Shown here in pieces: positions 1-64,000 of a DNA stretch of 64,000 nucleotides. A model generated the notes under the pieces. The model did no database searches, had not been told where the DNA came from, and saw only the letters and a program-made list of their open reading frames with translations. Position 1 is the stretch's first letter. The number at the start of each line of letters is the position of its first letter. Location: contig CATNEN010000035.1 in assembly GCA_950097015.1 (NCBI GenBank), positions 372,001-436,000 of the forward strand, given 5' to 3'. The DNA is from Macrostomum hystrix (Eukaryota > Animalia > Platyhelminthes). Made by a program: the position numbers and the translations under genes.

Positions 1-960
1 TCTGACCTGCCTACCCCTTCTCACCTGCCTACCCCATCTCACCTGCCTACCTCAACTCACCTGCCTACCCCATCTAACCTACCTACCTCAACTCACCTAC
101 CCACCCCATCTCACCTGCCTACCCCATCTCACCTGCCTACCCCATCTAACCTGCCTACCTCAACTCACCTACCCACCCCATCTCACCTGCCTACCTCAAC
201 TCACCCCATCTCCATCTGACCTGCCTACCCCTTCTCACCTGCCTACCCCATCTCACCTGCCTACCTCAACTCACCTGCCTACCCCATCTCACCTGCCTAC
301 CTCAACTCACCTACCCACCCCATCTCACCTGCCACCTCAACTCACCTGCCTACCCCATCTAATCTGCCTACCTCAACTCACCTACCCACCCCATCTCACC
401 TACCTACCCCATCTCACCTGCCTACCTCAACTCACCTGCCTACCCCATCTAATCTGCCTACCTCAACTCACCTACCCACCCCATCTCACCTACCTACCCC
501 ATCTCACCTGCCTACCTCAACTCACCTACCCACCCCATCTCACCTACCTACCCCATCTCACCTGCCTACCTCAACTCACCTGCCTACTCCATCTCACCTG
601 CCTACCCCATCTCACCTGCCTACCCTATCTAACCTGCCTACCTCAACTCACCTACCCACCCCATCTCACCTGCCTACCTCAACTCACCCCATCTCCATCT
701 GACCTGCCTACCCCTTCTCACCTGCCTACCCCATCTCACCTGCCTACCCCATCTCACCTGCCTACCTCAACTCACCTGCCTACCCCATCTCACCTGCCTA
801 CCTCAACTCACCTGCCTACTCCATCTCACCTGCCTACCCCATCTCACCTGCCTACCCCATCTCACCTGCCTACCCCATCCCACCTGCCTACCCCATCCCA
901 CCTGCCTACCTCAACTCACCTGCCTACCCCATCTCACCTGCCTACCCCATCTCACCCCAT
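1..960. repeat. C-rich minisatellite, ~18-nt units (cacctgcctaccccatct / cacctgcctacctcaact)
   Basis: Directly visible tandem units running off the 5' edge of the window. Confidence 0.95.
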
Positions 961-1168
961 CTACTGATGAAACACTCAGTAGTGCACCAGTGATTATGTC
1001 TATGGCAATGCATCATAAAATTCTGCGCGGTGCAGGATCCAATGTTTATTTTTAGCAGTCTTTCATTTTCCGCATAGTAAGAGGAATCTATGGTAAAAAA
1101 GCACTTGTGCAAGAATCTCAAGTTATTTATTAGGAAGCTTAAGTAATATAGTATACTATGCTGTAGTA

Positions 1169-1449
1169 ATCTAGCTTGTATTCAAATGAGTTCCAATGAC
1201 ACCCCGGTATTGATCGCCGTCTCGGCCTCCATATTCGGCGCCGTGTCGCTCATCGCTGTATTAATTAGTTTCGGATTGACCAGTCGGTGGAAACTGAAAA
1301 ATAGTAGACTGAGTAACGATGCTTGCATGCTGAGCGGGCTACACCTCCGTGTTGTCCTATCATCCATTCAGATGGCCTGGCTGTATAATCCTGATTCGTT
1401 GATCAACGTCAAGAGGAAACTCGCCGTCTCGGATGTGAGAAGAGCCTAA
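1169..1449 (+). CDS. Probable terminal exon of a single-pass membrane protein; the rest of the gene would lie upstream of the window
   Basis: The open frame gives ..NLACIQMSSNDTP-VLIAVSASIFGAVSLIAVLISFGL-TSRWKLKNSR.., a hydrophobic helix followed by a basic stop-transfer patch. A candidate acceptor gctgtag lies just upstream and the stop is TAA at 1447-1449. No family was recognised. Confidence 0.4.
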
Positions 1450-2307
1450 GCTGTAGGACTGCAATGAATGAAGCTTTTGTACTCCTTTTTGCCATTGTAT
1501 ATATTGTACTTTAACTCCGTCCCCCCGGCGGAGGGACAACGGAGACAAATACCTACTGCCATCACCACGAAAGCTCCCAAACCGAATGACCGATTTTCGT
1601 GAAAGTCCTATTTTCAAATCACGGATTAATTTTTCTGCCCTTTACGATAAACCAACTTTCAAAGCAGAGCATCCTCGAGATATTCATAAATTCTTGTCCC
1701 TGGAGACAAGGACAAATATAATTGCTATTCGGTTCGGTTCATATCGGTTCAAAAAGTGCATAAAGTAACAATATAATCAATACAATATAGTCAGTAATAT
1801 TTGCCAAAATGGGTACCTGATAACATTTTGTGAGCAGAAAATTTTTACCTATCTTGGTGGTTTTTGCCGCCAGACACTCCGACGAGAATCCTTGAATATC
1901 TTGATGATGCCGATGTTCTGTGATTCTGGAAGTTGCTTCATCGAAAGTTTTTGCCCGTGCTCTCGATTTTCGTGACGATCGGTTGAATATTTTACGAGAC
2001 ACAGGAAAAATGTGGGTATTTGAAAAACCCGTCGTCTTTCTAACTGTTTCTCGCAAGAATTCGAGCTCAAAAAGAGTTATTCCATTAACATTTAAATCGT
2101 AAATGAAATAATTTATAGGTTTAAAAGTAGCATGCGTCCGTTTACTCATTTTGAGCCGCAATTAGTGTACTGCTAAAGGCTAAAAATGCATAAAATTCCG
2201 TTCGCCAAAAGTTTTTATTTAGAATTTCTCTTTTTCGAATACTTATTTCTGCACGTTTGCCTATGGAAGCAATGTTTTGGAGGTTTGTTTACGGAATAAT
2301 AATAATT

Positions 2308-2545
2308 GCAGGAGGGCTGAGAGCAATGGCACGTCATTTGGTGACACTAGACCCGCAGCCAGCGAGGAGGCAATTCTGCCCATTCCGCTGACTCCTGAGC
2401 ACACACGCACACGGACACCGTACGCAGGCACACACTCACACAGGTGTGTACATCTGCCTTGACTTTCTCATCGTCAGGCAGTGTACACTCTCACTGTGCC
2501 TTGGAGTTTGGAGAGGCAAACGCGTTTGCCGCTCTGCAACTCACT
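2308..2545 (-). mobile_element. SINE family 2 copy with an internal deletion removing the B box
   Basis: Matches the copies at 13020, 17055, 27776 and 51983 (gacactagacccgcagccagcgaggaggcaattctgccc...gactttctcatcgtcaggcagtgtacac). Confidence 0.85.
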
Positions 2546-2616
2546 CCCCTTTGCTTGCGGAAGCTACTTTGTGGAAGTTTTGCGGAAGCAAGACTTTTAA
2601 TTCCCTATAGTGCTTT

Positions 2617-2715
2617 AGTTCACCCAACTGTCAGATGGGTGCCAGTATCAGCTCGGGAAGATATTTGGGTTGGTGTGGCGACTTACCTTTACCTTCTCCA
2701 GTCCACGGACTGAAC
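2617..2715 (+). mobile_element. Diverged internal fragment of SINE family 1
   Basis: agttcacccaactgtcagatgggtgccagtatcagctcggga...ccagtccacggactgaac resembles the body of the 51128 copy. Confidence 0.65.
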
Positions 2716-3380
2716 ATCTATCAACGATCGACAAGTGGCAGCGACACACGAGAAATATTTTTTGTGTCTTCAATAAATGCCAGTATAATTGAATACTCAG
2801 TAAAAGTATATTTACGCGCAGTACATACTACTGTGAAGGGCAGAATAATAAGCGAACTGCTCAAAATGCGGCAGTCCTGATTGTTCATTCTGAATGAATG
2901 CTTGCTTTAATCCCATCACACGCGCAGACAGTTGATAGGCCGATGCGGGTTTATAAGGTCAGTGAGTAAATTTTTAAAAGTATCCTTTTGTTAACGGTTC
3001 GAATGTATTTAGTGCAAGAAAATTATTATAAATTTGGTATTTGAAGTAGGCAGTGGACTTTCCTCGATCGACTGAACTTACTTCCACTTTATCCCCGTGC
3101 AACTTCCCACTTGCGCAAAATGAAACTAATTCACTTTTCTTCAAAGACAGTCGCCTATGGATGAAGCCTTCATATTTGCTTTTCTGTTGGTGTGTCTTAA
3201 ACTGCATTGAGGTACACTCACACCAGCCTCCCTTGGTTGAATCGCTCGTGCCTTAGCCACTGCGATCGGAACTGCGAAAATTTGTAGAGCTTACCATTTT
3301 AACCTTGAAAACATTTCTGCGCACTTCAGTTTGAACAATGTTGAAACTTTTCGTCTTAAATTCGAAAGGATGATAAAAAA

Positions 3381-3549
3381 GACAGACAGACGGACAGACT
3401 GACTAACTGACTGACTGACTGACTGACTGACTGACTGACTGACTGACTGACTGACTGACTGACTGACTGAATTACTGACTGACTGACTGACTGACTGACT
3501 GACTGAATGACTGACTGACTGACTGACTGACTGACTGACTGACTGACTG
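3381..3549. repeat. (GACT)n tetranucleotide microsatellite
   Basis: Visible directly. Confidence 0.97.
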
Positions 3550-3784
3550 ATGAAGAGCATTCAAGTTCGAATGGGTCTGATTGTTGCTCTTTCAAGAGCT
3601 GTTTTGTATTTGCAATGCCATTTCGGACAGAGGCCCAGATTGCCCAAATAAAGATGGATTTGCATTGGATTTAAATGCTAATTCATTGGCACAACGCTTG
3701 CATACGCTCTGATCTTCCTTACCCGAACATGTTCAGTGCAGTAAGCAAACTGTGTTTGCTTAAGTTTTGCTTACAGTTGCTCTG

Positions 3785-4555
3785 TCCTCATTCCCTAGCC
3801 CTCTTCCTCCCCTATCACTCACTCCCCTGCCCTCTTCCTTCCCTATCACTCATTCCCCTGCCCTCTTCCTTCCCTATCACTCATTCCCCTGCCCTCTTCC
3901 TCCCCTATCACTCATTCCCCTACCCACTTCCTCCCCTATCACTCACTCCCCTACCCTCTTCCTCCCCTATCACTCACTCCCCTGCCCTCTTCCTTCCCTA
4001 TCACTCACTCCCCTGCCCTCTTCCTTAACTATCACTCGTTCCCCAGCCCTCTTCCTCCCTTATCACTCGTTCCCCAGCCCTCTTCCTCCCTTATCACTCA
4101 TTCCCCTACCCTCTTCCTCCCCTATCACTCACTCCCCTGCCCTCTTCCTCCCCTATCACTCACTCCCCTGCCCTCTTTCTTCCCTATCACTCACTCCCCT
4201 GCCCTCTTCCTTCCCTATCACTCATTCCCCTACCCTATTCCTCCTCTATCACTCACTCCCCTGCCCTCTTTCTTCCCTATCACTCACTCCCCTGCCCTCT
4301 TTCTTCCCTATCACTCACTCCCCTGCCCTCTTCCTTCCCTATCACTCATTCCCCTGCCCTCTTCCTCCCCTATCACTCATTCCCCTACACACTTCCTCCC
4401 CTATCACTCACTCCCCTACCCTCTTCCTCCCCTATCACTCATTCCCCTGCCCTCTTCCTCCCTTATCACTCATTCCCCTACCCTCTTCCTCCCCTATCAC
4501 TCACTCCCCTGCCCTCTTCCTCCCCTATCACTCATTCCCCTGCCCTCTTCCTTCT
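3785..4555. repeat. Pyrimidine-rich ~31-nt minisatellite (ccctgccctcttcctcccctatcactcactc)
   Basis: Visible tandem units; they explain the ORFs 3675-4558. Confidence 0.95.
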
Positions 4556-5225
4556 TAATATTTTCGGTTCCGAATCACTTGTTTCCGAATTTCCACTCTC
4601 GCAAGCAGGTAAGCAATGACAATAAAAAGCACGGGTGAGACTTCAAAAGACGAAGCCGCAGTCTCGGCAGCAGGACAGGCCTCAGTCTCTGTTCATAGCA
4701 ACCATGCCAAAGCACAAGGCTGTCAGCTGTCTGGCAGCATGTCTCACAGCGGTTTGGCAGCGCTTAATGCGCCCTGGAACCCGGATCCAACCTACAGTGA
4801 GCAAGCTGAGGCGCTCAGGACTGAGTTCTAGTGTGCAGAGAGAGAGACAGAAAGAGAAGTTCCTCGCACTGCTGGTTTTCGGCTGTCAGTTGGGTTGGTT
4901 AAGCAGCAAATCTGTACTTTTGTGAATGATTCTTGCCCCGTTACATCCGCCTTAGCGACCAGACTGCGGCTCACACAAACGCGGGCCTTTGTATCGTCAT
5001 AAGAATAAATATAGAGGCTATGTGCAGCTGTCAAAGTGTCACGCCGAGATGGTGGGGTTGGGCAACGTTGCAACTCCGGCCTGTCCTATTCCGAGATCTC
5101 CCTGATAAAAGAGTGAATTTTGGTGTTGCTGCACTTAACGTCCTTTGCGACTGTTTTAGTAGTTTACAAGGGAACTCCGAGTAATGATGGGGTCATTTTA
5201 TTGCCCCATTCAGTGATTTAGGATC

Positions 5226-5838
5226 ACTGATAAATAAGAAGGGGAGGTGAGTCACTGATAAGGAATAGGAGGTCAGTCACTGATTAGGAATAGGAGGTCA
5301 ATCACTGATTTAGGAATAGGAGGTCATTAACTGATAAGGAATAGGAGGTCAGTCTCTGATTAGGAATAGGAGGTCAATCACTGATTTAGGAATAGGAGGT
5401 CATTAACTGATAAGGAATAGGAGGTCAGTCACTGATTAGGAAGGGGAGGTCAGTCACTGATAAGGAATAGGAGGTCAGTCACTGATTAGGAAGGGGAGGT
5501 CAGTCACTGATAAGGAATAGGAGGTCAGTCACTGATAAGGAATAGGAGATCAGTCACTGATAAGGAATAGGTCAGTCACTGATAAGGAATAGGAGGTCAT
5601 TAACTGATAACAAATAGGAGGTCAGTCACTGATTAGGAATAGGAGGTCAATCACTGATTAGGAATAGGAGGTCAATCACTGATTAGGAATAGGAGGTCAT
5701 TAACTGATAACGAATAGGAGGTCATTAACTGATAAGGAATAGGAGGTCATTAACTGGTAAGGAATAGGAGGTCAGTCACTGATAAGGAATAGGAGGTCAG
5801 TCACTGATAAGGAATAGGAGGTCAGTCACTGATAAGGA
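5226..5838. repeat. 25-nt minisatellite (tcactgataaggaataggaggtcag)
   Basis: Visible tandem units. Confidence 0.95.
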
Positions 5839-8058
5839 AGTGTGACAATCATTTCTATGAAGTGTGAAGCAGCGTGACAAAAAGGAATTGTTTGCTCGCC
5901 TGATATTAAAATGAGAAATAATTACATTCATCAGCCATGTCATTGCTGCGGCCTGGCCATGTTGAACTTGCCAAACAGAGGATTTTTTAAAGAGGCTGCA
6001 TAAAAATGGTCTGAAAGCGCGTCTGCGAGATAGAGGTGAAGAGCCGGGCTTCCGCTTCAAAATAATCCCATGGCTAGCTGATGAGAGCATGAATTTGCCA
6101 GTTGGGATTTAGCTAGATGGGGATGGCTGACCGGTCGGTCTGTCATGCCCTGAGACACGCGAACAAGCACAAGAGGCAGGGAGGGTTCGTGAGCAGCTCG
6201 GATTGAAATCCTCGAACAGCTCAACATTTTTAGGCGTCTGGAGGTCGACTAGCGGCCCGTCTAGTTTTCCTCTTCTTCTGCCAACTCCTCCCATTTTCCT
6301 GACCTCTTCATACAGGAAATCACTCTCGATCCATCCCTCTGTCTGTCTGCCTGTCTTTTGACATCGCCTGTACCTACGATTCACACCTCTCCATCGTCCC
6401 TCACTCAGTAGAATCTCGGCCAGTTTTGCCTCACCAGAATAGGCAAAGATAGAGGCGGGAGCGCAAAACAATACTTTAGCATTCATGCTCTTCTTGCTTT
6501 CCACCGATCCTTTAGGGGAGAGACAGGACTGTCTAATGTGGATACAGAGAGATGCGAGATGGGGGAGGCTGGGGATCATGAGGGACAGGCTCGGATGGGA
6601 GAGGGGATTTGGGGGAGAACTCTACAGACTCCGAGCTGTTCTTTTCCCTAGGAGTGGGCGCTGTCCCCTCTTCCCCTCCCCCAACACCCCTGCGCGCCTC
6701 CCTCTCAAAATAGCAACGATGCCAAGCTTGAGCCCCACCCCGAAATCTCCCATCCCGTGCCATCCCAACTCCTTGCCCGCTCCCTTCTAGCTGTCCGTCC
6801 GTCCGTGACCTTCTTCTCCGCCTCGACGTTGCCCACTTTTGCACTTATTTCTCTTTCTGCCCTCTTGCTGTCTATTAGCTAGATCTTCTTTGGCTGCTGC
6901 TGCTGCTGCTGCTGCTGCTGGCCCACCCCACAGGCGCAGCAGCCTCGCACTCGGCCAGAGAACTTCGAGTCGATAGGCGAATGAATTCTGGACAAAGACA
7001 AGGCTGAGGCAGGGCGACATTAAGCGACCCTCCGATTTGGGGGAATCAGATCAGACTATTGTAGCCACTGAGATTAACAGGAGAATCACAGACTGGCAGA
7101 GTTGCGAGAGTGAGACAGAAGCAGATTAAGCGCAGCCGCATAGTTGTTTATAGGCAGAAGACAAGGAAAACAAGAAAATACTTTTCCTTGTAAGCGATTT
7201 AACAACACAAGGTAATGCTGAAACATGGTCCCAATCCGACTTCCTTGCATCTTTCTAGCAAAGGTGTCATCAGCCCTCACTCTAGCTACTGCAAGTACTA
7301 TTAGCTCTTCGGCCACTTATTCATGGGCGAGACTCTAACAAATTATTAGAGGATGAGTGGTAGAGGCTGCTGCTGCTGCTTCTGAAAGCTGCGAGCGGAG
7401 TAATCGGCTAATCCTGTTAAGTCCTTCTAGCATAGAGGGAGCAGGGCCCGCTCTTTCCTTTTCTCTCAGCCTGCAAAGCTGCAATTCTCGGGCAGGGCCC
7501 AGTCGGGTGTGCGGCCCGCTGCTCTAAGGACAGCGCGGATTGGGGAGAACTGTCCCAGGGATAGGGAATTGTGGAGAAGAGCGAGAAACACGGGGAGAAC
7601 GGGACCGAGGAGAGAGAAAATAGCGGAGCAGGAGAGAAGGAGAGAGACAGAGGTGCTAGCGAAGAGAAGGCGGCCAACCCCTCTCCTGCAGCTCCTCCCA
7701 TCCTCGCTGGCTCGATAGAAAAGACGAAAATCCCAGCTCTCAGCGGCGGCGAACGAAGAAGAAGAAATCAGGGTGGGGCGGAGTCGCTCTGTCTCTGAAC
7801 TCGAGCACTAATTGCGGGCCGTAGCGAAACCTGCCTTTGCCAATCTCGCCAATCCATCGAAGGATTCCAGTCTCTCTGCAGGGGCATTTATCAACCATCG
7901 CTACTGAGCAACTAAATAGAATTTTTAATCGGCTTTAAGTCACCGGAAGGGCATTGTGTCATCTTGGCTTGTTTGAACGGTGCAAAGGCCATTTCTGTAC
8001 AACAGCAGCGACCCCGAAGCCCGGAGGCGGCGACGGCGGGCGAGGCAGCAGGCAGCCA

Positions 8059-8329
8059 ATGACTGCCGCGCCAGCCAATTGCAGCTACCAGCAGCAGCAG
8101 CAGCAGCAGGCACTGATCAGCAAGTCACCAAAGGCCCTGACAAACTCAAACAGCAGTTTGGCAAAGCAGCAACAGCAGCAGCAGCTGCAGCAGAAGCAGC
8201 GCCAAAAGAAGCAATCAGCAAAGCAGCAGAAAAAGCAGCAGGTGGCAAAATCTTCGCTGCCGGGCAGAAGCAACGGCGGGCAGATGCGCCGATTGGCTCA
8301 CGCCTCCTCTGACCACAGCAGCGGCGGTG

Positions 8330-8367
<38 letters not shown>

Positions 8368-11300
8368 GGCGGTGGCGGAGGCAACCTGAGCGATGACGAC
8401 GGAGACGATGATGGCGACTCGCCGGCTAGCGGTCGCGGTGGTGGGCACACCTGCTGCCTCTTCTGGTGCTGCTGCTGCTCCTGGTGGGTGAAGCATTGGT
8501 AACATTCGCTGGGTCCCAGGCCGCAAAGGAATCGAATCAGGAATCGCAGCTAGAATCGAATCAGGAATCGCAGCTAGAATCGAATCAGGAATCGCAGCTA
8601 GAACCAAAACTGCTTGCAATCTAAATAAAAAATGAATCACGATTTAAAGTAGACAACCAGTTTGCAAAAGACGGCAAAAAATCTGGAATCGCAGCTAAAA
8701 TAAAAACTCATAAGAATCGAATGAGGATTCGAAGCTACAATCTCATCAGGAAACGCAGCTAGAATCGAAAAAGGAACCGCAGCTAGAATCGAATCAGGAA
8801 TCGAAGCTAGAATCGAAACAGGAATCGAAGCTAGAATCGAATCAGGAATCGAAGCTAGAATCAAATCAGGAATCGAAGCTAGAATCGAATCGGGAATCCA
8901 AGCTAGAATCAAAGCAAGAATCGCAGCTAGAAAAAACCGCTGTAAGAACCGAATCAGGAATCGCAGCTAGTGTCGAATCAAGAGTCGAATCTAGAATTGA
9001 TCCGGTAATCGGAATTTTTTACTGATGAGAAACCAAGTTAAAAGAGAAATTGAATTTGTTAAATTTACTAAGCATAGGAATTTATCATGGCTTTCGCCAA
9101 TTAAGGGATTTGGTGAATTGAGAAAAAGGGAATTTGAGTAAGGGAATTTTCCATCTGGCTCACTGCAGTCTCACAGAGCCGCAGCGCAGGCAGGACGAGT
9201 CATCTCGAACGTCCGGCAACAATACGCAGCCTCCAAAAGACTCCTCAGTGCGCGACTTCGACAGGTGAGAACAACTGACACCATTGCTGGCAGCTTGCGG
9301 GATGGGATGAAGGGTAGGGTGCTGGGATTTTGAGTAGGGTGCTGGGATGCTGAGTAGGGTGTTGGGATGCTGAGTAGGGTGTTGGGATGCTGAGTAGGGT
9401 GCTGAATTTTGAGTAGGGTGCTGGGATGCTGAGTAGGGTGTTGGGATGCTGAGTAGGGTGCTGAATTTTGAGTAGGGTGCTGGGATGCTGAGTAGGGTGC
9501 TGGGATTTTGAGTAGGGAGCTGGGATGCTGAGTAGGGTGCTGGGATGCTGAGTAGGGTGCTGGGATGCTGAGTAGGGTGCTGGGATGCTGAGTAGGGTGC
9601 TGGGATGCTGAGTAGGGTGCTGGGATTTTGAGTAGGGTGCTGGGATGCTGAGTAGGGTGCTGGGATTTTGAGTAGGGTGCTGGGATTTTGAGTAGGGTGC
9701 TGGGATTTTGAGTAGCGAGCTGGGATTTTGAGTAGGGTGCTGGGATGCTGAGTAGGGTGCTGGGATGTTGGGTAGGGTGCTGGTGTGGTAGGCAGGGTGC
9801 TGGTGTTGTAGGCAGGGTGCTGGTGTTGTAGGCAGGGTGCTGGTGTGGTAGGCAGCGTGCTGGTGTGGTAGGCAGGGTGCTGGGTGTTGGTCTTCAATCC
9901 CAAAGTGGCTGAGCTCAGGTCATTAGACGGCCGCCAAGTGGTTGCAAGTGTTGCTGTTGCCATTGGTGATAACCGCTTTTCGTTAAAAATGTGACTAGTC
10001 ATGCAGGTATGCAGAGAATGAGTGACGTTAATGATTGATGATGCCCTGGGTGGCACGCTTGAGCTGATATCCGTTTGATAGATGACTGACTTATCTATAA
10101 TGCTTGCCCGGCACAGTGCGGCTTGGAGCGAGATTTCAGGAGCAGTCATAAATACAGATTCGACCTGGGGATACAGGTTAGAAGTATAGCACTCACCTCT
10201 CCTCTCCTCTCCTCTCCTCTTCTATTTTCTCCTCCCCACTTCCCACCTCTATTCTCTCCTCTTTTCGCATCTCCTCTCCTCCTCTCTCCTCCCCTCTCCT
10301 CTCCCATTCTCCCCTCTTTCCTCCTCTATCCTCTCCTCTTTTCGCATCTCATCTCATCCCATCCATTCTCATCTCCTGCCCTGTTCTCAGCTCTCCTTTC
10401 CTCTCCAATTAAGCGCACGCATCGCACCGCAATGGACAGACCAATTTCCCGCCGTTTCGAACTGCCTTTCACAAACACTGCTAGTTGCCCCATTCAATAT
10501 GCAAAAGTGCAGCGGTCGGTCAGCGAACGTGACCAGCAGAGTAGGCGGACGGGCAAGCCCCACCAATGGACACACGAACTGGACACAAAACACGTCTCTC
10601 CTCTGCTCTGCTAGCTTCTCTTGGCTCAGCTAGCTAGCCAGCTCGTCAGCATGCAGTCGTCAGTCGGTGGGGGGGGGGTGGAGGCGCCGGACAAGGGCCG
10701 AAATGCGTGTCCTATGAGATTAATTTGCAATCCGGGCTGAGAGGGAGCGAAACGGAATAGAACGCGTGTGTCTCAGGGCTGAGAAATAAGAAGCCACTAG
10801 AAGCAGGGGCCGGCGAGTAAAACCTAAAATAGGTTGCCAGCAGCGAGAAGGGTTAGGTGGTGACACTTAGGGGAAAAAGCAATTTATTCCCGTGAGCAGA
10901 GCTGGGCTGGCAGTCGCTGCTCACTTCCTGTCCGAATATCACTCACTCTCTCCCGCTTTAAACAAAAACTTGTACTCCTAAACTGCGTTGCTAATAAGAG
11001 AATCACAATTAAAAAAAGCAGAACTTCATCTATAAATAAGCATTCTATCTTTGGTTGAAAATGTAGTTCTGAATTGAGTTGAGCAGGCCCCTTTGCTGCA
11101 CGCACTAACCGGAGGAATGGAGGCTGAGGTTGTTGCTAGGCCAGCACGCAGATGGGGATAAAAGTTTGGAGTCGACCGGCGGTTCTGAATACACCAAGCT
11201 CACCCCCTGGTGGGGACAGTGGGTAATAGCCGTGATTAGGTCTGGCTGGCATCTCTTTCTCTGCGGCAGCAGCAGCGGCAGCAGCAGCGGCAGCGGCAGC

Positions 11301-14300
11301 GGCAGCGGCTCTGTGTGTGGCCTGAGCTGCCGTCTCCAACCGCACGCCACACATCCCAACAACCCGCATATTGGGCCTCCCTAGTCGAGGAATTCCAGAC
11401 CAGCTCCATCATCTCCCCCGGGCCTCTCTTTCCCTCCCTCTCTCTTCACCCCGCCGCTCCCAGAGAAAAATAAACGGGAAATCGTGGGACTGGTCGGGGG
11501 TTCCTGACCATCCCTCCCTCCTCTGACGCGCTTCCTTTCAACTTCCCGATCCCAAATCCCAAAGCCTGGCTTAAGCTCATGCCCGAGCAGCGCCATTCTG
11601 TCCACCCGGCCGCTCACTTATTTCACCCTTTCCTTATCCTCCTTTTTCCCCTCGATTATCCCTTTGATTTTCAGAGAAAGGCAGAAAGAAAAACGATTGG
11701 AAAGAGTGAGCGATAGAGAGAGAGAGCTGTTTAAAGGCCACGTGACCCAGGCAGTCTCACTGAGTGTGCATGGTAGGCAGTCGGTTATGCCTCTAAACCA
11801 GCAGCTCAGACACTTCCTGCTGCATTTCAGCATCTCCAAGGAGGAGGCCAAAGTCTGGGGCGAGTCCTTCGACAAACTGATGCAGAGTTCAAGTGAGTGC
11901 TGAATGCGCTATGCCCAATTTTTATGACCATTGTTATCTCTGTTCTTGTAAATGTGGTCAAGCGCATTACATTTTATGTATGAATGCAAGATGCATTAAA
12001 TACGAATGTACAGATATGCTAAATAACCGATATATTAAAAGAACTTCCTCTCCTCTCCTCTCCTCTCCTCCCTTCTCCTCTCCTCTCCTCTCCTCTCCTC
12101 TCCTCTCCTCTCCTCCCTCTACTCACTCTCCTCTCCTCTCCTCCCTCCCTTCTCCTCTCCTCCTCTCCTCTCCTCTCCTCTCCTCTCCTCCCTCTCCTCT
12201 CATCTTTCCCATTTCCTCTCCCATCCTATCCTCATCTCGCCTGCTCTCTTCTTCTCTCGCCCCCTCTCCTCTCCGCTCTCCTTTTCTCCCCTTCCCTCCT
12301 CTACTCTCCTTTCCTCTCTTCTACCCTCAACCTCCTCTCTTCTCCTCCCTCCCTTCTCCTCTTCTCCTTTCCCTCTCCTCTCCTCTTTCCCCTTTCCTCT
12401 CCAATCCACCCTCCCCTCCCCTCTCCCCTTACCTCTCCTCTCTCTCTTTCCTCTTCCATCCTATCCTCTCATCTCATCTGCCCTCCCCTCCTCTCTTCTT
12501 CTCTCCCCTCCTCTCCTCTCCTCAGGTCGCCCTGTCCACTTAGGTCTGATGTGAGCAATGAAGCATTTTAAGTTTTATCACGTGACCAATTAGTCCCCCA
12601 GTGACAATAAACTCTCCTGCTGTTCGCGCAGATGGACGAAAAGCGTTTAGAGAGTTTCTCAAATCGGAGTACAGCGAGGAGAACATCCTGTTCTGGTTGG
12701 CATGCGAAGATCTCAAAAAGGAGGTCACACCGGAAGCAATCGAAGAGAGGGCCAGGGTCATCTATGAGGACTACATCTCTATACTGAGTCCCAAGGAGGT
12801 GAGGCGAAGTCGCATATTTCACTGCTAATAATATCAACATCTGCAGGCAGCTCTGGCTTTGGCGCAAAATTAGTCGACTGCCGACCCGAGGCCAATGCTG
12901 AGGCTATTCACTTGAACAGACACAATAAGGCATGGTGTGCTCGTCTTACCAGGGGCGTAGCCATGGGGCCACGCCCCTTTCTGGTTGTGGCGCCCCCTGG
13001 TTAATAATAATAATAACAATAATTGCAGGAGGGCTGCGGGCAGTGGCACATTATTTAGTGACACTAGACCCGCAGCCAGCGAGGAGGCAATTCTGCCCAT
13101 TTCGCTGACTCTTGAGCACACACGCAAACAGATACTGTACTCGTACGCAGGCACACGCTCACACAGGTGTGTACATCTGCCCTGACTTTCTCATCGTCAG
13201 GCAGTGTACATTTCACTGTGCCTTGGAGGTTGGCCCTCAAGGGCGTAAATTGCACGACAAGCCCCCAAGCCTTCTCTCCGCGGCTGCATGCGCCCCAAAT
13301 AAATGTGGCCTCGCCGTGGAATCGAACTTAGGGACCGTGGTGCGAGAGGCAAACGCAATAACCGCTCTGCCACCGACCCCCCGCACCCCCTGGTTGTGGC
13401 ACCCCCTTGGTTGTGGCACCCACTGGTTGTGGCACCCCCTTGGTTGTGGCACCCACTAGTTGTGGCGCCCCTTGGTTGTGGCGCCCACTAGTTGTGGCGC
13501 CCCTTGGTTGTGGTACCCACTAGTTGTGGCGCCCCTTGGTTGTGGCGCCCACTAGTTGTGGCGCCCCTTGGTTGTGGCGCCCACTAGTTGTGGCGCCCCT
13601 TGGTTGTGGCACCCACTAGTTGTGGCGCCCCTTGGTTGTGGCACCCACTAGTTGTGGCGCCCCTTGGTTGTGGCACCCACTAGTTGTGGCGCCCCTTGGT
13701 TGTGGCACCCACTAGTTGTGGCGCCCCTTGGTTGTGGCACCCACTAGTTGTGGCGCCCCTTGGTTGTGGCACCCACTAGTTGTGGCGCCCCTTGGTTGTG
13801 GCACCCACTAGTTGTGGCGCCCCTTGGTTGTGGCACCCACTAGTTGTGGCGCCCCTTGGTTGTGGCACCCACTAGTTGTGGCGCCCCTTGGTTGTGGCAC
13901 CCACTAGTTGTGGCGCCCCTTGGTTGTGGCACCCACTAGTTGTGGCGCCCCTTGGTTGTGGCGAAGGCCCGCCTTCCCGTCCCCAAGAAAAGATCCTGGC
14001 TGCGCAACTGCATCTGCCACGACTTTCTCACCTTCAACAGTGTACACTCTTATTTTGTCTTGCGGTTTGGCCCTTAAGTCGCCAAAATGATGTATTCGTG
14101 AAATTAACCATTTCAACGTCTATACTAGCCTTTTATTCATCTTTTTCACCTTTGCGAACATTCGCAAGGTGAGCCTAGACGCTCGAGTACGCGAGATCAT
14201 CAACAAGAACATGGTGGAGCCTACCGCACACACCTTCGACGACGCCCAGGTACAAATCTTCACCCTGATGCACAGGGACTCCTATCCCAGATTCTTAAAC

Positions 14301-14408
14301 TCGCAATTTTACAAACTGCTGGCCACTGGCTCGGAAGGCAGCGTCGGCAGCAGCGGGGGCGGCGGCGGAGGCGGCGGAGGCGGCGGAGGCGCAGTGAATT
14401 CTGCGTGA
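8059..14408 (+). CDS. Regulator of G-protein signalling, RZ/A subfamily (RGS17/19/20-like), 5 coding exons, ~329 aa
   Basis: Exons 8059-8483, 9169-9264, 11831-11892, 12632-12798 and 14169-14408 join in frame at GT-AG sites (990 nt). The product has the RZ cysteine string TCCLFWCCCCSC-LT and an RGS box EEAKVWGESFDKLM..GRKAFREFLKSEYSEENILFWLACE..ARVIYEDYISILSPKEVSLDARVRE..HTFDDAQVQIFTLMHRDSYPRFL. The start codon is uncertain because an in-frame acceptor exists near 8005. Confidence 0.92.
8529..8990. repeat. 24-nt minisatellite (gaatcgaatcaggaatcgcagcta) in RGS intron 1
   Basis: Visible tandem units, interrupted in the middle. Confidence 0.9.
9314..9885. repeat. 20-nt minisatellite (gagtagggtgctgggatgct) in RGS intron 2
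   Basis: Visible tandem units; they explain ORF 9160-10149. Confidence 0.95.
10195..10400. repeat. (CTCCT)n-like pyrimidine tract
   Basis: Visible low-complexity tract. Confidence 0.85.
12046..12522. repeat. (CTCCT)n-like pyrimidine tract filling RGS intron 3
   Basis: Visible low-complexity tract. Confidence 0.9.
13020..13382 (-). mobile_element. SINE family 2, full-length copy (tRNA-derived head)
   Basis: On the - strand it reads ggtggcagagcgg (A box)...aagttcgattccacgg (B box), followed by the shared body and a gcaattatt tail. Confidence 0.9.
13388..13961. repeat. 32-nt (2x16) minisatellite (tagttgtggcgccccttggttgtggcacccac)
   Basis: Visible tandem units; the seed ctggttgtggcgcccc also occurs at ~12981. 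Confidence 0.95.
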
Positions 14409-15411
14409 TGACGGACAGACGGAAATGTACCAAGAGCCGTGCGTGGAGCACTGCCAGGAACACTTGATAGATGTAGATAAATTTTTTATCTTGTTTTAGG
14501 ACAATTTTCAAGTTGGGAACATTTGGCATGTTAGGATTTTATCGAGTTATTCTGCAGTCAGCGAACATTCAATTGACATCACAATGCAACCGCGGCGGTC
14601 CTAATATTTGTCTATTGCTATTCTTCTTATTTTGGTTCAACCCAAAGTTTTCTGTTCTGTTTTCAATTCGCACCTACCAGAATTTTGTCTTACTCCTACC
14701 CAGCGTTCGTCATTGCATCTGCAACAATTGCGAGACATGTTTCAGACTTATTTGTCTTCTTTTTTTGTTCAATTTTTCTGCACACCACAATGAGGCGATC
14801 GCTGATGCGGACACAGCCCCAACGCCCCGATGGCCCAGTGTTGCGAACATTGAACGCAATTTGCTGCGCTGCTTCTTCAACATTCCTGGAACGGCGCACC
14901 AACTGATGTAAACAAATATTTTGTGTTTCCGCTATTTTTTAAAGTTTAGCTAGCTATAAGAAAAATGCGAATTAGCTCATCAGGCAAACACACTAGCAAG
15001 CTGGATGCTAGACCAACAGACAGCTCCAGAAACCTGAACTTTTGGCTACTCTTTTGTTGTCTAAAAACAGAGAATGATGAAAACCCTATTTATATTGTTA
15101 CTATTCATATTCATATTCATATTCATACTATAGTTATATTGTTAACTGAAGGTATTTTGAACAAAGCTGCGCGTACACCCGCTTTAAAAAAGTATACTTC
15201 AAAAAGCATTCGACGGTATTTGTCTGTGCGTGTGCGTGTAGTCAATTTGACTTTCTACCTTTTTAATTTTTTAATGAGATACTTTTTGCTCGTAAGCTCG
15301 TAAAAGATATAAAAATTATGGATGCGAACCTCAATTGTAGACGCATATAGATGAGTGGCAAATAAGCTGGGTTTCTAAAAGTATAAAGCGCGCGTAGCTT
15401 TCGAGTGAAGT

Positions 15412-15707
15412 AGGTGTGGAGTGAGGTGGCAGTCGAGGGAGGTTGCTGTGGAATGACGCGTCAGCTGAGTGACGTGTCTGCGGAGTGAGGTGGCTGCGTA
15501 GTGAGGTGGCTGTGGAGTGAGGTGGCTGTGGAGTGAGGTGGCTGCGGAGTGAGGTGGCTGTGGAGTGAGGTGGCTGTGGAGTGAGGTTGCTGTGGAATGA
15601 CGTGTCAGCTGAGTGACGTGTCTGCGTAGTGAGGTGGCTGCGTAGTGAGGTGGCTGTGGAGTGAGGTGGCTGTGGAGTGAGGTGGCTGCGGAGTGAGGTG
15701 GCTGCGG
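15412..15707. repeat. 16-nt minisatellite (gtgaggtggctgtgga)
   Basis: Visible tandem units. Confidence 0.9.
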
Positions 15708-16709
15708 ACTGTGCTGGCTCCGGATTGAGATTGATGTGCATATCATTGTTTTTTTCTTATTGTGTAACTTTATAAAGTAAATTTTGTAAATTTGCATCTA
15801 CCAAGTTTAGCAGACCTGAAGAAAGAAAGTAGTATATTTAAATTAGACCGTGTGGCGGTCAGTAAACACGCGAGTGCAGCCGCACCAAAACCCCTCAACC
15901 TCAGTCTACATGTAGTTGAGGTGGGGTTGGTGCACCCATCCAGCCGGCTCGCTAAGCCGGGGGGTTTGCGAAGGCACGCCACGTTTTCGCACCTCCCTAG
16001 GCCCCTCAATCTCTATTTCGCACTTCTGTTCATAATATACGGTTCGTAGAAGCGTAAATATACGCGCCATGCAGCCCCACTATCTTCGCTGCCGTTACAT
16101 TTCTTAAACAAAATGGCCTTCCGCCTTAACCGATTAAGAACACAACTATATCAATTTATTTATTTTAAACATTTTTTAAGTATGAAGCGTTTTTTCATGC
16201 TAAATTAATCTTTCTCTAGCAGATTTCTAGCGAAAGAAGTACGTACTAATAACATACAAAGCCCGATAGGCTCAAGCACACATTATTTAGAGGTGATTCC
16301 CAATCAGGTACAAAGTTTACTGTGCACTTTTAGCATGTAAGGTGGCTGAAAACTTGCAATCTGTACTTTAAAGTGCGAGCATAAATAAATTTCTTCAACT
16401 TGTAACCAAAGCCTTTTAAAGGCGTATAGGTTAGACTAGAGCAAAGTAGCAGTTTTCTCTCCGATAATTTATTACAGATGGCGCCGGCCCCTAAAGATTA
16501 ATACGATGGCACACTGAACACCATGCTTCTTTGGATCCTGATTCCCCCATAAAAACTAATGAACAAGGGAGCCTTTGACAAACTTATAGTCTTAGTGATA
16601 GCTAGAAAGCCAGAATGAAGAAGGGACTTTTTGATGAGGCAGAAATGTAGACAGATACTTGTTAAAGTCGCTAAAGTTAGGCTCCTCTGTCGCGAACGTC
16701 GCTCCCCGG

Positions 16710-19700
16710 TCACCGCCGCCTCCTCCGCCTATAATCAATCGGATCGGTGATGACAGCGTTCTCGTCGAAGGCTTCGATGCACAGCACCACCTGGCTGGCA
16801 TCGCAGGTGATCTCGCGCGATTGGAACAGCTGGCCGCTGGCCAGGTCGGTGACGTAGCCCAGCTTCACCGGGTCCCGATTAGTGAAGCCTTCGCAGTCCT
16901 GACTGAACATGTTGGCCTCGCGCTGGACAGAACGAAGGCCCTGCCAGGCTAAAATCTCCGAGCTGCGAGCGAAATCGGTCAGGGTATCGGTCAGGGTATC
17001 GGTCAGGAAAATACGCAAGATGCGATCATGACACTAACGTGCCATAAAAAAATAACTGCAGGAGGGCTGCGGGCAATGGCACATCATTTGGTGGCACTAG
17101 ACCCACAGCCAGCGAATAGGCGATCCTGCCCATTCCGCTGACTCATGAGCACAATTGCACACAGGCACCGCACGCAGGCATACGCTCACACAGGTGTGTA
17201 CATCTTCCCTAACTTTCTCATCGTCTGGCAGTGTGCACTTTCACTGCGCCTAGGAGGTTTAACTTCAATGACATAAATTGCACGACAAGCCCCCCAAGCC
17301 TTCTCTTCGCATCTGCGCCCCAAATAAATGTGGCCTCGCCGCGGAATCGAGCTCAGGGACCTTGGTGCGAGAGGCAAACGCGTTAACCGCACTGCCACTC
17401 AACCCCCACTTACAGGCCATGGTGTTCTCGCCATTCAGTTAGGTTGCGACCGTTGAAGTCCTGCAGTTGGACGTCTGTGTTCCAGACGCCCCTGCTCAGC
17501 ATGTCAGAATAGCTGCTAAACAACTGCTGGCCCTGTCATGGATTGAGTGGCGCAGATGCTTGATCATTCTCAGCCATAGAGAATTATGAACCCTAGCAAC
17601 TAACGAACTCACATGAAAATTAACAATTGGTACGTTGGCTCGCTGCGAGGCGTGCACAATGGTGTCAAGATTGTTGAACTGGCCATTCAGAAACACTCTG
17701 AAATAGCTCCTGGCCAATCCAGCTGACACAGCAGCGTCTTGACACGCGTAATCTGCACCCAGGGTGCTGAAGGCGTTCTTGTAGTACAGATCACCGCGGA
17801 GCTTCACGGGCAGGGCGACGAGTCTCAGCTGAAATCGGAATTCCAGTTTTCAATAGCGACACAATGATGCGGTCCAGTTTTCAATACTAAACAACACAAT
17901 GATCCGGTCCAGTTTTCAATACTAAACAACACAATGATCCGGTCCAGTTTTCAATACTAAACAACACAATGATCCGGTCCAGTTTTCAATACTAAACAAC
18001 ACAATGATCCGGTCCAGTTTTCAATACTAAACAACACAATGATCCGGTCCAGTTTTCATTACTAAACAACACAATGATCCGGTCCAGTTTTCAATACTAA
18101 ACAACACAATGATCCGGTCCAATTTTTAATACTAAACAACACAATGATCCGGTCCAGTTTTCAATCCTATTAAAGCGTGTTGACACCACACTATTGATTT
18201 TTCAACCGTTGTTTACTATTTTGATATTTTATACTAATCAAATAAGTGAACACTGACCTTTTTGCCTGTGACGACATACGGCAGGAACAGCTCAGGCTTC
18301 ATCGACCGAGTTCTCGGGCTTTGAGTAGTTTGCTGTCGTGAAAGTCACGAGTTTCATTTGTTTAGAACAAATATATGTTTACTCTAAAGAATTATATTTG
18401 TTTTGCTTACTGGAAATCCAAGTCTAATCCGTGGTTTTACCTAAAGTGAAAATTATTTAACTGCTTTATTTGCTTGCCTTCTACTATTGAGTAGTCTATG
18501 AAAACAAGAAATAAAAACAGGCCACTCGCTAGAAACTTACTATATAGTTGGCAACTTCTATCCACTGATTCATTCTGTAGTCAACCTTAAGATAGAGGAC
18601 TTTATCATCCTTAGTGAACACCAGTGTGCCCTCCTCGAAGGCGTAGCTAATTTCTTCGAAACTTTTATAGGTAGTGATGACTCGCTGAAATCAGATTTGA
18701 AAGTAACTTCAATATGTACATCTGGCCAAGCAGGAGTGAGGTGGGGATAGAGGGCAGGAGCTGCTTTGCACATCTAGCCAAGCAGGAGTGAGGTGGGGGT
18801 AGAGGGCAGGAGCTGCTATGTACATCTAGCCAAGCAGGAGTGAGGTGGGGGTAGAGGGCAGGAGCTGCTATGTACATCTAGCCAAGCAGGAGTGAGGTGG
18901 GGGTAGAGGGCAGGAGCTTCTATGTACATCTGGCCAAGCAGGAGTGAGGTGGGGGGGGGCAGAGGGGAGGAGCTAAAAATGGACATGAGAAATAGACATG
19001 AGCTAAAAACTTGCACTGCAACAGTTCGATGGATGAGCGCATGAGTATTGGCCTCACCACAATCGTGGAAGATAAAGCTTGACCCCCGTTGGGTACTTTG
19101 CCACCTGTTGCTGGACCCGACGTTGATGAACTCTCGCCTTCACTGGTGCTGCCACTGCCACCTCCGCGGCAGGCGCCGCAGGATGCACCAGGCTCCCCTT
19201 TCTCTCCCTTCAATCCGTTGGGCCTCTGCCCCGCTAGCTGCAGCTGCTCGCGAACCAACTGGCGCACAATGGACGCAGTGCTTCCCGGCTCTCCTTTCTG
19301 GCCAGGCTCGCCTTTGACTCCGGTCGAAGTGGGACTGCACTGCTCCGGTTTGCACTGTCCCGGAGAGCCTTGGTGCCCGATTTCACCCTTAAGAGAGGAT
19401 CAAGTAGATTGCATTATAAATTAATTTGTCTCAGCCTAACGCGATTTGTGACATTACGGAAATTACATTTTCTAAACGTCATCTTCAAAATCGAACCTTT
19501 TTTCCTGGCGGTCCTTGGGGTCCCTGTTGTCCGGGTGGTCCCTAAAGTATTATAGAAGTAACAAATGATAAGAAATGATAAGAAATAGTATATTCGCGAT
19601 CATAATTTCTAGAAGTCGCCAATGAGCGGTCGACATATTAAACTTCACAGTACAGCGTTGTAGGTGTCACAATGAAGCGTTGTAGGTGTCACAATGAAGC

Positions 19701-22132
19701 GTTGTAGGTGTCACAATGAAGCGTTGTAGGTGTCACAATGAAGCGTTGTAGGTGTCACAATGAAGCGTTGTAGGTGTCACAATGAAGCGTTGTAGGTGTC
19801 ACAATGAAGCGTTGTAGGTGTCACAATGAAGCGTTGTAAAGGTGTCACAATGAAGCGTTGTAGGTGTCACAATGAAGCGTTGTAGGTGTCACAATGAAGC
19901 GTTGTAAAGGTGTCACAATGAAGCGTTGTAGGTGTCACAATGAAGCGTTGTAGGTGTCACAATGAAGCGTTGTAGGTGTCACAATGAAGCGTTGTAGGTG
20001 TCACAATGAAGCGTTGTAGGTGTCACAATGAAGCGTTGTGTCACAATGAAGCGTTGTAGGTGTCACAATGAAGCGTTGTAAAGGTGTCACAATGAAGCGT
20101 TGTAGGTGTCACAATGAAGCGTTGTAGGTGTCACAATGAAGCGTTGTGTCACAATGAAGCGTTGTAGGTGTCACAATGAAGCGTTGTAGGTGTCACAATG
20201 AAGCGTTGTAAAGGTGTCACAATGAAGCGTTGTAGGTGTCACAATGAAGCGTTGTAGGTGTCACAATGAAGCGTTGTAGGTGTCACAATGAAGCGTTGTA
20301 GGTGTCACAATGAAGCGTTGTAGGTGTCACAATGAAGCGTTGTAGGTGTCACAATGAAGCGTTGTAGGTGTCACAATAAAGCGTTGTGTCACAATGAAGC
20401 GTTGTAGGTGTCACAATGAAGCGTTGTAAAGGTGTCACAATGAAGCGTTGTAGGTGTCACAATGAAGCGTTGTAGGTGTCACAATGAAGCGTTGTGTCAC
20501 AATGAAGCGTTGTAGGTGTCACAATGAAGCGTTGTGTCACAATGAAGCGTTGTAGGTGTCACAATGAAGCGTTGTAGGTGTCACAATGAAGCGTTGTAAA
20601 GGTGTCACAATGAAGCGTTGTAGGTGTCACAATGAAGCGTTGTAGGTGTCACAATGAAGCGTTGTAGGTGTCACAATGAAGCGTTGTAGGTGTCACAATG
20701 AAGCGTTGTAGGTGTCACAATGAAGCGTTGTAGGTGTCACAATGAAGCGTTGTAGGTGTCACAATAAAGCGTTGTGTCACAATGAAGCGTTGTAGGTGTC
20801 ACAATGAAGCGTTGTAAAGGTGTCACAATGAAGCGTTGTAGGTGTCACAATGAAGCGTTGTAGGTGTCACAATGAAGCGTTGTGTCACAATGAAGCGTTG
20901 TAGGTGTCACAATGAAGCGTTGTAGGTGTCACAATGAAGCGTTGTAAAGGTGTCACAATGAAGCGTTGTAGGTGTCACAATGAAGCGTTGTAGGTGTCAC
21001 AATGAAGCGTTGTAGGTGTCACAATGAAGCGTTGTAGGTGTCACAATGAAGCGTTGTAGGTGTCACAATGAAGCGTTGTAGGTGTCACAATGAAGCGTTG
21101 TAGGTGTCACAATGAAGCGTTGTAGGTGTCACAATGAAGCTTTGTAGGTGTCACAATGAAGCTTTGTAGGTGTCACAATGAAGCGTTGTAGGTGTCACAA
21201 TGAAGCGTTGTGAGTGTCACAATGAAGCGTTGTAGGTGTCACAATGAAGCGTTGTGTCACAATGAAGCGTTGTAGGTGTCACAATGAAGCGTTGTAGGTG
21301 TCACAATGAAGCGTTGTAGGTGTCACAATGAAGCTTTGTAGGTGTCACAATGAAGCGTTGTAGGTGTCACAATGAAGCGTTGTAGGTGTCACAATGAAGC
21401 GTTGTAGGTGTCACAATGAAGCGTTGTAGGTGTCACAATGAAGCGTTGTAAAGGTGTCACAATGAAGCGTTGTAGGTGTCACAATGAAGCGTTGTAGGTG
21501 TCACAATGAAGCGTTGTAGGTGTCACAATGAAGCGTTGTAGGTGTCACAATGAAGCGTTGTAGGTGTCACAGTACAGCGTTGTAGGTGTCACAATGAAGC
21601 TTTGTAGGTGTCACAATGAAGCGTTGTAGGTGTCACAATGAAGCGTTGTAAGTGTCACAATGAAGCTTTGTAGGTGTCACAATGAAGCTTTGTAGGTGTC
21701 ACAATGAAGCGTTGTAGGTGTCACAATGATGAATTTGAATTTGATGAATGTTCTAAAGGATAAGCACGATTTCATATAAATTATTAATCAGAAGGTGAAA
21801 ACGAACTCACCTTCTCCCCTTTGTTCGCAGCTGTGTTGCCGGTAGGACTCAAGCAACGGTCTGGACAGACGCCGGGAGGACCCGGGGGTCCAGTGTCACC
21901 CTATAGTTTTAAAGCGAAGTCCAATTGACAGTTTAAAGTTTAAAAGAAAACAGTTGCACAGATGATTTACTGGAAAAAAACCTGTCTGGGCGCGTCTGTC
22001 AGTCAGTGAAATTTGTCAGTGAAAGGAGCCAAATTTTAAACCAAAAAATTTTTTTTATCTACCACTTACCTTTTCGCCTCTGTACACAATGGGTGTGAAG
22101 TACAATCGCGAACTTGGAGTAGTCATTTTTGA
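16710..22132 (-). CDS. COL15A1/COL18A1: Multiplexin (collagen XV/XVIII-like): short Gly-X-Y segments, trimerisation domain and endostatin domain; 9 exons, ~444 aa visible
   Basis: Exons 22132-22070, 21900-21811, 19541-19497, 19387-19058, 18684-18541, 18332-18258, 17828-17613, 17532-17414 and 16962-16710 are phase-compatible with GT-AG sites. Trimerisation-like segment: RVITTYKSFEEISYAFEEGTLVFTKDDKVLYLKV..W. Endostatin: LRLVALPVKLRG..GADYACQ..RVFL..LDTIVH..VPIVN..GQQLFSSY..FNGRNL..WQG..CEGF..GQLFQ..CDASQVVLCIEAF. Confidence 0.85.
17055..17405 (-). mobile_element. SINE family 2 copy in the last multiplexin intron
   Basis: Same head, body and tail as the 13020 copy. Confidence 0.88.
17861..18165. 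repeat. 35-nt minisatellite (acaatgatccggtccagttttcaatactaaacaac), ~8 copies
   Basis: Visible tandem units. Confidence 0.95.
18712..18955. repeat. ~52-nt minisatellite (atgtacatctagccaagcaggagtgaggtgggggtagagggcaggagctgct)
   Basis: About 5 visible units. Confidence 0.92.
19647..21728. repeat. 22-nt minisatellite (aggtgtcacaatgaagcgttgt), ~2.1 kb
   Basis: Highly homogeneous visible array inside a multiplexin intron. Confidence 0.98.
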
Positions 22133-22727
22133 CTGAAAGAGAATATTTTGTCTATGTTAAATATTTATTGCCTGGGGGCATAATATTGAGCAGAGATTGT
22201 GCAATGCATTGCAGAGCTATGATGGAAATTCAGGAAACTTTTGGGACCTCCTCGCACATAAAACCACAACTGCTAGCACAAAGCTTTTTCCTGTCGGATT
22301 AAATAAAAGGAAACGGTTGCTCCTGTATGGTTTAGCCTCTTTAAACGCCACATGCAGCAATTAGACAGACGCAACTGTAATTAGGAACGGATTTCCCTGG
22401 CCGAGATGAATACAGATCGGTTATAGATACAGGAAGACTGACAGAAACTGTTGCCATCTTGCGGAAGCATTTTCATTCCTTCTGACCGATTCCTAGAGAA
22501 ATTAAGCAAAGGAGGAAAGCTATTGCTTTTGCGAACTGACAAGAAATATTCACTCTGAAAAGTGTTGGCCAGATTTGTACTATGTAAAATCGATGTCGTC
22601 TTTTGTTTTTTTGGGATACAATATTGAACAGATGATGATTTGATACGAGCATATATAAGCTTAAATAACGAAACACAGGTGCTTCTTGACTTCGGTAGCT
22701 TGTGGTGGATTAAAAACGGGTTGAAGC

Positions 22728-23323
22728 TGGAGTGAGTCAGATGCTGAATGAATAGAGGGGTGCTATGTACACCTGGTCTCGATGGAGTGAGTCAGATGCT
22801 GAATGAATAGAGGGGTGCTATGTACACCTGGTCTCGATGGAGTGAGTCAGATGCTGAATGAATAGAGGGGTGCTATGTACACCTGGTCTCGATGGAGTGA
22901 GTCAGATGCTGAATGAATAGAGGGGTGCTATGTACACCTGGTCGCGATGGAGTGAGTCAGATGCTGAATGAATAGAGGGGTGCTATGTACACCTGGTCTC
23001 GATGGAGTGAGTCAGATGCTGAATGAATAGAGGGGTGCTATGTACACCTGGTCTCGATGGAGTGAGTCAGATGCTGAATGAATAGAGGGGTGCTATGTAC
23101 ACCTGGTCTCGATGGAGTGAGTCAGATGCTGAATGAATAGGGGGTGCTATGTACACCTGGTCTCGATGGAGTGAGTCAGATGCTGAATGAATAGAGGGGT
23201 GCTATGTACACCTGGTCTCGATGGAGTGAGTCAGATGCTGAATGAATAGAGGGGTGCTATGTACACCTGGTCTCGATGGAGTGAGTCAGATGCTGAATGA
23301 ATAGGGGGTGCTATGTGCACCTG
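22728..23323. repeat. 55-nt minisatellite (tggagtgagtcagatgctgaatgaatagaggggtgctatgtacacctggtctcga), ~11 copies
   Basis: Near-identical units with no spacers. Confidence 0.97.
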
Positions 23324-25334
23324 GGAAAGCTGAAAATGTGAATTATCCCATTCTATGCAATGATTAGGAGAATATCTTATTTCGCATGGAAGTGTTTTTA
23401 GCTTTTACAGGTGGAAAAATTTGTACAGGTTGAAGTAAACTTTATCGTCTGTTCAAAGTATAAACCAAGCAGCTTAAGGCCCTGCAGACCTCCGCATTGG
23501 TTGTAAAGCTAATTGGCTTTCCGACTGCAGCTCGACCACTTCCACCAGGTGTAGCTAGATTGCCTGAAATGGCAGAATATTTTAATGGTTTTTACAAGTT
23601 TCGTTGCTGGGTATATATTCACTAGGTACAGAAGGCAGGAAAGCACTATTATCGAGTTCTCAGTGACATAGTTCAGTAAGTACTTTCTAATCTCCAGCAC
23701 CGATATGCTCCAACGAAAAAGGCCACTTTGTCAAGCAACTCACGCCCTAGATAGCCGCTGAGATCGTCAACCAGATCGACGTGATCCTCTTTGCCGTGCT
23801 CCCCTTTTGGCTGTGTTACTGTCGTCTGGGGTCGCGGCGTCGTGATGTTCAGCAGCAGCTGGGTCAGCAGTAGAGATCCGTGATAAGTGCACACTGTCTT
23901 GCCAGCTATCAGCTGACAAGTGGGCTTGATGGTCGGCGCCAAATCCATCGAACGCGGCAGATTCAGTGGCGATGGGAACACTATTACGACCTATCTGATG
24001 CCTTTAGCAGATGCAGTTATAGTTCTGTGGGTGGTATAGCAACGAACCGACGGCTCACAGACAGGCGCTGTACTACGTATAGAAACGAAACGACAAGGCG
24101 GGAAGGGAAGTTCCAGACGCTAGTTTCCTGTTCCGACAAGACTGAGTGGATGGGGGCCTCCTGTAGAATTTTAGAGGCTCGTTGGGACGGCAGCCAGCAG
24201 ACCCACACGTTCACAGCGATTGGTTGAAGCGGGATCCATTGCTGGAAGCAGGGAAGCTGGCCTCTGGCTGTCTGGGTGATGCAGCGAAGCGCTGCCGTGT
24301 CCGGCTATCGTAAAGGTTAAAGCAAACATTCCCTACTTTAGTCTGGATTAAAGTAGCCGCCGAGATAGACAGTGAAATGTCGCACTATCTTCCACCAGCA
24401 AAGCTAAAAAATGTCTGTAGACTTCAAACAGCTGGGTCCACTAGAGGGCTGGAGCTGATGCAGCTATCATATAGCGATCATCCGCGGCAAGCAAAAAACT
24501 GGCTGGACACGGCCAGCCTCTTCGCCCAGACCTCCCAGCTTGGGCAAGTATTGTTTTAACCAGGAGAAAAGTGCGACTAGTCATTTCCGAGGCCGCCGTG
24601 TTTACGTCGCTTAGCCGTGCTTATTTGGAGACGGGGATCAGACAGCTTCATCGGAGGGGGGTGAGTCATCAGTTCGGGGCACGAAAAATGCAGACTTGTT
24701 TGGTTTGGTTAGGAACGCTCGTAGGAAAGAAACTAGGAGAGTTTATACCTTAGATTTTTCCCTGATTTTTCCCAGCGTCCGAGAGCTTATGCTGCTGACG
24801 CAGTTAATTTTCCGAATATGGCTAAACATGGGACTGAAGTCCTGCCTGTCCCACCTTTTTGGCGCGCCGAAGAGGCCATTAAGTTCGCTTGCACCAAGAT
24901 TCTGGGTACATTGTACCGAGTTGATTAATTCGTAGATTTGCTACAAGAGATGCTGCATACTAGGAATGAAGAGTGCTATCGCACCCCGGGTATAACTAGA
25001 TGGCATTACGAAATATCGATTCACAGGATTTCAGGACGCTTATGCTTCCTGCTTATACATGCGGTCAAGTTGTGCCTTGGCCGGTCTGCAGGTTCAGAAA
25101 GTCGTTTAATGTGTGCGCGTGAGGTAGCCTAGATGATGTAATCGTCAGTGTCGGTCAAGGTAGTTGGTTCCAAGGTGTTGGATTTGCCGGACGAGTAAAC
25201 CCGTGCGTCATTTTCAAGCACGAACGAATGAATTTCGACGACGATCGTCGTTTCGTCAGCGACTGGAACGAGTCTTTAACGCCGCTTCCACTACCACCCT
25301 CTCTGTGCGACTGTGTCTACTCTTTATAGCTCGT

Positions 25335-25722
25335 AAATAATAATTATTGACACTAGACCCAAGGGCCAGTGCAGGTGTTGTGTCAGGCACACTAGCAGGT
25401 GGGGACTGCACACCTATTGTACTCCCCGGCTCTCTCGGACACCGGTTGACAGCCGCGTGTCAGCAATGGAATTTATTTTTCCAAACATATCGGCAGCATC
25501 CAAACCCCACAGAATTGCCGCACAGAACTGCTTTATTCCACGCCAGCCGGAATTATTATTACCCGACGAAATGTCGGTACTCATTTGCAGCTGAGTAGAC
25601 TCTGTGCACATCAGGGCAAAGCAGCTTGCCAAAGGCTGCACGAATAGTTCTAGACTAGGTCGGGAGTCGAACCCAGTACCATCTGATCCAGAGTCCGACA
25701 CCTTGCTGACTGAGCTATCCGC
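25335..25722 (-). mobile_element. SINE family 3 (tRNA-derived head), single copy in this window
   Basis: The - strand head is ggcggatagctcagtcagc (A box)...gggttcgactcccgacc (B box). The 3' end is gggtctagtgtcaataattattat. No intact cloverleaf forms. Confidence 0.7.
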
Positions 25723-26274
25723 CCTTTAAATGCCATTAAATGCCAGTCTACTCTTTAAATGCCATCAAATTTGTGAAGCCGAAATAAATAATGACAATAC
25801 TGCAGCAAAAGTGGAGATGTACGAGAGTATATGTGCGAAAATGACTGATACTCAGGTACTCGTGTATAAAAATATTGCAATCTTACTGAACAGCAATCAA
25901 TAGCCATACGTGTATTTGATTGAGAATAATTTCATGCAAAAAAATAAAAAAACCTTCCACTGGGGATTTTCTTACTATCTGGAGAAATGAAATCGGCCTC
26001 CATAGGTCCAACGCGATCGACTTAATAAAAATTAAAAAATGGTTTTACACGAAGATCTAACCTTATTTTCCACGCAAAGCCCACTATAAAATATGCAAAT
26101 AAGGTCCCTGGTTCGAGTCTGGTTCACTCGTTTAACTCAGAAATTTCAAGTATTGCTTAATTAAAACAAATTTCGAGAGACAAAAATATTCATGGAGAAT
26201 GAAAGTTTTGTCTGAACTAATAGGCGAGATTGTTCAGGATTATTTTAAGACCATTGAGCAGTCACCGAGATCAT

Positions 26275-28574
26275 CTACCACGGAGCACACGGGTCAGGAC
26301 AGGTCTGCCTGTACGTGTGGTACTCCCCTGTGTCCACTCGCATCAAGGCCGTGTAGGTGGTGAGCTTGTTGAGCACAGGGATGGAGCTGAGCACGTTGAA
26401 GATCTCCTTAAAGCTGATGGCGGCCTGGCCCTTGGCCATCATGCACTTGTCGCCAGGAGTGCGCCTGTCGTCTAGCACGAACGGCGGCTTCCAGTGATCG
26501 TAGTTGGTCTGCAGCAGGAACCAGGTGTGGTTCACGGCCGCTGAGCGCTCCCAAACGTCGATGGCGGCGGCTCGGGACCGAGTGATGATGCAGCCCTGCA
26601 GGTGAGAAAAAAACAAATCAATAATATAGTAATATTTGAGTAGTCAAAGGAAATGAGCTCTTTTATCCGTCGGTTGAGTCAACAGAACAACGACATCGAC
26701 GAATTCATAAAATTAATATCTCTGTCAGAGGACGGAAGAATATCGAGGAATAATAAATAATTGATTACACCTGCCCCAATCGGGTCAGATGTGCAGCCGA
26801 CAGCACAGCCGCAGCTATTGCGCGGCGCATCTGAAGGCTGCGTACGGCTGTTCAGTCCATGGACTGGGGGGACGCCACACCCACCTTCAATTATCCCAGC
26901 TGATGCTGGTACCCATTTAACAGCTGGGTGAACTGAAGCAATGCATAGTTAAGTGTCTTGCTAAAGGGCACAAATTTTTCCAGTGGAGTCGGGAATCGAA
27001 CCCCCGACCTTCAAGTCGTGAGTCCTACGCCCTAACCACTAGGCTACAACAGGAATATAAATCCCTAAAATCGGTCGGGGACTGTTACCATCGGGAGACT
27101 GGTGTCATTGTCATTTGTCAGGCACAGGTCTCTGTTGCAAGGGTACATGTGTCACTATCATAATGTGTACGCATACTTATAAGTGTCAATATCTTGTGGA
27201 TAGGCCTCTCAACCAGATCACGGATGTCACCACCAAGGTAAACAGTCTCACCTGCATGCTGCTGTTGCCGCCCAGAATGAAGTAGGCAGGCGCGAGCATC
27301 TTGGCTCCGGTGAGCATCTGCTTGGCCTGGTCGTAGCTGTCCGCAGTCTCCATCACGCTGCGCGTCAGGAAGCCCATCCAGACAGCGTCCCGCTTGCCCA
27401 GGATCCACTCGATGATGCCGATGTAGCCACCGTCGGCGTTGAAGCGCTCGTTCATTGTGAGACTGAACCGGCCGGGCTTCAGGGCAGTCAGGATGCCAAC
27501 GTAGCCGGCAAAGTTGGTGGACATGAACAGCGGGCGGCCGGCCTTCAGGTAGCGGATGTTCACAATGGCCGGCCGGAGGTACTCAGTGATAAGCCAGGTG
27601 TTGTTAACCAGATCCCAGCCGAGAAACAGGCCGAAGTCCAGGTTGCGTGCGTGGTAGAGGACGCCCTTTCAGTCGCAAGGAATTTTAGGGTCACCTAAAT
27701 AGTTCTGAACTTACAGATGCTGATTATAATTAGTAGGGAGGTCAAGCTAAGGATATCATGCCCCTACTGAACGACCCAGGGGGTGAGTGGCTGAGCGGTT
27801 AAGGCGTTTGCCTCCCTGAGCTCGATTCCACGACGAGGCCACATTCATTTGGGGCGCAGCCGCGGAGAAAAGGCTTGGGGGCTTGTCGTGCAATTTACGC
27901 CTTAGAGAGCCAACCTCCAAGGCACAATGAGAGTGTGCACTGACAGTCAGAAAGTCAGGGCAGGTGTACACAAGTGTGCTGAGGAGTCAGCAAAATGGGC
28001 AGACTTGCCTCCTCGCTGGCTGCGGGTCTAGAGGCACCGAATGATGTGCCATTACCCACAGCCTTCCTGCAATTTTTTATGGATTTTTGTGCGGTAGGTC
28101 ACATTACGTAACTAAAGTCTGCCAGTTTCTCACCTTTGAATCCTCGGCCACAATGGAAGTGCACACGGTGAAGATCTCGTAGAAGATGTTGTACAGCGTG
28201 ACCTCTCCCAGCGGTATTCCGGTCATGTTGGCGATGCCGACTAGCTCATCGCGGTAGGGCTGGGGCAGGGTAAGCGCCAGTGGTGTCAGATCCTTGTCCA
28301 CCAGGTTGATCAGCAAGTCGGAGCCGGTCATGTTGCGCACAAAGATCTTGAACTGGGCTATCAGGGCGCGCAGCTGGGGTCCGCGGTTGGCTACCACAGT
28401 GCGCCAGCGGGTCAGCGGCGCTTCGTCTAGGTTGACGTCAACCCAGTCGACCTCGCTGCTGGCAGGCGGCGGGTAGGCATCCGAACGACACTGTGTGGGA
28501 ATCTGGGCTCGAGCTGCGAAAGCCAGCAACAGCAGCAGCAGCAGCGGACAAAGCAAACGGCTTTGCCAAGTCAT
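26275..28574 (-). CDS. ASAH1: Acid ceramidase, copy A (3 exons, ~391 aa)
   Basis: Exons 28574-28134, 27665-27252 and 26595-26275. It has a signal peptide, IFYEIFTV-C-TSIVAED (catalytic Cys at the beta-subunit start), HARNLDFG, APAYFILGG, QTNYDHWK, DDRRTP, VLNKLTTYT and the C-terminus CPDPCAPW. Confidence 0.95.
26752..27050 (-). mobile_element. SINE family 1, full-length copy in ceramidase A intron 2
   Basis: It is a near-identical reverse complement of 51128-51435, with a tRNA-like head carrying A and B boxes. Confidence 0.92.
27776..28075 (+). mobile_element. SINE family 2 copy with an internal deletion, in ceramidase A intron 1
   Basis: ggtgagtggctgagcggttaaggcgtttgcc head, the shared body, and a gcaatttttt tail. 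Confidence 0.85.
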
Positions 28575-29197
28575 TGTGACGACAATTGAGTTTCACCCAA
28601 AAATAACTTTTAATTTTTATCGAAAGTAACACGCTGGTGTGGCCAAGTGGGGCAACTTTTATCTAACAAAATGAAGCACTGGTTGGCAATTGCTTTTTTC
28701 TGCCTTTCGTCTCTTCTGCGCTTTGTAGATAAGCTTGGCCTTGCTGCCAGATTATTCGAATTTTCTTGTTCAGAATTCAGATGACGCACAGGTGAAACGA
28801 TAAGACTATAAACAAGCCCAGCCAGCACCATCACACACACACACACACACAGATCGCTTACCTACTGATATGAAATCTGTGAACAAGCCTCTGCAATAGC
28901 GAATTCCATTTTGTCAGCAACACTTTCTAAAAAACGAATGGTTCAGCTAATAGATGTACTCTTGCTCTGAGCCACTCTCTGATGCAGGCCAGGCCCAGTG
29001 TTCGCACCTAGGCTCTGTAGCGCGACTGTGACAGCGAAATTGAAGCACTTATGACGACATCTTGCCTTCCTAGCCTTTGAAACAGGGGAATCACTGAAGC
29101 GCACGCACTGTTGATGCACTACAGCGTAGTTGTCCTCTAAAAGTACTGAGGGTTAACGACTGTCTTTCAAAAGTACAGCGTTGGAGTTATCGTGACC

Positions 29198-29722
29198 TTC
29201 AAAAGTACAACAATGTAAGATAACGGGGGTCCTTCAAAAGTACAACATGGAGTTATCGATTCTCCTTGAAAAGTACAACATGGAGTTATCGATTCTCCTT
29301 GAAAAGTACAACATGGAGTTATCGATTCTCCTTGAAAAGTACAACATGGAGTTATCGATTCTCCTTGAAAAGTACAACATGGAGTTATCGATTCTCCTTG
29401 AAAAGTACAACATGGAGTTATCGATTCTCCTTGAAAAGTACAACATGGAGTTATCGATTCTCCTTGAAAAGTAAAACATGGAGTTATCGATTCTCCTTGA
29501 AAAGTACAACATGGAGTTATCGATTCTCCTTGAAAAGTACAACATGGAGTTATCGATTCTCCTTGAAAAGTACAACATGGAGTTATCGATTGTCCTTGAA
29601 AAGTACAACATGGAGTTATCGATTCTTCTTGAAAAGTACAACATGGAGTTATCGATTCTTCTTGAAAAGTACAACATGGAGTTATCGATTCTCCTTGAAA
29701 AGTAAAACATGGAGTTATAGAT
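29198..29722. repeat. 33-nt minisatellite (gaaaagtacaacatggagttatcgattctcctt), ~15 copies
   Basis: Visible units; degenerate units continue leftwards to ~29140. Confidence 0.97.
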
Positions 29723-30697
29723 TTTCCTTTAACAGTTAAGCGTAGGAATCTTTTGAAGTAAAAGTACAGGGTTGAAGGTTATTTTTTAATATACCGAGCA
29801 AAGACGGAACAATGTTGACAACGATCCACTAAATTGAGGTAAACTAATAAAACAAAGAAAGATAAATGCAGGATAAATCGAGTTTATGAGCAATAGTCAG
29901 TGAGAGCTCATATTTTGAGCCTTTAATTTTGTCCGACTTTGTATTTAATATTTCAACTGCACTTTCGTTTACAACAAAAGACAATAGCTTTCTTGGTCAA
30001 AAACTTATAGTAACTCAAGTTACGAGTATTAGTGAGGAAGCGGGTAAATAAGTGGTTTAAAGAAATACGCGACAAAAATGAATAGCACAATGCAGATATA
30101 GCCAAGATGATGTTCTTGTCTGGCAGGCAGGTAATTTGTTGGAAAGGAAAAGTAAACTAGCAAATAACTAAAAACTGACATGCAAAATAGTGCTTTAGTT
30201 AAACGGACAATAAAGAACTATAAAACTGAACTGTGTTTGCAAGAGAAAGCTCAGGCAATATTCTAAGCAAAGCACGATAGAGAATACTACTCAAAAGGCG
30301 GGACTAATATCAGTAGTAAGTTGCAAAAACTGTTTAGATAAATAAAAATTTTTAAGTTGGGCCGGTTGAGCTGAGGAGCAAATGCCGTCATGCAGGAAGG
30401 CGGGAAAATAAAAAAAGCACAGCACACGCGCAGCACACTACTTGAAATATTCATTTATAAGTAGTGATTTAGATAAGCCAAACCAAATTTCAGACTAGAT
30501 AAAATCATCAATCAAGTTTTACAGACGCATGCAAAATAAACATAATAATCATTTGAAAGCTGCTCTAGCAGTCTGACAAAGTTTCTGCAGAGCGTTGTGA
30601 CGTAATAATAATGTGCCTTACTTTAGCGGGCGAAATCGCTGACTCAGGTTGAAAAAGTGCTCAAAGTCCACCAAGAGTGACACCGGAAGCTCATCGA

Positions 30698-33600
30698 TCA
30701 CTTGTCACCAGAGGCGCCAGCAGCCTTCAGGCGTTCCTTGATGCAGTCTTCCGCCACCTCGCTGAGATCATTAGCCTGAATCTCTACCACACCGCGCAGC
30801 TTGTGCTTGATGGCGTCCTGGGAGAGTTCAGGTGCGGATTGAAACATTTGGTGGACTGGGATTGAAGGGATAAATATTGGTGGACTGGGATTTGAGGGAT
30901 AAATATTTGGTGGACTGGGATTGAAGGGATAAATATTGGGTGGACTGGGATTGAAGGGATAAATATTGGTGGACTGGGATTGAAGGGATAAATATTGGTG
31001 GACTGGGATTGAAGGGATAAATATTTTGTGGACTGGGATTGAAGGGATAAATATTTGGTGGACTGGGATTGAAGGGATAAATATTTGGTGGACTGGGATT
31101 GAAGGAATAAATATTGGTGGACTGGGATTGAAGGGATAAATATTGGTGGACTGGGATTGAAGGGATAAATATTGGTGGACTGGGATTGAAGGGATAAATA
31201 TTTGGTGGACTGGGATTGAAGGGATAAATATTGGTGGACTGGGATTGAAGGGATAAATATTGGTGGACTGGGATTGAAGGGATAAATATTGGTGGACTGG
31301 GATTGAAGGGATAAATATTGGTGGACTGGGATTGAAGGGATAAATATTTTGTGGACTGGGATTGAAGGGATAAATATAGGTGGACTGGGATTTGAGTGAT
31401 GTGTATTTAGTGAAATGGGATTTAAGGGGTGTGTATTTAGTGAAATGGGATTTGAGGGGTGTGTATTTGGTAAAATGGGATTTGAGGGGTGTGTATTTGG
31501 TGAAATGGGATTTGAGGGGTGTGTATTTAGTGAAATGGGATTTGAGGGATGTGTATTTGGTGAAATGGGATTTGAGGGGTGTGTATTTGGTGAAATGGGA
31601 TTTGAGGGATGTGTATTTGGTGAAATGGGATTTCAAGGATGTGTATTTGGTGAAATGGGATTCGAGGGATGTGTATTTGGTGAAATGGGATTTGAGAGGT
31701 GTGTATTTAGTGAAATGGGATTTGAGGGATGTGTATTTGGTGAAATGGGATTTGAAGGATGTGTATTTCGTGAAATGGGATTTGAGGGGTGTGTATTTGT
31801 TGAAATGGGATTTGAGGGATGTGTATTTGGTGAAATGGGATTTCAAGGATGTGTATTTGGTGAAATGGGATTTGAGGGGTGTGTATTTGGTGAAATGGGA
31901 TTTGAGGGGTGTGTATTTGGTGAAATGGGATTTGAGGGGTGTGTATTTAGTGAAATGGGATTTGAGGGATGTGTATTTGGTGAAATGGGATTTGAGGGGT
32001 GTGTATTTGGTGAAATGGGATTTGAGGGGTGTGCATTTAGTGAAATGGGATTTGAGGGATGTGTATTTGGTGAAATGGGATTTGAGGGGTGTGTATTTGG
32101 TGAAATGGGATTTGAGGGATGTGTATTTGGTGAAATGGGATTTCAAGGATGTGTATTTGGTGAGATGGGATTCGAGGGATGTGTATTTGGTGAAATGGGA
32201 TTTGAGAGGTGTGTATTTAGTGAAATGGGATTTGAGGGGTGTGTATTTAGTGAAATGGGATTTGAGGGGTGTGTATTTAGTGAAATGGGATTTAAGGGAT
32301 GTGTATTTGGTGAAATGGGATTTGAGGGTGTGTATTTGGTGAAATGGGATTTGAGTGATGTGTATTTAGTGAAATGGGATTTGAGGGGTGTGTATTTAGG
32401 GAAATGGGATTTAAGGGGTGTGTATTTAGTGAAATGGGATTTGAGGGATGTGTATTTAGTGAAATGGGATTTAAGGGGTGTGTATTTGGTGAAATGGGAT
32501 TTGAGGGTGTGTATTTAGTGAAATGGGATTTGAGGGATGTGTATTTCGTGAAATGGGATTTGAGGGGTGTGTATTTAGTGAAATGGGATTTAAGGGATGT
32601 GTATTTCGTGAAATGGGATTTGAGGGTGTGAGGGTGTGTATTTGGTAAAATGGGATTTGAGGGGTGTGTATTTGGTGAAATGGGATTTGAGGGGTGTATT
32701 TAGTGAAATGGGATTTGAGGGATGTGTATTTGGTGAAATGGGATTTGAGGGGTGTGTATTTAGGGAAATGGGATTTGAGGGTGTGTATTTGGTAAAATGG
32801 GATTTGAGGGGTGTGTATTTGGTGAAATGGGATTTGAGGGGTGTGTATTTAGTGAAATGGGATTTGAGGGATGTGTATTTGGTCAAATGGGATTTGAGGG
32901 TGTGTATTTGGTGAAATGGGATTTGAGGGGTGTGTATTTAGTGAAATAGGATTTGAGGGGTGTGTATTTGGTGAAATGGGATTTGAGGGATGTGTATTTG
33001 GTGAAATGGGATTTAAGGGATGTGCATTTGGTGAAATGGGATTCGAGGGATGTGTATTTGGTGAAATGGGATTTGAGAGGTGTGTATTTAGTGAAATGGG
33101 ATTTGAGGGGTGTGTATTTAGTGAAATGGGATTTGAGGGGTGTGTATTTAGGGAAATGGGATTTGAGGGGTGTGTATTTAGTGAAATGGGATTTAAGGGA
33201 TGTATTTGGTGAAATGGGATTTGATGGTGTGTATTTGGTGAAATGGGATTTGAGGGGTGTGTATTTAGTGAAATGGGATTTGAGGGGTGTGTATTTAGTG
33301 AAATGGGATTTAAGGGATGTGTATTTGGTGAAATGGGATTTGAGGGATGTGTATTTAGTGAAATGGGATTTGAGGGGTGTGTATTTAGTGAAATGGGATT
33401 TGAGGGGTGTGTATTTGGTGAAATGGGATTTGAGGGATGTGTATTTAGTGAAATGGGATTTGAGGGGTGTGTATTTAGTGAAATGGGATTTGAGGGATGT
33501 GTATTTGGTGAAATGGGATTTGAAGGATGTGTATTTGGTGAAATGGGATTCGAGGGATGTGTATTTGGTGAAATGGGATTTGAGAGGTGTGTATTTAGTG

Positions 33601-34159
33601 AAATGGGATTTGAGGGGTGTATTTGGTGAAATGGGATTTGAGGGGTGTGTATTTGGTGAAATGTGATTTGAGGATTTAAGATGAAATTAAATAGGATATG
33701 GGGTGTATTTTACATTCTAAAACAAAGCAAGAAAAAAACTAAGTTCTGTTACTCGTAGATTGAGTTCCTGTGATTGTGAATTTCATGAGACGAGACGGGT
33801 TAGTCTCATAAGGAGATAGGATCTGGAATCACCAAGAGAAACGACAAACGCACCTTAGACGAAGCGTAGATCATCTTGCAGCGAATCTTGCACACATCCG
33901 GGGCCCAGTGAATGAACAGCAGCTTCTCTCGCTTGCCGCCATCCTCCAGGGTGTAGGCGTAGTCGTAGATTATGTACCGACAGTCGTTCCTCGGCAGGGA
34001 CTCCACGAAGTCCTCATAGGTGCTCTCCTCCACAATGCGCTCCGTGGTGATAGTGGAGTCGTTGACAATGTGAAACACAATGTAACGATACCTGTGACCG
34101 ATTTTGATGGCCTTGAAATGCTCCTCAACCTGCGGATCTACGGTGACGCCTGAGGCCAT
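30698..34159 (-). CDS. CFL: Cofilin / actin-depolymerising factor (2 exons, 141 aa)
   Basis: Exon 34159-33854 reads MASGVTV..RYRYIVF..YEDFVESLPRNDCRYIIYDY..KLLFIHWAPDVCKIRCKMIYASSK. Exon 30817-30698 reads DAIKHKLRGVVEIQANDLSEV.. The junction is a phase-0 GT-AG join. Confidence 0.95.
30849..31388. repeat. 28-29-nt minisatellite (ggtggactgggattgaagggataaatatt) in the cofilin intron
   Basis: Visible units. Confidence 0.97.
31380..33665. repeat. 30-nt minisatellite (gtgaaatgggatttgaggggtgtgtatttg), ~2.3 kb, in the cofilin intron
   Basis: Visible units; they explain the ORFs 30698-33666. Confidence 0.98.
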
Positions 34160-34364
34160 TGGTAGGACTTGTGGGCGAGTGGTGCGATTTCAGATGCGGA
34201 AGAAATTGCTTCGACTCCTTGGTCTGTGTGAGATTGCTGCAGTTGTGCGCATTGGAGTTTCTAGACAGATCAATTATTCCTCATATGCCTTCTACCCCTC
34301 CCACATGTTATCTACCCTCATCATTTCTGTTTTCCACATTGATTCCCAATCTATCTTCTATCCC

Positions 34365-35265
34365 CATGCCAAATCTACCGTGTACCCCACCCCCAAATCT
34401 ACCATGCACCCCACCCAAATCTACCATGCACCCCACCCAAATCTACCATGCACCCCACCCAAATCTACCATGCACCCCATGCCAAATCTACCGTGTACCC
34501 CACCCCCAAATCTACCATGCACCCCACCCAAATCTACCATGCACCCCACCCAAATCTACCATGCACCCCACCCAAATCTACCATGCACCCCACCCAAATC
34601 TACCATGCACCCCATGCCAAATCTACCGTGTACCCCACCCCCAAATCTACCATGCACCCCACCCAAATCTACCATGCACCCCACCCAAATCTACCATGCA
34701 CCCCATGCCAAATCTACCGTGTACCCCACCCCCAAATCTACCATGCACCCCACCCAAATCCACCATGCACCCCACCCAAATCTACCATGCACCCCACCCA
34801 AATCTACCATGCACCCCACCCAAATCTACCATGTACCCCACCCAAATCTACCATGCACCCCACCCAAATCTACCATGTACCCCACCCAAATCTACCATGT
34901 ACCCCACCCCCAAATCTACCATGTACCCCACCCCTAATCTACCATGTACCCCACCCCTAATCTACCATGCAGCCCACGCCTAATCTACCATGTACCCCAC
35001 CCCCAAATCTACCATGTACCCCACCCCTAATCTACCATGTACCCCACCCCCAAATCTACCATGCAGCCCACGCCTAATCTACCATGTACCCCACCCCTAA
35101 TCTACCATGTACCCCACCCCCAAATCTACCATGTACCCCACCCCTAATCTACCATGTACCCCACCCCCAAATCTACCATGCAGCCCACGCCTAATCTACC
35201 ATGTACCCCACCCCAAATCTACCATGTACCCCACCCCCAAATCTACCATGTACCCCACCCCTAAT
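34365..35265. repeat. 22-24-nt C-rich minisatellite (ccaaatctaccatgcaccccac)
   Basis: Visible units. Confidence 0.96.
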
Positions 35266-35654
35266 CTTGTAGAAAAGACCAATTGTTTAGTCTATCAAAA
35301 TAACTAGAAAAAGAAGACAAAAGTTAGCACGGCTCCCAGCGTTAAAATAACACCAGAATGCGGAAAGTAAGAAAATGCCACAAGTTTATAAAAAGTACAT
35401 AAGCTATAAATAGAAACGTAGCAACAGTTAACTGACTGCATTGCTAAACAACAGTCTAGTAGTGCTAGACTCATAACAACAGCGCAGTTATCGGTAAGCC
35501 GAAAAAGGATTAGAACAAAAACGTACGAGTAATAGGTCGGGATTTTTCGTCCACTTTTTTGTATCGTCAAAGAAAACCTACTTATTTGACAGCGTGATAG
35601 TGAGAAACGCGATGATCAGGAAAAGGATGGGAAACGGAGTGGCGAGGGAAGATG

Positions 35655-36115
35655 CATGAAGCTGATAGGGTGGGGAAGGAGGGTGGGGAGGGAATATGCA
35701 TGAAGCTGATAGGGTGGGGAAGGAGGGTGGGGAAGGAGGGTGGGGAATGAGGGTGGGGAAGGAGGGTGGGGAATGAGGGTGGGGAAGGAGGGTGGGGAGG
35801 GAATATGCATGAAGCTGATAGGGTGGGGACGGAGGGTGGGGAGGGAATATGCATGAAGCTGATAGGGTGGGGAAGGAGGGTGGGGAAGGAGGGTGGGGAA
35901 TGAGGGTGGGGAAGGAGGGTGGGGAATGAGGGTGGGGAAGGAGGGTGGGGAAGGAGGGTGGGGAATGAGGGTGGGGAATGAGGGTGGGGAAGGAGGGTGG
36001 GGTATGAGGGTGGGGAAGGAGGGTGGGGAAGGAGGGTGGGGAAGGAGGGTGGGGAGGGAATATGCTTGAAGCTGATTGGGTGGGGAAGGAGGGTGGGGAG
36101 GGAATGTACCTGAAG
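35655..36115. repeat. G-rich 14-nt minisatellite (gggtggggaaggag), G-quadruplex-prone
   Basis: Visible units. Confidence 0.93.
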
Positions 36116-36244
36116 CTGATAGTTGAAGACAGGGACAAATAGGGATGAGAAGCGTGACTCGGAGGGTGAAGTGAAATGATAAAGTGCAATGCATTTCATT
36201 GATATCGCGCACCTAAGCATGATGCAGGCTTAAATCTGAAATAC

Positions 36245-38042
36245 TCAAGCGGGCCGTTTCTCTCCGCCCGTCTTAGCGAAGCCGGCATAATTGCCAGTGG
36301 TGAGCAGCCGATTGAGTCGATCAACTTCCTCCAGCGTGTTGGCGCGTCGAATAGCCTCACGAACAGCCAGAAGGTCGGCGGATGTCGGACCGCCGCTGGC
36401 GGCCGGAGTAGCGGCGGCGGCCGCCGGAGTCGGCGCAGCGGCGGCGGCCGGCACCGGAGCACCCGGCGTGAAGGTCATGGGCTTGGCGGGCTTCAACGGA
36501 TTACTGGCGGACTTGTCGGCGCCGGAGGCGAGCACCGCCGCGGCCTGCTTTCGCTCGGAGTCTGTGACTCGGCGAAAGTCCAAGTAGCGCAGATTTGGCA
36601 GCTTGTGTATCACGTGCAGGCGATAGTTGCGCCGACTGCACACCGGATTCTTCAGCAGCGAGAGAAAGCGCAGCTGTTTCAAAGCAGCCAGAGGTTCGAG
36701 ATCTGCCAGCTCCTGCAGGCAATTGTTAGTTAGCAGCAGGGTGGATATGCGGGGCAGGCTAGTTGGCAGGCCGTCACCGATGCGCATCACCTTGTTATTG
36801 TTCATCACCAGGCTGGTTAGGCGGGGCAGGTGGGGAAATCCGTCCAGCTTGCGCACCTTCAATCATGAAAAATGGAGATCTGTGCATTTTATACGAAACA
36901 GTTCAAAACTAAATAAGCATTGACGTAATATCAAAACACTACATTAAAAATCCCACAGGGCTATTCAAAGCAAAGCACAAGGGCAAATTCCACGGATTCT
37001 ATTTATAGAAAAGCGCTAATCTAAAGAATAGCGCGAGTGGGAATTCCACAAGTGCTATCTCGTATAAAACGGAACGGTCACGAAATGGGGCTGTGACCGT
37101 TTAGTCTGTGACCGTGAAACGTAACGCTGTGACTGTTTTGTGTGACCGTTCATATTATTGAAACTTAGGTCACCAGGTAACCGTTCACTGTGACCGTTCT
37201 GTGTGACCATTCTGTGACTGTTTAATGTGACCGTTCTGTGTGACCATTCTGTGACTGTTTACTGTGACCGTTCTGTGTGACCATTCTGTGACTGTTTACT
37301 GTGACCGTTCTTTGACTGTTATGTGACCTTTCTGCGACCGTTCTGTGACTGATCAGTCACATAGTGACCTTGATGAAGGGTCACAAAAAATGGACCATAA
37401 CAGTCACATTGACAGTCACAATCCCTTTTTTGTGACCGTTCCGTTTTATACGGGTATTTATAGAACAGCGCAAGCGAAATTCTAAACATGCTATTTTATA
37501 TAATAGCTCTAGGGGAATTCCACAGATGCTATTTATAGAACATCGCAAGGGAAATTCTAAACATGCTATTTTATATAATAGCTCTAGGGGAATTCCACAG
37601 ATGCTATTTATAGAACATCGCAAGGGAAATTCTAAACATGCTATTTTATATAATAGCTCTAGGGGAATTCCACAGATGCTATTTATAGAACAGCGCAAGG
37701 GAAATTCTAAACATGCTATTTTATATAATAGCTCTAGGGGAATTCCACAGATGCTATTTATAGAACAGCGCAAGGGAAATTCTAAACATGCTATTTTATA
37801 TATTAGCTCTAGGGGAATTCCACAGATGCTATTTATAGAATGTCGCGATGGAAAACTTTTTAAGTAGGATGAAAAATCTTCCTCACCTCATTATCAGTCA
37901 GATCAATAGTATCAAATTGATCCAATGTGGCACTTAAATTTTCCAACAGAGCTACTTTGTAGCCGCGCAGATCTAGCTCCCTATCTCCTAGAGGGTTTGT
38001 TGTCTGCACGGAGCTCTGAATCAATTCAGGAGTAAGCTTCAT
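36245..38042 (-). CDS. SNRPA1: U2 snRNP protein A' (2 exons, 255 aa)
   Basis: Exon 38042-37887 reads MKLTPELIQ..NPLGDRELDLRGYKV..ENL.ATLDQFDTIDLTDNE. Exon 36856-36245 reads VRKLDGFPHLPRL.SL.MNNN..LTNN.LQEL.DL.PL..LSLLKNPV..YRL.VIHKLP.LR.LDF..V..ER, with the C-terminal AI..A.TLEEV.RL motif. Confidence 0.96.
37059..37454. mobile_element. 396-bp MITE with ~25-bp TIRs, subterminal ctgtgaccgtt repeats and a 3-bp TSD (TAT); CMC/CACTA-like
   Basis: The left end CTCGTATAAAACGGAACGGTCACGAA matches the reverse complement of the right end, CCCGTATAAAACGGAACGGTCACAAA. TAT lies at 37056-58 and 37455-57. The superfamily is inferred. Confidence 0.88.
37455..37843. repeat. 75-nt minisatellite, ~5 copies, in the SNRPA1 intron
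   Basis: Unit tttatagaacagcgcaagggaaattctaaacatgctattttatataatagctctaggggaattccacagatgcta. Confidence 0.96.
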
Positions 38043-38604
38043 TTTCTCTGAAGAATTTTTGGTGATTTTGTTACTGTCAAAGTGCGGATGAAAATAAGGG
38101 CTGAAATTGTTCAAGATTATTATGAAAGTGCATAATAAGGAGTTTAGCGTCGAGTAAATCGGCTCAATAGGCAATTATGTAATAAATGACTAAAACGTAA
38201 CTATATTTTCGATATGGTCCAAAACTTATTATACTTCACGGCATAATGACAATGTAAATAGATTTAAATAGTGGAATATAATCAGATTAAATAAGTTAGA
38301 AAAAAATAGCGAAAATCTTAAATACAGCACCCGAAGTCACATTATTTGTTCTGTAGTGTTAAAAAGTATCTGATAAAAAACAGCACAAAGTAAAAAAATG
38401 GGGTAGATAATAAAAGTCAGCAATGATTTTGTTAATAAAACAAGACTTCTAAATAGTAATAAACGTAGAGATTTTTATAGTTTTGTGTAAAATAATGTGC
38501 TATCAAAATAGTTGTGTATAGATTTGTCTGAGAGCATAGGCACTGACCAAAAAATACATTCCATATAAACAGTTGCATAGAATATTGTGTTAAAATTTTG
38601 TATT

Positions 38605-41600
38605 CTACCACAGAGGACACGGGTCAGGACAGGTCTGCCTGTACGTGCGGTACTCCCCTGTGTCCACTCGAATCAAGGCCGTGTAGGTGGTGAGCTTGTT
38701 GAGCACAGGGATGGAGCTGAGCACGTTGAAGATCTCCTTAAAGCTGATGGCGGCCTGGCCCTTGGCCATCATGCACTTGTCGCCAGGAGTGCGCCTGTCG
38801 TCTAGCACGAAAGGCGGCTTCCAGTGATCGTAGTTGGTCTGCAGCAGGAACCAGGTGTGGTTCACGGCCGCTGAGCGCTCCCAAACGTCGATGGCGGCGG
38901 CCCGGGACCGAGTGATGATGCAGCCCTGCAGGTGAGAATAATTGTTTGCAAAATGTTGTTTCTGAGTTACAGGTATGTCTTAAGATGATTGGTAACTACC
39001 AGGTGACAAGTATATATTTATAAGGGGACAGTGGACAGGGATATGATTATGTATTTATGTGGCAGGTATCTTTGATGTGACAGGTATGCATTAATTGAGG
39101 TGACAGCTGACAGGGATATATTTAAGAGATGACAGCTGACAGGTATCAATATATGAGGTGACAGGTATTAATATATCAGGTGATGTATCAATATATCAGG
39201 TGACGTATCAATATATGAGGTAACAGGTATCAATATATGAGGTGACAGGTATCAATACATGAGGTGACAGGTATTAATATATCAGGTGACGTATCAATAT
39301 ATCAGGTGACGTATCAATATATGAGGTAACAGGTATCAATATATGAGGTGACAGGTATCAATACATGAGGTGACAGGTATTAATATATCAGGTGACGTAT
39401 CAATATATCAGGTGACGTATCAATATATGAGGTAACAGGTATCAATATTTGAGGTGACAGGTATCAATATATGAGGTGACAGGTATCAATATATGAGTTG
39501 ACAGGTATTAATATATCAGGTGACGTATCAATATATCAGGTGAAGTTTCAATATATGAGGTAACAGGTATCAATATATGAGGTAACAGGTATCAATATAT
39601 GAGGTGACAGGTATCAATATATGAAGTGACAGGTATCGATATATGAGGTGACAGGTATCAATATATGAGGTGACAGGTATCAATATATGAGGTGACAGGT
39701 ATCAATATATGAAGTGACAGGTATCAATATATGAGGTGACAGGTATCAATATATGAGGTGACAGGTATCAATATATGAGGTGACAGCTATCAATATATGA
39801 GGTGACAGCTATCAATATATTTGGTGACATGTATCAATATATGAGGTGACAGGTATCAATATATGAGGTGACAGGTATCAATATATGAAGTGACAGGTAT
39901 CAATATATGAGGTGACAGGTATCAATATATGAGGTGACAGGTATCAATATATGAGGTGACAGCTATCAATATATGAGGTGACAGCTATCAATATATTTGG
40001 TGACATGTATCAATATATGAGGTGACAGGTATCAATATTGAGGGGACAGTTATCAATATTGAGGTGACAGGTATCTATATATGAGCTGACATGTGTGTAT
40101 CAGGCGAAAGGTGTCTATTAGGCAAGATCTCTATACAAGTCTCACCTGCATGCTGCTGTTGCCGCCCAGAATGAAGTAGGCAGGCGCGAGCATCTTGGCT
40201 CCGGTGAGCATGTGCTTGGCCTGGTCGTAGCTGTCCGCAGTCTCCATCACGCTGCGCGTCAGGAAGCCCATCCAGACAGCGTCCCGCTTGCCCAGGATCC
40301 ACTCGATGATGCTAAAGAAGCCGCCTTTAGTATTGAAGCGCGTATTGATTGACAGGCTGAATCGACCGGGCTTTAGCGCTGTCAGAACGCCGACATATCC
40401 GGCAAAGTTGGTGGACAAGAACAGCGGTCTACCGGCCTTCATAAAGCGGATATTGACAATGGTGGGTCTCAAGTATTCGGTGATAAGCCAGGTGTTTTTG
40501 GCCTTGTCCCAGCCGAGAAACAGGCCGAAGTCCAGGTTGCGCGCGTGGTAGAGAACGCCCTGGTTTGAGTCAAAAGTGTGGGTGGGTAAGGAATAGGGAC
40601 TAGAGCTACTCTATGAATGACAGTCACATAAAAACCAGTATTCACACTAAATGACAGTCACAACATTACCAAAATCACACTCAATGAGTCACAACATTAC
40701 CAAAATCACACTCAATGAGTCACAACATTACCAAAATCACACTCAATGAGTCACAACATTACCAAAATCACACTCAATGACAGTCACAACATTACCAAAA
40801 TCACATTCAATGACAGTCACAACATTACCAAAATCACATTCAATGACAGTCACAACATTACCAAAATCACACTCAATGAGTCACAGCATTACCAAAATCA
40901 CACTCAATGACAGTCACAACATTACCAAAATCACACTCAATGACAGTCACAACATTACCAAAATCACACTCAATGAGTCACAACATTACCAAAATCACAC
41001 TCAATGGTAGTCACAACATTACCAAAATCACACTCAATGAGTCACAACATTACCAAACTCACACTCAATGAGTCACAACATTACCAAAATCACACTCAAT
41101 GAGTCACAACATTACCAAAATCACACTCAATGGTAGTCACAACATTACCAAAATCACACTCAATGACAGTCACAGTATGACTTCTCTCACCTCAGAGTCT
41201 TCAGCTACAATCGAAGTGCACAATGTGAACATGTCATAGAAGATGTTGTAGAGCATTATCTCGCCCAATGGGATGCCGGTGAAGTCAGCAATGCCTCTTA
41301 TCTCATCTCGATATGGCTGTGGCAGCGAATAGATAAGCGGTGACAGTTCATAATCTACCATATGAATAATGACACTGGAGCCAGTCGTTTTGTGTAGGAA
41401 TCGTTTAAACTGAACAATCAAAGCTCGCAATTGGTGAGCTCGGTGGGTTACTACGCTGCGCCATCGAATCCAAGCTGGCTCGTCCAAGTTAACGTCAAAC
41501 CACTCAACCTCAGAGCTGGCTTTAGGAGGGTAGGCATCAGAGCGGCACTGGGCAGGTGACAACTGGGCGCAGCCAATTATAGATGCTATCAGAAGCAGAA

Positions 41601-41634
41601 GGCTCATTGGTAGCAGGCATGTTCGACAATTCAT
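38605..41634 (-). CDS. ASAH1: Acid ceramidase, copy B (3 exons, ~392 aa)
   Basis: Exons 41634-41191, 40559-40146 and 38925-38605 have the same intron positions as copy A. It retains a signal peptide, TLCTSIVAED, HARNLDFG and CPDPCPLW. Confidence 0.94.
39130..40085. repeat. 22-nt minisatellite (gacaggtatcaatatatgaggt) in ceramidase B intron 2
   Basis: Visible units. Confidence 0.96.
40651..41173. repeat. 31-33-nt minisatellite (cacaacattaccaaaatcacactcaatgagt) in ceramidase B intron 1
   Basis: Visible units. Confidence 0.96.
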
Positions 41635-44067
41635 TCCTTCTGGAATCTGTTTATTGCATTACATGTGTTTTTTTAGAAATTTACAAATTCTTCTCTCTTT
41701 ACATTACAACTGTAATATTTATTTATAAAAATGTTTCACTTAAAAAATAACACATTTATTTTGACCAAGTTTAAGACTATTATAGACTAAGACTGCCACA
41801 GAATTGGCTAGTTAAAAGAGAAATTTATGATTTTTTGAAAATGTTTGACAATTTTAGGTTTTGATGGAGAACTTTCCACAAAAAACAATGAAGGACATCT
41901 TACCTACTAGGTATAGAAAATTTGGATCTTTGAAACAGTTAAACATAGGGTTCTTTTTTTAATTTTGTTACCTGTAGTCAAATTCTGTTTGTTTAAATAA
42001 GGCTACAAAAAACAATGAAAATTATGAAATCATAAAAAAGTCTTGAGATGTATCATAATATGCATTTATATATTATATATAATGATTTTTATCCCTAAAA
42101 TCAGCCTTGGTTTATTATTAATTATTGGCACCTGATATTGGATGGTCATTTTGATAAAAAAATAATTGCATACAAACACGGAATATGCAAAGACATTATA
42201 GAGCTCTCTAAACTGCTGATGCAAAATGCTAGTGCAAACACTCAATAAGATATATCATATTGTGACCACTTGATGAATTGACAAAACTAATTTCAGTCAT
42301 TTTGTCAAATCTTTAAATTATTTTAAAGAAACACTTTTATATATGAAACTGTTTTATAATGTTCCATTATGAGGGCAGTAACTTTAATTGGAAATTGAAC
42401 AGAAAAAAGGGCAGGGTGTCAGACCATAATAGATACCTACAGCAATACCCAGAGCTGAGTTTAAATTCTGTTAACTCTCTCCAACATGTCCATCTGCAAC
42501 ACAGAACACAAGCAGACACCTGTTCAAACCAATTTGCTCTAACTATACAGTTATACAATTATAGCATGAACATAAATATGGTAATTGCTAAGCTAATCTG
42601 GGAGCCAAGCCTGAAGCTGAGTAGCCTACAGCCAAGCCAAGCAACTTGCAGCCAAGCAATCTGAAATAGAAACCAAACAATTACTGGGAGAAGTGGCAAA
42701 GTAGCATGCTGTGGATGCAAGTGAGCAAAGTCTAATCCAAAATACTTTTACCTATCAGATCAGATCATTTCTATCAGATGAATAGATTGGACATATATAT
42801 AGGCCCCCTATATATACACAAGTATGTAGCTATTCCATTCTCCCTGTTCTTTCTGCCTTTAGAGGACCACTTGAGGAGCCAGTTTATCTTGTAGAGTTGT
42901 CAAGATTCAAATGAATGCCAGAACCTCAAAGCCATTTTGGAAATGTAAGAGGTCAACACCAATATAGAGTTCATTTTTGTACACAATGGCATCAGCAAGC
43001 AGAATTCTGCACTTATTCAGAGCATTGACAAGGTTAAAACATGCTAGGGTTCAACCTATAGAATAACAACATCCCAGAGGTCTGCACTACAGACCTCAAA
43101 GCTGCTTCATGGCAAGCTTTGTAGGTTGTGTTTTCTAGAGACATGTTTCCAAGGCCTGTTGTTGCCTGGCAGACCCTGGCACCTATGCCTTCATCAGCAT
43201 GCTGATGGCCTGCCTTATCTGCCAGCTAATGGCAGATTGGCAATGGCCTGTTGCAGCCTTGCAGGTCCTTGCTGGTTTGCATCTGGCACAACTATTGAAC
43301 CTGGCAGAGTATGCCAATGAAATATTGTTGTCAAGCTTAGTTCACAGAGTTCAGGGCGTTAGCATCTTTGACCAATCGATTTGCCAAACTTATAGGAGTT
43401 CATTCAATTAAACAGTAGATTGCACAAAAATATTTTTTGCATAACAAAAAAATGAAAAATACAAATTAGCAAGTCTAATCAGAACTCTCAGGTTTGGATT
43501 TTTAAAGATTCACAGAGAGCTCTATGCAGTTAATCATGGGATTTTCAGATCATAAACCATCATAATCCCATGATTTAGAATTAAAGTTCCAGACTTTGCG
43601 CCTTGAAGTTTAAACGAAAAAACCCATGGGTGGTAGCGCTAGGTACTCTAATTTAGAATTAAGTCCTGCGATCCCGGTGCTGCCAGATCCCGCCGGCACG
43701 CCGCATGAGCATGTCGGCACCAAGTTAACAGTAAACAGGACGGCTTATACCTGTAAATTTTCTATGTAATCCGAGCAGCCGAAGTAATTTTTATTTTTTT
43801 AACTCAACTCTTGGTCAACAAGCTTTGACTTGCTCTGGCTAGTTAGTCAATTCCAAGCAGGCGCAAGCTTTTTTCTAAGAAATACTTTTTGAGTTTGTAT
43901 TTAAACAAATTTTCATTAGTTCTTTAATGTTAGTTAAGAGTTTGAAATTTAATTAGGATTTTATCTTATTATTTTTTTAATTGGTTTTGGAAGAACAACA
44001 GTAATGTATTAAAGTTTTGTAAGTAAAAGAAAGGCAAAATTTGATTGGGCTCTGCCTTCAGTTAGGG

Positions 44068-44494
44068 GGATCCTAGACTCTTCGTCATCTTACAACTTCG
44101 TCATCCACTTGGAAGGTAGGACATTTCGTCATCCAGCCAATTGGCATGCTTTAAAGTTATGGTCAGTTCGTCATCTACTAATAACAAATAAGCAATTAAG
44201 TTCGTCATCAATAAAGTGAGGGTGGGGTGGTGGGGCAGAGGTGTGAACACACTTCACATCTTAAAATGCCAAAAAGAGGTGTCAAAACTGATTTCATTTA
44301 AAGAGTTGAAAGAAAGGTGCCAACACGATGTGAGGAGGTGGGGAGGGGTGGTTCTGTTCTAACTTTGAAAACTTTTGTTTTATAGATGACGAAGTGTCCA
44401 CAAGTCTTAGTCTCTTCGTCATCCACCCTCTGAGATATTGGACAGATCGTCATCTGGATGACGAAGTTGTAAGATGACGAAGTGTCCAGGTACC
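44068..44494. mobile_element. 427-bp Mutator-like MITE with ~40-bp TIRs and a perfect 9-bp TSD
   Basis: The left end GGATCCTAGACTCTTCGTCATCTTACAACTTCGTCATCCA matches the right-end reverse complement GGTACCTGGACACTTCGTCATCTTACAACTTCGTCATCCA. The TSD cagttaggg lies at 44059-67 and 44495-503. TTCGTCATC motifs repeat internally. Confidence 0.9.
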
Positions 44495-45050
44495 CAGTTA
44501 GGGTACTTCGGTGTATTCAATTTATATATCTACACAAGCAGTTCAAAGCAAAGCAGAAGAAAGCAATGCAGAGCAGCAGAAAAATGCTAATTGTGAAATA
44601 GGAAGTTTAGGACTTCCTGCTAAAATTTATAAGAGAGTTTAAAAAGGATTTTAAATAAAAATGGAATTTGTTAATACAATCCTATTTAGGCAAGACGAGC
44701 AATTAATAGAAACATGTTGCTTTTTTAATTAGGCCTATTGATTAGTCTATGATTTTATACCATATAAAATTATTTTTAATTAGGCCTAAATGTTAAAATC
44801 GATTCATAGGCCTATACCTATAGTTAAATTATAGTTTGTATAGTTCGTAGCTTTTATCTCCTGTGGCTTTTTAAATTTTAGGCCTAAGCCTCACATGTAT
44901 TCATATTCCTAGATTCCTCCACCACTTATTGATTCCTTTATAATACTTTAAAACAGTTCAGGCAGACTTCTAGTCTCTGACTCTCTGCCAGTTCTATACC
45001 TGTCAATAACTATCTTAACAAGTAAAAATTTCAATGTTTGACATTAAAAA

Positions 45051-45204
45051 AACGCCATGACTAGGGACACGGCGGCCGTGCCGCAAGTCCACACAGCTAA
45101 AGACACAGCCTAGGCACAGATTAGCGTGGTAGCTAGGGACACGGCGGCCATGTCCTTAGACAGAGAGTTAGAGGCACGGCCGCCGTGTCCCTAGTCAAGG
45201 CGTT
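45051..45204. mobile_element. ~150-bp MITE with 32-bp TIRs in a TTAA/A-rich site (piggyBac-like)
   Basis: AACGCCATGACTAGGGACACGGCGGCCGTGCC matches the reverse complement AACGCCTTGACTAGGGACACGGCGGCCGTGCC with one mismatch. The right flank is TTAA, but the left TTAA is not clean. Confidence 0.8.
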
Positions 45205-46448
45205 AAAAAAATTAACATTTGTAAAAAGAGGCAATGGGAAACACTTAGTATGGCAATCAGATAGGCCTAGTCAAAACCCCAGGCTTTACAAACCAACTGG
45301 ACAGGTGGATTGCACAATGCTTTAGGCTTTAGCTAGAGCTAAGTAGGCTTGCTCTGACTGAAATTGTCATATTCTGGATAGCAATTAGCCTATGCCCTAT
45401 TTACAAAAGTTTGACAAAATCATCATATCTTGATACATACACATACATGCGCAACACCCGGCTGACCCGGCCGAACCGGCTGGGTGAAACTAGGGCCAAG
45501 CAAGGTAAGTCGCAAAAACCAATCAACCAAGTGCAAAAAAATCAAAGGGGAGACCAAGGGACAAAAAAGGAAGGCGTGAAGAAAAGGAAAAAGGGGAAGA
45601 AAAAGAGAGCAAATGAGAGCAAACTAAGTCGTAAATAGAGCAATGAAACAAACTAAGTCGCATGGCTGGCTAAGATTTGGGAGGTTGCGCATGTATGTAC
45701 ATACATGCCCAAAACCTGTCTGACCTGTCCAAACCAGATAGGTGAAATGGCTGCCAGCCAAAGTAAGTTTGCAAAATTGAAAATACTAAAAATGTAAAAT
45801 TGGGGGAAGAAAGAAAGAAAAAAGGCAATAAAAGTCATACAAAGTGGAAATAAAGTGACAATTGTAAGGAACTAAGTCACACTGGATGGATGAAATTTTT
45901 TTAGGTTGGGCATGTATATCTTTATATCTGATTTATTAGGTAGCTATACTGTGCTATAGTCGTCCAGTTACTCCACCTCTGAGCCATCACCTCAAAGCCT
46001 GTCAAATGAAACATTTGTCAAAAGCTCCACCTACATGTAAATGCAATATACTGATACTGAAACATTTTTGGTACTAAGTGCTTGGTACGGTTTAAAATAA
46101 AGCTTGTCCTTAATGTATATAGTCTAGCTATTCCTATTAGGCCACATATGACATGACAAAGTAGCTAATTTTGTCAATGATTTGATTTTGTGTTATATTT
46201 TAAGCAAAAGTATACTGGTGGTCTGTTAAAAAAACTACATGGTAGGCCTAATCTGCATTCTAACCAAGCTATTTCACCAAAACATTCCAGAACAACCAAG
46301 CAAAATAAGGTTTAAACTCAAATTAGTACATAAGTTTACTAGGCTTGTCACAAAGCCCAAGTGATTATTGATTTTGCTGTGTGCACCAAGAATTGTCGAT
46401 CTACAAAACTTATTAAAGAAATCTCAAGTGAAACATTTTCATTCAGTC

Positions 46449-47333
46449 ATGCAACGTGGCGACAAAGTCGTGATAGTCTACAAAGGCGAGGATACTCTTG
46501 GCATTGTTGAACGCTGCGACATTGAACTGGACTCTGTGCTAGTCAGCCTCACATTGTCATCTGGAGCCCACATCCAGACTGTTCGTCGAATAGCCGAATG
46601 TGTGCCAAGCCATGTGGCCGCAGCTGCTACCACTGCCGCTGCTGCTGTTGCTTCTTCAGATTGCGACATCGAAGAAGAAGAAACTGTTGAAAATCCGGAT
46701 TTCTATGACGATATTGAGGTTGATGAGGCGCCCATGTCGGCAGGGACTAGTTACCGCGGGCAATTGCTGTCCCAGGAGATGGCACCAACAGCAGTAGCCA
46801 GAGACTCGATTTCAGATAGCGGCAGTCATAGCAATAATCAGAACCTGCTGCACCTGTACAGCTGCAGTGCTCCACCAGCATCAGCCGCAATAGCAATGTT
46901 CCCGAGTTCGACAGCTCCGGTATCCATTAGTTTAGCCACTCCGCTAACTATTAACGTTGGCATCGGCAATTTCGGTCAGAACTTTGCCGTCCTGTCGCCA
47001 TTGCGCCATCATCACCATCATCAACTGTCGGCATCGTTCTCATTTCCTTTGCCAACTGTCGGCCAGTCCTCTGACGATCCCCAGTGCCAGCGGAGCCTGG
47101 CCGTAACGCCGCCATCGTCTTTATCGTCTTCCTTCTCCGGCGGCGAAGCATCTTCGGCATCCGCGATGTTAAGCGGCGGCGGCGGCGGGCCTTTGTCACC
47201 GCGCGGCAAGTGTCGACGCATCTACGGTGTTGATAATCGGCGCATGTGGTGCACACAGTGCCGATGGAAGAAGGCTTGCACCAGGTTTAAACCTGCCGCT
47301 TTGCCCACCCAGCCCGACTTCGGTCCACGGTAG
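46449..47333 (+). CDS. ZNF395/ZNF704: ZNF395/ZNF704/SLC2A4RG (HDBP)-family C-clamp protein, intronless, ~294 aa
   Basis: The C-terminal [27 protein letters not shown] has the C-x12-C-x2-C-x5-C C-clamp (CR3) pattern. The N-terminal [25 protein letters not shown] resembles the ZNF395 N-terminus as I recall it. The ATG at 46449 follows the acceptor ttcattcag. Confidence 0.85.
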
Positions 47334-47689
47334 AATTGCACACCTCAACACCTCAACAAACTGTACGGTTTGCTTGAACAATTAGCTCGCGCGGCCACAA
47401 ACTCACATTGGTTGATTACACTGTCTTGGTTTTTTAGCAGCTCTTTGTGTTTAATTGCTCTTTCCTGATCTGCGCTTACTTAAAAGCGAAGCTTTTTTTC
47501 TTTGTTTGTCTGAAAAAGGACTATCAGTTTCGGTGCTTTTTTCTGAATTTAGTTTCGGGATTTCGATTTAGTTTTTAGGGGATCAGAATCCCGATCAAGA
47601 GGTTCCAGGTGTCTGGAGTCCAGTCCCGATACCCTAGAGATCAATCGATTTTAATCCTAATGTCATGGGGATCAGGATCCCAGCCCCAA

Positions 47690-47950
47690 AGTTATAGGAA
47701 TCAGTATCCCAGTCCCGAATCCCTAGGGATCAGTATCCCAGTCCCGAATCCCTAGGGATCAGTATCCCAGTCCCGAATCCCTAGGGATCAGTATCCCAGT
47801 CCCGAATCCCTAGGGATCAGTATCCCAGTCCCGAATCCCTAGGGATCAGTATCCCAGTCCCGAATCCCTAGGGATCAGTATCCCAGTCCCGAATCCCTAG
47901 GGATCAGTATCCCAGTCCCGAATCCCTAGGGATCAGTATCCAAGTCCCGA
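47690..47950. repeat. 29-nt minisatellite (tcagtatcccagtcccgaatccctaggga), ~9 copies
   Basis: Identical units with no spacers. Confidence 0.96.
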
Positions 47951-49171
47951 ATCCAGTCCCGAATTCAGTCCAATCCAGATAGGAATCCAGGATCCCAGTC
48001 CCGATATCCTTGACATCAACTCCTCAGAATTCCTAATACCTAGTGCATATTTATGTTTAGATAAAATTAACTCAATACTACTGCGTGGTTTAGTAAAGTT
48101 GGTGATTCAGTTTAACTGCAAGATTTTGCTTTAAATTTCACCTGCTTTCCTTCGTCATTTATGTACATAAATTATATTTATTTATTTTTTTATGCACGCT
48201 GGTATTTTTATGCAGACGTACGGCGCCAGAAAAATATGATTATCCTGTCATATTTTCTATTTTGATTTTCTCGCAGTCATTCCTGTCCGTTTTGCGATAG
48301 AATACTTATTTGCTAATTTGTTCTGCTGCTTTCATTGCAGCAGCCGTGTTGAGTGGTGGGATATTTCTAGCGGAAATATTAAGTTTTTCCTCTGGCCAAG
48401 CTTATCCACATGTCCTTCAGTGCATTGTCACTTATCCCAGCCAATCCATCTGTCCCTTGTATCGCAGTTGTTGCGTAGGATGAAAAAGCTTATTCGCTAA
48501 TACAGTAGGAGACAATCAGGTGCTATTTTTCGTTTCATTTTCTTTCATTGCCTAACGCTAGCTCTTTCACGATGTATTTTTTTGTCATTTTTCAAGTTTA
48601 AAATAAATTCTGCTTTTAATTAATATATACAGATTTGCACTAGTGACCCTTTGAAAAGTAGTATATTGTATAAAGAGTTCTATTACAGATACTTTATTTT
48701 CTAAAATATATACATGTACAAAAATATTTGTTTCTAATCGGCCCTTTTTAATAATCCTATTTTTACCAGTGATTTAGAACATGTCTTCCTTTTTAGAAGT
48801 GTCTCATCTTTTCCACTTTTATATTTTTATTATAATTTCAAACCTCGCTTTGTTCTACACAGGCATGCGATACTACTTATTGATTTCTGTTATAAGTAGC
48901 TTAAACGCTTCCTAATCACGCTATATGCTTTGTTAAGATATTAATTGAGATGCTCCACATTCTTACCTGTTATATAAACCGTATGGAACTTTACACCCGG
49001 TGCTTCGCCCGCACAAACTGTCTTTGCCGTCACCGAAGAGTTCTTTCGTGTCGCGTTTCAATTTTACTGTCCGTTTATATGCATCAGACAGTAAAATGTA
49101 TTTAGATCTATCTGGAGCTATTCAGATTGAATGCGAATGCACTAGGTATTTGATATTTGATAATACACTTG

Positions 49172-49785
49172 GCCATTACCCACAATTTCATAGATGACAG
49201 TAGGCCATTACCCACAACCACAATCTCATAGATGACAGTAGGCCATTACCCACAATCACATAGATGACAGTAGGCTATTACCCACAATCTCATAGATGAC
49301 AGTAGGCCATTACCCACAATCACATAGATGACAGTAGGCCATTACCCACAATCTCATAGATGACAGTAGGCCATTACCCACAATCACATAGATGACAGTA
49401 GGCCATTACCCACAATCACATAGATGACAGTAGGCCATTACCCACAATCACATAGATGACAGTAGGCCATTACCCACAATCACATAGATGACAGTAGGCC
49501 ATTACCCACAATCACATAGATGACAGTAGGCCATTACCCACAATCACATAGATGACAGTAGGCCATTACCCACAATCACATAGATGACAGTAGGCTATTA
49601 CCCACAATCTCATAGATGACAGTAGGCTATTACCCACAATCACATAGATGACATTTGGCCATTACCCACAATCACATAGAATATAGATGACAGTAGGCCA
49701 TTACCCACAAACACATAGATGACAGTAGGCCATTACCCATAATTTCATAGATATTACACTTGGCCATTACCCACAATCTCATAGA
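49172..49785. repeat. 32-nt minisatellite (atagatgacagtaggccattacccacaatcac)
   Basis: Visible units. Confidence 0.96.
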
Positions 49786-51127
49786 TCGCTCGTATTACCA
49801 CTTGAATTTTAGCCACCTTGCTTACATAGCCTGCTAAAATGCGGCATGTCCTGCAGTAGATGTGTTACCCCGATCGTCGAATTTCGCAAATATTATAACT
49901 GCCGCCTTTAACTATTTTTTCTAGCACAATAGAGTTATGCTTCAGTAAAAAACGATGAAAATGTACCCGTCCTTCGCTTTGAAAATATTTCTGCTTTTGA
50001 CAAGCAATTCTAGAATTAGATTTTCTTCTCGCCTGACATTTCCTACCCGCCAAGTAAAAAACTGCTTCTCATCTTAAGTTGTCTTTCATCTACATTTTTT
50101 GGTCTCACACAGTTTATCTTAGCGGGCGCCTGTTGGTGTTTTGAATCGCATCTCTAGAATATAATAGACGTTTGATTTATTCATCGTCACAATATCCTCA
50201 GATTTATTGCAGTCTATTGCGTACATTTTATGTTATTTTAAACCCGGTTCGTCATCACATTCTTCTTCTGGTACTTTCATTTTTTCATGTAAAATACATT
50301 TACACTAGACCATCTGGATTATTGATTTTCTTGTTTTCGTTTGTCCCAATCTCCACATGTCGTGTTGTCATGTAATTTTGTGTACAGATCCCCAAAACGA
50401 AAAATCTTTAAAAAGAATGCAAAGTTTTTGAACAGTTAATCTGCCTCCTGCGTCTGGGGTTCGATTCCTGACGCTTGTTTCTTATATCTGCAACTCTGTT
50501 TTAGCTTTGCAATTGCGAAATAGCAAAATTAATTTATTGTATCTCTTGCACTTATCATGTTAATCTAATTTTGCTTTGTTAGTTTTATTACTGAACTTAA
50601 TAATTTTTTTATAAAACAAAAAGTTAAACAAAGCGTGTAGTTGAAGCTATGAAAATCAACTTTTCAACATGTATTACTCCTAATATAATATTTTTCTACT
50701 ATATTATAGGAAGTATTTAAAGTACTTGCATGAACCTGTCTTCGTTCTTATACTTTTAGTACCAATTCAAATTTCTTTTTTTAAGAAGAAACTTTGAAAG
50801 TACAGTTAAAGTTTTTTCGGCTCTTTGTTATATTGCGAAATAAAATAAAATCAAGGCGCAAAGTAATTTGTAAATTTTGTTTTGATATCGGGAAAACAAA
50901 TCATTATGATGGCATTAGACTGAAATTGTAAATTTATTTGACCACTGAAATCTTCTAACAGAATTCCAGATACACTGTCTGTTATTCCTGTTTCCTTCAC
51001 TTGTTTTTCAATGTCCTAATCGTGAATTTCAATGATAACATTTTTATTTAGTATCAATATTTCATATTTTCAGTAAATAATTTGCTGATATTTGATAATA
51101 AACTTGGCCATTACAACTACAAGCAGA

Positions 51128-51435
51128 GGTTGTAGCCTAGTGGTTAGGGCGTCGGACTCACGACTTGAAGGTCGGGGGTTCGATTCCCGACTCCACTGGA
51201 AAAATTTGCGTCCTTTAGCAAGACACTTAACTCTGCATTGCTTCAGTTCACCCAGCTGTTAAATGGGTACCAGCATCAGCTGGGATAATTGAAGGTGGGT
51301 GTGGCGTCCCCCCAGTCCGTGGACTGAACAGCTGTACGCAGCCTTCAGATGCGCCGCGCATTAGCTGCGGCTGTGCTGCCGGCTGCACATCTGACCCAAT
51401 TGGGGCAGGTGTAATCAATTATTTATTATTATTAT
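51128..51435 (+). mobile_element. SINE family 1, full-length copy (tRNA head, Meta/V-SINE-like central domain, AT-rich tail)
   Basis: The head is gttgtagcctagtggttagggc (A box)...ggttcgattcccga (B box). The core is gcaagacacttaac..tgcttcagttcacccagctgttaaatgggtacc and the tail is aatcaattatttattattat. Confidence 0.92.
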
Positions 51436-51982
51436 ATTTTCAGTAGCATGACCTATAGCTAGTTCCCTCCCCCTGGACCACGGGCTTGGAGTTTCACAAC
51501 TTTCAAAGCCGTCCGACGTCGGCATCGTCGAGCATATTCAGCAATTCTTGTCGAAGACCCTGGTGAAGAGGACAACTGACATTGCCCTGTATAATTAACA
51601 ATAATCACTAATTTAAAATGATAACACTAATCGATATAATATAGTCAACAATTAGCCGACATAGTTATATAATAAAATGTTATGAGCAGAAAAAATTATA
51701 TTGGTAGTTTTTGCCACCAGACACACCGACTGGAATCGTTGAAAATCTCGACACTGCCGATGCTTTGTGATTCCGGAAGTTGTTTTGTCGGACGGATTGA
51801 AAAAACTTTAGCCAGTGTTCTGCATTTTCACGGCGATTGGTCGAATATTTTAGGAGATTCCGAGAACAAAACTCGGGAATTTCAATAACTTCATCTGTTT
51901 GACTTGCTTTGCCAATACTTTCAAGTGATTCGGCACAAAACCAAATAATGCATACGAGCGAACAGGCTTCTACATAGCTTGC

Positions 51983-52335
51983 GGGGTCGGTGGCAGAGCG
52001 GTTATCGCGTTTGCCTCTCGCACCAAGGTCCCTAAGTTCGATTCCACGGCGAGGCCACATTTATTTGGGGCGCAGCCGCGGAGAGAAGGCTTGGGGGCTT
52101 GTCGTGCAATTTACGCCCTTGAGGGCCAACCTCCAAGGCACAGTGAAATGTACACTGCCCGACGATGAGAAAGTCAGGGCCGATGTACACACTTGTTTGA
52201 GCGCATGCCTGAGTACAGTATCTGTGTGCGTGTGTGCTCAGGAGTCAGCGAAATGGACAGAATTGCCTCCTCGCTGGCTGCGGGTCTAGTGTCACGAAAT
52301 GATGTGCCATTGTCCTCAGCCCTCCTGCAATTATT
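51983..52335 (+). mobile_element. SINE family 2, full-length copy
   Basis: ggtggcagagcggttatcgcg..aagttcgattccacgg head, the shared body, and a gcaattattat tail. Confidence 0.9.
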
Positions 52336-52467
52336 ATCACTCTAATTATTATCTACATTACTTGTACGAATGAGACAAGATCGCATTATGACAGGCATTC
52401 CGCGAATGTCCGTTGACCCAGTCTCAATGTGTGCTCAACTCCAGTGAAAGCTAATGCCATCTTAAAG

Positions 52468-55400
52468 TCAGGGCGGTTTTGTCAAATTGTCCAACAGATT
52501 CCGATGCGTCAGCTCTATGCTGCGGCTGAGCGCTGAACTAGCGGACGACTCTAGCAGCTCGGACTCGATGGCCGACTTCGACTTGCCCTCGAAGGCGGCC
52601 AGTCGGCGCACCAGGACCTCGCGATCGCGCACCAGCTGAGCAATGCGCTCTCGCATGGCGCTCATGTCTCGGCCAAATTGGCGACTCTTGGCCCGGATGG
52701 TCTGGTCGACATCTTCCAGCTGCGAGCTGATGCTGCACTCCAGGTCCGTCTGCACTGCGATATTGTTCAGGAGCATCATCGCGGCGGCGGCGTCGTCGTC
52801 AGTGGAAGCTGCCACCGCAACTGCCGAGGCGAGGCTAGACTGCAGCTGGGCCCGCTCCTCAGACTGATCCGCACCCAGCGACATCAGCAGGCTGTCCCGA
52901 TCGCTGGTGTACTTTTGCAGCCTGAATCGGTGAGTCAGTGCTTTTCTAATCGCACAATTCACGGCAAATAATTAACTATGGTAAATTCGGAAATGATTTG
53001 TAGCCTAGTGGTTAGAGCCTCGGACTCATGACTTGCAGTTCCGGGGTTCGATTCCTGACAGTTTGTGTCCTTTAGCTAGACAATTAACTCTGAATTTATT
53101 CAGTTTACCCAGTCAGCTGTTAATTGGGTGGCAGCATTAGCTGGGTTGGGAGTGGCATCCCAACTGTCCATGGACTTAAGAGCCGTACGCAGCCTTCAGA
53201 AGCTAAAGGTTTGCTAATTCACAACTGCCGTTCAATTGAATTTTTATTTAGACGGAATGTAGAAATGTGTTTTCAGGTCTGTCTGAAAGAAAATAAGTAC
53301 TTTTACAGAGCTGACTACTTCTGTTAAACAAAGTTAGAAATTATTCAGGAAATAGAATAGAATAGAATTTTCATCAGTCAATTGTCTGAGACGTTTTTAG
53401 TTTAAACAAATGCGACCTGAAACTAAGCGAATTGTTACCGACTCTGCGCAGATTTTATTTCTTGAAGAACCACAGCCTAGCCCATTGTAGGCCGCGTGAA
53501 ATTCAAATGGAAATCTGCATCTAAATCGAAAATCTCCCCCCCCCTAGAAATGAAAATCGCAGAAAATTTTCCAAAAAAATTGTGCCATTTCCTCGCTCAC
53601 TCGCTCATCAGCGGCAGATTATAGGGAGGCAGACAATTGAATTCTGGCGCTGCCCAGCTTTTAGGAAATATTGCTTCTGTCTGCCATCCTCGGTGCAGCA
53701 TAAAATATAAGTGTGAAATTATTTTCTATGCCGCCCAATAATGCGTCCGAGCCGCGTTGTTGACAGGAGAGAGTGAATTATGGCTCTAAATCACAGATTC
53801 TATGCCATGACAGATAGGTACAGTGTGAAATGGGTTCCTTGGGAAAACTTTAGTTCAAGTGAATTTTACTGATTTTGTACTAGTCTAGTCCGCGCTTGGG
53901 TGGTTAAGCTTCTGTCATACCGGTGACCCTTTTTGTTTGACATGTGACACTCCTGTCTAACAGGTGACACTCCTGTCTAACAGGTGACACTCCTGTCCAA
54001 CAGGTGACACTCCTGTCCAACAGGTGACACTCCTGTCCAACAGGTGACACTCCTGTCTAACAGGTAAAACTTCTGTCTAACAGGTGACACTCCTGTCAAA
54101 CAGGTGACACTCCTGTCTAACAGGTAACACTCCTGTCTAACAGGTAACACTATTGTCTAACAGGTAACACACTTGTCTAACGGGTAACACTCCTTTCTAA
54201 CAGGTAACACTATTGTCTAACAGGTAACACTCTTGTCTAACAGGTAACACACTTGTCTAACGGGTAACACTCCTGTCTAACGGGTAACACTCCTGTCTAA
54301 CAGGTAACACTCTTGTCTAACAGGTAACACACTTGTCTAACGGGTAACACTCCTGTCTAACGGGTAACACTCCTGTCTAACAGGTAACACTCTTGTCTAA
54401 CAGGTAACACACTTGTCTAACGGGTAACACTCCTGTCTAACAGGTAACACTATTGTCTAACGGGTAACACTCCTGTCTAACGGGTAACACTCCTGTCTAA
54501 CGGGTAACACTCTTGTCTAACAGGTAACACTCTTGTCTAACAGGTAACATTTCTGTCTCCATTAAACAAACGCCTTGATTTCAAAACATATCCAAAAGTT
54601 TCCTAACTTATTATCCTTTTTTGCATTAACAAGTTGTTACGAATAGCATCAGAATCCATTATCAGGCTCTTAATTGATTGCCTAACTGACTAGATAGCTT
54701 TTATTCCGGCATTAGTCAAACCCGATCGTTCATCAAGACTCTTCAACTCACCTGAGTGCCACTGGGCGAGCTTCGAGAGCACAGCGGCGCATCTCCTGGA
54801 CCTCTCTGTAGCGCACGAGGTGCCGATAAACCCTCTGTCAAATTTGTGAGATCATTTAGATTATGGCTAGGCTAAACATGTCAATCTATTGCAGCAAAAA
54901 TTTACAAGTAAGACGCTTTAATGATGTGAAGAATTTAATGAACACTTGACAGATGACATAAGCGACTTTGGACGCTAATGGGTCACTTTGGACACTAATG
55001 GGTCACTTTGGACACTAATGGGTCACTTTGGAAACTAATGGGTCACTTTGGACATTAATGGGTAACTTTGGAAACTAATGGGTCACTTTGGACACTAATG
55101 GGTCACTTTGGAAACTAATGGGTCACTTTGGAAACTAATTGGTCACTTTGGAAACTAATGGGTCACTTTGGACACTAGTGGGTCACTTTGGACACTAATG
55201 GGTCACTTTGGACACTAATGGGTCACTTTGGAAACGAATGGGTCACTTTGGACACTAATGGGTCACTTTGGACACTAATGGGTCACTTTGGACACTAATG
55301 GGTCACTTTGGAAACGAATGGGTCACTTTGGACACTAATGGGTCACTTTAGAAACTAATGGGTCACTTTGGAAACTAATGGGTCACTTTGGACACTAATG

Positions 55401-58400
55401 GGTCACTTTGGAAACTAATGGGTCACTTTAGACACTAATGGGTCACTTTGGAAACTAATGGGTCACTTTGGACACTAATGGGTCACTTTGGACACTAATG
55501 GGTCACTTTGGACACTAATGGGTCACTTTGGACACTAATGGGTCACTTTGGACACTAATGGGTCACTTTGGAAACGAATGGGTCACTTTGGACACTAATG
55601 GGTCACTTTGGAAACTAATGGGTCACTTTGGACACTAATGGGTCACTTTGGAAACTAATGGGTCACTTTAGACACTAATGGGTCACTTTGGAAACTAATG
55701 GGTCACTTTGGACACTAATGGGTCACTTTGAAACTAATGGGTCACTTTGGAAACTAATGGGTCACTTTAGACACTAATGGGTCACTTTAGACACTAATGG
55801 GTCACTTTGGAAACTAATGGGTCACTTTGGACACTAATGGGTCACTTTGGAAACGAATGGGTCACTTTGGACACTAATGGGTCACTTTGGACACTAATGG
55901 GTCACTTTGGACACTAATGGGTCACTTTGGAAACGAATGGGTCACTTTGGCCACTAATGGGTCACTTTGGAAACTAATGGGTCACTTTAGACACTAATGG
56001 GTCACTTTGGAAACTAATGGGTCACTTTGGACACTAATGGGTCACTTTGAAACTAATGGGTCACTTTGGAAACTAATGGGTCACTTTAGACACTAATGGG
56101 TCACTTTGGACACTAATGGGTCACTTTGGAAACTAATGGGTCACTTTGGAAACTAATGGGTCACTTTGGACACTAATGGGTCACTTTGGAAACTAATGGG
56201 TCACTTTGGACACTAATGGGTCACTTTGGAAACTAATGGGTCACTTTGGAAACTAATGGGTCACTTTGGAAACTAATGGGTCACTTTGGACACTAATGGG
56301 TCACTTTGGAAACTAATGGGTCACTTTGGAAACTAATGGGTCACTTTGGACACTAATGGGTCACTTTGGACACTAATGGGTCACTTTACACAAATGGGTC
56401 ACTTTGGACACTAATGGGTCACTTTGGACACTAATGGGTCACTTTGGACACTTCAGAGACAAGGGGAAGCGTATAAAGTACAAATCATAAATCATTCTAG
56501 ACAGAGACAGATACCAGATAGACTGAGTAGCTGCGCAGCCATCTCTGTAAAGTGAAATCAAGGCTGCGAAAAGGCTGATCATTCCAATTAATAGGAGCAT
56601 TCTAGATTTAAAAGGCCGATTTTTAGTAAATCCCAGATTAGAGATGGGAAGTCGGAAGAATCTTAGAGAAGTAAATCTCAGATTAGGAGAATCCAAGCTG
56701 TAGATGATCTCTGGTTAGGAAATCCGGAAAAAGGAGAATACTAACTTGGGATTCCACACTAGGGATAATCCCATCTAAGGGAATCCAGACTAGGGAGAAT
56801 CCCAGTTTGGGAATCGAGACCAGGGGAGAATCCCAGTCAGGGAATCCAGAATAGGGATAATCCCAGGCTGGGGAATCCATACTAGGGAGAAATCCAAGTT
56901 TGGGAATCGAGACCAGGGGAGAATCCCAGTCAGGGAATCCAGAATAGGGATAATCCCAGGCTGGGGAATCCAGAATAGGGATAATCCCAGGTTGGGGAAT
57001 CCAGAATAGGGATAATCCCAGGTTGGGGAATCCAGAATAGGGATAATCCCAGGTTGGGAATCCAGAATAGGGATAATACCAGGTTGGGAATCCAGAATAG
57101 GGATAATACCTGACTGGGAAATCCAGAATAAGTAGAATACCAGGTTGGGGGATCCAGAATAGGGAGAATCCCAGGCTGGGAAGTCCAGAATAGGGAGAAT
57201 CCCTGGCTGGGAAATCCAGAAAAGGGTGAATCCCAGGTTGGTGAATCCAGAAAAGGGAGAATCCCAGTCTTGGTCATCCATACTAGGGAGAAATCCAAGT
57301 TTGGGAATCGAGACCAGGGGAGAATCCCAGTCAGGGATAATCCCAGGTTGGGGAATCCAGAATAGGGATAATCCCAGGTTGGGAATCCAGAATAGGGATA
57401 ATCCCAGGTTGGGAATCCAGAATAGGGATAATACCTGACTGGGAAATCCAGAATAAGTAGAATACCAGGTTGGGGAATCCAGAATAGGGAGAAACCCAGG
57501 CTGGGAAGTCCAGAATAGGGAGAATCCCTGGCTGGGAAATCCAGAAAAGGGTGAATCCCAGGTTGGTGAATCCAGAAAAGGGAGAATCCCAGGTTGGGGA
57601 GAGTAGAGACATCGCAGGTTTAGAAATTCTTGTTTATACAAGACCGGGAAATATATTTCATTAAATGTCTAATTCTAGATAAAAGTAGTAGATAATGTTC
57701 CATATTTACGCTCGTTACCTGGCTGATCGGCAGGCAGCAGGCTGGCTTCACCCCAGTCTTTCGCAGCAGCGGGAACAGTGCAAAGTACAGCAGGAACTCG
57801 GCGGCGGCGGTGGCTCCGGACAGCAGCACCCCGAAGCAGAAGAGCAGCAGCGGCCCGGCAAAGTTCGTTGGCGTGAGCCGCACCTTGTTCTGTGTGGGGT
57901 TGTTTCGATCCAGATGTAGATCCACACATTCCCTACCCGAAACATTAACGATTCGACACATTCCCAATCGTACACATCCCCAATTCGACAAATTCCCCAA
58001 TCGGACACATTCCCAATCCGACACATTCCCCACCCGACACATTCCCAATTGGATACATTCCTAACCCGAAAAATTCCCAATCCGACAACTTCCCAATTCG
58101 ACACATTCCCAATCTGACATGTTTCTTCATGTAACATCCCCACACAAAGGGGAATGCGAATTGCCAGGCAGCCAGTGGCTAGCAAGGTCCTTCCACACGA
58201 GGTGCTCAAAATGAGCACACAACATGCGCATTCCAGTGCAGTCCTTTCTGAGCACACACTGCTCAGCTTTAGGACCCTGTCGGGCTGTTTGCATGCGGGT
58301 TCCACTCTTTTGAGCACTCGGGCCCAGCAGCCCTAAGCAAATAGGCCAACCGGTAAATATGGACACCTGTATTCTTTACCTGCATTATTGTACTCCACCT

Positions 58401-61400
58401 TCCATTTACCAATAGGGGATCACAGACTGGCGGGGAGCTGTACGCTGGCCTTGCCAAGCCCGCTCCCTTGCAGTAATTAAGGCCGGGCGGAGCAGCTAAA
58501 GGCAGGAGAGAATGTGTGTTTGCACATCATCCGCCTAAAACCCAAAGTTTACAGTTGCTTCTCTCTGCCAGTCCTACTGGATTTCCTAGATCCCCATCCT
58601 CAGTTCCCCATTCTTGGTCTGTACTTTTGATATAAACGATTTTTTTGTCTGAGTTTGATGGCATTTTTGCCATCATCAGTGAAAATTGGTGAATTAGCCA
58701 GTCATCATTCTCTAACTCAAGGAAATTCCATGCTCATGGGAATCCCAAACTAAAAGAAATCCCATGCGCAAGAAATTCCCAAACTTAAAAATATCCCTCA
58801 ATCACGGAAATACATAATTTAAAGAAATTTCTAAGTCTAGGCTTAAGAAATCGTTTAACTTCAGGTAATCTCCAAACTTAAGGAATTCCCAAACTTAAGG
58901 AATTCCCAAACTTAAGGAATTTCCAAACTTAAGGAATTTCCAAACTTAAGGAATTTCCAAACTTAAGGAATTCCCAAACTTAAGGAATTCCCAAACTTAA
59001 GGAAATCCCAAACTTAAGGAATTCCCAAACTTAAGGAATTCCCAAACTTAAGGAAATCCCAAACTTAAGGAAATCCCAAACTTAAGGAAATCCCAAACTT
59101 AAGAAAATCCCAAACTTTAGGAAATCCCTAAAACAAGGAAATACTCGTACATAACTGAAGGAGATTTTTTAGCCAGCGGGAAATCCCCAAGATATTCAAA
59201 GGAAATCCGCAACTCACTCCGTGAGGCTTCTTGTCCTTTCCGGGCACCACCTTGGTCCACAGGTCGATCTTCTGCTTCATCTGGTCAGTGAAATCGTTGG
59301 TGCTCAGCAGGTTGGTGAGGGTGGCGGTCAGATTCTCCCCGGCTTCTCGCAGCTCGCGGCTCAGCGCGGCCGTGTAGCCGACCCGACCAAACGGCTTGCC
59401 AACAATCTCCACGTTGTAGGTGTGGTTGGTGCGGAGCAGGTAGTGCAGCAGCTCGGTGTCGTACAGGAATGCCCCGATGCTGCCTTTGCTGTTGAAGTTA
59501 AGGACAGAACCTTGGCCTTTTCAGCAACTTTTTTAACTCAGCCTGGCAACAGCCTGGTCAAACTCACCCAAGAGCGGCCATGGCTTCGTCGGCTGTGTCA
59601 AAGAAGCTGAGGTGCTTCACCAGGTGATGATATGTGCGGTTGAGTTCAATAGCTGTGCCACTGCCTCGCACTGTCCCCAGACTGATTTGGCCGTTCTGGA
59701 TCTAAAGAAAACAGGCTTTTGTGTTCAGCTTGGCAAGAATTGGCGCTTCAGGCAGGTACGCACTTGCTTCGGGCACTTTACTTCAGGCAGGTGCGCACTT
59801 TACTTCAGGCAGGTGCGCACTTTACTTCAGCCAGGTGCGCACTTACTTCAGGCAGGTGCGCACTTACTTCAGGCAGGTGCGCAATTACTTCAGGCAGGTG
59901 CGCACTTACTTCAGGCAGGTGCGCACTTACTTCAGGCAGGTGCGCACTTACTTCAGGCAGGTGCGCACTTACTTCAGGCAGGTGCGCACTTACTTCAGGC
60001 AGGTGCGCACTTACTTCAGCCAGGTGCGCACTTACTTCAGGCAGGTGCGCACTTACTTCAGGCAGGTGCGCACTTTACTTCAGGCAGGGCGCACTTTGCT
60101 TCAGGCAGGTGCGCACTTACTTCAGCGAGGTGCGCACTTTACTTCAGGCAGGTTTAATCTTCCAAGATTCAGGTTTTATAAATCGGAGCTTCATTGTTGT
60201 GCAATGTTGTACGACTAGCACAAAATTAGTGCTTGATGCTCTAACTGAAAATTAGCTTTCTATTCTATTCCATCTTGTCGCCTGGCAGAAATTTTAAATT
60301 TCTCTGCGGAATATGTTTACTCTCTGCTATTATTTTGAATTTAGTCGTGCAGAATAATCAACCAGGACTAAAATGCATACAGAAATCTCATCAGGAATTA
60401 ACAATAATTAATTATGAAAATTGGTCCAAAAACAGCGCGGGAGAAAGCTGAGTAGAAAATATAATACCGCCACTTTTTCATTCCGAAAATCACTCATGAG
60501 TGCCCTCTGCTTTAGCCAGATGGGCTGGGAGAATTCAGCAATTATTATACGCTTGTACATTAATATTGAGGCAGGGAAACAGGGTAGACAGCGTTTATTG
60601 GAAAACAGCACAGCCTCCCTGCCTCCCTTCCAGCCTCCCTTCCTGCCTCCCTGCCTTCTCCCTTCCTGCCTCCCTTCCTGCCTCCCTTCCGGCCTCCCTG
60701 CCTTCTCCCTTCCTGCCTCCCTGCCTTCTCCCTTCCTGCCTCCCTGCCTTCTCCCTTCCTGCCTCCCTGCCTTCTCCCTTCCTGCCTCCCTGCCTTCTCC
60801 CTTCCTGCCTCCCTGCCTTCTCCCTTCCTGCCTCCCTGCCTTCTCCCTTCCTGCCTCCCTGCCTTCTCCCTTCCTGCCTCCCTGCCTTCTCCCTTCCTGC
60901 CTCCCTTCCGGCCTCCCTGCCTTCTCCCTTCCTGCCTCCCTTCCGGCCTCCCTACCTTCTCCCTTCCTGCCTCCCTTCCGGCCTCCCTGCCTTCTCCCTT
61001 CCTGCCTCCCTGCCTTCTCCCTTCCTGCCTCCCTGCCTTCTCCCTTCCTGCCTCCCTTCCGGCCTCCCTGCCTTCTCCCTTCCTGCCTCCCTTCCGGCCT
61101 CTCTGCCTTCTCCCTTCCTGCCTCCCTGCCTTCTCCCTTCCTGCCTCCCTGCCTTCTCCCTTCCTACCTCCCTTCCGGCCTCTCTGCCTTCTCCCTTCCT
61201 GCCTCCCTTCCTGCCTCCCTGCCTTCTCCCTTCCGGCCTCCCTGCCTTCTCCCTTCCTGCCTCCCTTCCGGCCTCCCTTCCGGCCTCCCTGCCTTCTCCC
61301 TTCCTGCCTCCCTTCCTGCCTCCCTGCCTTCTCCCTTCCTGCCTCCCTTCCGGCCTCCCTGCCTTCTCCCTTCCTGCCTCCCTTCCGGCCTCCCTGCCTT

Positions 61401-63456
61401 CTCCCTTCCTGCCTCCCTTCCGGCCTCTCTGCCTTCTCCCTTCCTGCCTCCCTTCTGGCCTCCCTGCCTTCTCCCTTCCTGCCTCCCTTCCTGCCTCCCT
61501 GCCTTCTCCCTTCCTGCCTCCCTTCCTGCCTCCCTGCCTTCTCCCTTCCTACCTCCCTTCCTTTAGTTCGTAACATTTCGTTCCACACGCTTGTAGTTTT
61601 TACTTCTCATTGATGAGAACGAGTTAGAATTTGACAGATAAGTTGTTAAAAGGCTTAGAATTAATCTGACTTACAAATTCGAATGACAATAAATACAATT
61701 TTTCCCAGACCTTTTTTGGCAGACCTGTACAGAGCAGGCAGTGGTGGTCTGACGAGGGCAGGCCAAAAAATCCAATTAATTTTTCTGCCAAGCTATGCGC
61801 CCCACTGATTGCTGCCTATTTGGAGACCCGCCTGGAGACTGCCAGAGCCCGCGGCACTTTTTTCTTCTATTTTTTTCTTTTCTTTTCCAAAATTTATCGG
61901 ATGCCTTGTTTAGGGCGCCATTCGTATTTGTAGCCTCATTTTATTGGCCTTGTAGACCGAAGCAGTACGTCATTTAGAGGGACAGCAAGATTTCAGGAGA
62001 GTGACGGGAGAATCTAGGGTCAGTGACAGCCCAATTCAGGAGAGTGACAGCTCAATTCAGGAGAGTGACACAACTCAATTCAGGAGAGTGACAGACCAAT
62101 TCAGGAGAGTGACAGCAGTTCAAGAGAGTGACAGCAGTTCAGGAGAGTCACAGCAGTTCAGGGGAGTGACAGCAGTTCAGGGGAGTGACAGCAGTTCAGG
62201 GGAGTGACAGCAGTTCAGGAGAGTGACACAACTCAATTCAGGAGAGTGACAGACCAATTCAGGAGAGTGACAGCAGTTCAAGAGAGTGACAGCAGTTCAG
62301 GAGAGTCACAGCAGTTCAGGGGAGTGACAGCAGTTCAGGGGAGTGACAGCAGTTCAGGGGAGTGACAGCAGTTCAGGGGAGTGACAGCAGTTCAGGAGAG
62401 TCACAGCAGTTCAGGGGAGTGACAGCAGTTCAGGGGAGTGACAGCAGTTCAGGGGAGTGACAGCAGTTCAGGAGAGGGACAGCAGTTCAGGGGAGTGACA
62501 GCAGTTCAGGGGAGTGACAGCAGTTCAGGAGAGTCACAGCAGTTCAGGGGAGTGACAGCAGTTCAGGGGAGTGACAGCAGTTCAGGGGAGTGACAGCAGT
62601 TCAGGAGAGGGACAGCAGTTCAGGGGAGTGACAGCAGTTCAGGGGAGTGACAGCAGTTCAGGGGAGTGACAGCAGTTCAGGGGAGTGACAGCAGTTCAGG
62701 GGAGTGACAGCAGTTCAGGGGAGTGACAGCAGTTCAGGAGAGTCACAGCAGTTCAGGGGAGTGACAGCAGTTCAGGGGAGTGACAGCAGTTCAGGGGAGT
62801 GACAGCAGTTCAGGAGAGGGACAGCAGTTCAGGAGAGGGACAGAGATAGTTCAGGAGAGGGACAGAGATAGTTCAGGAGAGGGACAGAGATAGTTCAGGA
62901 GAGTAATGGCATGATAAACAAACGGGAGAGAGACGGGAAAATGAAAGTCGAGTGCCAGTGACAGGTCTTGGGAGTGACAATGACCTACCCGGTTGTCGTG
63001 AATGCCGACAATGTCGGAGGCTTCACCGTCGCCCACCATGAAGGCTGCCAGGTTGGCCGTGTAGCTGGCGATAAAAACCAAGCAGAACATGGCGTAGATG
63101 TTCAGCAGGAAGCGGGAGCTCCAGCATTTCGGTGATTTAGTCTGGACGGTGTGCGAGAACAGCACGGACCAGGTGAGGGTCAAAGCGCTCGGGAAGCTGA
63201 ACACGCGGGCCCGATTCCTGCCGTAGGGCGTCAGGCCGAACGGGCTGAGCCACTCGTAAATCACGGCTGCCACCGCGGCAACGTGCACCGTGGCCAGAAT
63301 GCACATCCACATGGCCAGGTCGAACGGGTACAGGAAGCCGAACCTGGTGGCCCGGCCGCTCAGCTTCTCGGTCCGATTGACCACGATTGACACCGAGGTC
63401 AGCAGGTAGGGATCTGTAGTGAGGAAATCCCTGCGCCAGTTGGCGTTGCTGATGAC
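52468..63456 (-). CDS. GRIN3: NMDA-type ionotropic glutamate receptor subunit, GluN3-like; 3' seven exons (end of S1, M1-M3, S2, M4, C-tail); the 5' part lies beyond the window
   Basis: Exons 63456-62989, 59701-59568, 59488-59218, 58466-58410 (least certain), 57889-57719, 54834-54752 and 52921-52468 are phase-compatible. Motifs include EWLSPFGLTPYGRNRARVFSFPSAL, KSPKCWSSRFLLN, SYTANLAAFMVG, GTVRGS, AFLYD..VGKPF..GY, W.KVVP and M4..ISQ|RVYRHL, which closely follow vertebrate GluN3A ([35 protein letters not shown]). Confidence 0.9.
52998..53210 (+). mobile_element. Diverged SINE family 1 copy
   Basis: ttgtagcctagtggttagagcctcggactcatgacttgcag..ggggttcgattcctgac..cagtttacccag..gccgtacgcagccttcaga. 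Confidence 0.8.
53942..54548. repeat. 20-nt minisatellite (aacaggtgacactcctgtct)
   Basis: Visible units. Confidence 0.96.
54964..56450. repeat. 20-nt minisatellite (tggacactaatgggtcactt), ~1.5 kb
   Basis: Visible units. Confidence 0.98.
56755..57600. repeat. ~30-nt degenerate minisatellite (ggataatcccaggttggggaatccagaatag) with higher-order duplications
   Basis: Visible units. Confidence 0.92.
57955..58115. repeat. Short degenerate repeat (gacacattcccaatc)
   Basis: Visible units. Confidence 0.8.
58866..59127. repeat. 17-nt minisatellite (aaacttaaggaattccc)
   Basis: Visible units. Confidence 0.95.
59745..60150. repeat. 21-nt minisatellite (caggcaggtgcgcacttactt)
   Basis: Visible units. 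Confidence 0.95.
60617..61560. repeat. Pyrimidine-rich minisatellite (cctccctgccttctcccttcctg)
   Basis: Visible units; they explain the ORFs 60421-61588. Confidence 0.96.
62010..62897. repeat. 19-nt minisatellite (gacagcagttcaggggagt)
   Basis: Visible units. Confidence 0.96.
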
Positions 63457-63537
63457 CTGAACATTGGAATGGGTGACACGGATGTTTGGTATTTTCTAGT
63501 CTTTCGGCACCACGTAGCTCAGGGTCTAAGTGAAGGA

Positions 63538-64000
63538 TGTCTGGCATCCCGTGACTCTCTGGCATCCCGTGACTCTCTGGCATCCCGTGACTCTCTGGCA
63601 TCCCGTGACTCTCTGGCATCCCGTGACTCTCTGGCATCCCGTGACTCTCTGGCATCCCGTGACTCCCTGGCATCCCGTGACTCTCTGGCATCCCGTGACT
63701 CCCTGGCATCCCGTGACTCTCTGGCATCACGTGACTCTCTGGCATCACGTGACTCTCTGGCATCCCGTGACTCTCTGGCATCCCGTGACTCTCTGGCATC
63801 CCGTGACTCCCTGGCATCCCGTGACTCTCTGGCATCACGTGACTCTCTGGCATCACATGACTATCTGGCATCCCGTGACTATCTGGAATCCGTGACTCTC
63901 TGGCATCTCTGGCATCACGTGACTCTCTGGCATCTCTGGCATCACGTGACTCTCTGGCATCTCTGGCATCACGTGACTCTCTGGCATCTCTGGCATCACG
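63538..64000. repeat. 18-nt minisatellite (ctggcatcccgtgactct)
   Basis: Visible units running off the 3' edge. Confidence 0.96.

What the first reader, a model, noticed from the sequence alone, without database searches (positions are those of the whole stretch)
26275..41634. Two acid ceramidase paralogues are near-identical only inside exon tracts: exon-restricted (possibly cDNA-templated) gene conversion
Seen in the sequence: exon 3 differs at only 6 of 321 nt by my count. The 3' 167 nt of exon 2 (27252-27418 vs 40146-40312) differ at 1 nt. Identity then collapses abruptly in mid-exon 2 (gatgatgc|cg vs gatgatgc|ta), although a ~50-nt patch at the start of exon 2, covering the HARNLDFG catalytic motif, is again almost identical. 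Exon 1 is strongly diverged. The intron between the two homogenised tracts is unrelated beyond 8 and 13 nt of splice signal, and identity stops exactly at the stop codon. The homogenised tracts are GC-rich like copy A, while the rest of copy B is AT-richer. Inference: an old duplicate whose catalytic beta-subunit is being overwritten A-to-B, either by reverse-transcribed mRNA or by DNA tracts limited by intron non-homology, while the N-terminal alpha-subunit diverges. That would give a chimeric enzyme with a new N-terminus on a conserved core.
Basis: partly seen in the sequence, partly recalled or inferred. Interest (0 to 1): 0.78.

Follow-up and report, generated by a model that had tools for sequence, protein, structure and literature searches.

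The report
Exon-limited gene conversion between ceramidase paralogues
Two old duplicate acid ceramidase genes in a Macrostomum flatworm keep overwriting the 3' half of each other's coding sequence by gene conversion, and the sister species M. lignano does the same; this is a clean example of concerted evolution, a process already well known.

Summary
Exon 3 differs at 6 of 321 nt. The last 167 nt of exon 2 differ at 1 nt. The rest of the genes is 55-85% identical, and introns and flanks cannot be aligned.

The window comes from a Macrostomum flatworm close to M. lignano. M. lignano has the orthologous pair in the same gene order (B-type, U2A'-like LRR gene, cofilin, A-type). The same block there (residues 232-388) is also homogenised.

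Inside the block, paralogues within a species have dS 0-0.12, while orthologues between species have dS 0.63-0.95. A tree that groups the genes by type is rejected there (AU p about 1e-76). Synonymous sites are therefore free to change. The block is kept alike by recurrent interlocus gene conversion in both lineages, not by selection.

Both species share the same 5' limit. It lies at a 13-codon loop that has diverged strongly in the B-type genes.

The cDNA idea is not supported. The intron is retained, and in the window 13-16 intron bases next to exon 3 were homogenised too.

The net direction A to B is plausible. All five differences inside the tract are derived in B, and the tract has A-like GC3.

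The scan's earlier notes report gene conversion in two other paralogue families of this genome. Verdict: a new member of a known kind.

The parts
28134..28574 (-). Copy A exon 1: signal peptide, alpha-subunit and the CTSIVAED nucleophile motif
   Evidence: Translation and splice sites. Pfam NAAA-beta, E 1.4e-9. About 90% aa identity to M. lignano PAA81828.1.
27252..27665 (-). Copy A exon 2 (CBAH domain, HARNLDFG motif)
   Evidence: Pfam CBAH, E 5e-14. Splice sites.
26275..26595 (-). Copy A exon 3, including the stop codon
   Evidence: Pfam CBAH.
41191..41634 (-). Copy B exon 1: fast-evolving, AT-richer N-terminal part that keeps the CTSIVAED motif
   Evidence: GC3 0.52. dN 0.35 to the M. lignano B-orthologue, against 0.057 for the A pair.
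40146..40559 (-). Copy B exon 2
   Evidence: Aligns to human ASAH1 beta-subunit residues 153-288, E 6e-53.
38605..38925 (-). Copy B exon 3, including the stop codon
27252..27418 (-). Homogenised tract, exon 2 part, copy A. Its partner in B is 40146-40312.
   Evidence: 1 difference in 167 nt. dS 0.
26287..26608 (-). Homogenised tract, exon 3 part plus 13 intron bases, copy A. Its partner in B is 38617-38938.
   Evidence: 4 differences in the exon part. The intron acceptor flank is identical for 13 contiguous bases, against at most 4 in 27 other acceptor pairs. The tract ends before the last three codons, which keep type-specific states.
40146..40312 (-). Homogenised tract, exon 2 part, copy B
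38617..38938 (-). Homogenised tract, exon 3 part plus 13 intron bases, copy B
40313..40349 (-). B-type divergent loop (aa 218-230 in copy A numbering; partner in A is 27419-27455). It forms the 5' limit of the tract and includes the residue aligned to human Glu225.
   Evidence: 14 nt differences in 37 nt. The same limit, within about 5 nt, is seen in M. lignano. T in B and S in the M. lignano B-type align to E225.
36290..38042 (-). U2A'-like LRR gene lying between B and A
   Evidence: tblastn with the middle of the M. lignano fused model P0156. Pfam LRR_9 on the M. lignano gene.
30701..34144 (-). Cofilin/ADF gene lying between B and A
   Evidence: tblastn at 90-95% identity. Pfam Cofilin_ADF on the M. 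lignano gene.

Best explanation
A and B are ancient paralogues of acid ceramidase (ASAH1 family). They lie about 10 kb apart in direct orientation, with two unrelated genes between them. The duplication predates the split between this Macrostomum species and M. lignano.

Since then, the 3' part of the coding sequence (residues 232-388, about 470 nt across the end of exon 2 and nearly all of exon 3) has been repeatedly homogenised within each genome. The process is non-reciprocal interlocus gene conversion that copies genomic DNA.

Tracts are confined to exon sequence because only there is enough homology left. Introns and flanks have diverged beyond alignment and carry different SINE and satellite insertions.

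The 5' limit is a 13-codon loop that has diverged strongly in the B-type genes. It acts as a homology barrier, possibly reinforced by selection.

The net flow in the window species is most likely A to B. The result is a B enzyme whose catalytic core is kept A-like while its alpha-subunit and the first half of its beta-subunit evolve several times faster.

Shown: the mosaic, its presence in two species, the free change of synonymous sites between species, and the age of the duplication. Inferred: the DNA template, the direction, and the cause of the limit.
For: - Counts: exact base counts in the window.
- Orthology of B: the gene order B, LRR gene, cofilin, A is the same on two M. lignano contigs. 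B shares derived states with the M. lignano type 2 gene (WDKAK, PTIVNIRF, the C-terminal P-L/I-W, and nucleotide states in the loop). The protein tree of the N-terminal part groups them (SH-aLRT 92, UFBoot 69).
- Age: paralogue dS in exon 1 is saturated (above 1.26), against 0.71 for the A orthologues.
- Exchange, not selection: in the tract, dS is 0-0.03 for winA/winB and 0.03-0.12 for the M. lignano paralogues, but 0.63-0.95 between orthologues. The tract tree groups by species with 100% bootstrap, and the by-type topology is rejected at AU p about 1e-76. Permutation gives p <= 5e-5 in both species.
- Ongoing in M. lignano: polymorphisms shared between paralogues, and a second tract at residues 181-217.
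- DNA template: introns are unalignable between paralogues, yet the window's intron 2 acceptor flank is identical for 13 contiguous bases (15 of 16), against at most 4 in 27 other acceptor pairs.
- Direction: all five differences inside the tract are derived in B, and the tract has A-like GC3.
Against: - The window assembly itself is unverified.
- On nucleotides, the by-species topology for the 5' part is not formally rejected (AU p 0.079). Orthology of B therefore rests on synteny, shared derived states and a moderately supported protein tree.
- Identity runs right up to both exon edges of intron 2 without the decay expected near a homology border. A spliced template would explain that more simply.
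- In M. lignano, identity ends within 0-5 nt of those exon edges.
- GC-biased conversion could mimic the compositional argument for direction.
Confidence: 0.8

Rival explanations
1. Spliced mRNA or cDNA of copy A served as the donor. Only exon sequence was transferred, in one tract spanning the exon 2-exon 3 junction.
For: - Homogenisation covers exon sequence on both sides of intron 2 right up to the splice sites, while the introns are unrelated.
- Decay of identity is seen only at the two outer ends of the combined tract.
- The same inference (dS far below intron divergence) has been published for fungal ribosomal protein paralogues (PMC6993855).
Against: - A cDNA tract crossing a junction is expected to delete the intron, as in the classical model of cDNA-mediated intron loss (my knowledge). 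Intron 2 is retained in both species.
- In the window, 13-16 intron bases at the acceptor are homogenised although orthologues share nothing there.
- The 3' UTR is not homogenised.
- M. lignano has a separate short tract upstream of the divergent loop, which fits many short DNA tracts.
- Non-homology of the introns explains exon restriction without any RNA.
Confidence: 0.07
2. Assembly or polishing artefact. Reads of A were used to correct B, or the copies were partly collapsed, so the true B is diverged throughout.
For: No read-level check was possible. Near-identical short tracts inside diverged paralogues are where polishing errors occur (my knowledge).
Against: - The same mosaic, with the same 5' limit, is present in an independent assembly of another species, on two separate contigs.
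- The B tract is not a perfect copy. It carries five private substitutions.
- The borders fall at the divergent loop and at type-specific terminal codons, as in M. lignano.
- There are no Ns in the window.
Confidence: 0.04
3. The block is conserved by purifying selection that also acts on synonymous sites (an overlapping element, or extreme codon bias), without any exchange.
For: The block encodes the most conserved part of the enzyme (N320 and R333 equivalents) and has the highest GC3.
Against: Orthologues differ at 40-55% of synonymous sites inside the block (dS 0.63-0.95), as much as elsewhere in the gene. Species-specific substitutions are shared by both paralogues in each species. The by-type tree is rejected.
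Confidence: 0.01

Closest known systems
Concerted evolution of duplicated ribosomal protein genes in fungi (Mol Biol Evol 2019, PMC6993855)
   Same: Old paralogues whose coding sequence is homogenised while introns and flanks are diverged. The process occurs in parallel in several lineages. The exon restriction raised the cDNA-donor hypothesis.
   Different: Here only part of the CDS is homogenised, and a conserved limit lies inside an exon. The genes are neighbours 10-12 kb apart. A few intron bases were co-converted, which argues for a DNA donor. Nothing indicates very high expression.
Long-lasting concerted evolution of mammalian gene pairs (BMC Evol Biol 2009, PMC2720389; abstract only)
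   Same: Paralogues are more alike than orthologues over stretches of the gene since before a species split. This is attributed to ongoing gene conversion.
   Different: A different phylum and gene family. I did not read beyond the abstract, so the detailed comparison is untested.
Mosaic divergence of tandem paralogues under interlocus gene conversion (HMA4 model, bioRxiv 10.1101/2025.10.29.685298; abstract only)
   Same: Neighbouring paralogues show a mosaic of homogenised and diverged segments.
   Different: That work models young duplicates under selection for dosage. Here the duplicate is old, and one copy evolves fast in its N-terminal half.
Primate L/M opsin and RH gene pairs (my knowledge, not checked here)
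   Same: Conversion homogenises most exons, while a few functionally distinct sites or segments stay different, plausibly protected by selection.
   Different: In those pairs the introns are also homogenised, often more than the exons. Here the introns are unrelated.

Membership tests
Interlocus gene conversion / concerted evolution of paralogues | Within the tract, paralogues in one genome are more alike than orthologues between species | tested here: met
   Paralogues are 97-100% identical against 80-92% for orthologues. The tract tree groups by species, bootstrap 100.
Interlocus gene conversion / concerted evolution of paralogues | Synonymous sites are homogenised within a genome but free to change between species | tested here: met
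   dS is 0-0.12 between paralogues and 0.63-0.95 between orthologues in the tract.
Interlocus gene conversion / concerted evolution of paralogues | Significantly discordant histories of adjacent segments | tested here: met
   The by-type topology is rejected in the tract (AU p about 1e-76) and is the best topology in the 5' part, though the by-species tree is not rejected there (p 0.079). Fragment permutation gives p <= 5e-5.
Interlocus gene conversion / concerted evolution of paralogues | The duplication is older than the homogenised similarity suggests, and gene order is kept (no unequal crossover) | tested here: met
   The order B, LRR gene, cofilin, A is conserved on two M. lignano contigs. 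Exon 1 dS is saturated.
Interlocus gene conversion / concerted evolution of paralogues | Both copies are confirmed in raw reads of the same individual | not testable with these tools
cDNA- or mRNA-templated gene conversion | Only exon sequence is transferred; no donor intron bases are in the tract | tested here: not met
   13 contiguous (15 of 16) intron bases at the exon 3 acceptor are shared by A and B. All 27 other acceptor pairs, orthologues included, share at most 4.
cDNA- or mRNA-templated gene conversion | A tract that crosses an exon junction removes the intron | tested here: not met
   Intron 2 is present in A (656 nt) and B (1220 nt), and in all four M. lignano genes.
cDNA- or mRNA-templated gene conversion | The donor is highly expressed in the germ line | not tested
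   No RNA reads were available.
Acid ceramidase (ASAH1) / NAAA family of Ntn-hydrolases | NAAA-beta and CBAH domains above Pfam's thresholds | tested here: met
   Searched exon by exon, for both copies. Best solved relatives are ASAH1 structures 5U81, 6MHM and 5U7Z, E about 1e-53 for exon 2.
Acid ceramidase (ASAH1) / NAAA family of Ntn-hydrolases | Catalytic Cys143 at the autocleavage site, plus equivalents of Arg159, Asp162, Asn320 and Arg333 | tested here: met
   CTSIVAED, HARNLDFG, QTNYDHW and DDRRTP are present in both copies. Residue roles are from PMC5915598.
Acid ceramidase (ASAH1) / NAAA family of Ntn-hydrolases | Glu225 equivalent (its backbone N contributes to the oxyanion hole) | tested here: inconclusive
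   A has E. B has T, and the M. lignano B-type has S. Because the backbone atom is the one used (PMC5915598), the change need not abolish activity.
Acid ceramidase (ASAH1) / NAAA family of Ntn-hydrolases | Ceramide-hydrolysing activity | not testable with these tools
   Needs an enzyme assay.

The most novel reading that the evidence does not exclude
At least part of the homogenisation is templated by spliced RNA or cDNA of the A gene, acting on both sides of a retained intron. For example, a heteroduplex could form with the intron looped out and then be restored. That would be an animal case of RNA-guided paralogue correction without intron loss, recurring in two species.
Probability: 0.07. 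Interest if true: 0.65.

Novelty: new member of a known kind. Interest (0 to 1): 0.35.

Why it matters
It is a well-resolved, two-species example of partial concerted evolution. One half of an enzyme gene is kept nearly identical to its paralogue for longer than the species have existed, while the other half diverges six times faster at the protein level.

Three practical points follow:
- Trees or dating based on the 3' half of these genes will wrongly suggest recent, species-specific duplications in Macrostomum.
- The shared limit at the loop carrying the oxyanion-hole residue gives a concrete place to ask whether B has a new substrate preference.
- Together with the scan's earlier notes of conversion in two other paralogue families of this genome, it suggests that interlocus conversion is common in Macrostomum genomes.

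It does not reveal a new mechanism.

Tried and rejected
- **Reads check.** The assembly check and the test for B expression were therefore not done.
- **First protein search.** An exon-wise word search with B exon 2 found nothing closer than 60% identity, because of the length filter. An alignment of separate exon pieces with two partial homologues as scaffold then reached the M. lignano proteins.
- **Joined proteins.** The joined (spliced) proteins of A and B were never sent to any search tool. They were used only in local scripts.
- **HARNLDFG patch.** Rejected as a separate conversion tract, because A is equally similar to its orthologues there.
- **Unequal crossover.** Rejected, because the two genes between the copies are kept in both species.
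- **Independent duplications in each species.** Rejected on synteny and saturated exon 1 dS.
- **B-type sequences from further species.** The two other relatives found (Logan transcripts L002-L004 and L008) are A-type only.
- **ARAGORN.** It found no tRNA gene in the SINE-like insertion.
- **Large representative search, structure prediction and fold search.** Not used, because the family was never in doubt.

Full report
**What is there**

The window holds two intact three-exon genes on the minus strand.
- Copy A: exons 28134-28574, 27252-27665 and 26275-26595.
- Copy B: exons 41191-41634, 40146-40559 and 38605-38925.
- All splice sites are GT-AG, both introns are in phase 0, and both reading frames are open.

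Searched exon by exon, both copies match Pfam NAAA-beta and CBAH. Exon 2 aligns to human acid ceramidase structures at E about 1e-53. Both copies keep the Cys nucleophile (CTSIVAED) and the equivalents of Arg159, Asp162, Asn320 and Arg333. The roles of those residues are taken from PMC5915598.

**The observation**

| Stretch | Differences |
|---|---|
| Exon 3 | 6 of 321 |
| Last 167 nt of exon 2 | 1 of 167 |
| Other 247 nt of exon 2 | 52 of 247 |
| 30 nt after the stop codon | 25 of 30 |

Identity in intron 2 runs 8 nt past the donor and 13 nt before the acceptor. Beyond that, introns, upstream flanks and downstream flanks cannot be aligned even with 7-nt words. A permutation of polymorphic sites gives p <= 5e-5 for the fragment.

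Two details need correction.
- The near-identical patch over HARNLDFG is equally conserved between A and its orthologues, so it needs no exchange.
- The tract stops before the last three codons. There B keeps states that it shares with the M. lignano B-type gene.

**Where the window comes from, and the sister species**

A profile made from the separate exon pieces found M. lignano proteins as the best relatives. Copy A is about 90% identical to PAA81828.1.

M. lignano has two gene types. Type 1 is A-like, and type 2 shares derived residues with B.

On two M. lignano contigs the gene order is type 2, an LRR_9 (U2A'-like) gene, a cofilin gene, type 1. tblastn finds the same two intervening genes between B and A in the window.

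Paralogue dS in exon 1 is saturated, against 0.71 for the A orthologues. A protein tree of the N-terminal part joins B with type 2 (SH-aLRT 92, UFBoot 69). The duplication is therefore older than the species split, and B is the orthologue of type 2.

One caveat applies. On nucleotides, the by-species tree for the 5' part is worse but not formally rejected (AU p 0.079).

**The decisive comparison**

The block covers residues 232-388.

| Comparison within the block | dS |
|---|---|
| Window paralogues (A vs B) | 0-0.03 |
| M. lignano paralogues | 0.03-0.12 |
| Orthologues between species | 0.63-0.95 |

- The orthologue values are as high as elsewhere in the gene.
- Each species has its own substitutions, shared by both of its paralogues.
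- The tract tree groups genes by species with 100% bootstrap, and the by-type topology is rejected at AU p about 1e-76.

In M. lignano the process looks ongoing. The two contigs carry variants shared across paralogues. The type 1 genes of the two contigs differ at 7 sites in the tract and at none in the rest of the CDS. There is also a second homogenised tract at residues 181-217.

**The limits**

In both species the 5' limit falls within about 5 nt of the same place. That place is the downstream edge of a 13-codon loop (A 27419-27455, B 40313-40349). The loop is highly conserved in A-type genes and in distant relatives, but strongly diverged in both B-type genes. In M. lignano it also holds a 3-nt indel.

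The loop includes the residue aligned to human Glu225. It is T in B and S in the M. lignano type 2 gene. In human ASAH1 the backbone nitrogen of Glu225 contributes to the oxyanion hole (PMC5915598).

M. lignano has converted tracts on both sides of this loop but not across it. The loop is therefore a homology barrier, an island protected by selection, or both. Its sequence is not conserved between the two B-type genes, which favours the barrier reading.

**DNA or cDNA donor**

Restriction of conversion to exons has been used to argue for cDNA donors in fungal ribosomal protein genes (PMC6993855). Here the evidence points the other way.
1. A tract copied from spliced cDNA across the exon 2-exon 3 junction should remove the intron. 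This expectation comes from my own knowledge of the classical model of cDNA-mediated intron loss. All six genes keep intron 2.
2. In the window, the last 13 intron bases (15 of 16) before exon 3 are identical in A and B. All 27 other pairs of acceptor flanks, orthologous pairs included, share at most 4. These intron bases were therefore co-converted, which needs a genomic template or an unspliced one.
3. The 3' UTR is not homogenised.
4. The extra short tract in M. lignano fits many short DNA tracts.
5. I did not test it.

One point remains in favour of a spliced template. Identity reaches both exon edges of intron 2 without decay, and in M. lignano it ends within 0-5 nt of them. I give that reading about 7%.

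**Direction**

All five differences inside the tract are derived in B, and three of them change the protein; A has none. Tract GC3 is 0.87, like A-type genes everywhere, while B's unconverted exon 1 has 0.52. Net flow from A to B is the simplest reading, although GC-biased conversion could add to the compositional signal. In M. lignano, the tract at residues 181-217 may have gone the other way: the type 1 gene there departs from the A-type consensus.

**State of copy B**

B is not decaying. Both B-type genes are intact after a divergence of dS about 0.7-0.9. In exon 1, the raw proportion of non-synonymous differences is about 0.36 of the synonymous proportion, and that ratio is an overestimate because dS is saturated. 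B's N-terminal part nevertheless changes about six times faster than A's (dN 0.35 against 0.057).

**What could not be done**

The window assembly and B's expression are unverified. The artefact reading is made unlikely only by the independent M. lignano assembly and by B's private substitutions.
- The joined spliced proteins were not sent to any search tool.
- No B-type sequence from a third species was found.

**Verdict**

It is a clean new example of a familiar process, of moderate interest.

Noticed in passing
window 26749-27050 (A intron 2) and 51129-51430: A roughly 300-nt SINE-like element with a tRNA-like end sits in intron 2 of copy A. It is 97% identical, in inverted orientation, to a copy at 51129-51430, so the insertion is recent. 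ARAGORN calls no tRNA gene there.
   Followed up: partly
window 27813-28080 (A intron 1); copies near 52029-52332, 13013-13334, 17049-17359, 2296-2511: A second interspersed repeat family, 81-88% identical between copies, occupies much of intron 1 of copy A.
   Followed up: no
window 39137-40091 and 40642-41174: Both introns of copy B consist mostly of minisatellites. One array has a 22-nt unit with about 44 copies. The other has a 31/64-nt unit with about 16 copies. More arrays fill the spacer between B and A (29230-29736, 30846-33673, 34362-35267, 35639-36120, 37455-37840).
   Followed up: no
window 27247-27256 with 26597-26606 (A); 40141-40150 with 38927-38936 (B): The last 5 nt of exon 2 plus the first 5 nt of intron 2 (TGCAG|GTGAG) are the exact reverse complement of the 10 intron nt that lie just before the last intron base (CTCACCTGCA). 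The two ends of intron 2 could therefore pair. This is seen in both window copies but not in M. lignano. It may be chance among splice-signal-like sequences.
   Followed up: no
L005/L001 (NIVC01000511.1) and L006/L007 (NIVC01000512.1), M. lignano: M. lignano has an extra homogenised tract at residues 181-217 (dS 0.04-0.08). It lies upstream of the divergent loop and is absent from the window species. Variants in the main tract are shared across paralogues between the two contigs.
   Followed up: partly
P0156, P0157 and P0158 (UniRef models of M. lignano): Public gene models fuse the type 2 ceramidase, the U2A'-like gene, the cofilin gene and the type 1 ceramidase into single 'ceramidase' proteins of 920-1173 aa. 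This is an annotation artefact of same-strand neighbours.
   Followed up: partly
window 40313-40349 (B) and M. lignano type 2 genes: B-type genes replace the residue aligned to human Glu225 (T or S instead of E) and rewrite the surrounding NERFNADGGYIG loop. That loop is otherwise conserved from flatworms to fish.
   Followed up: partly
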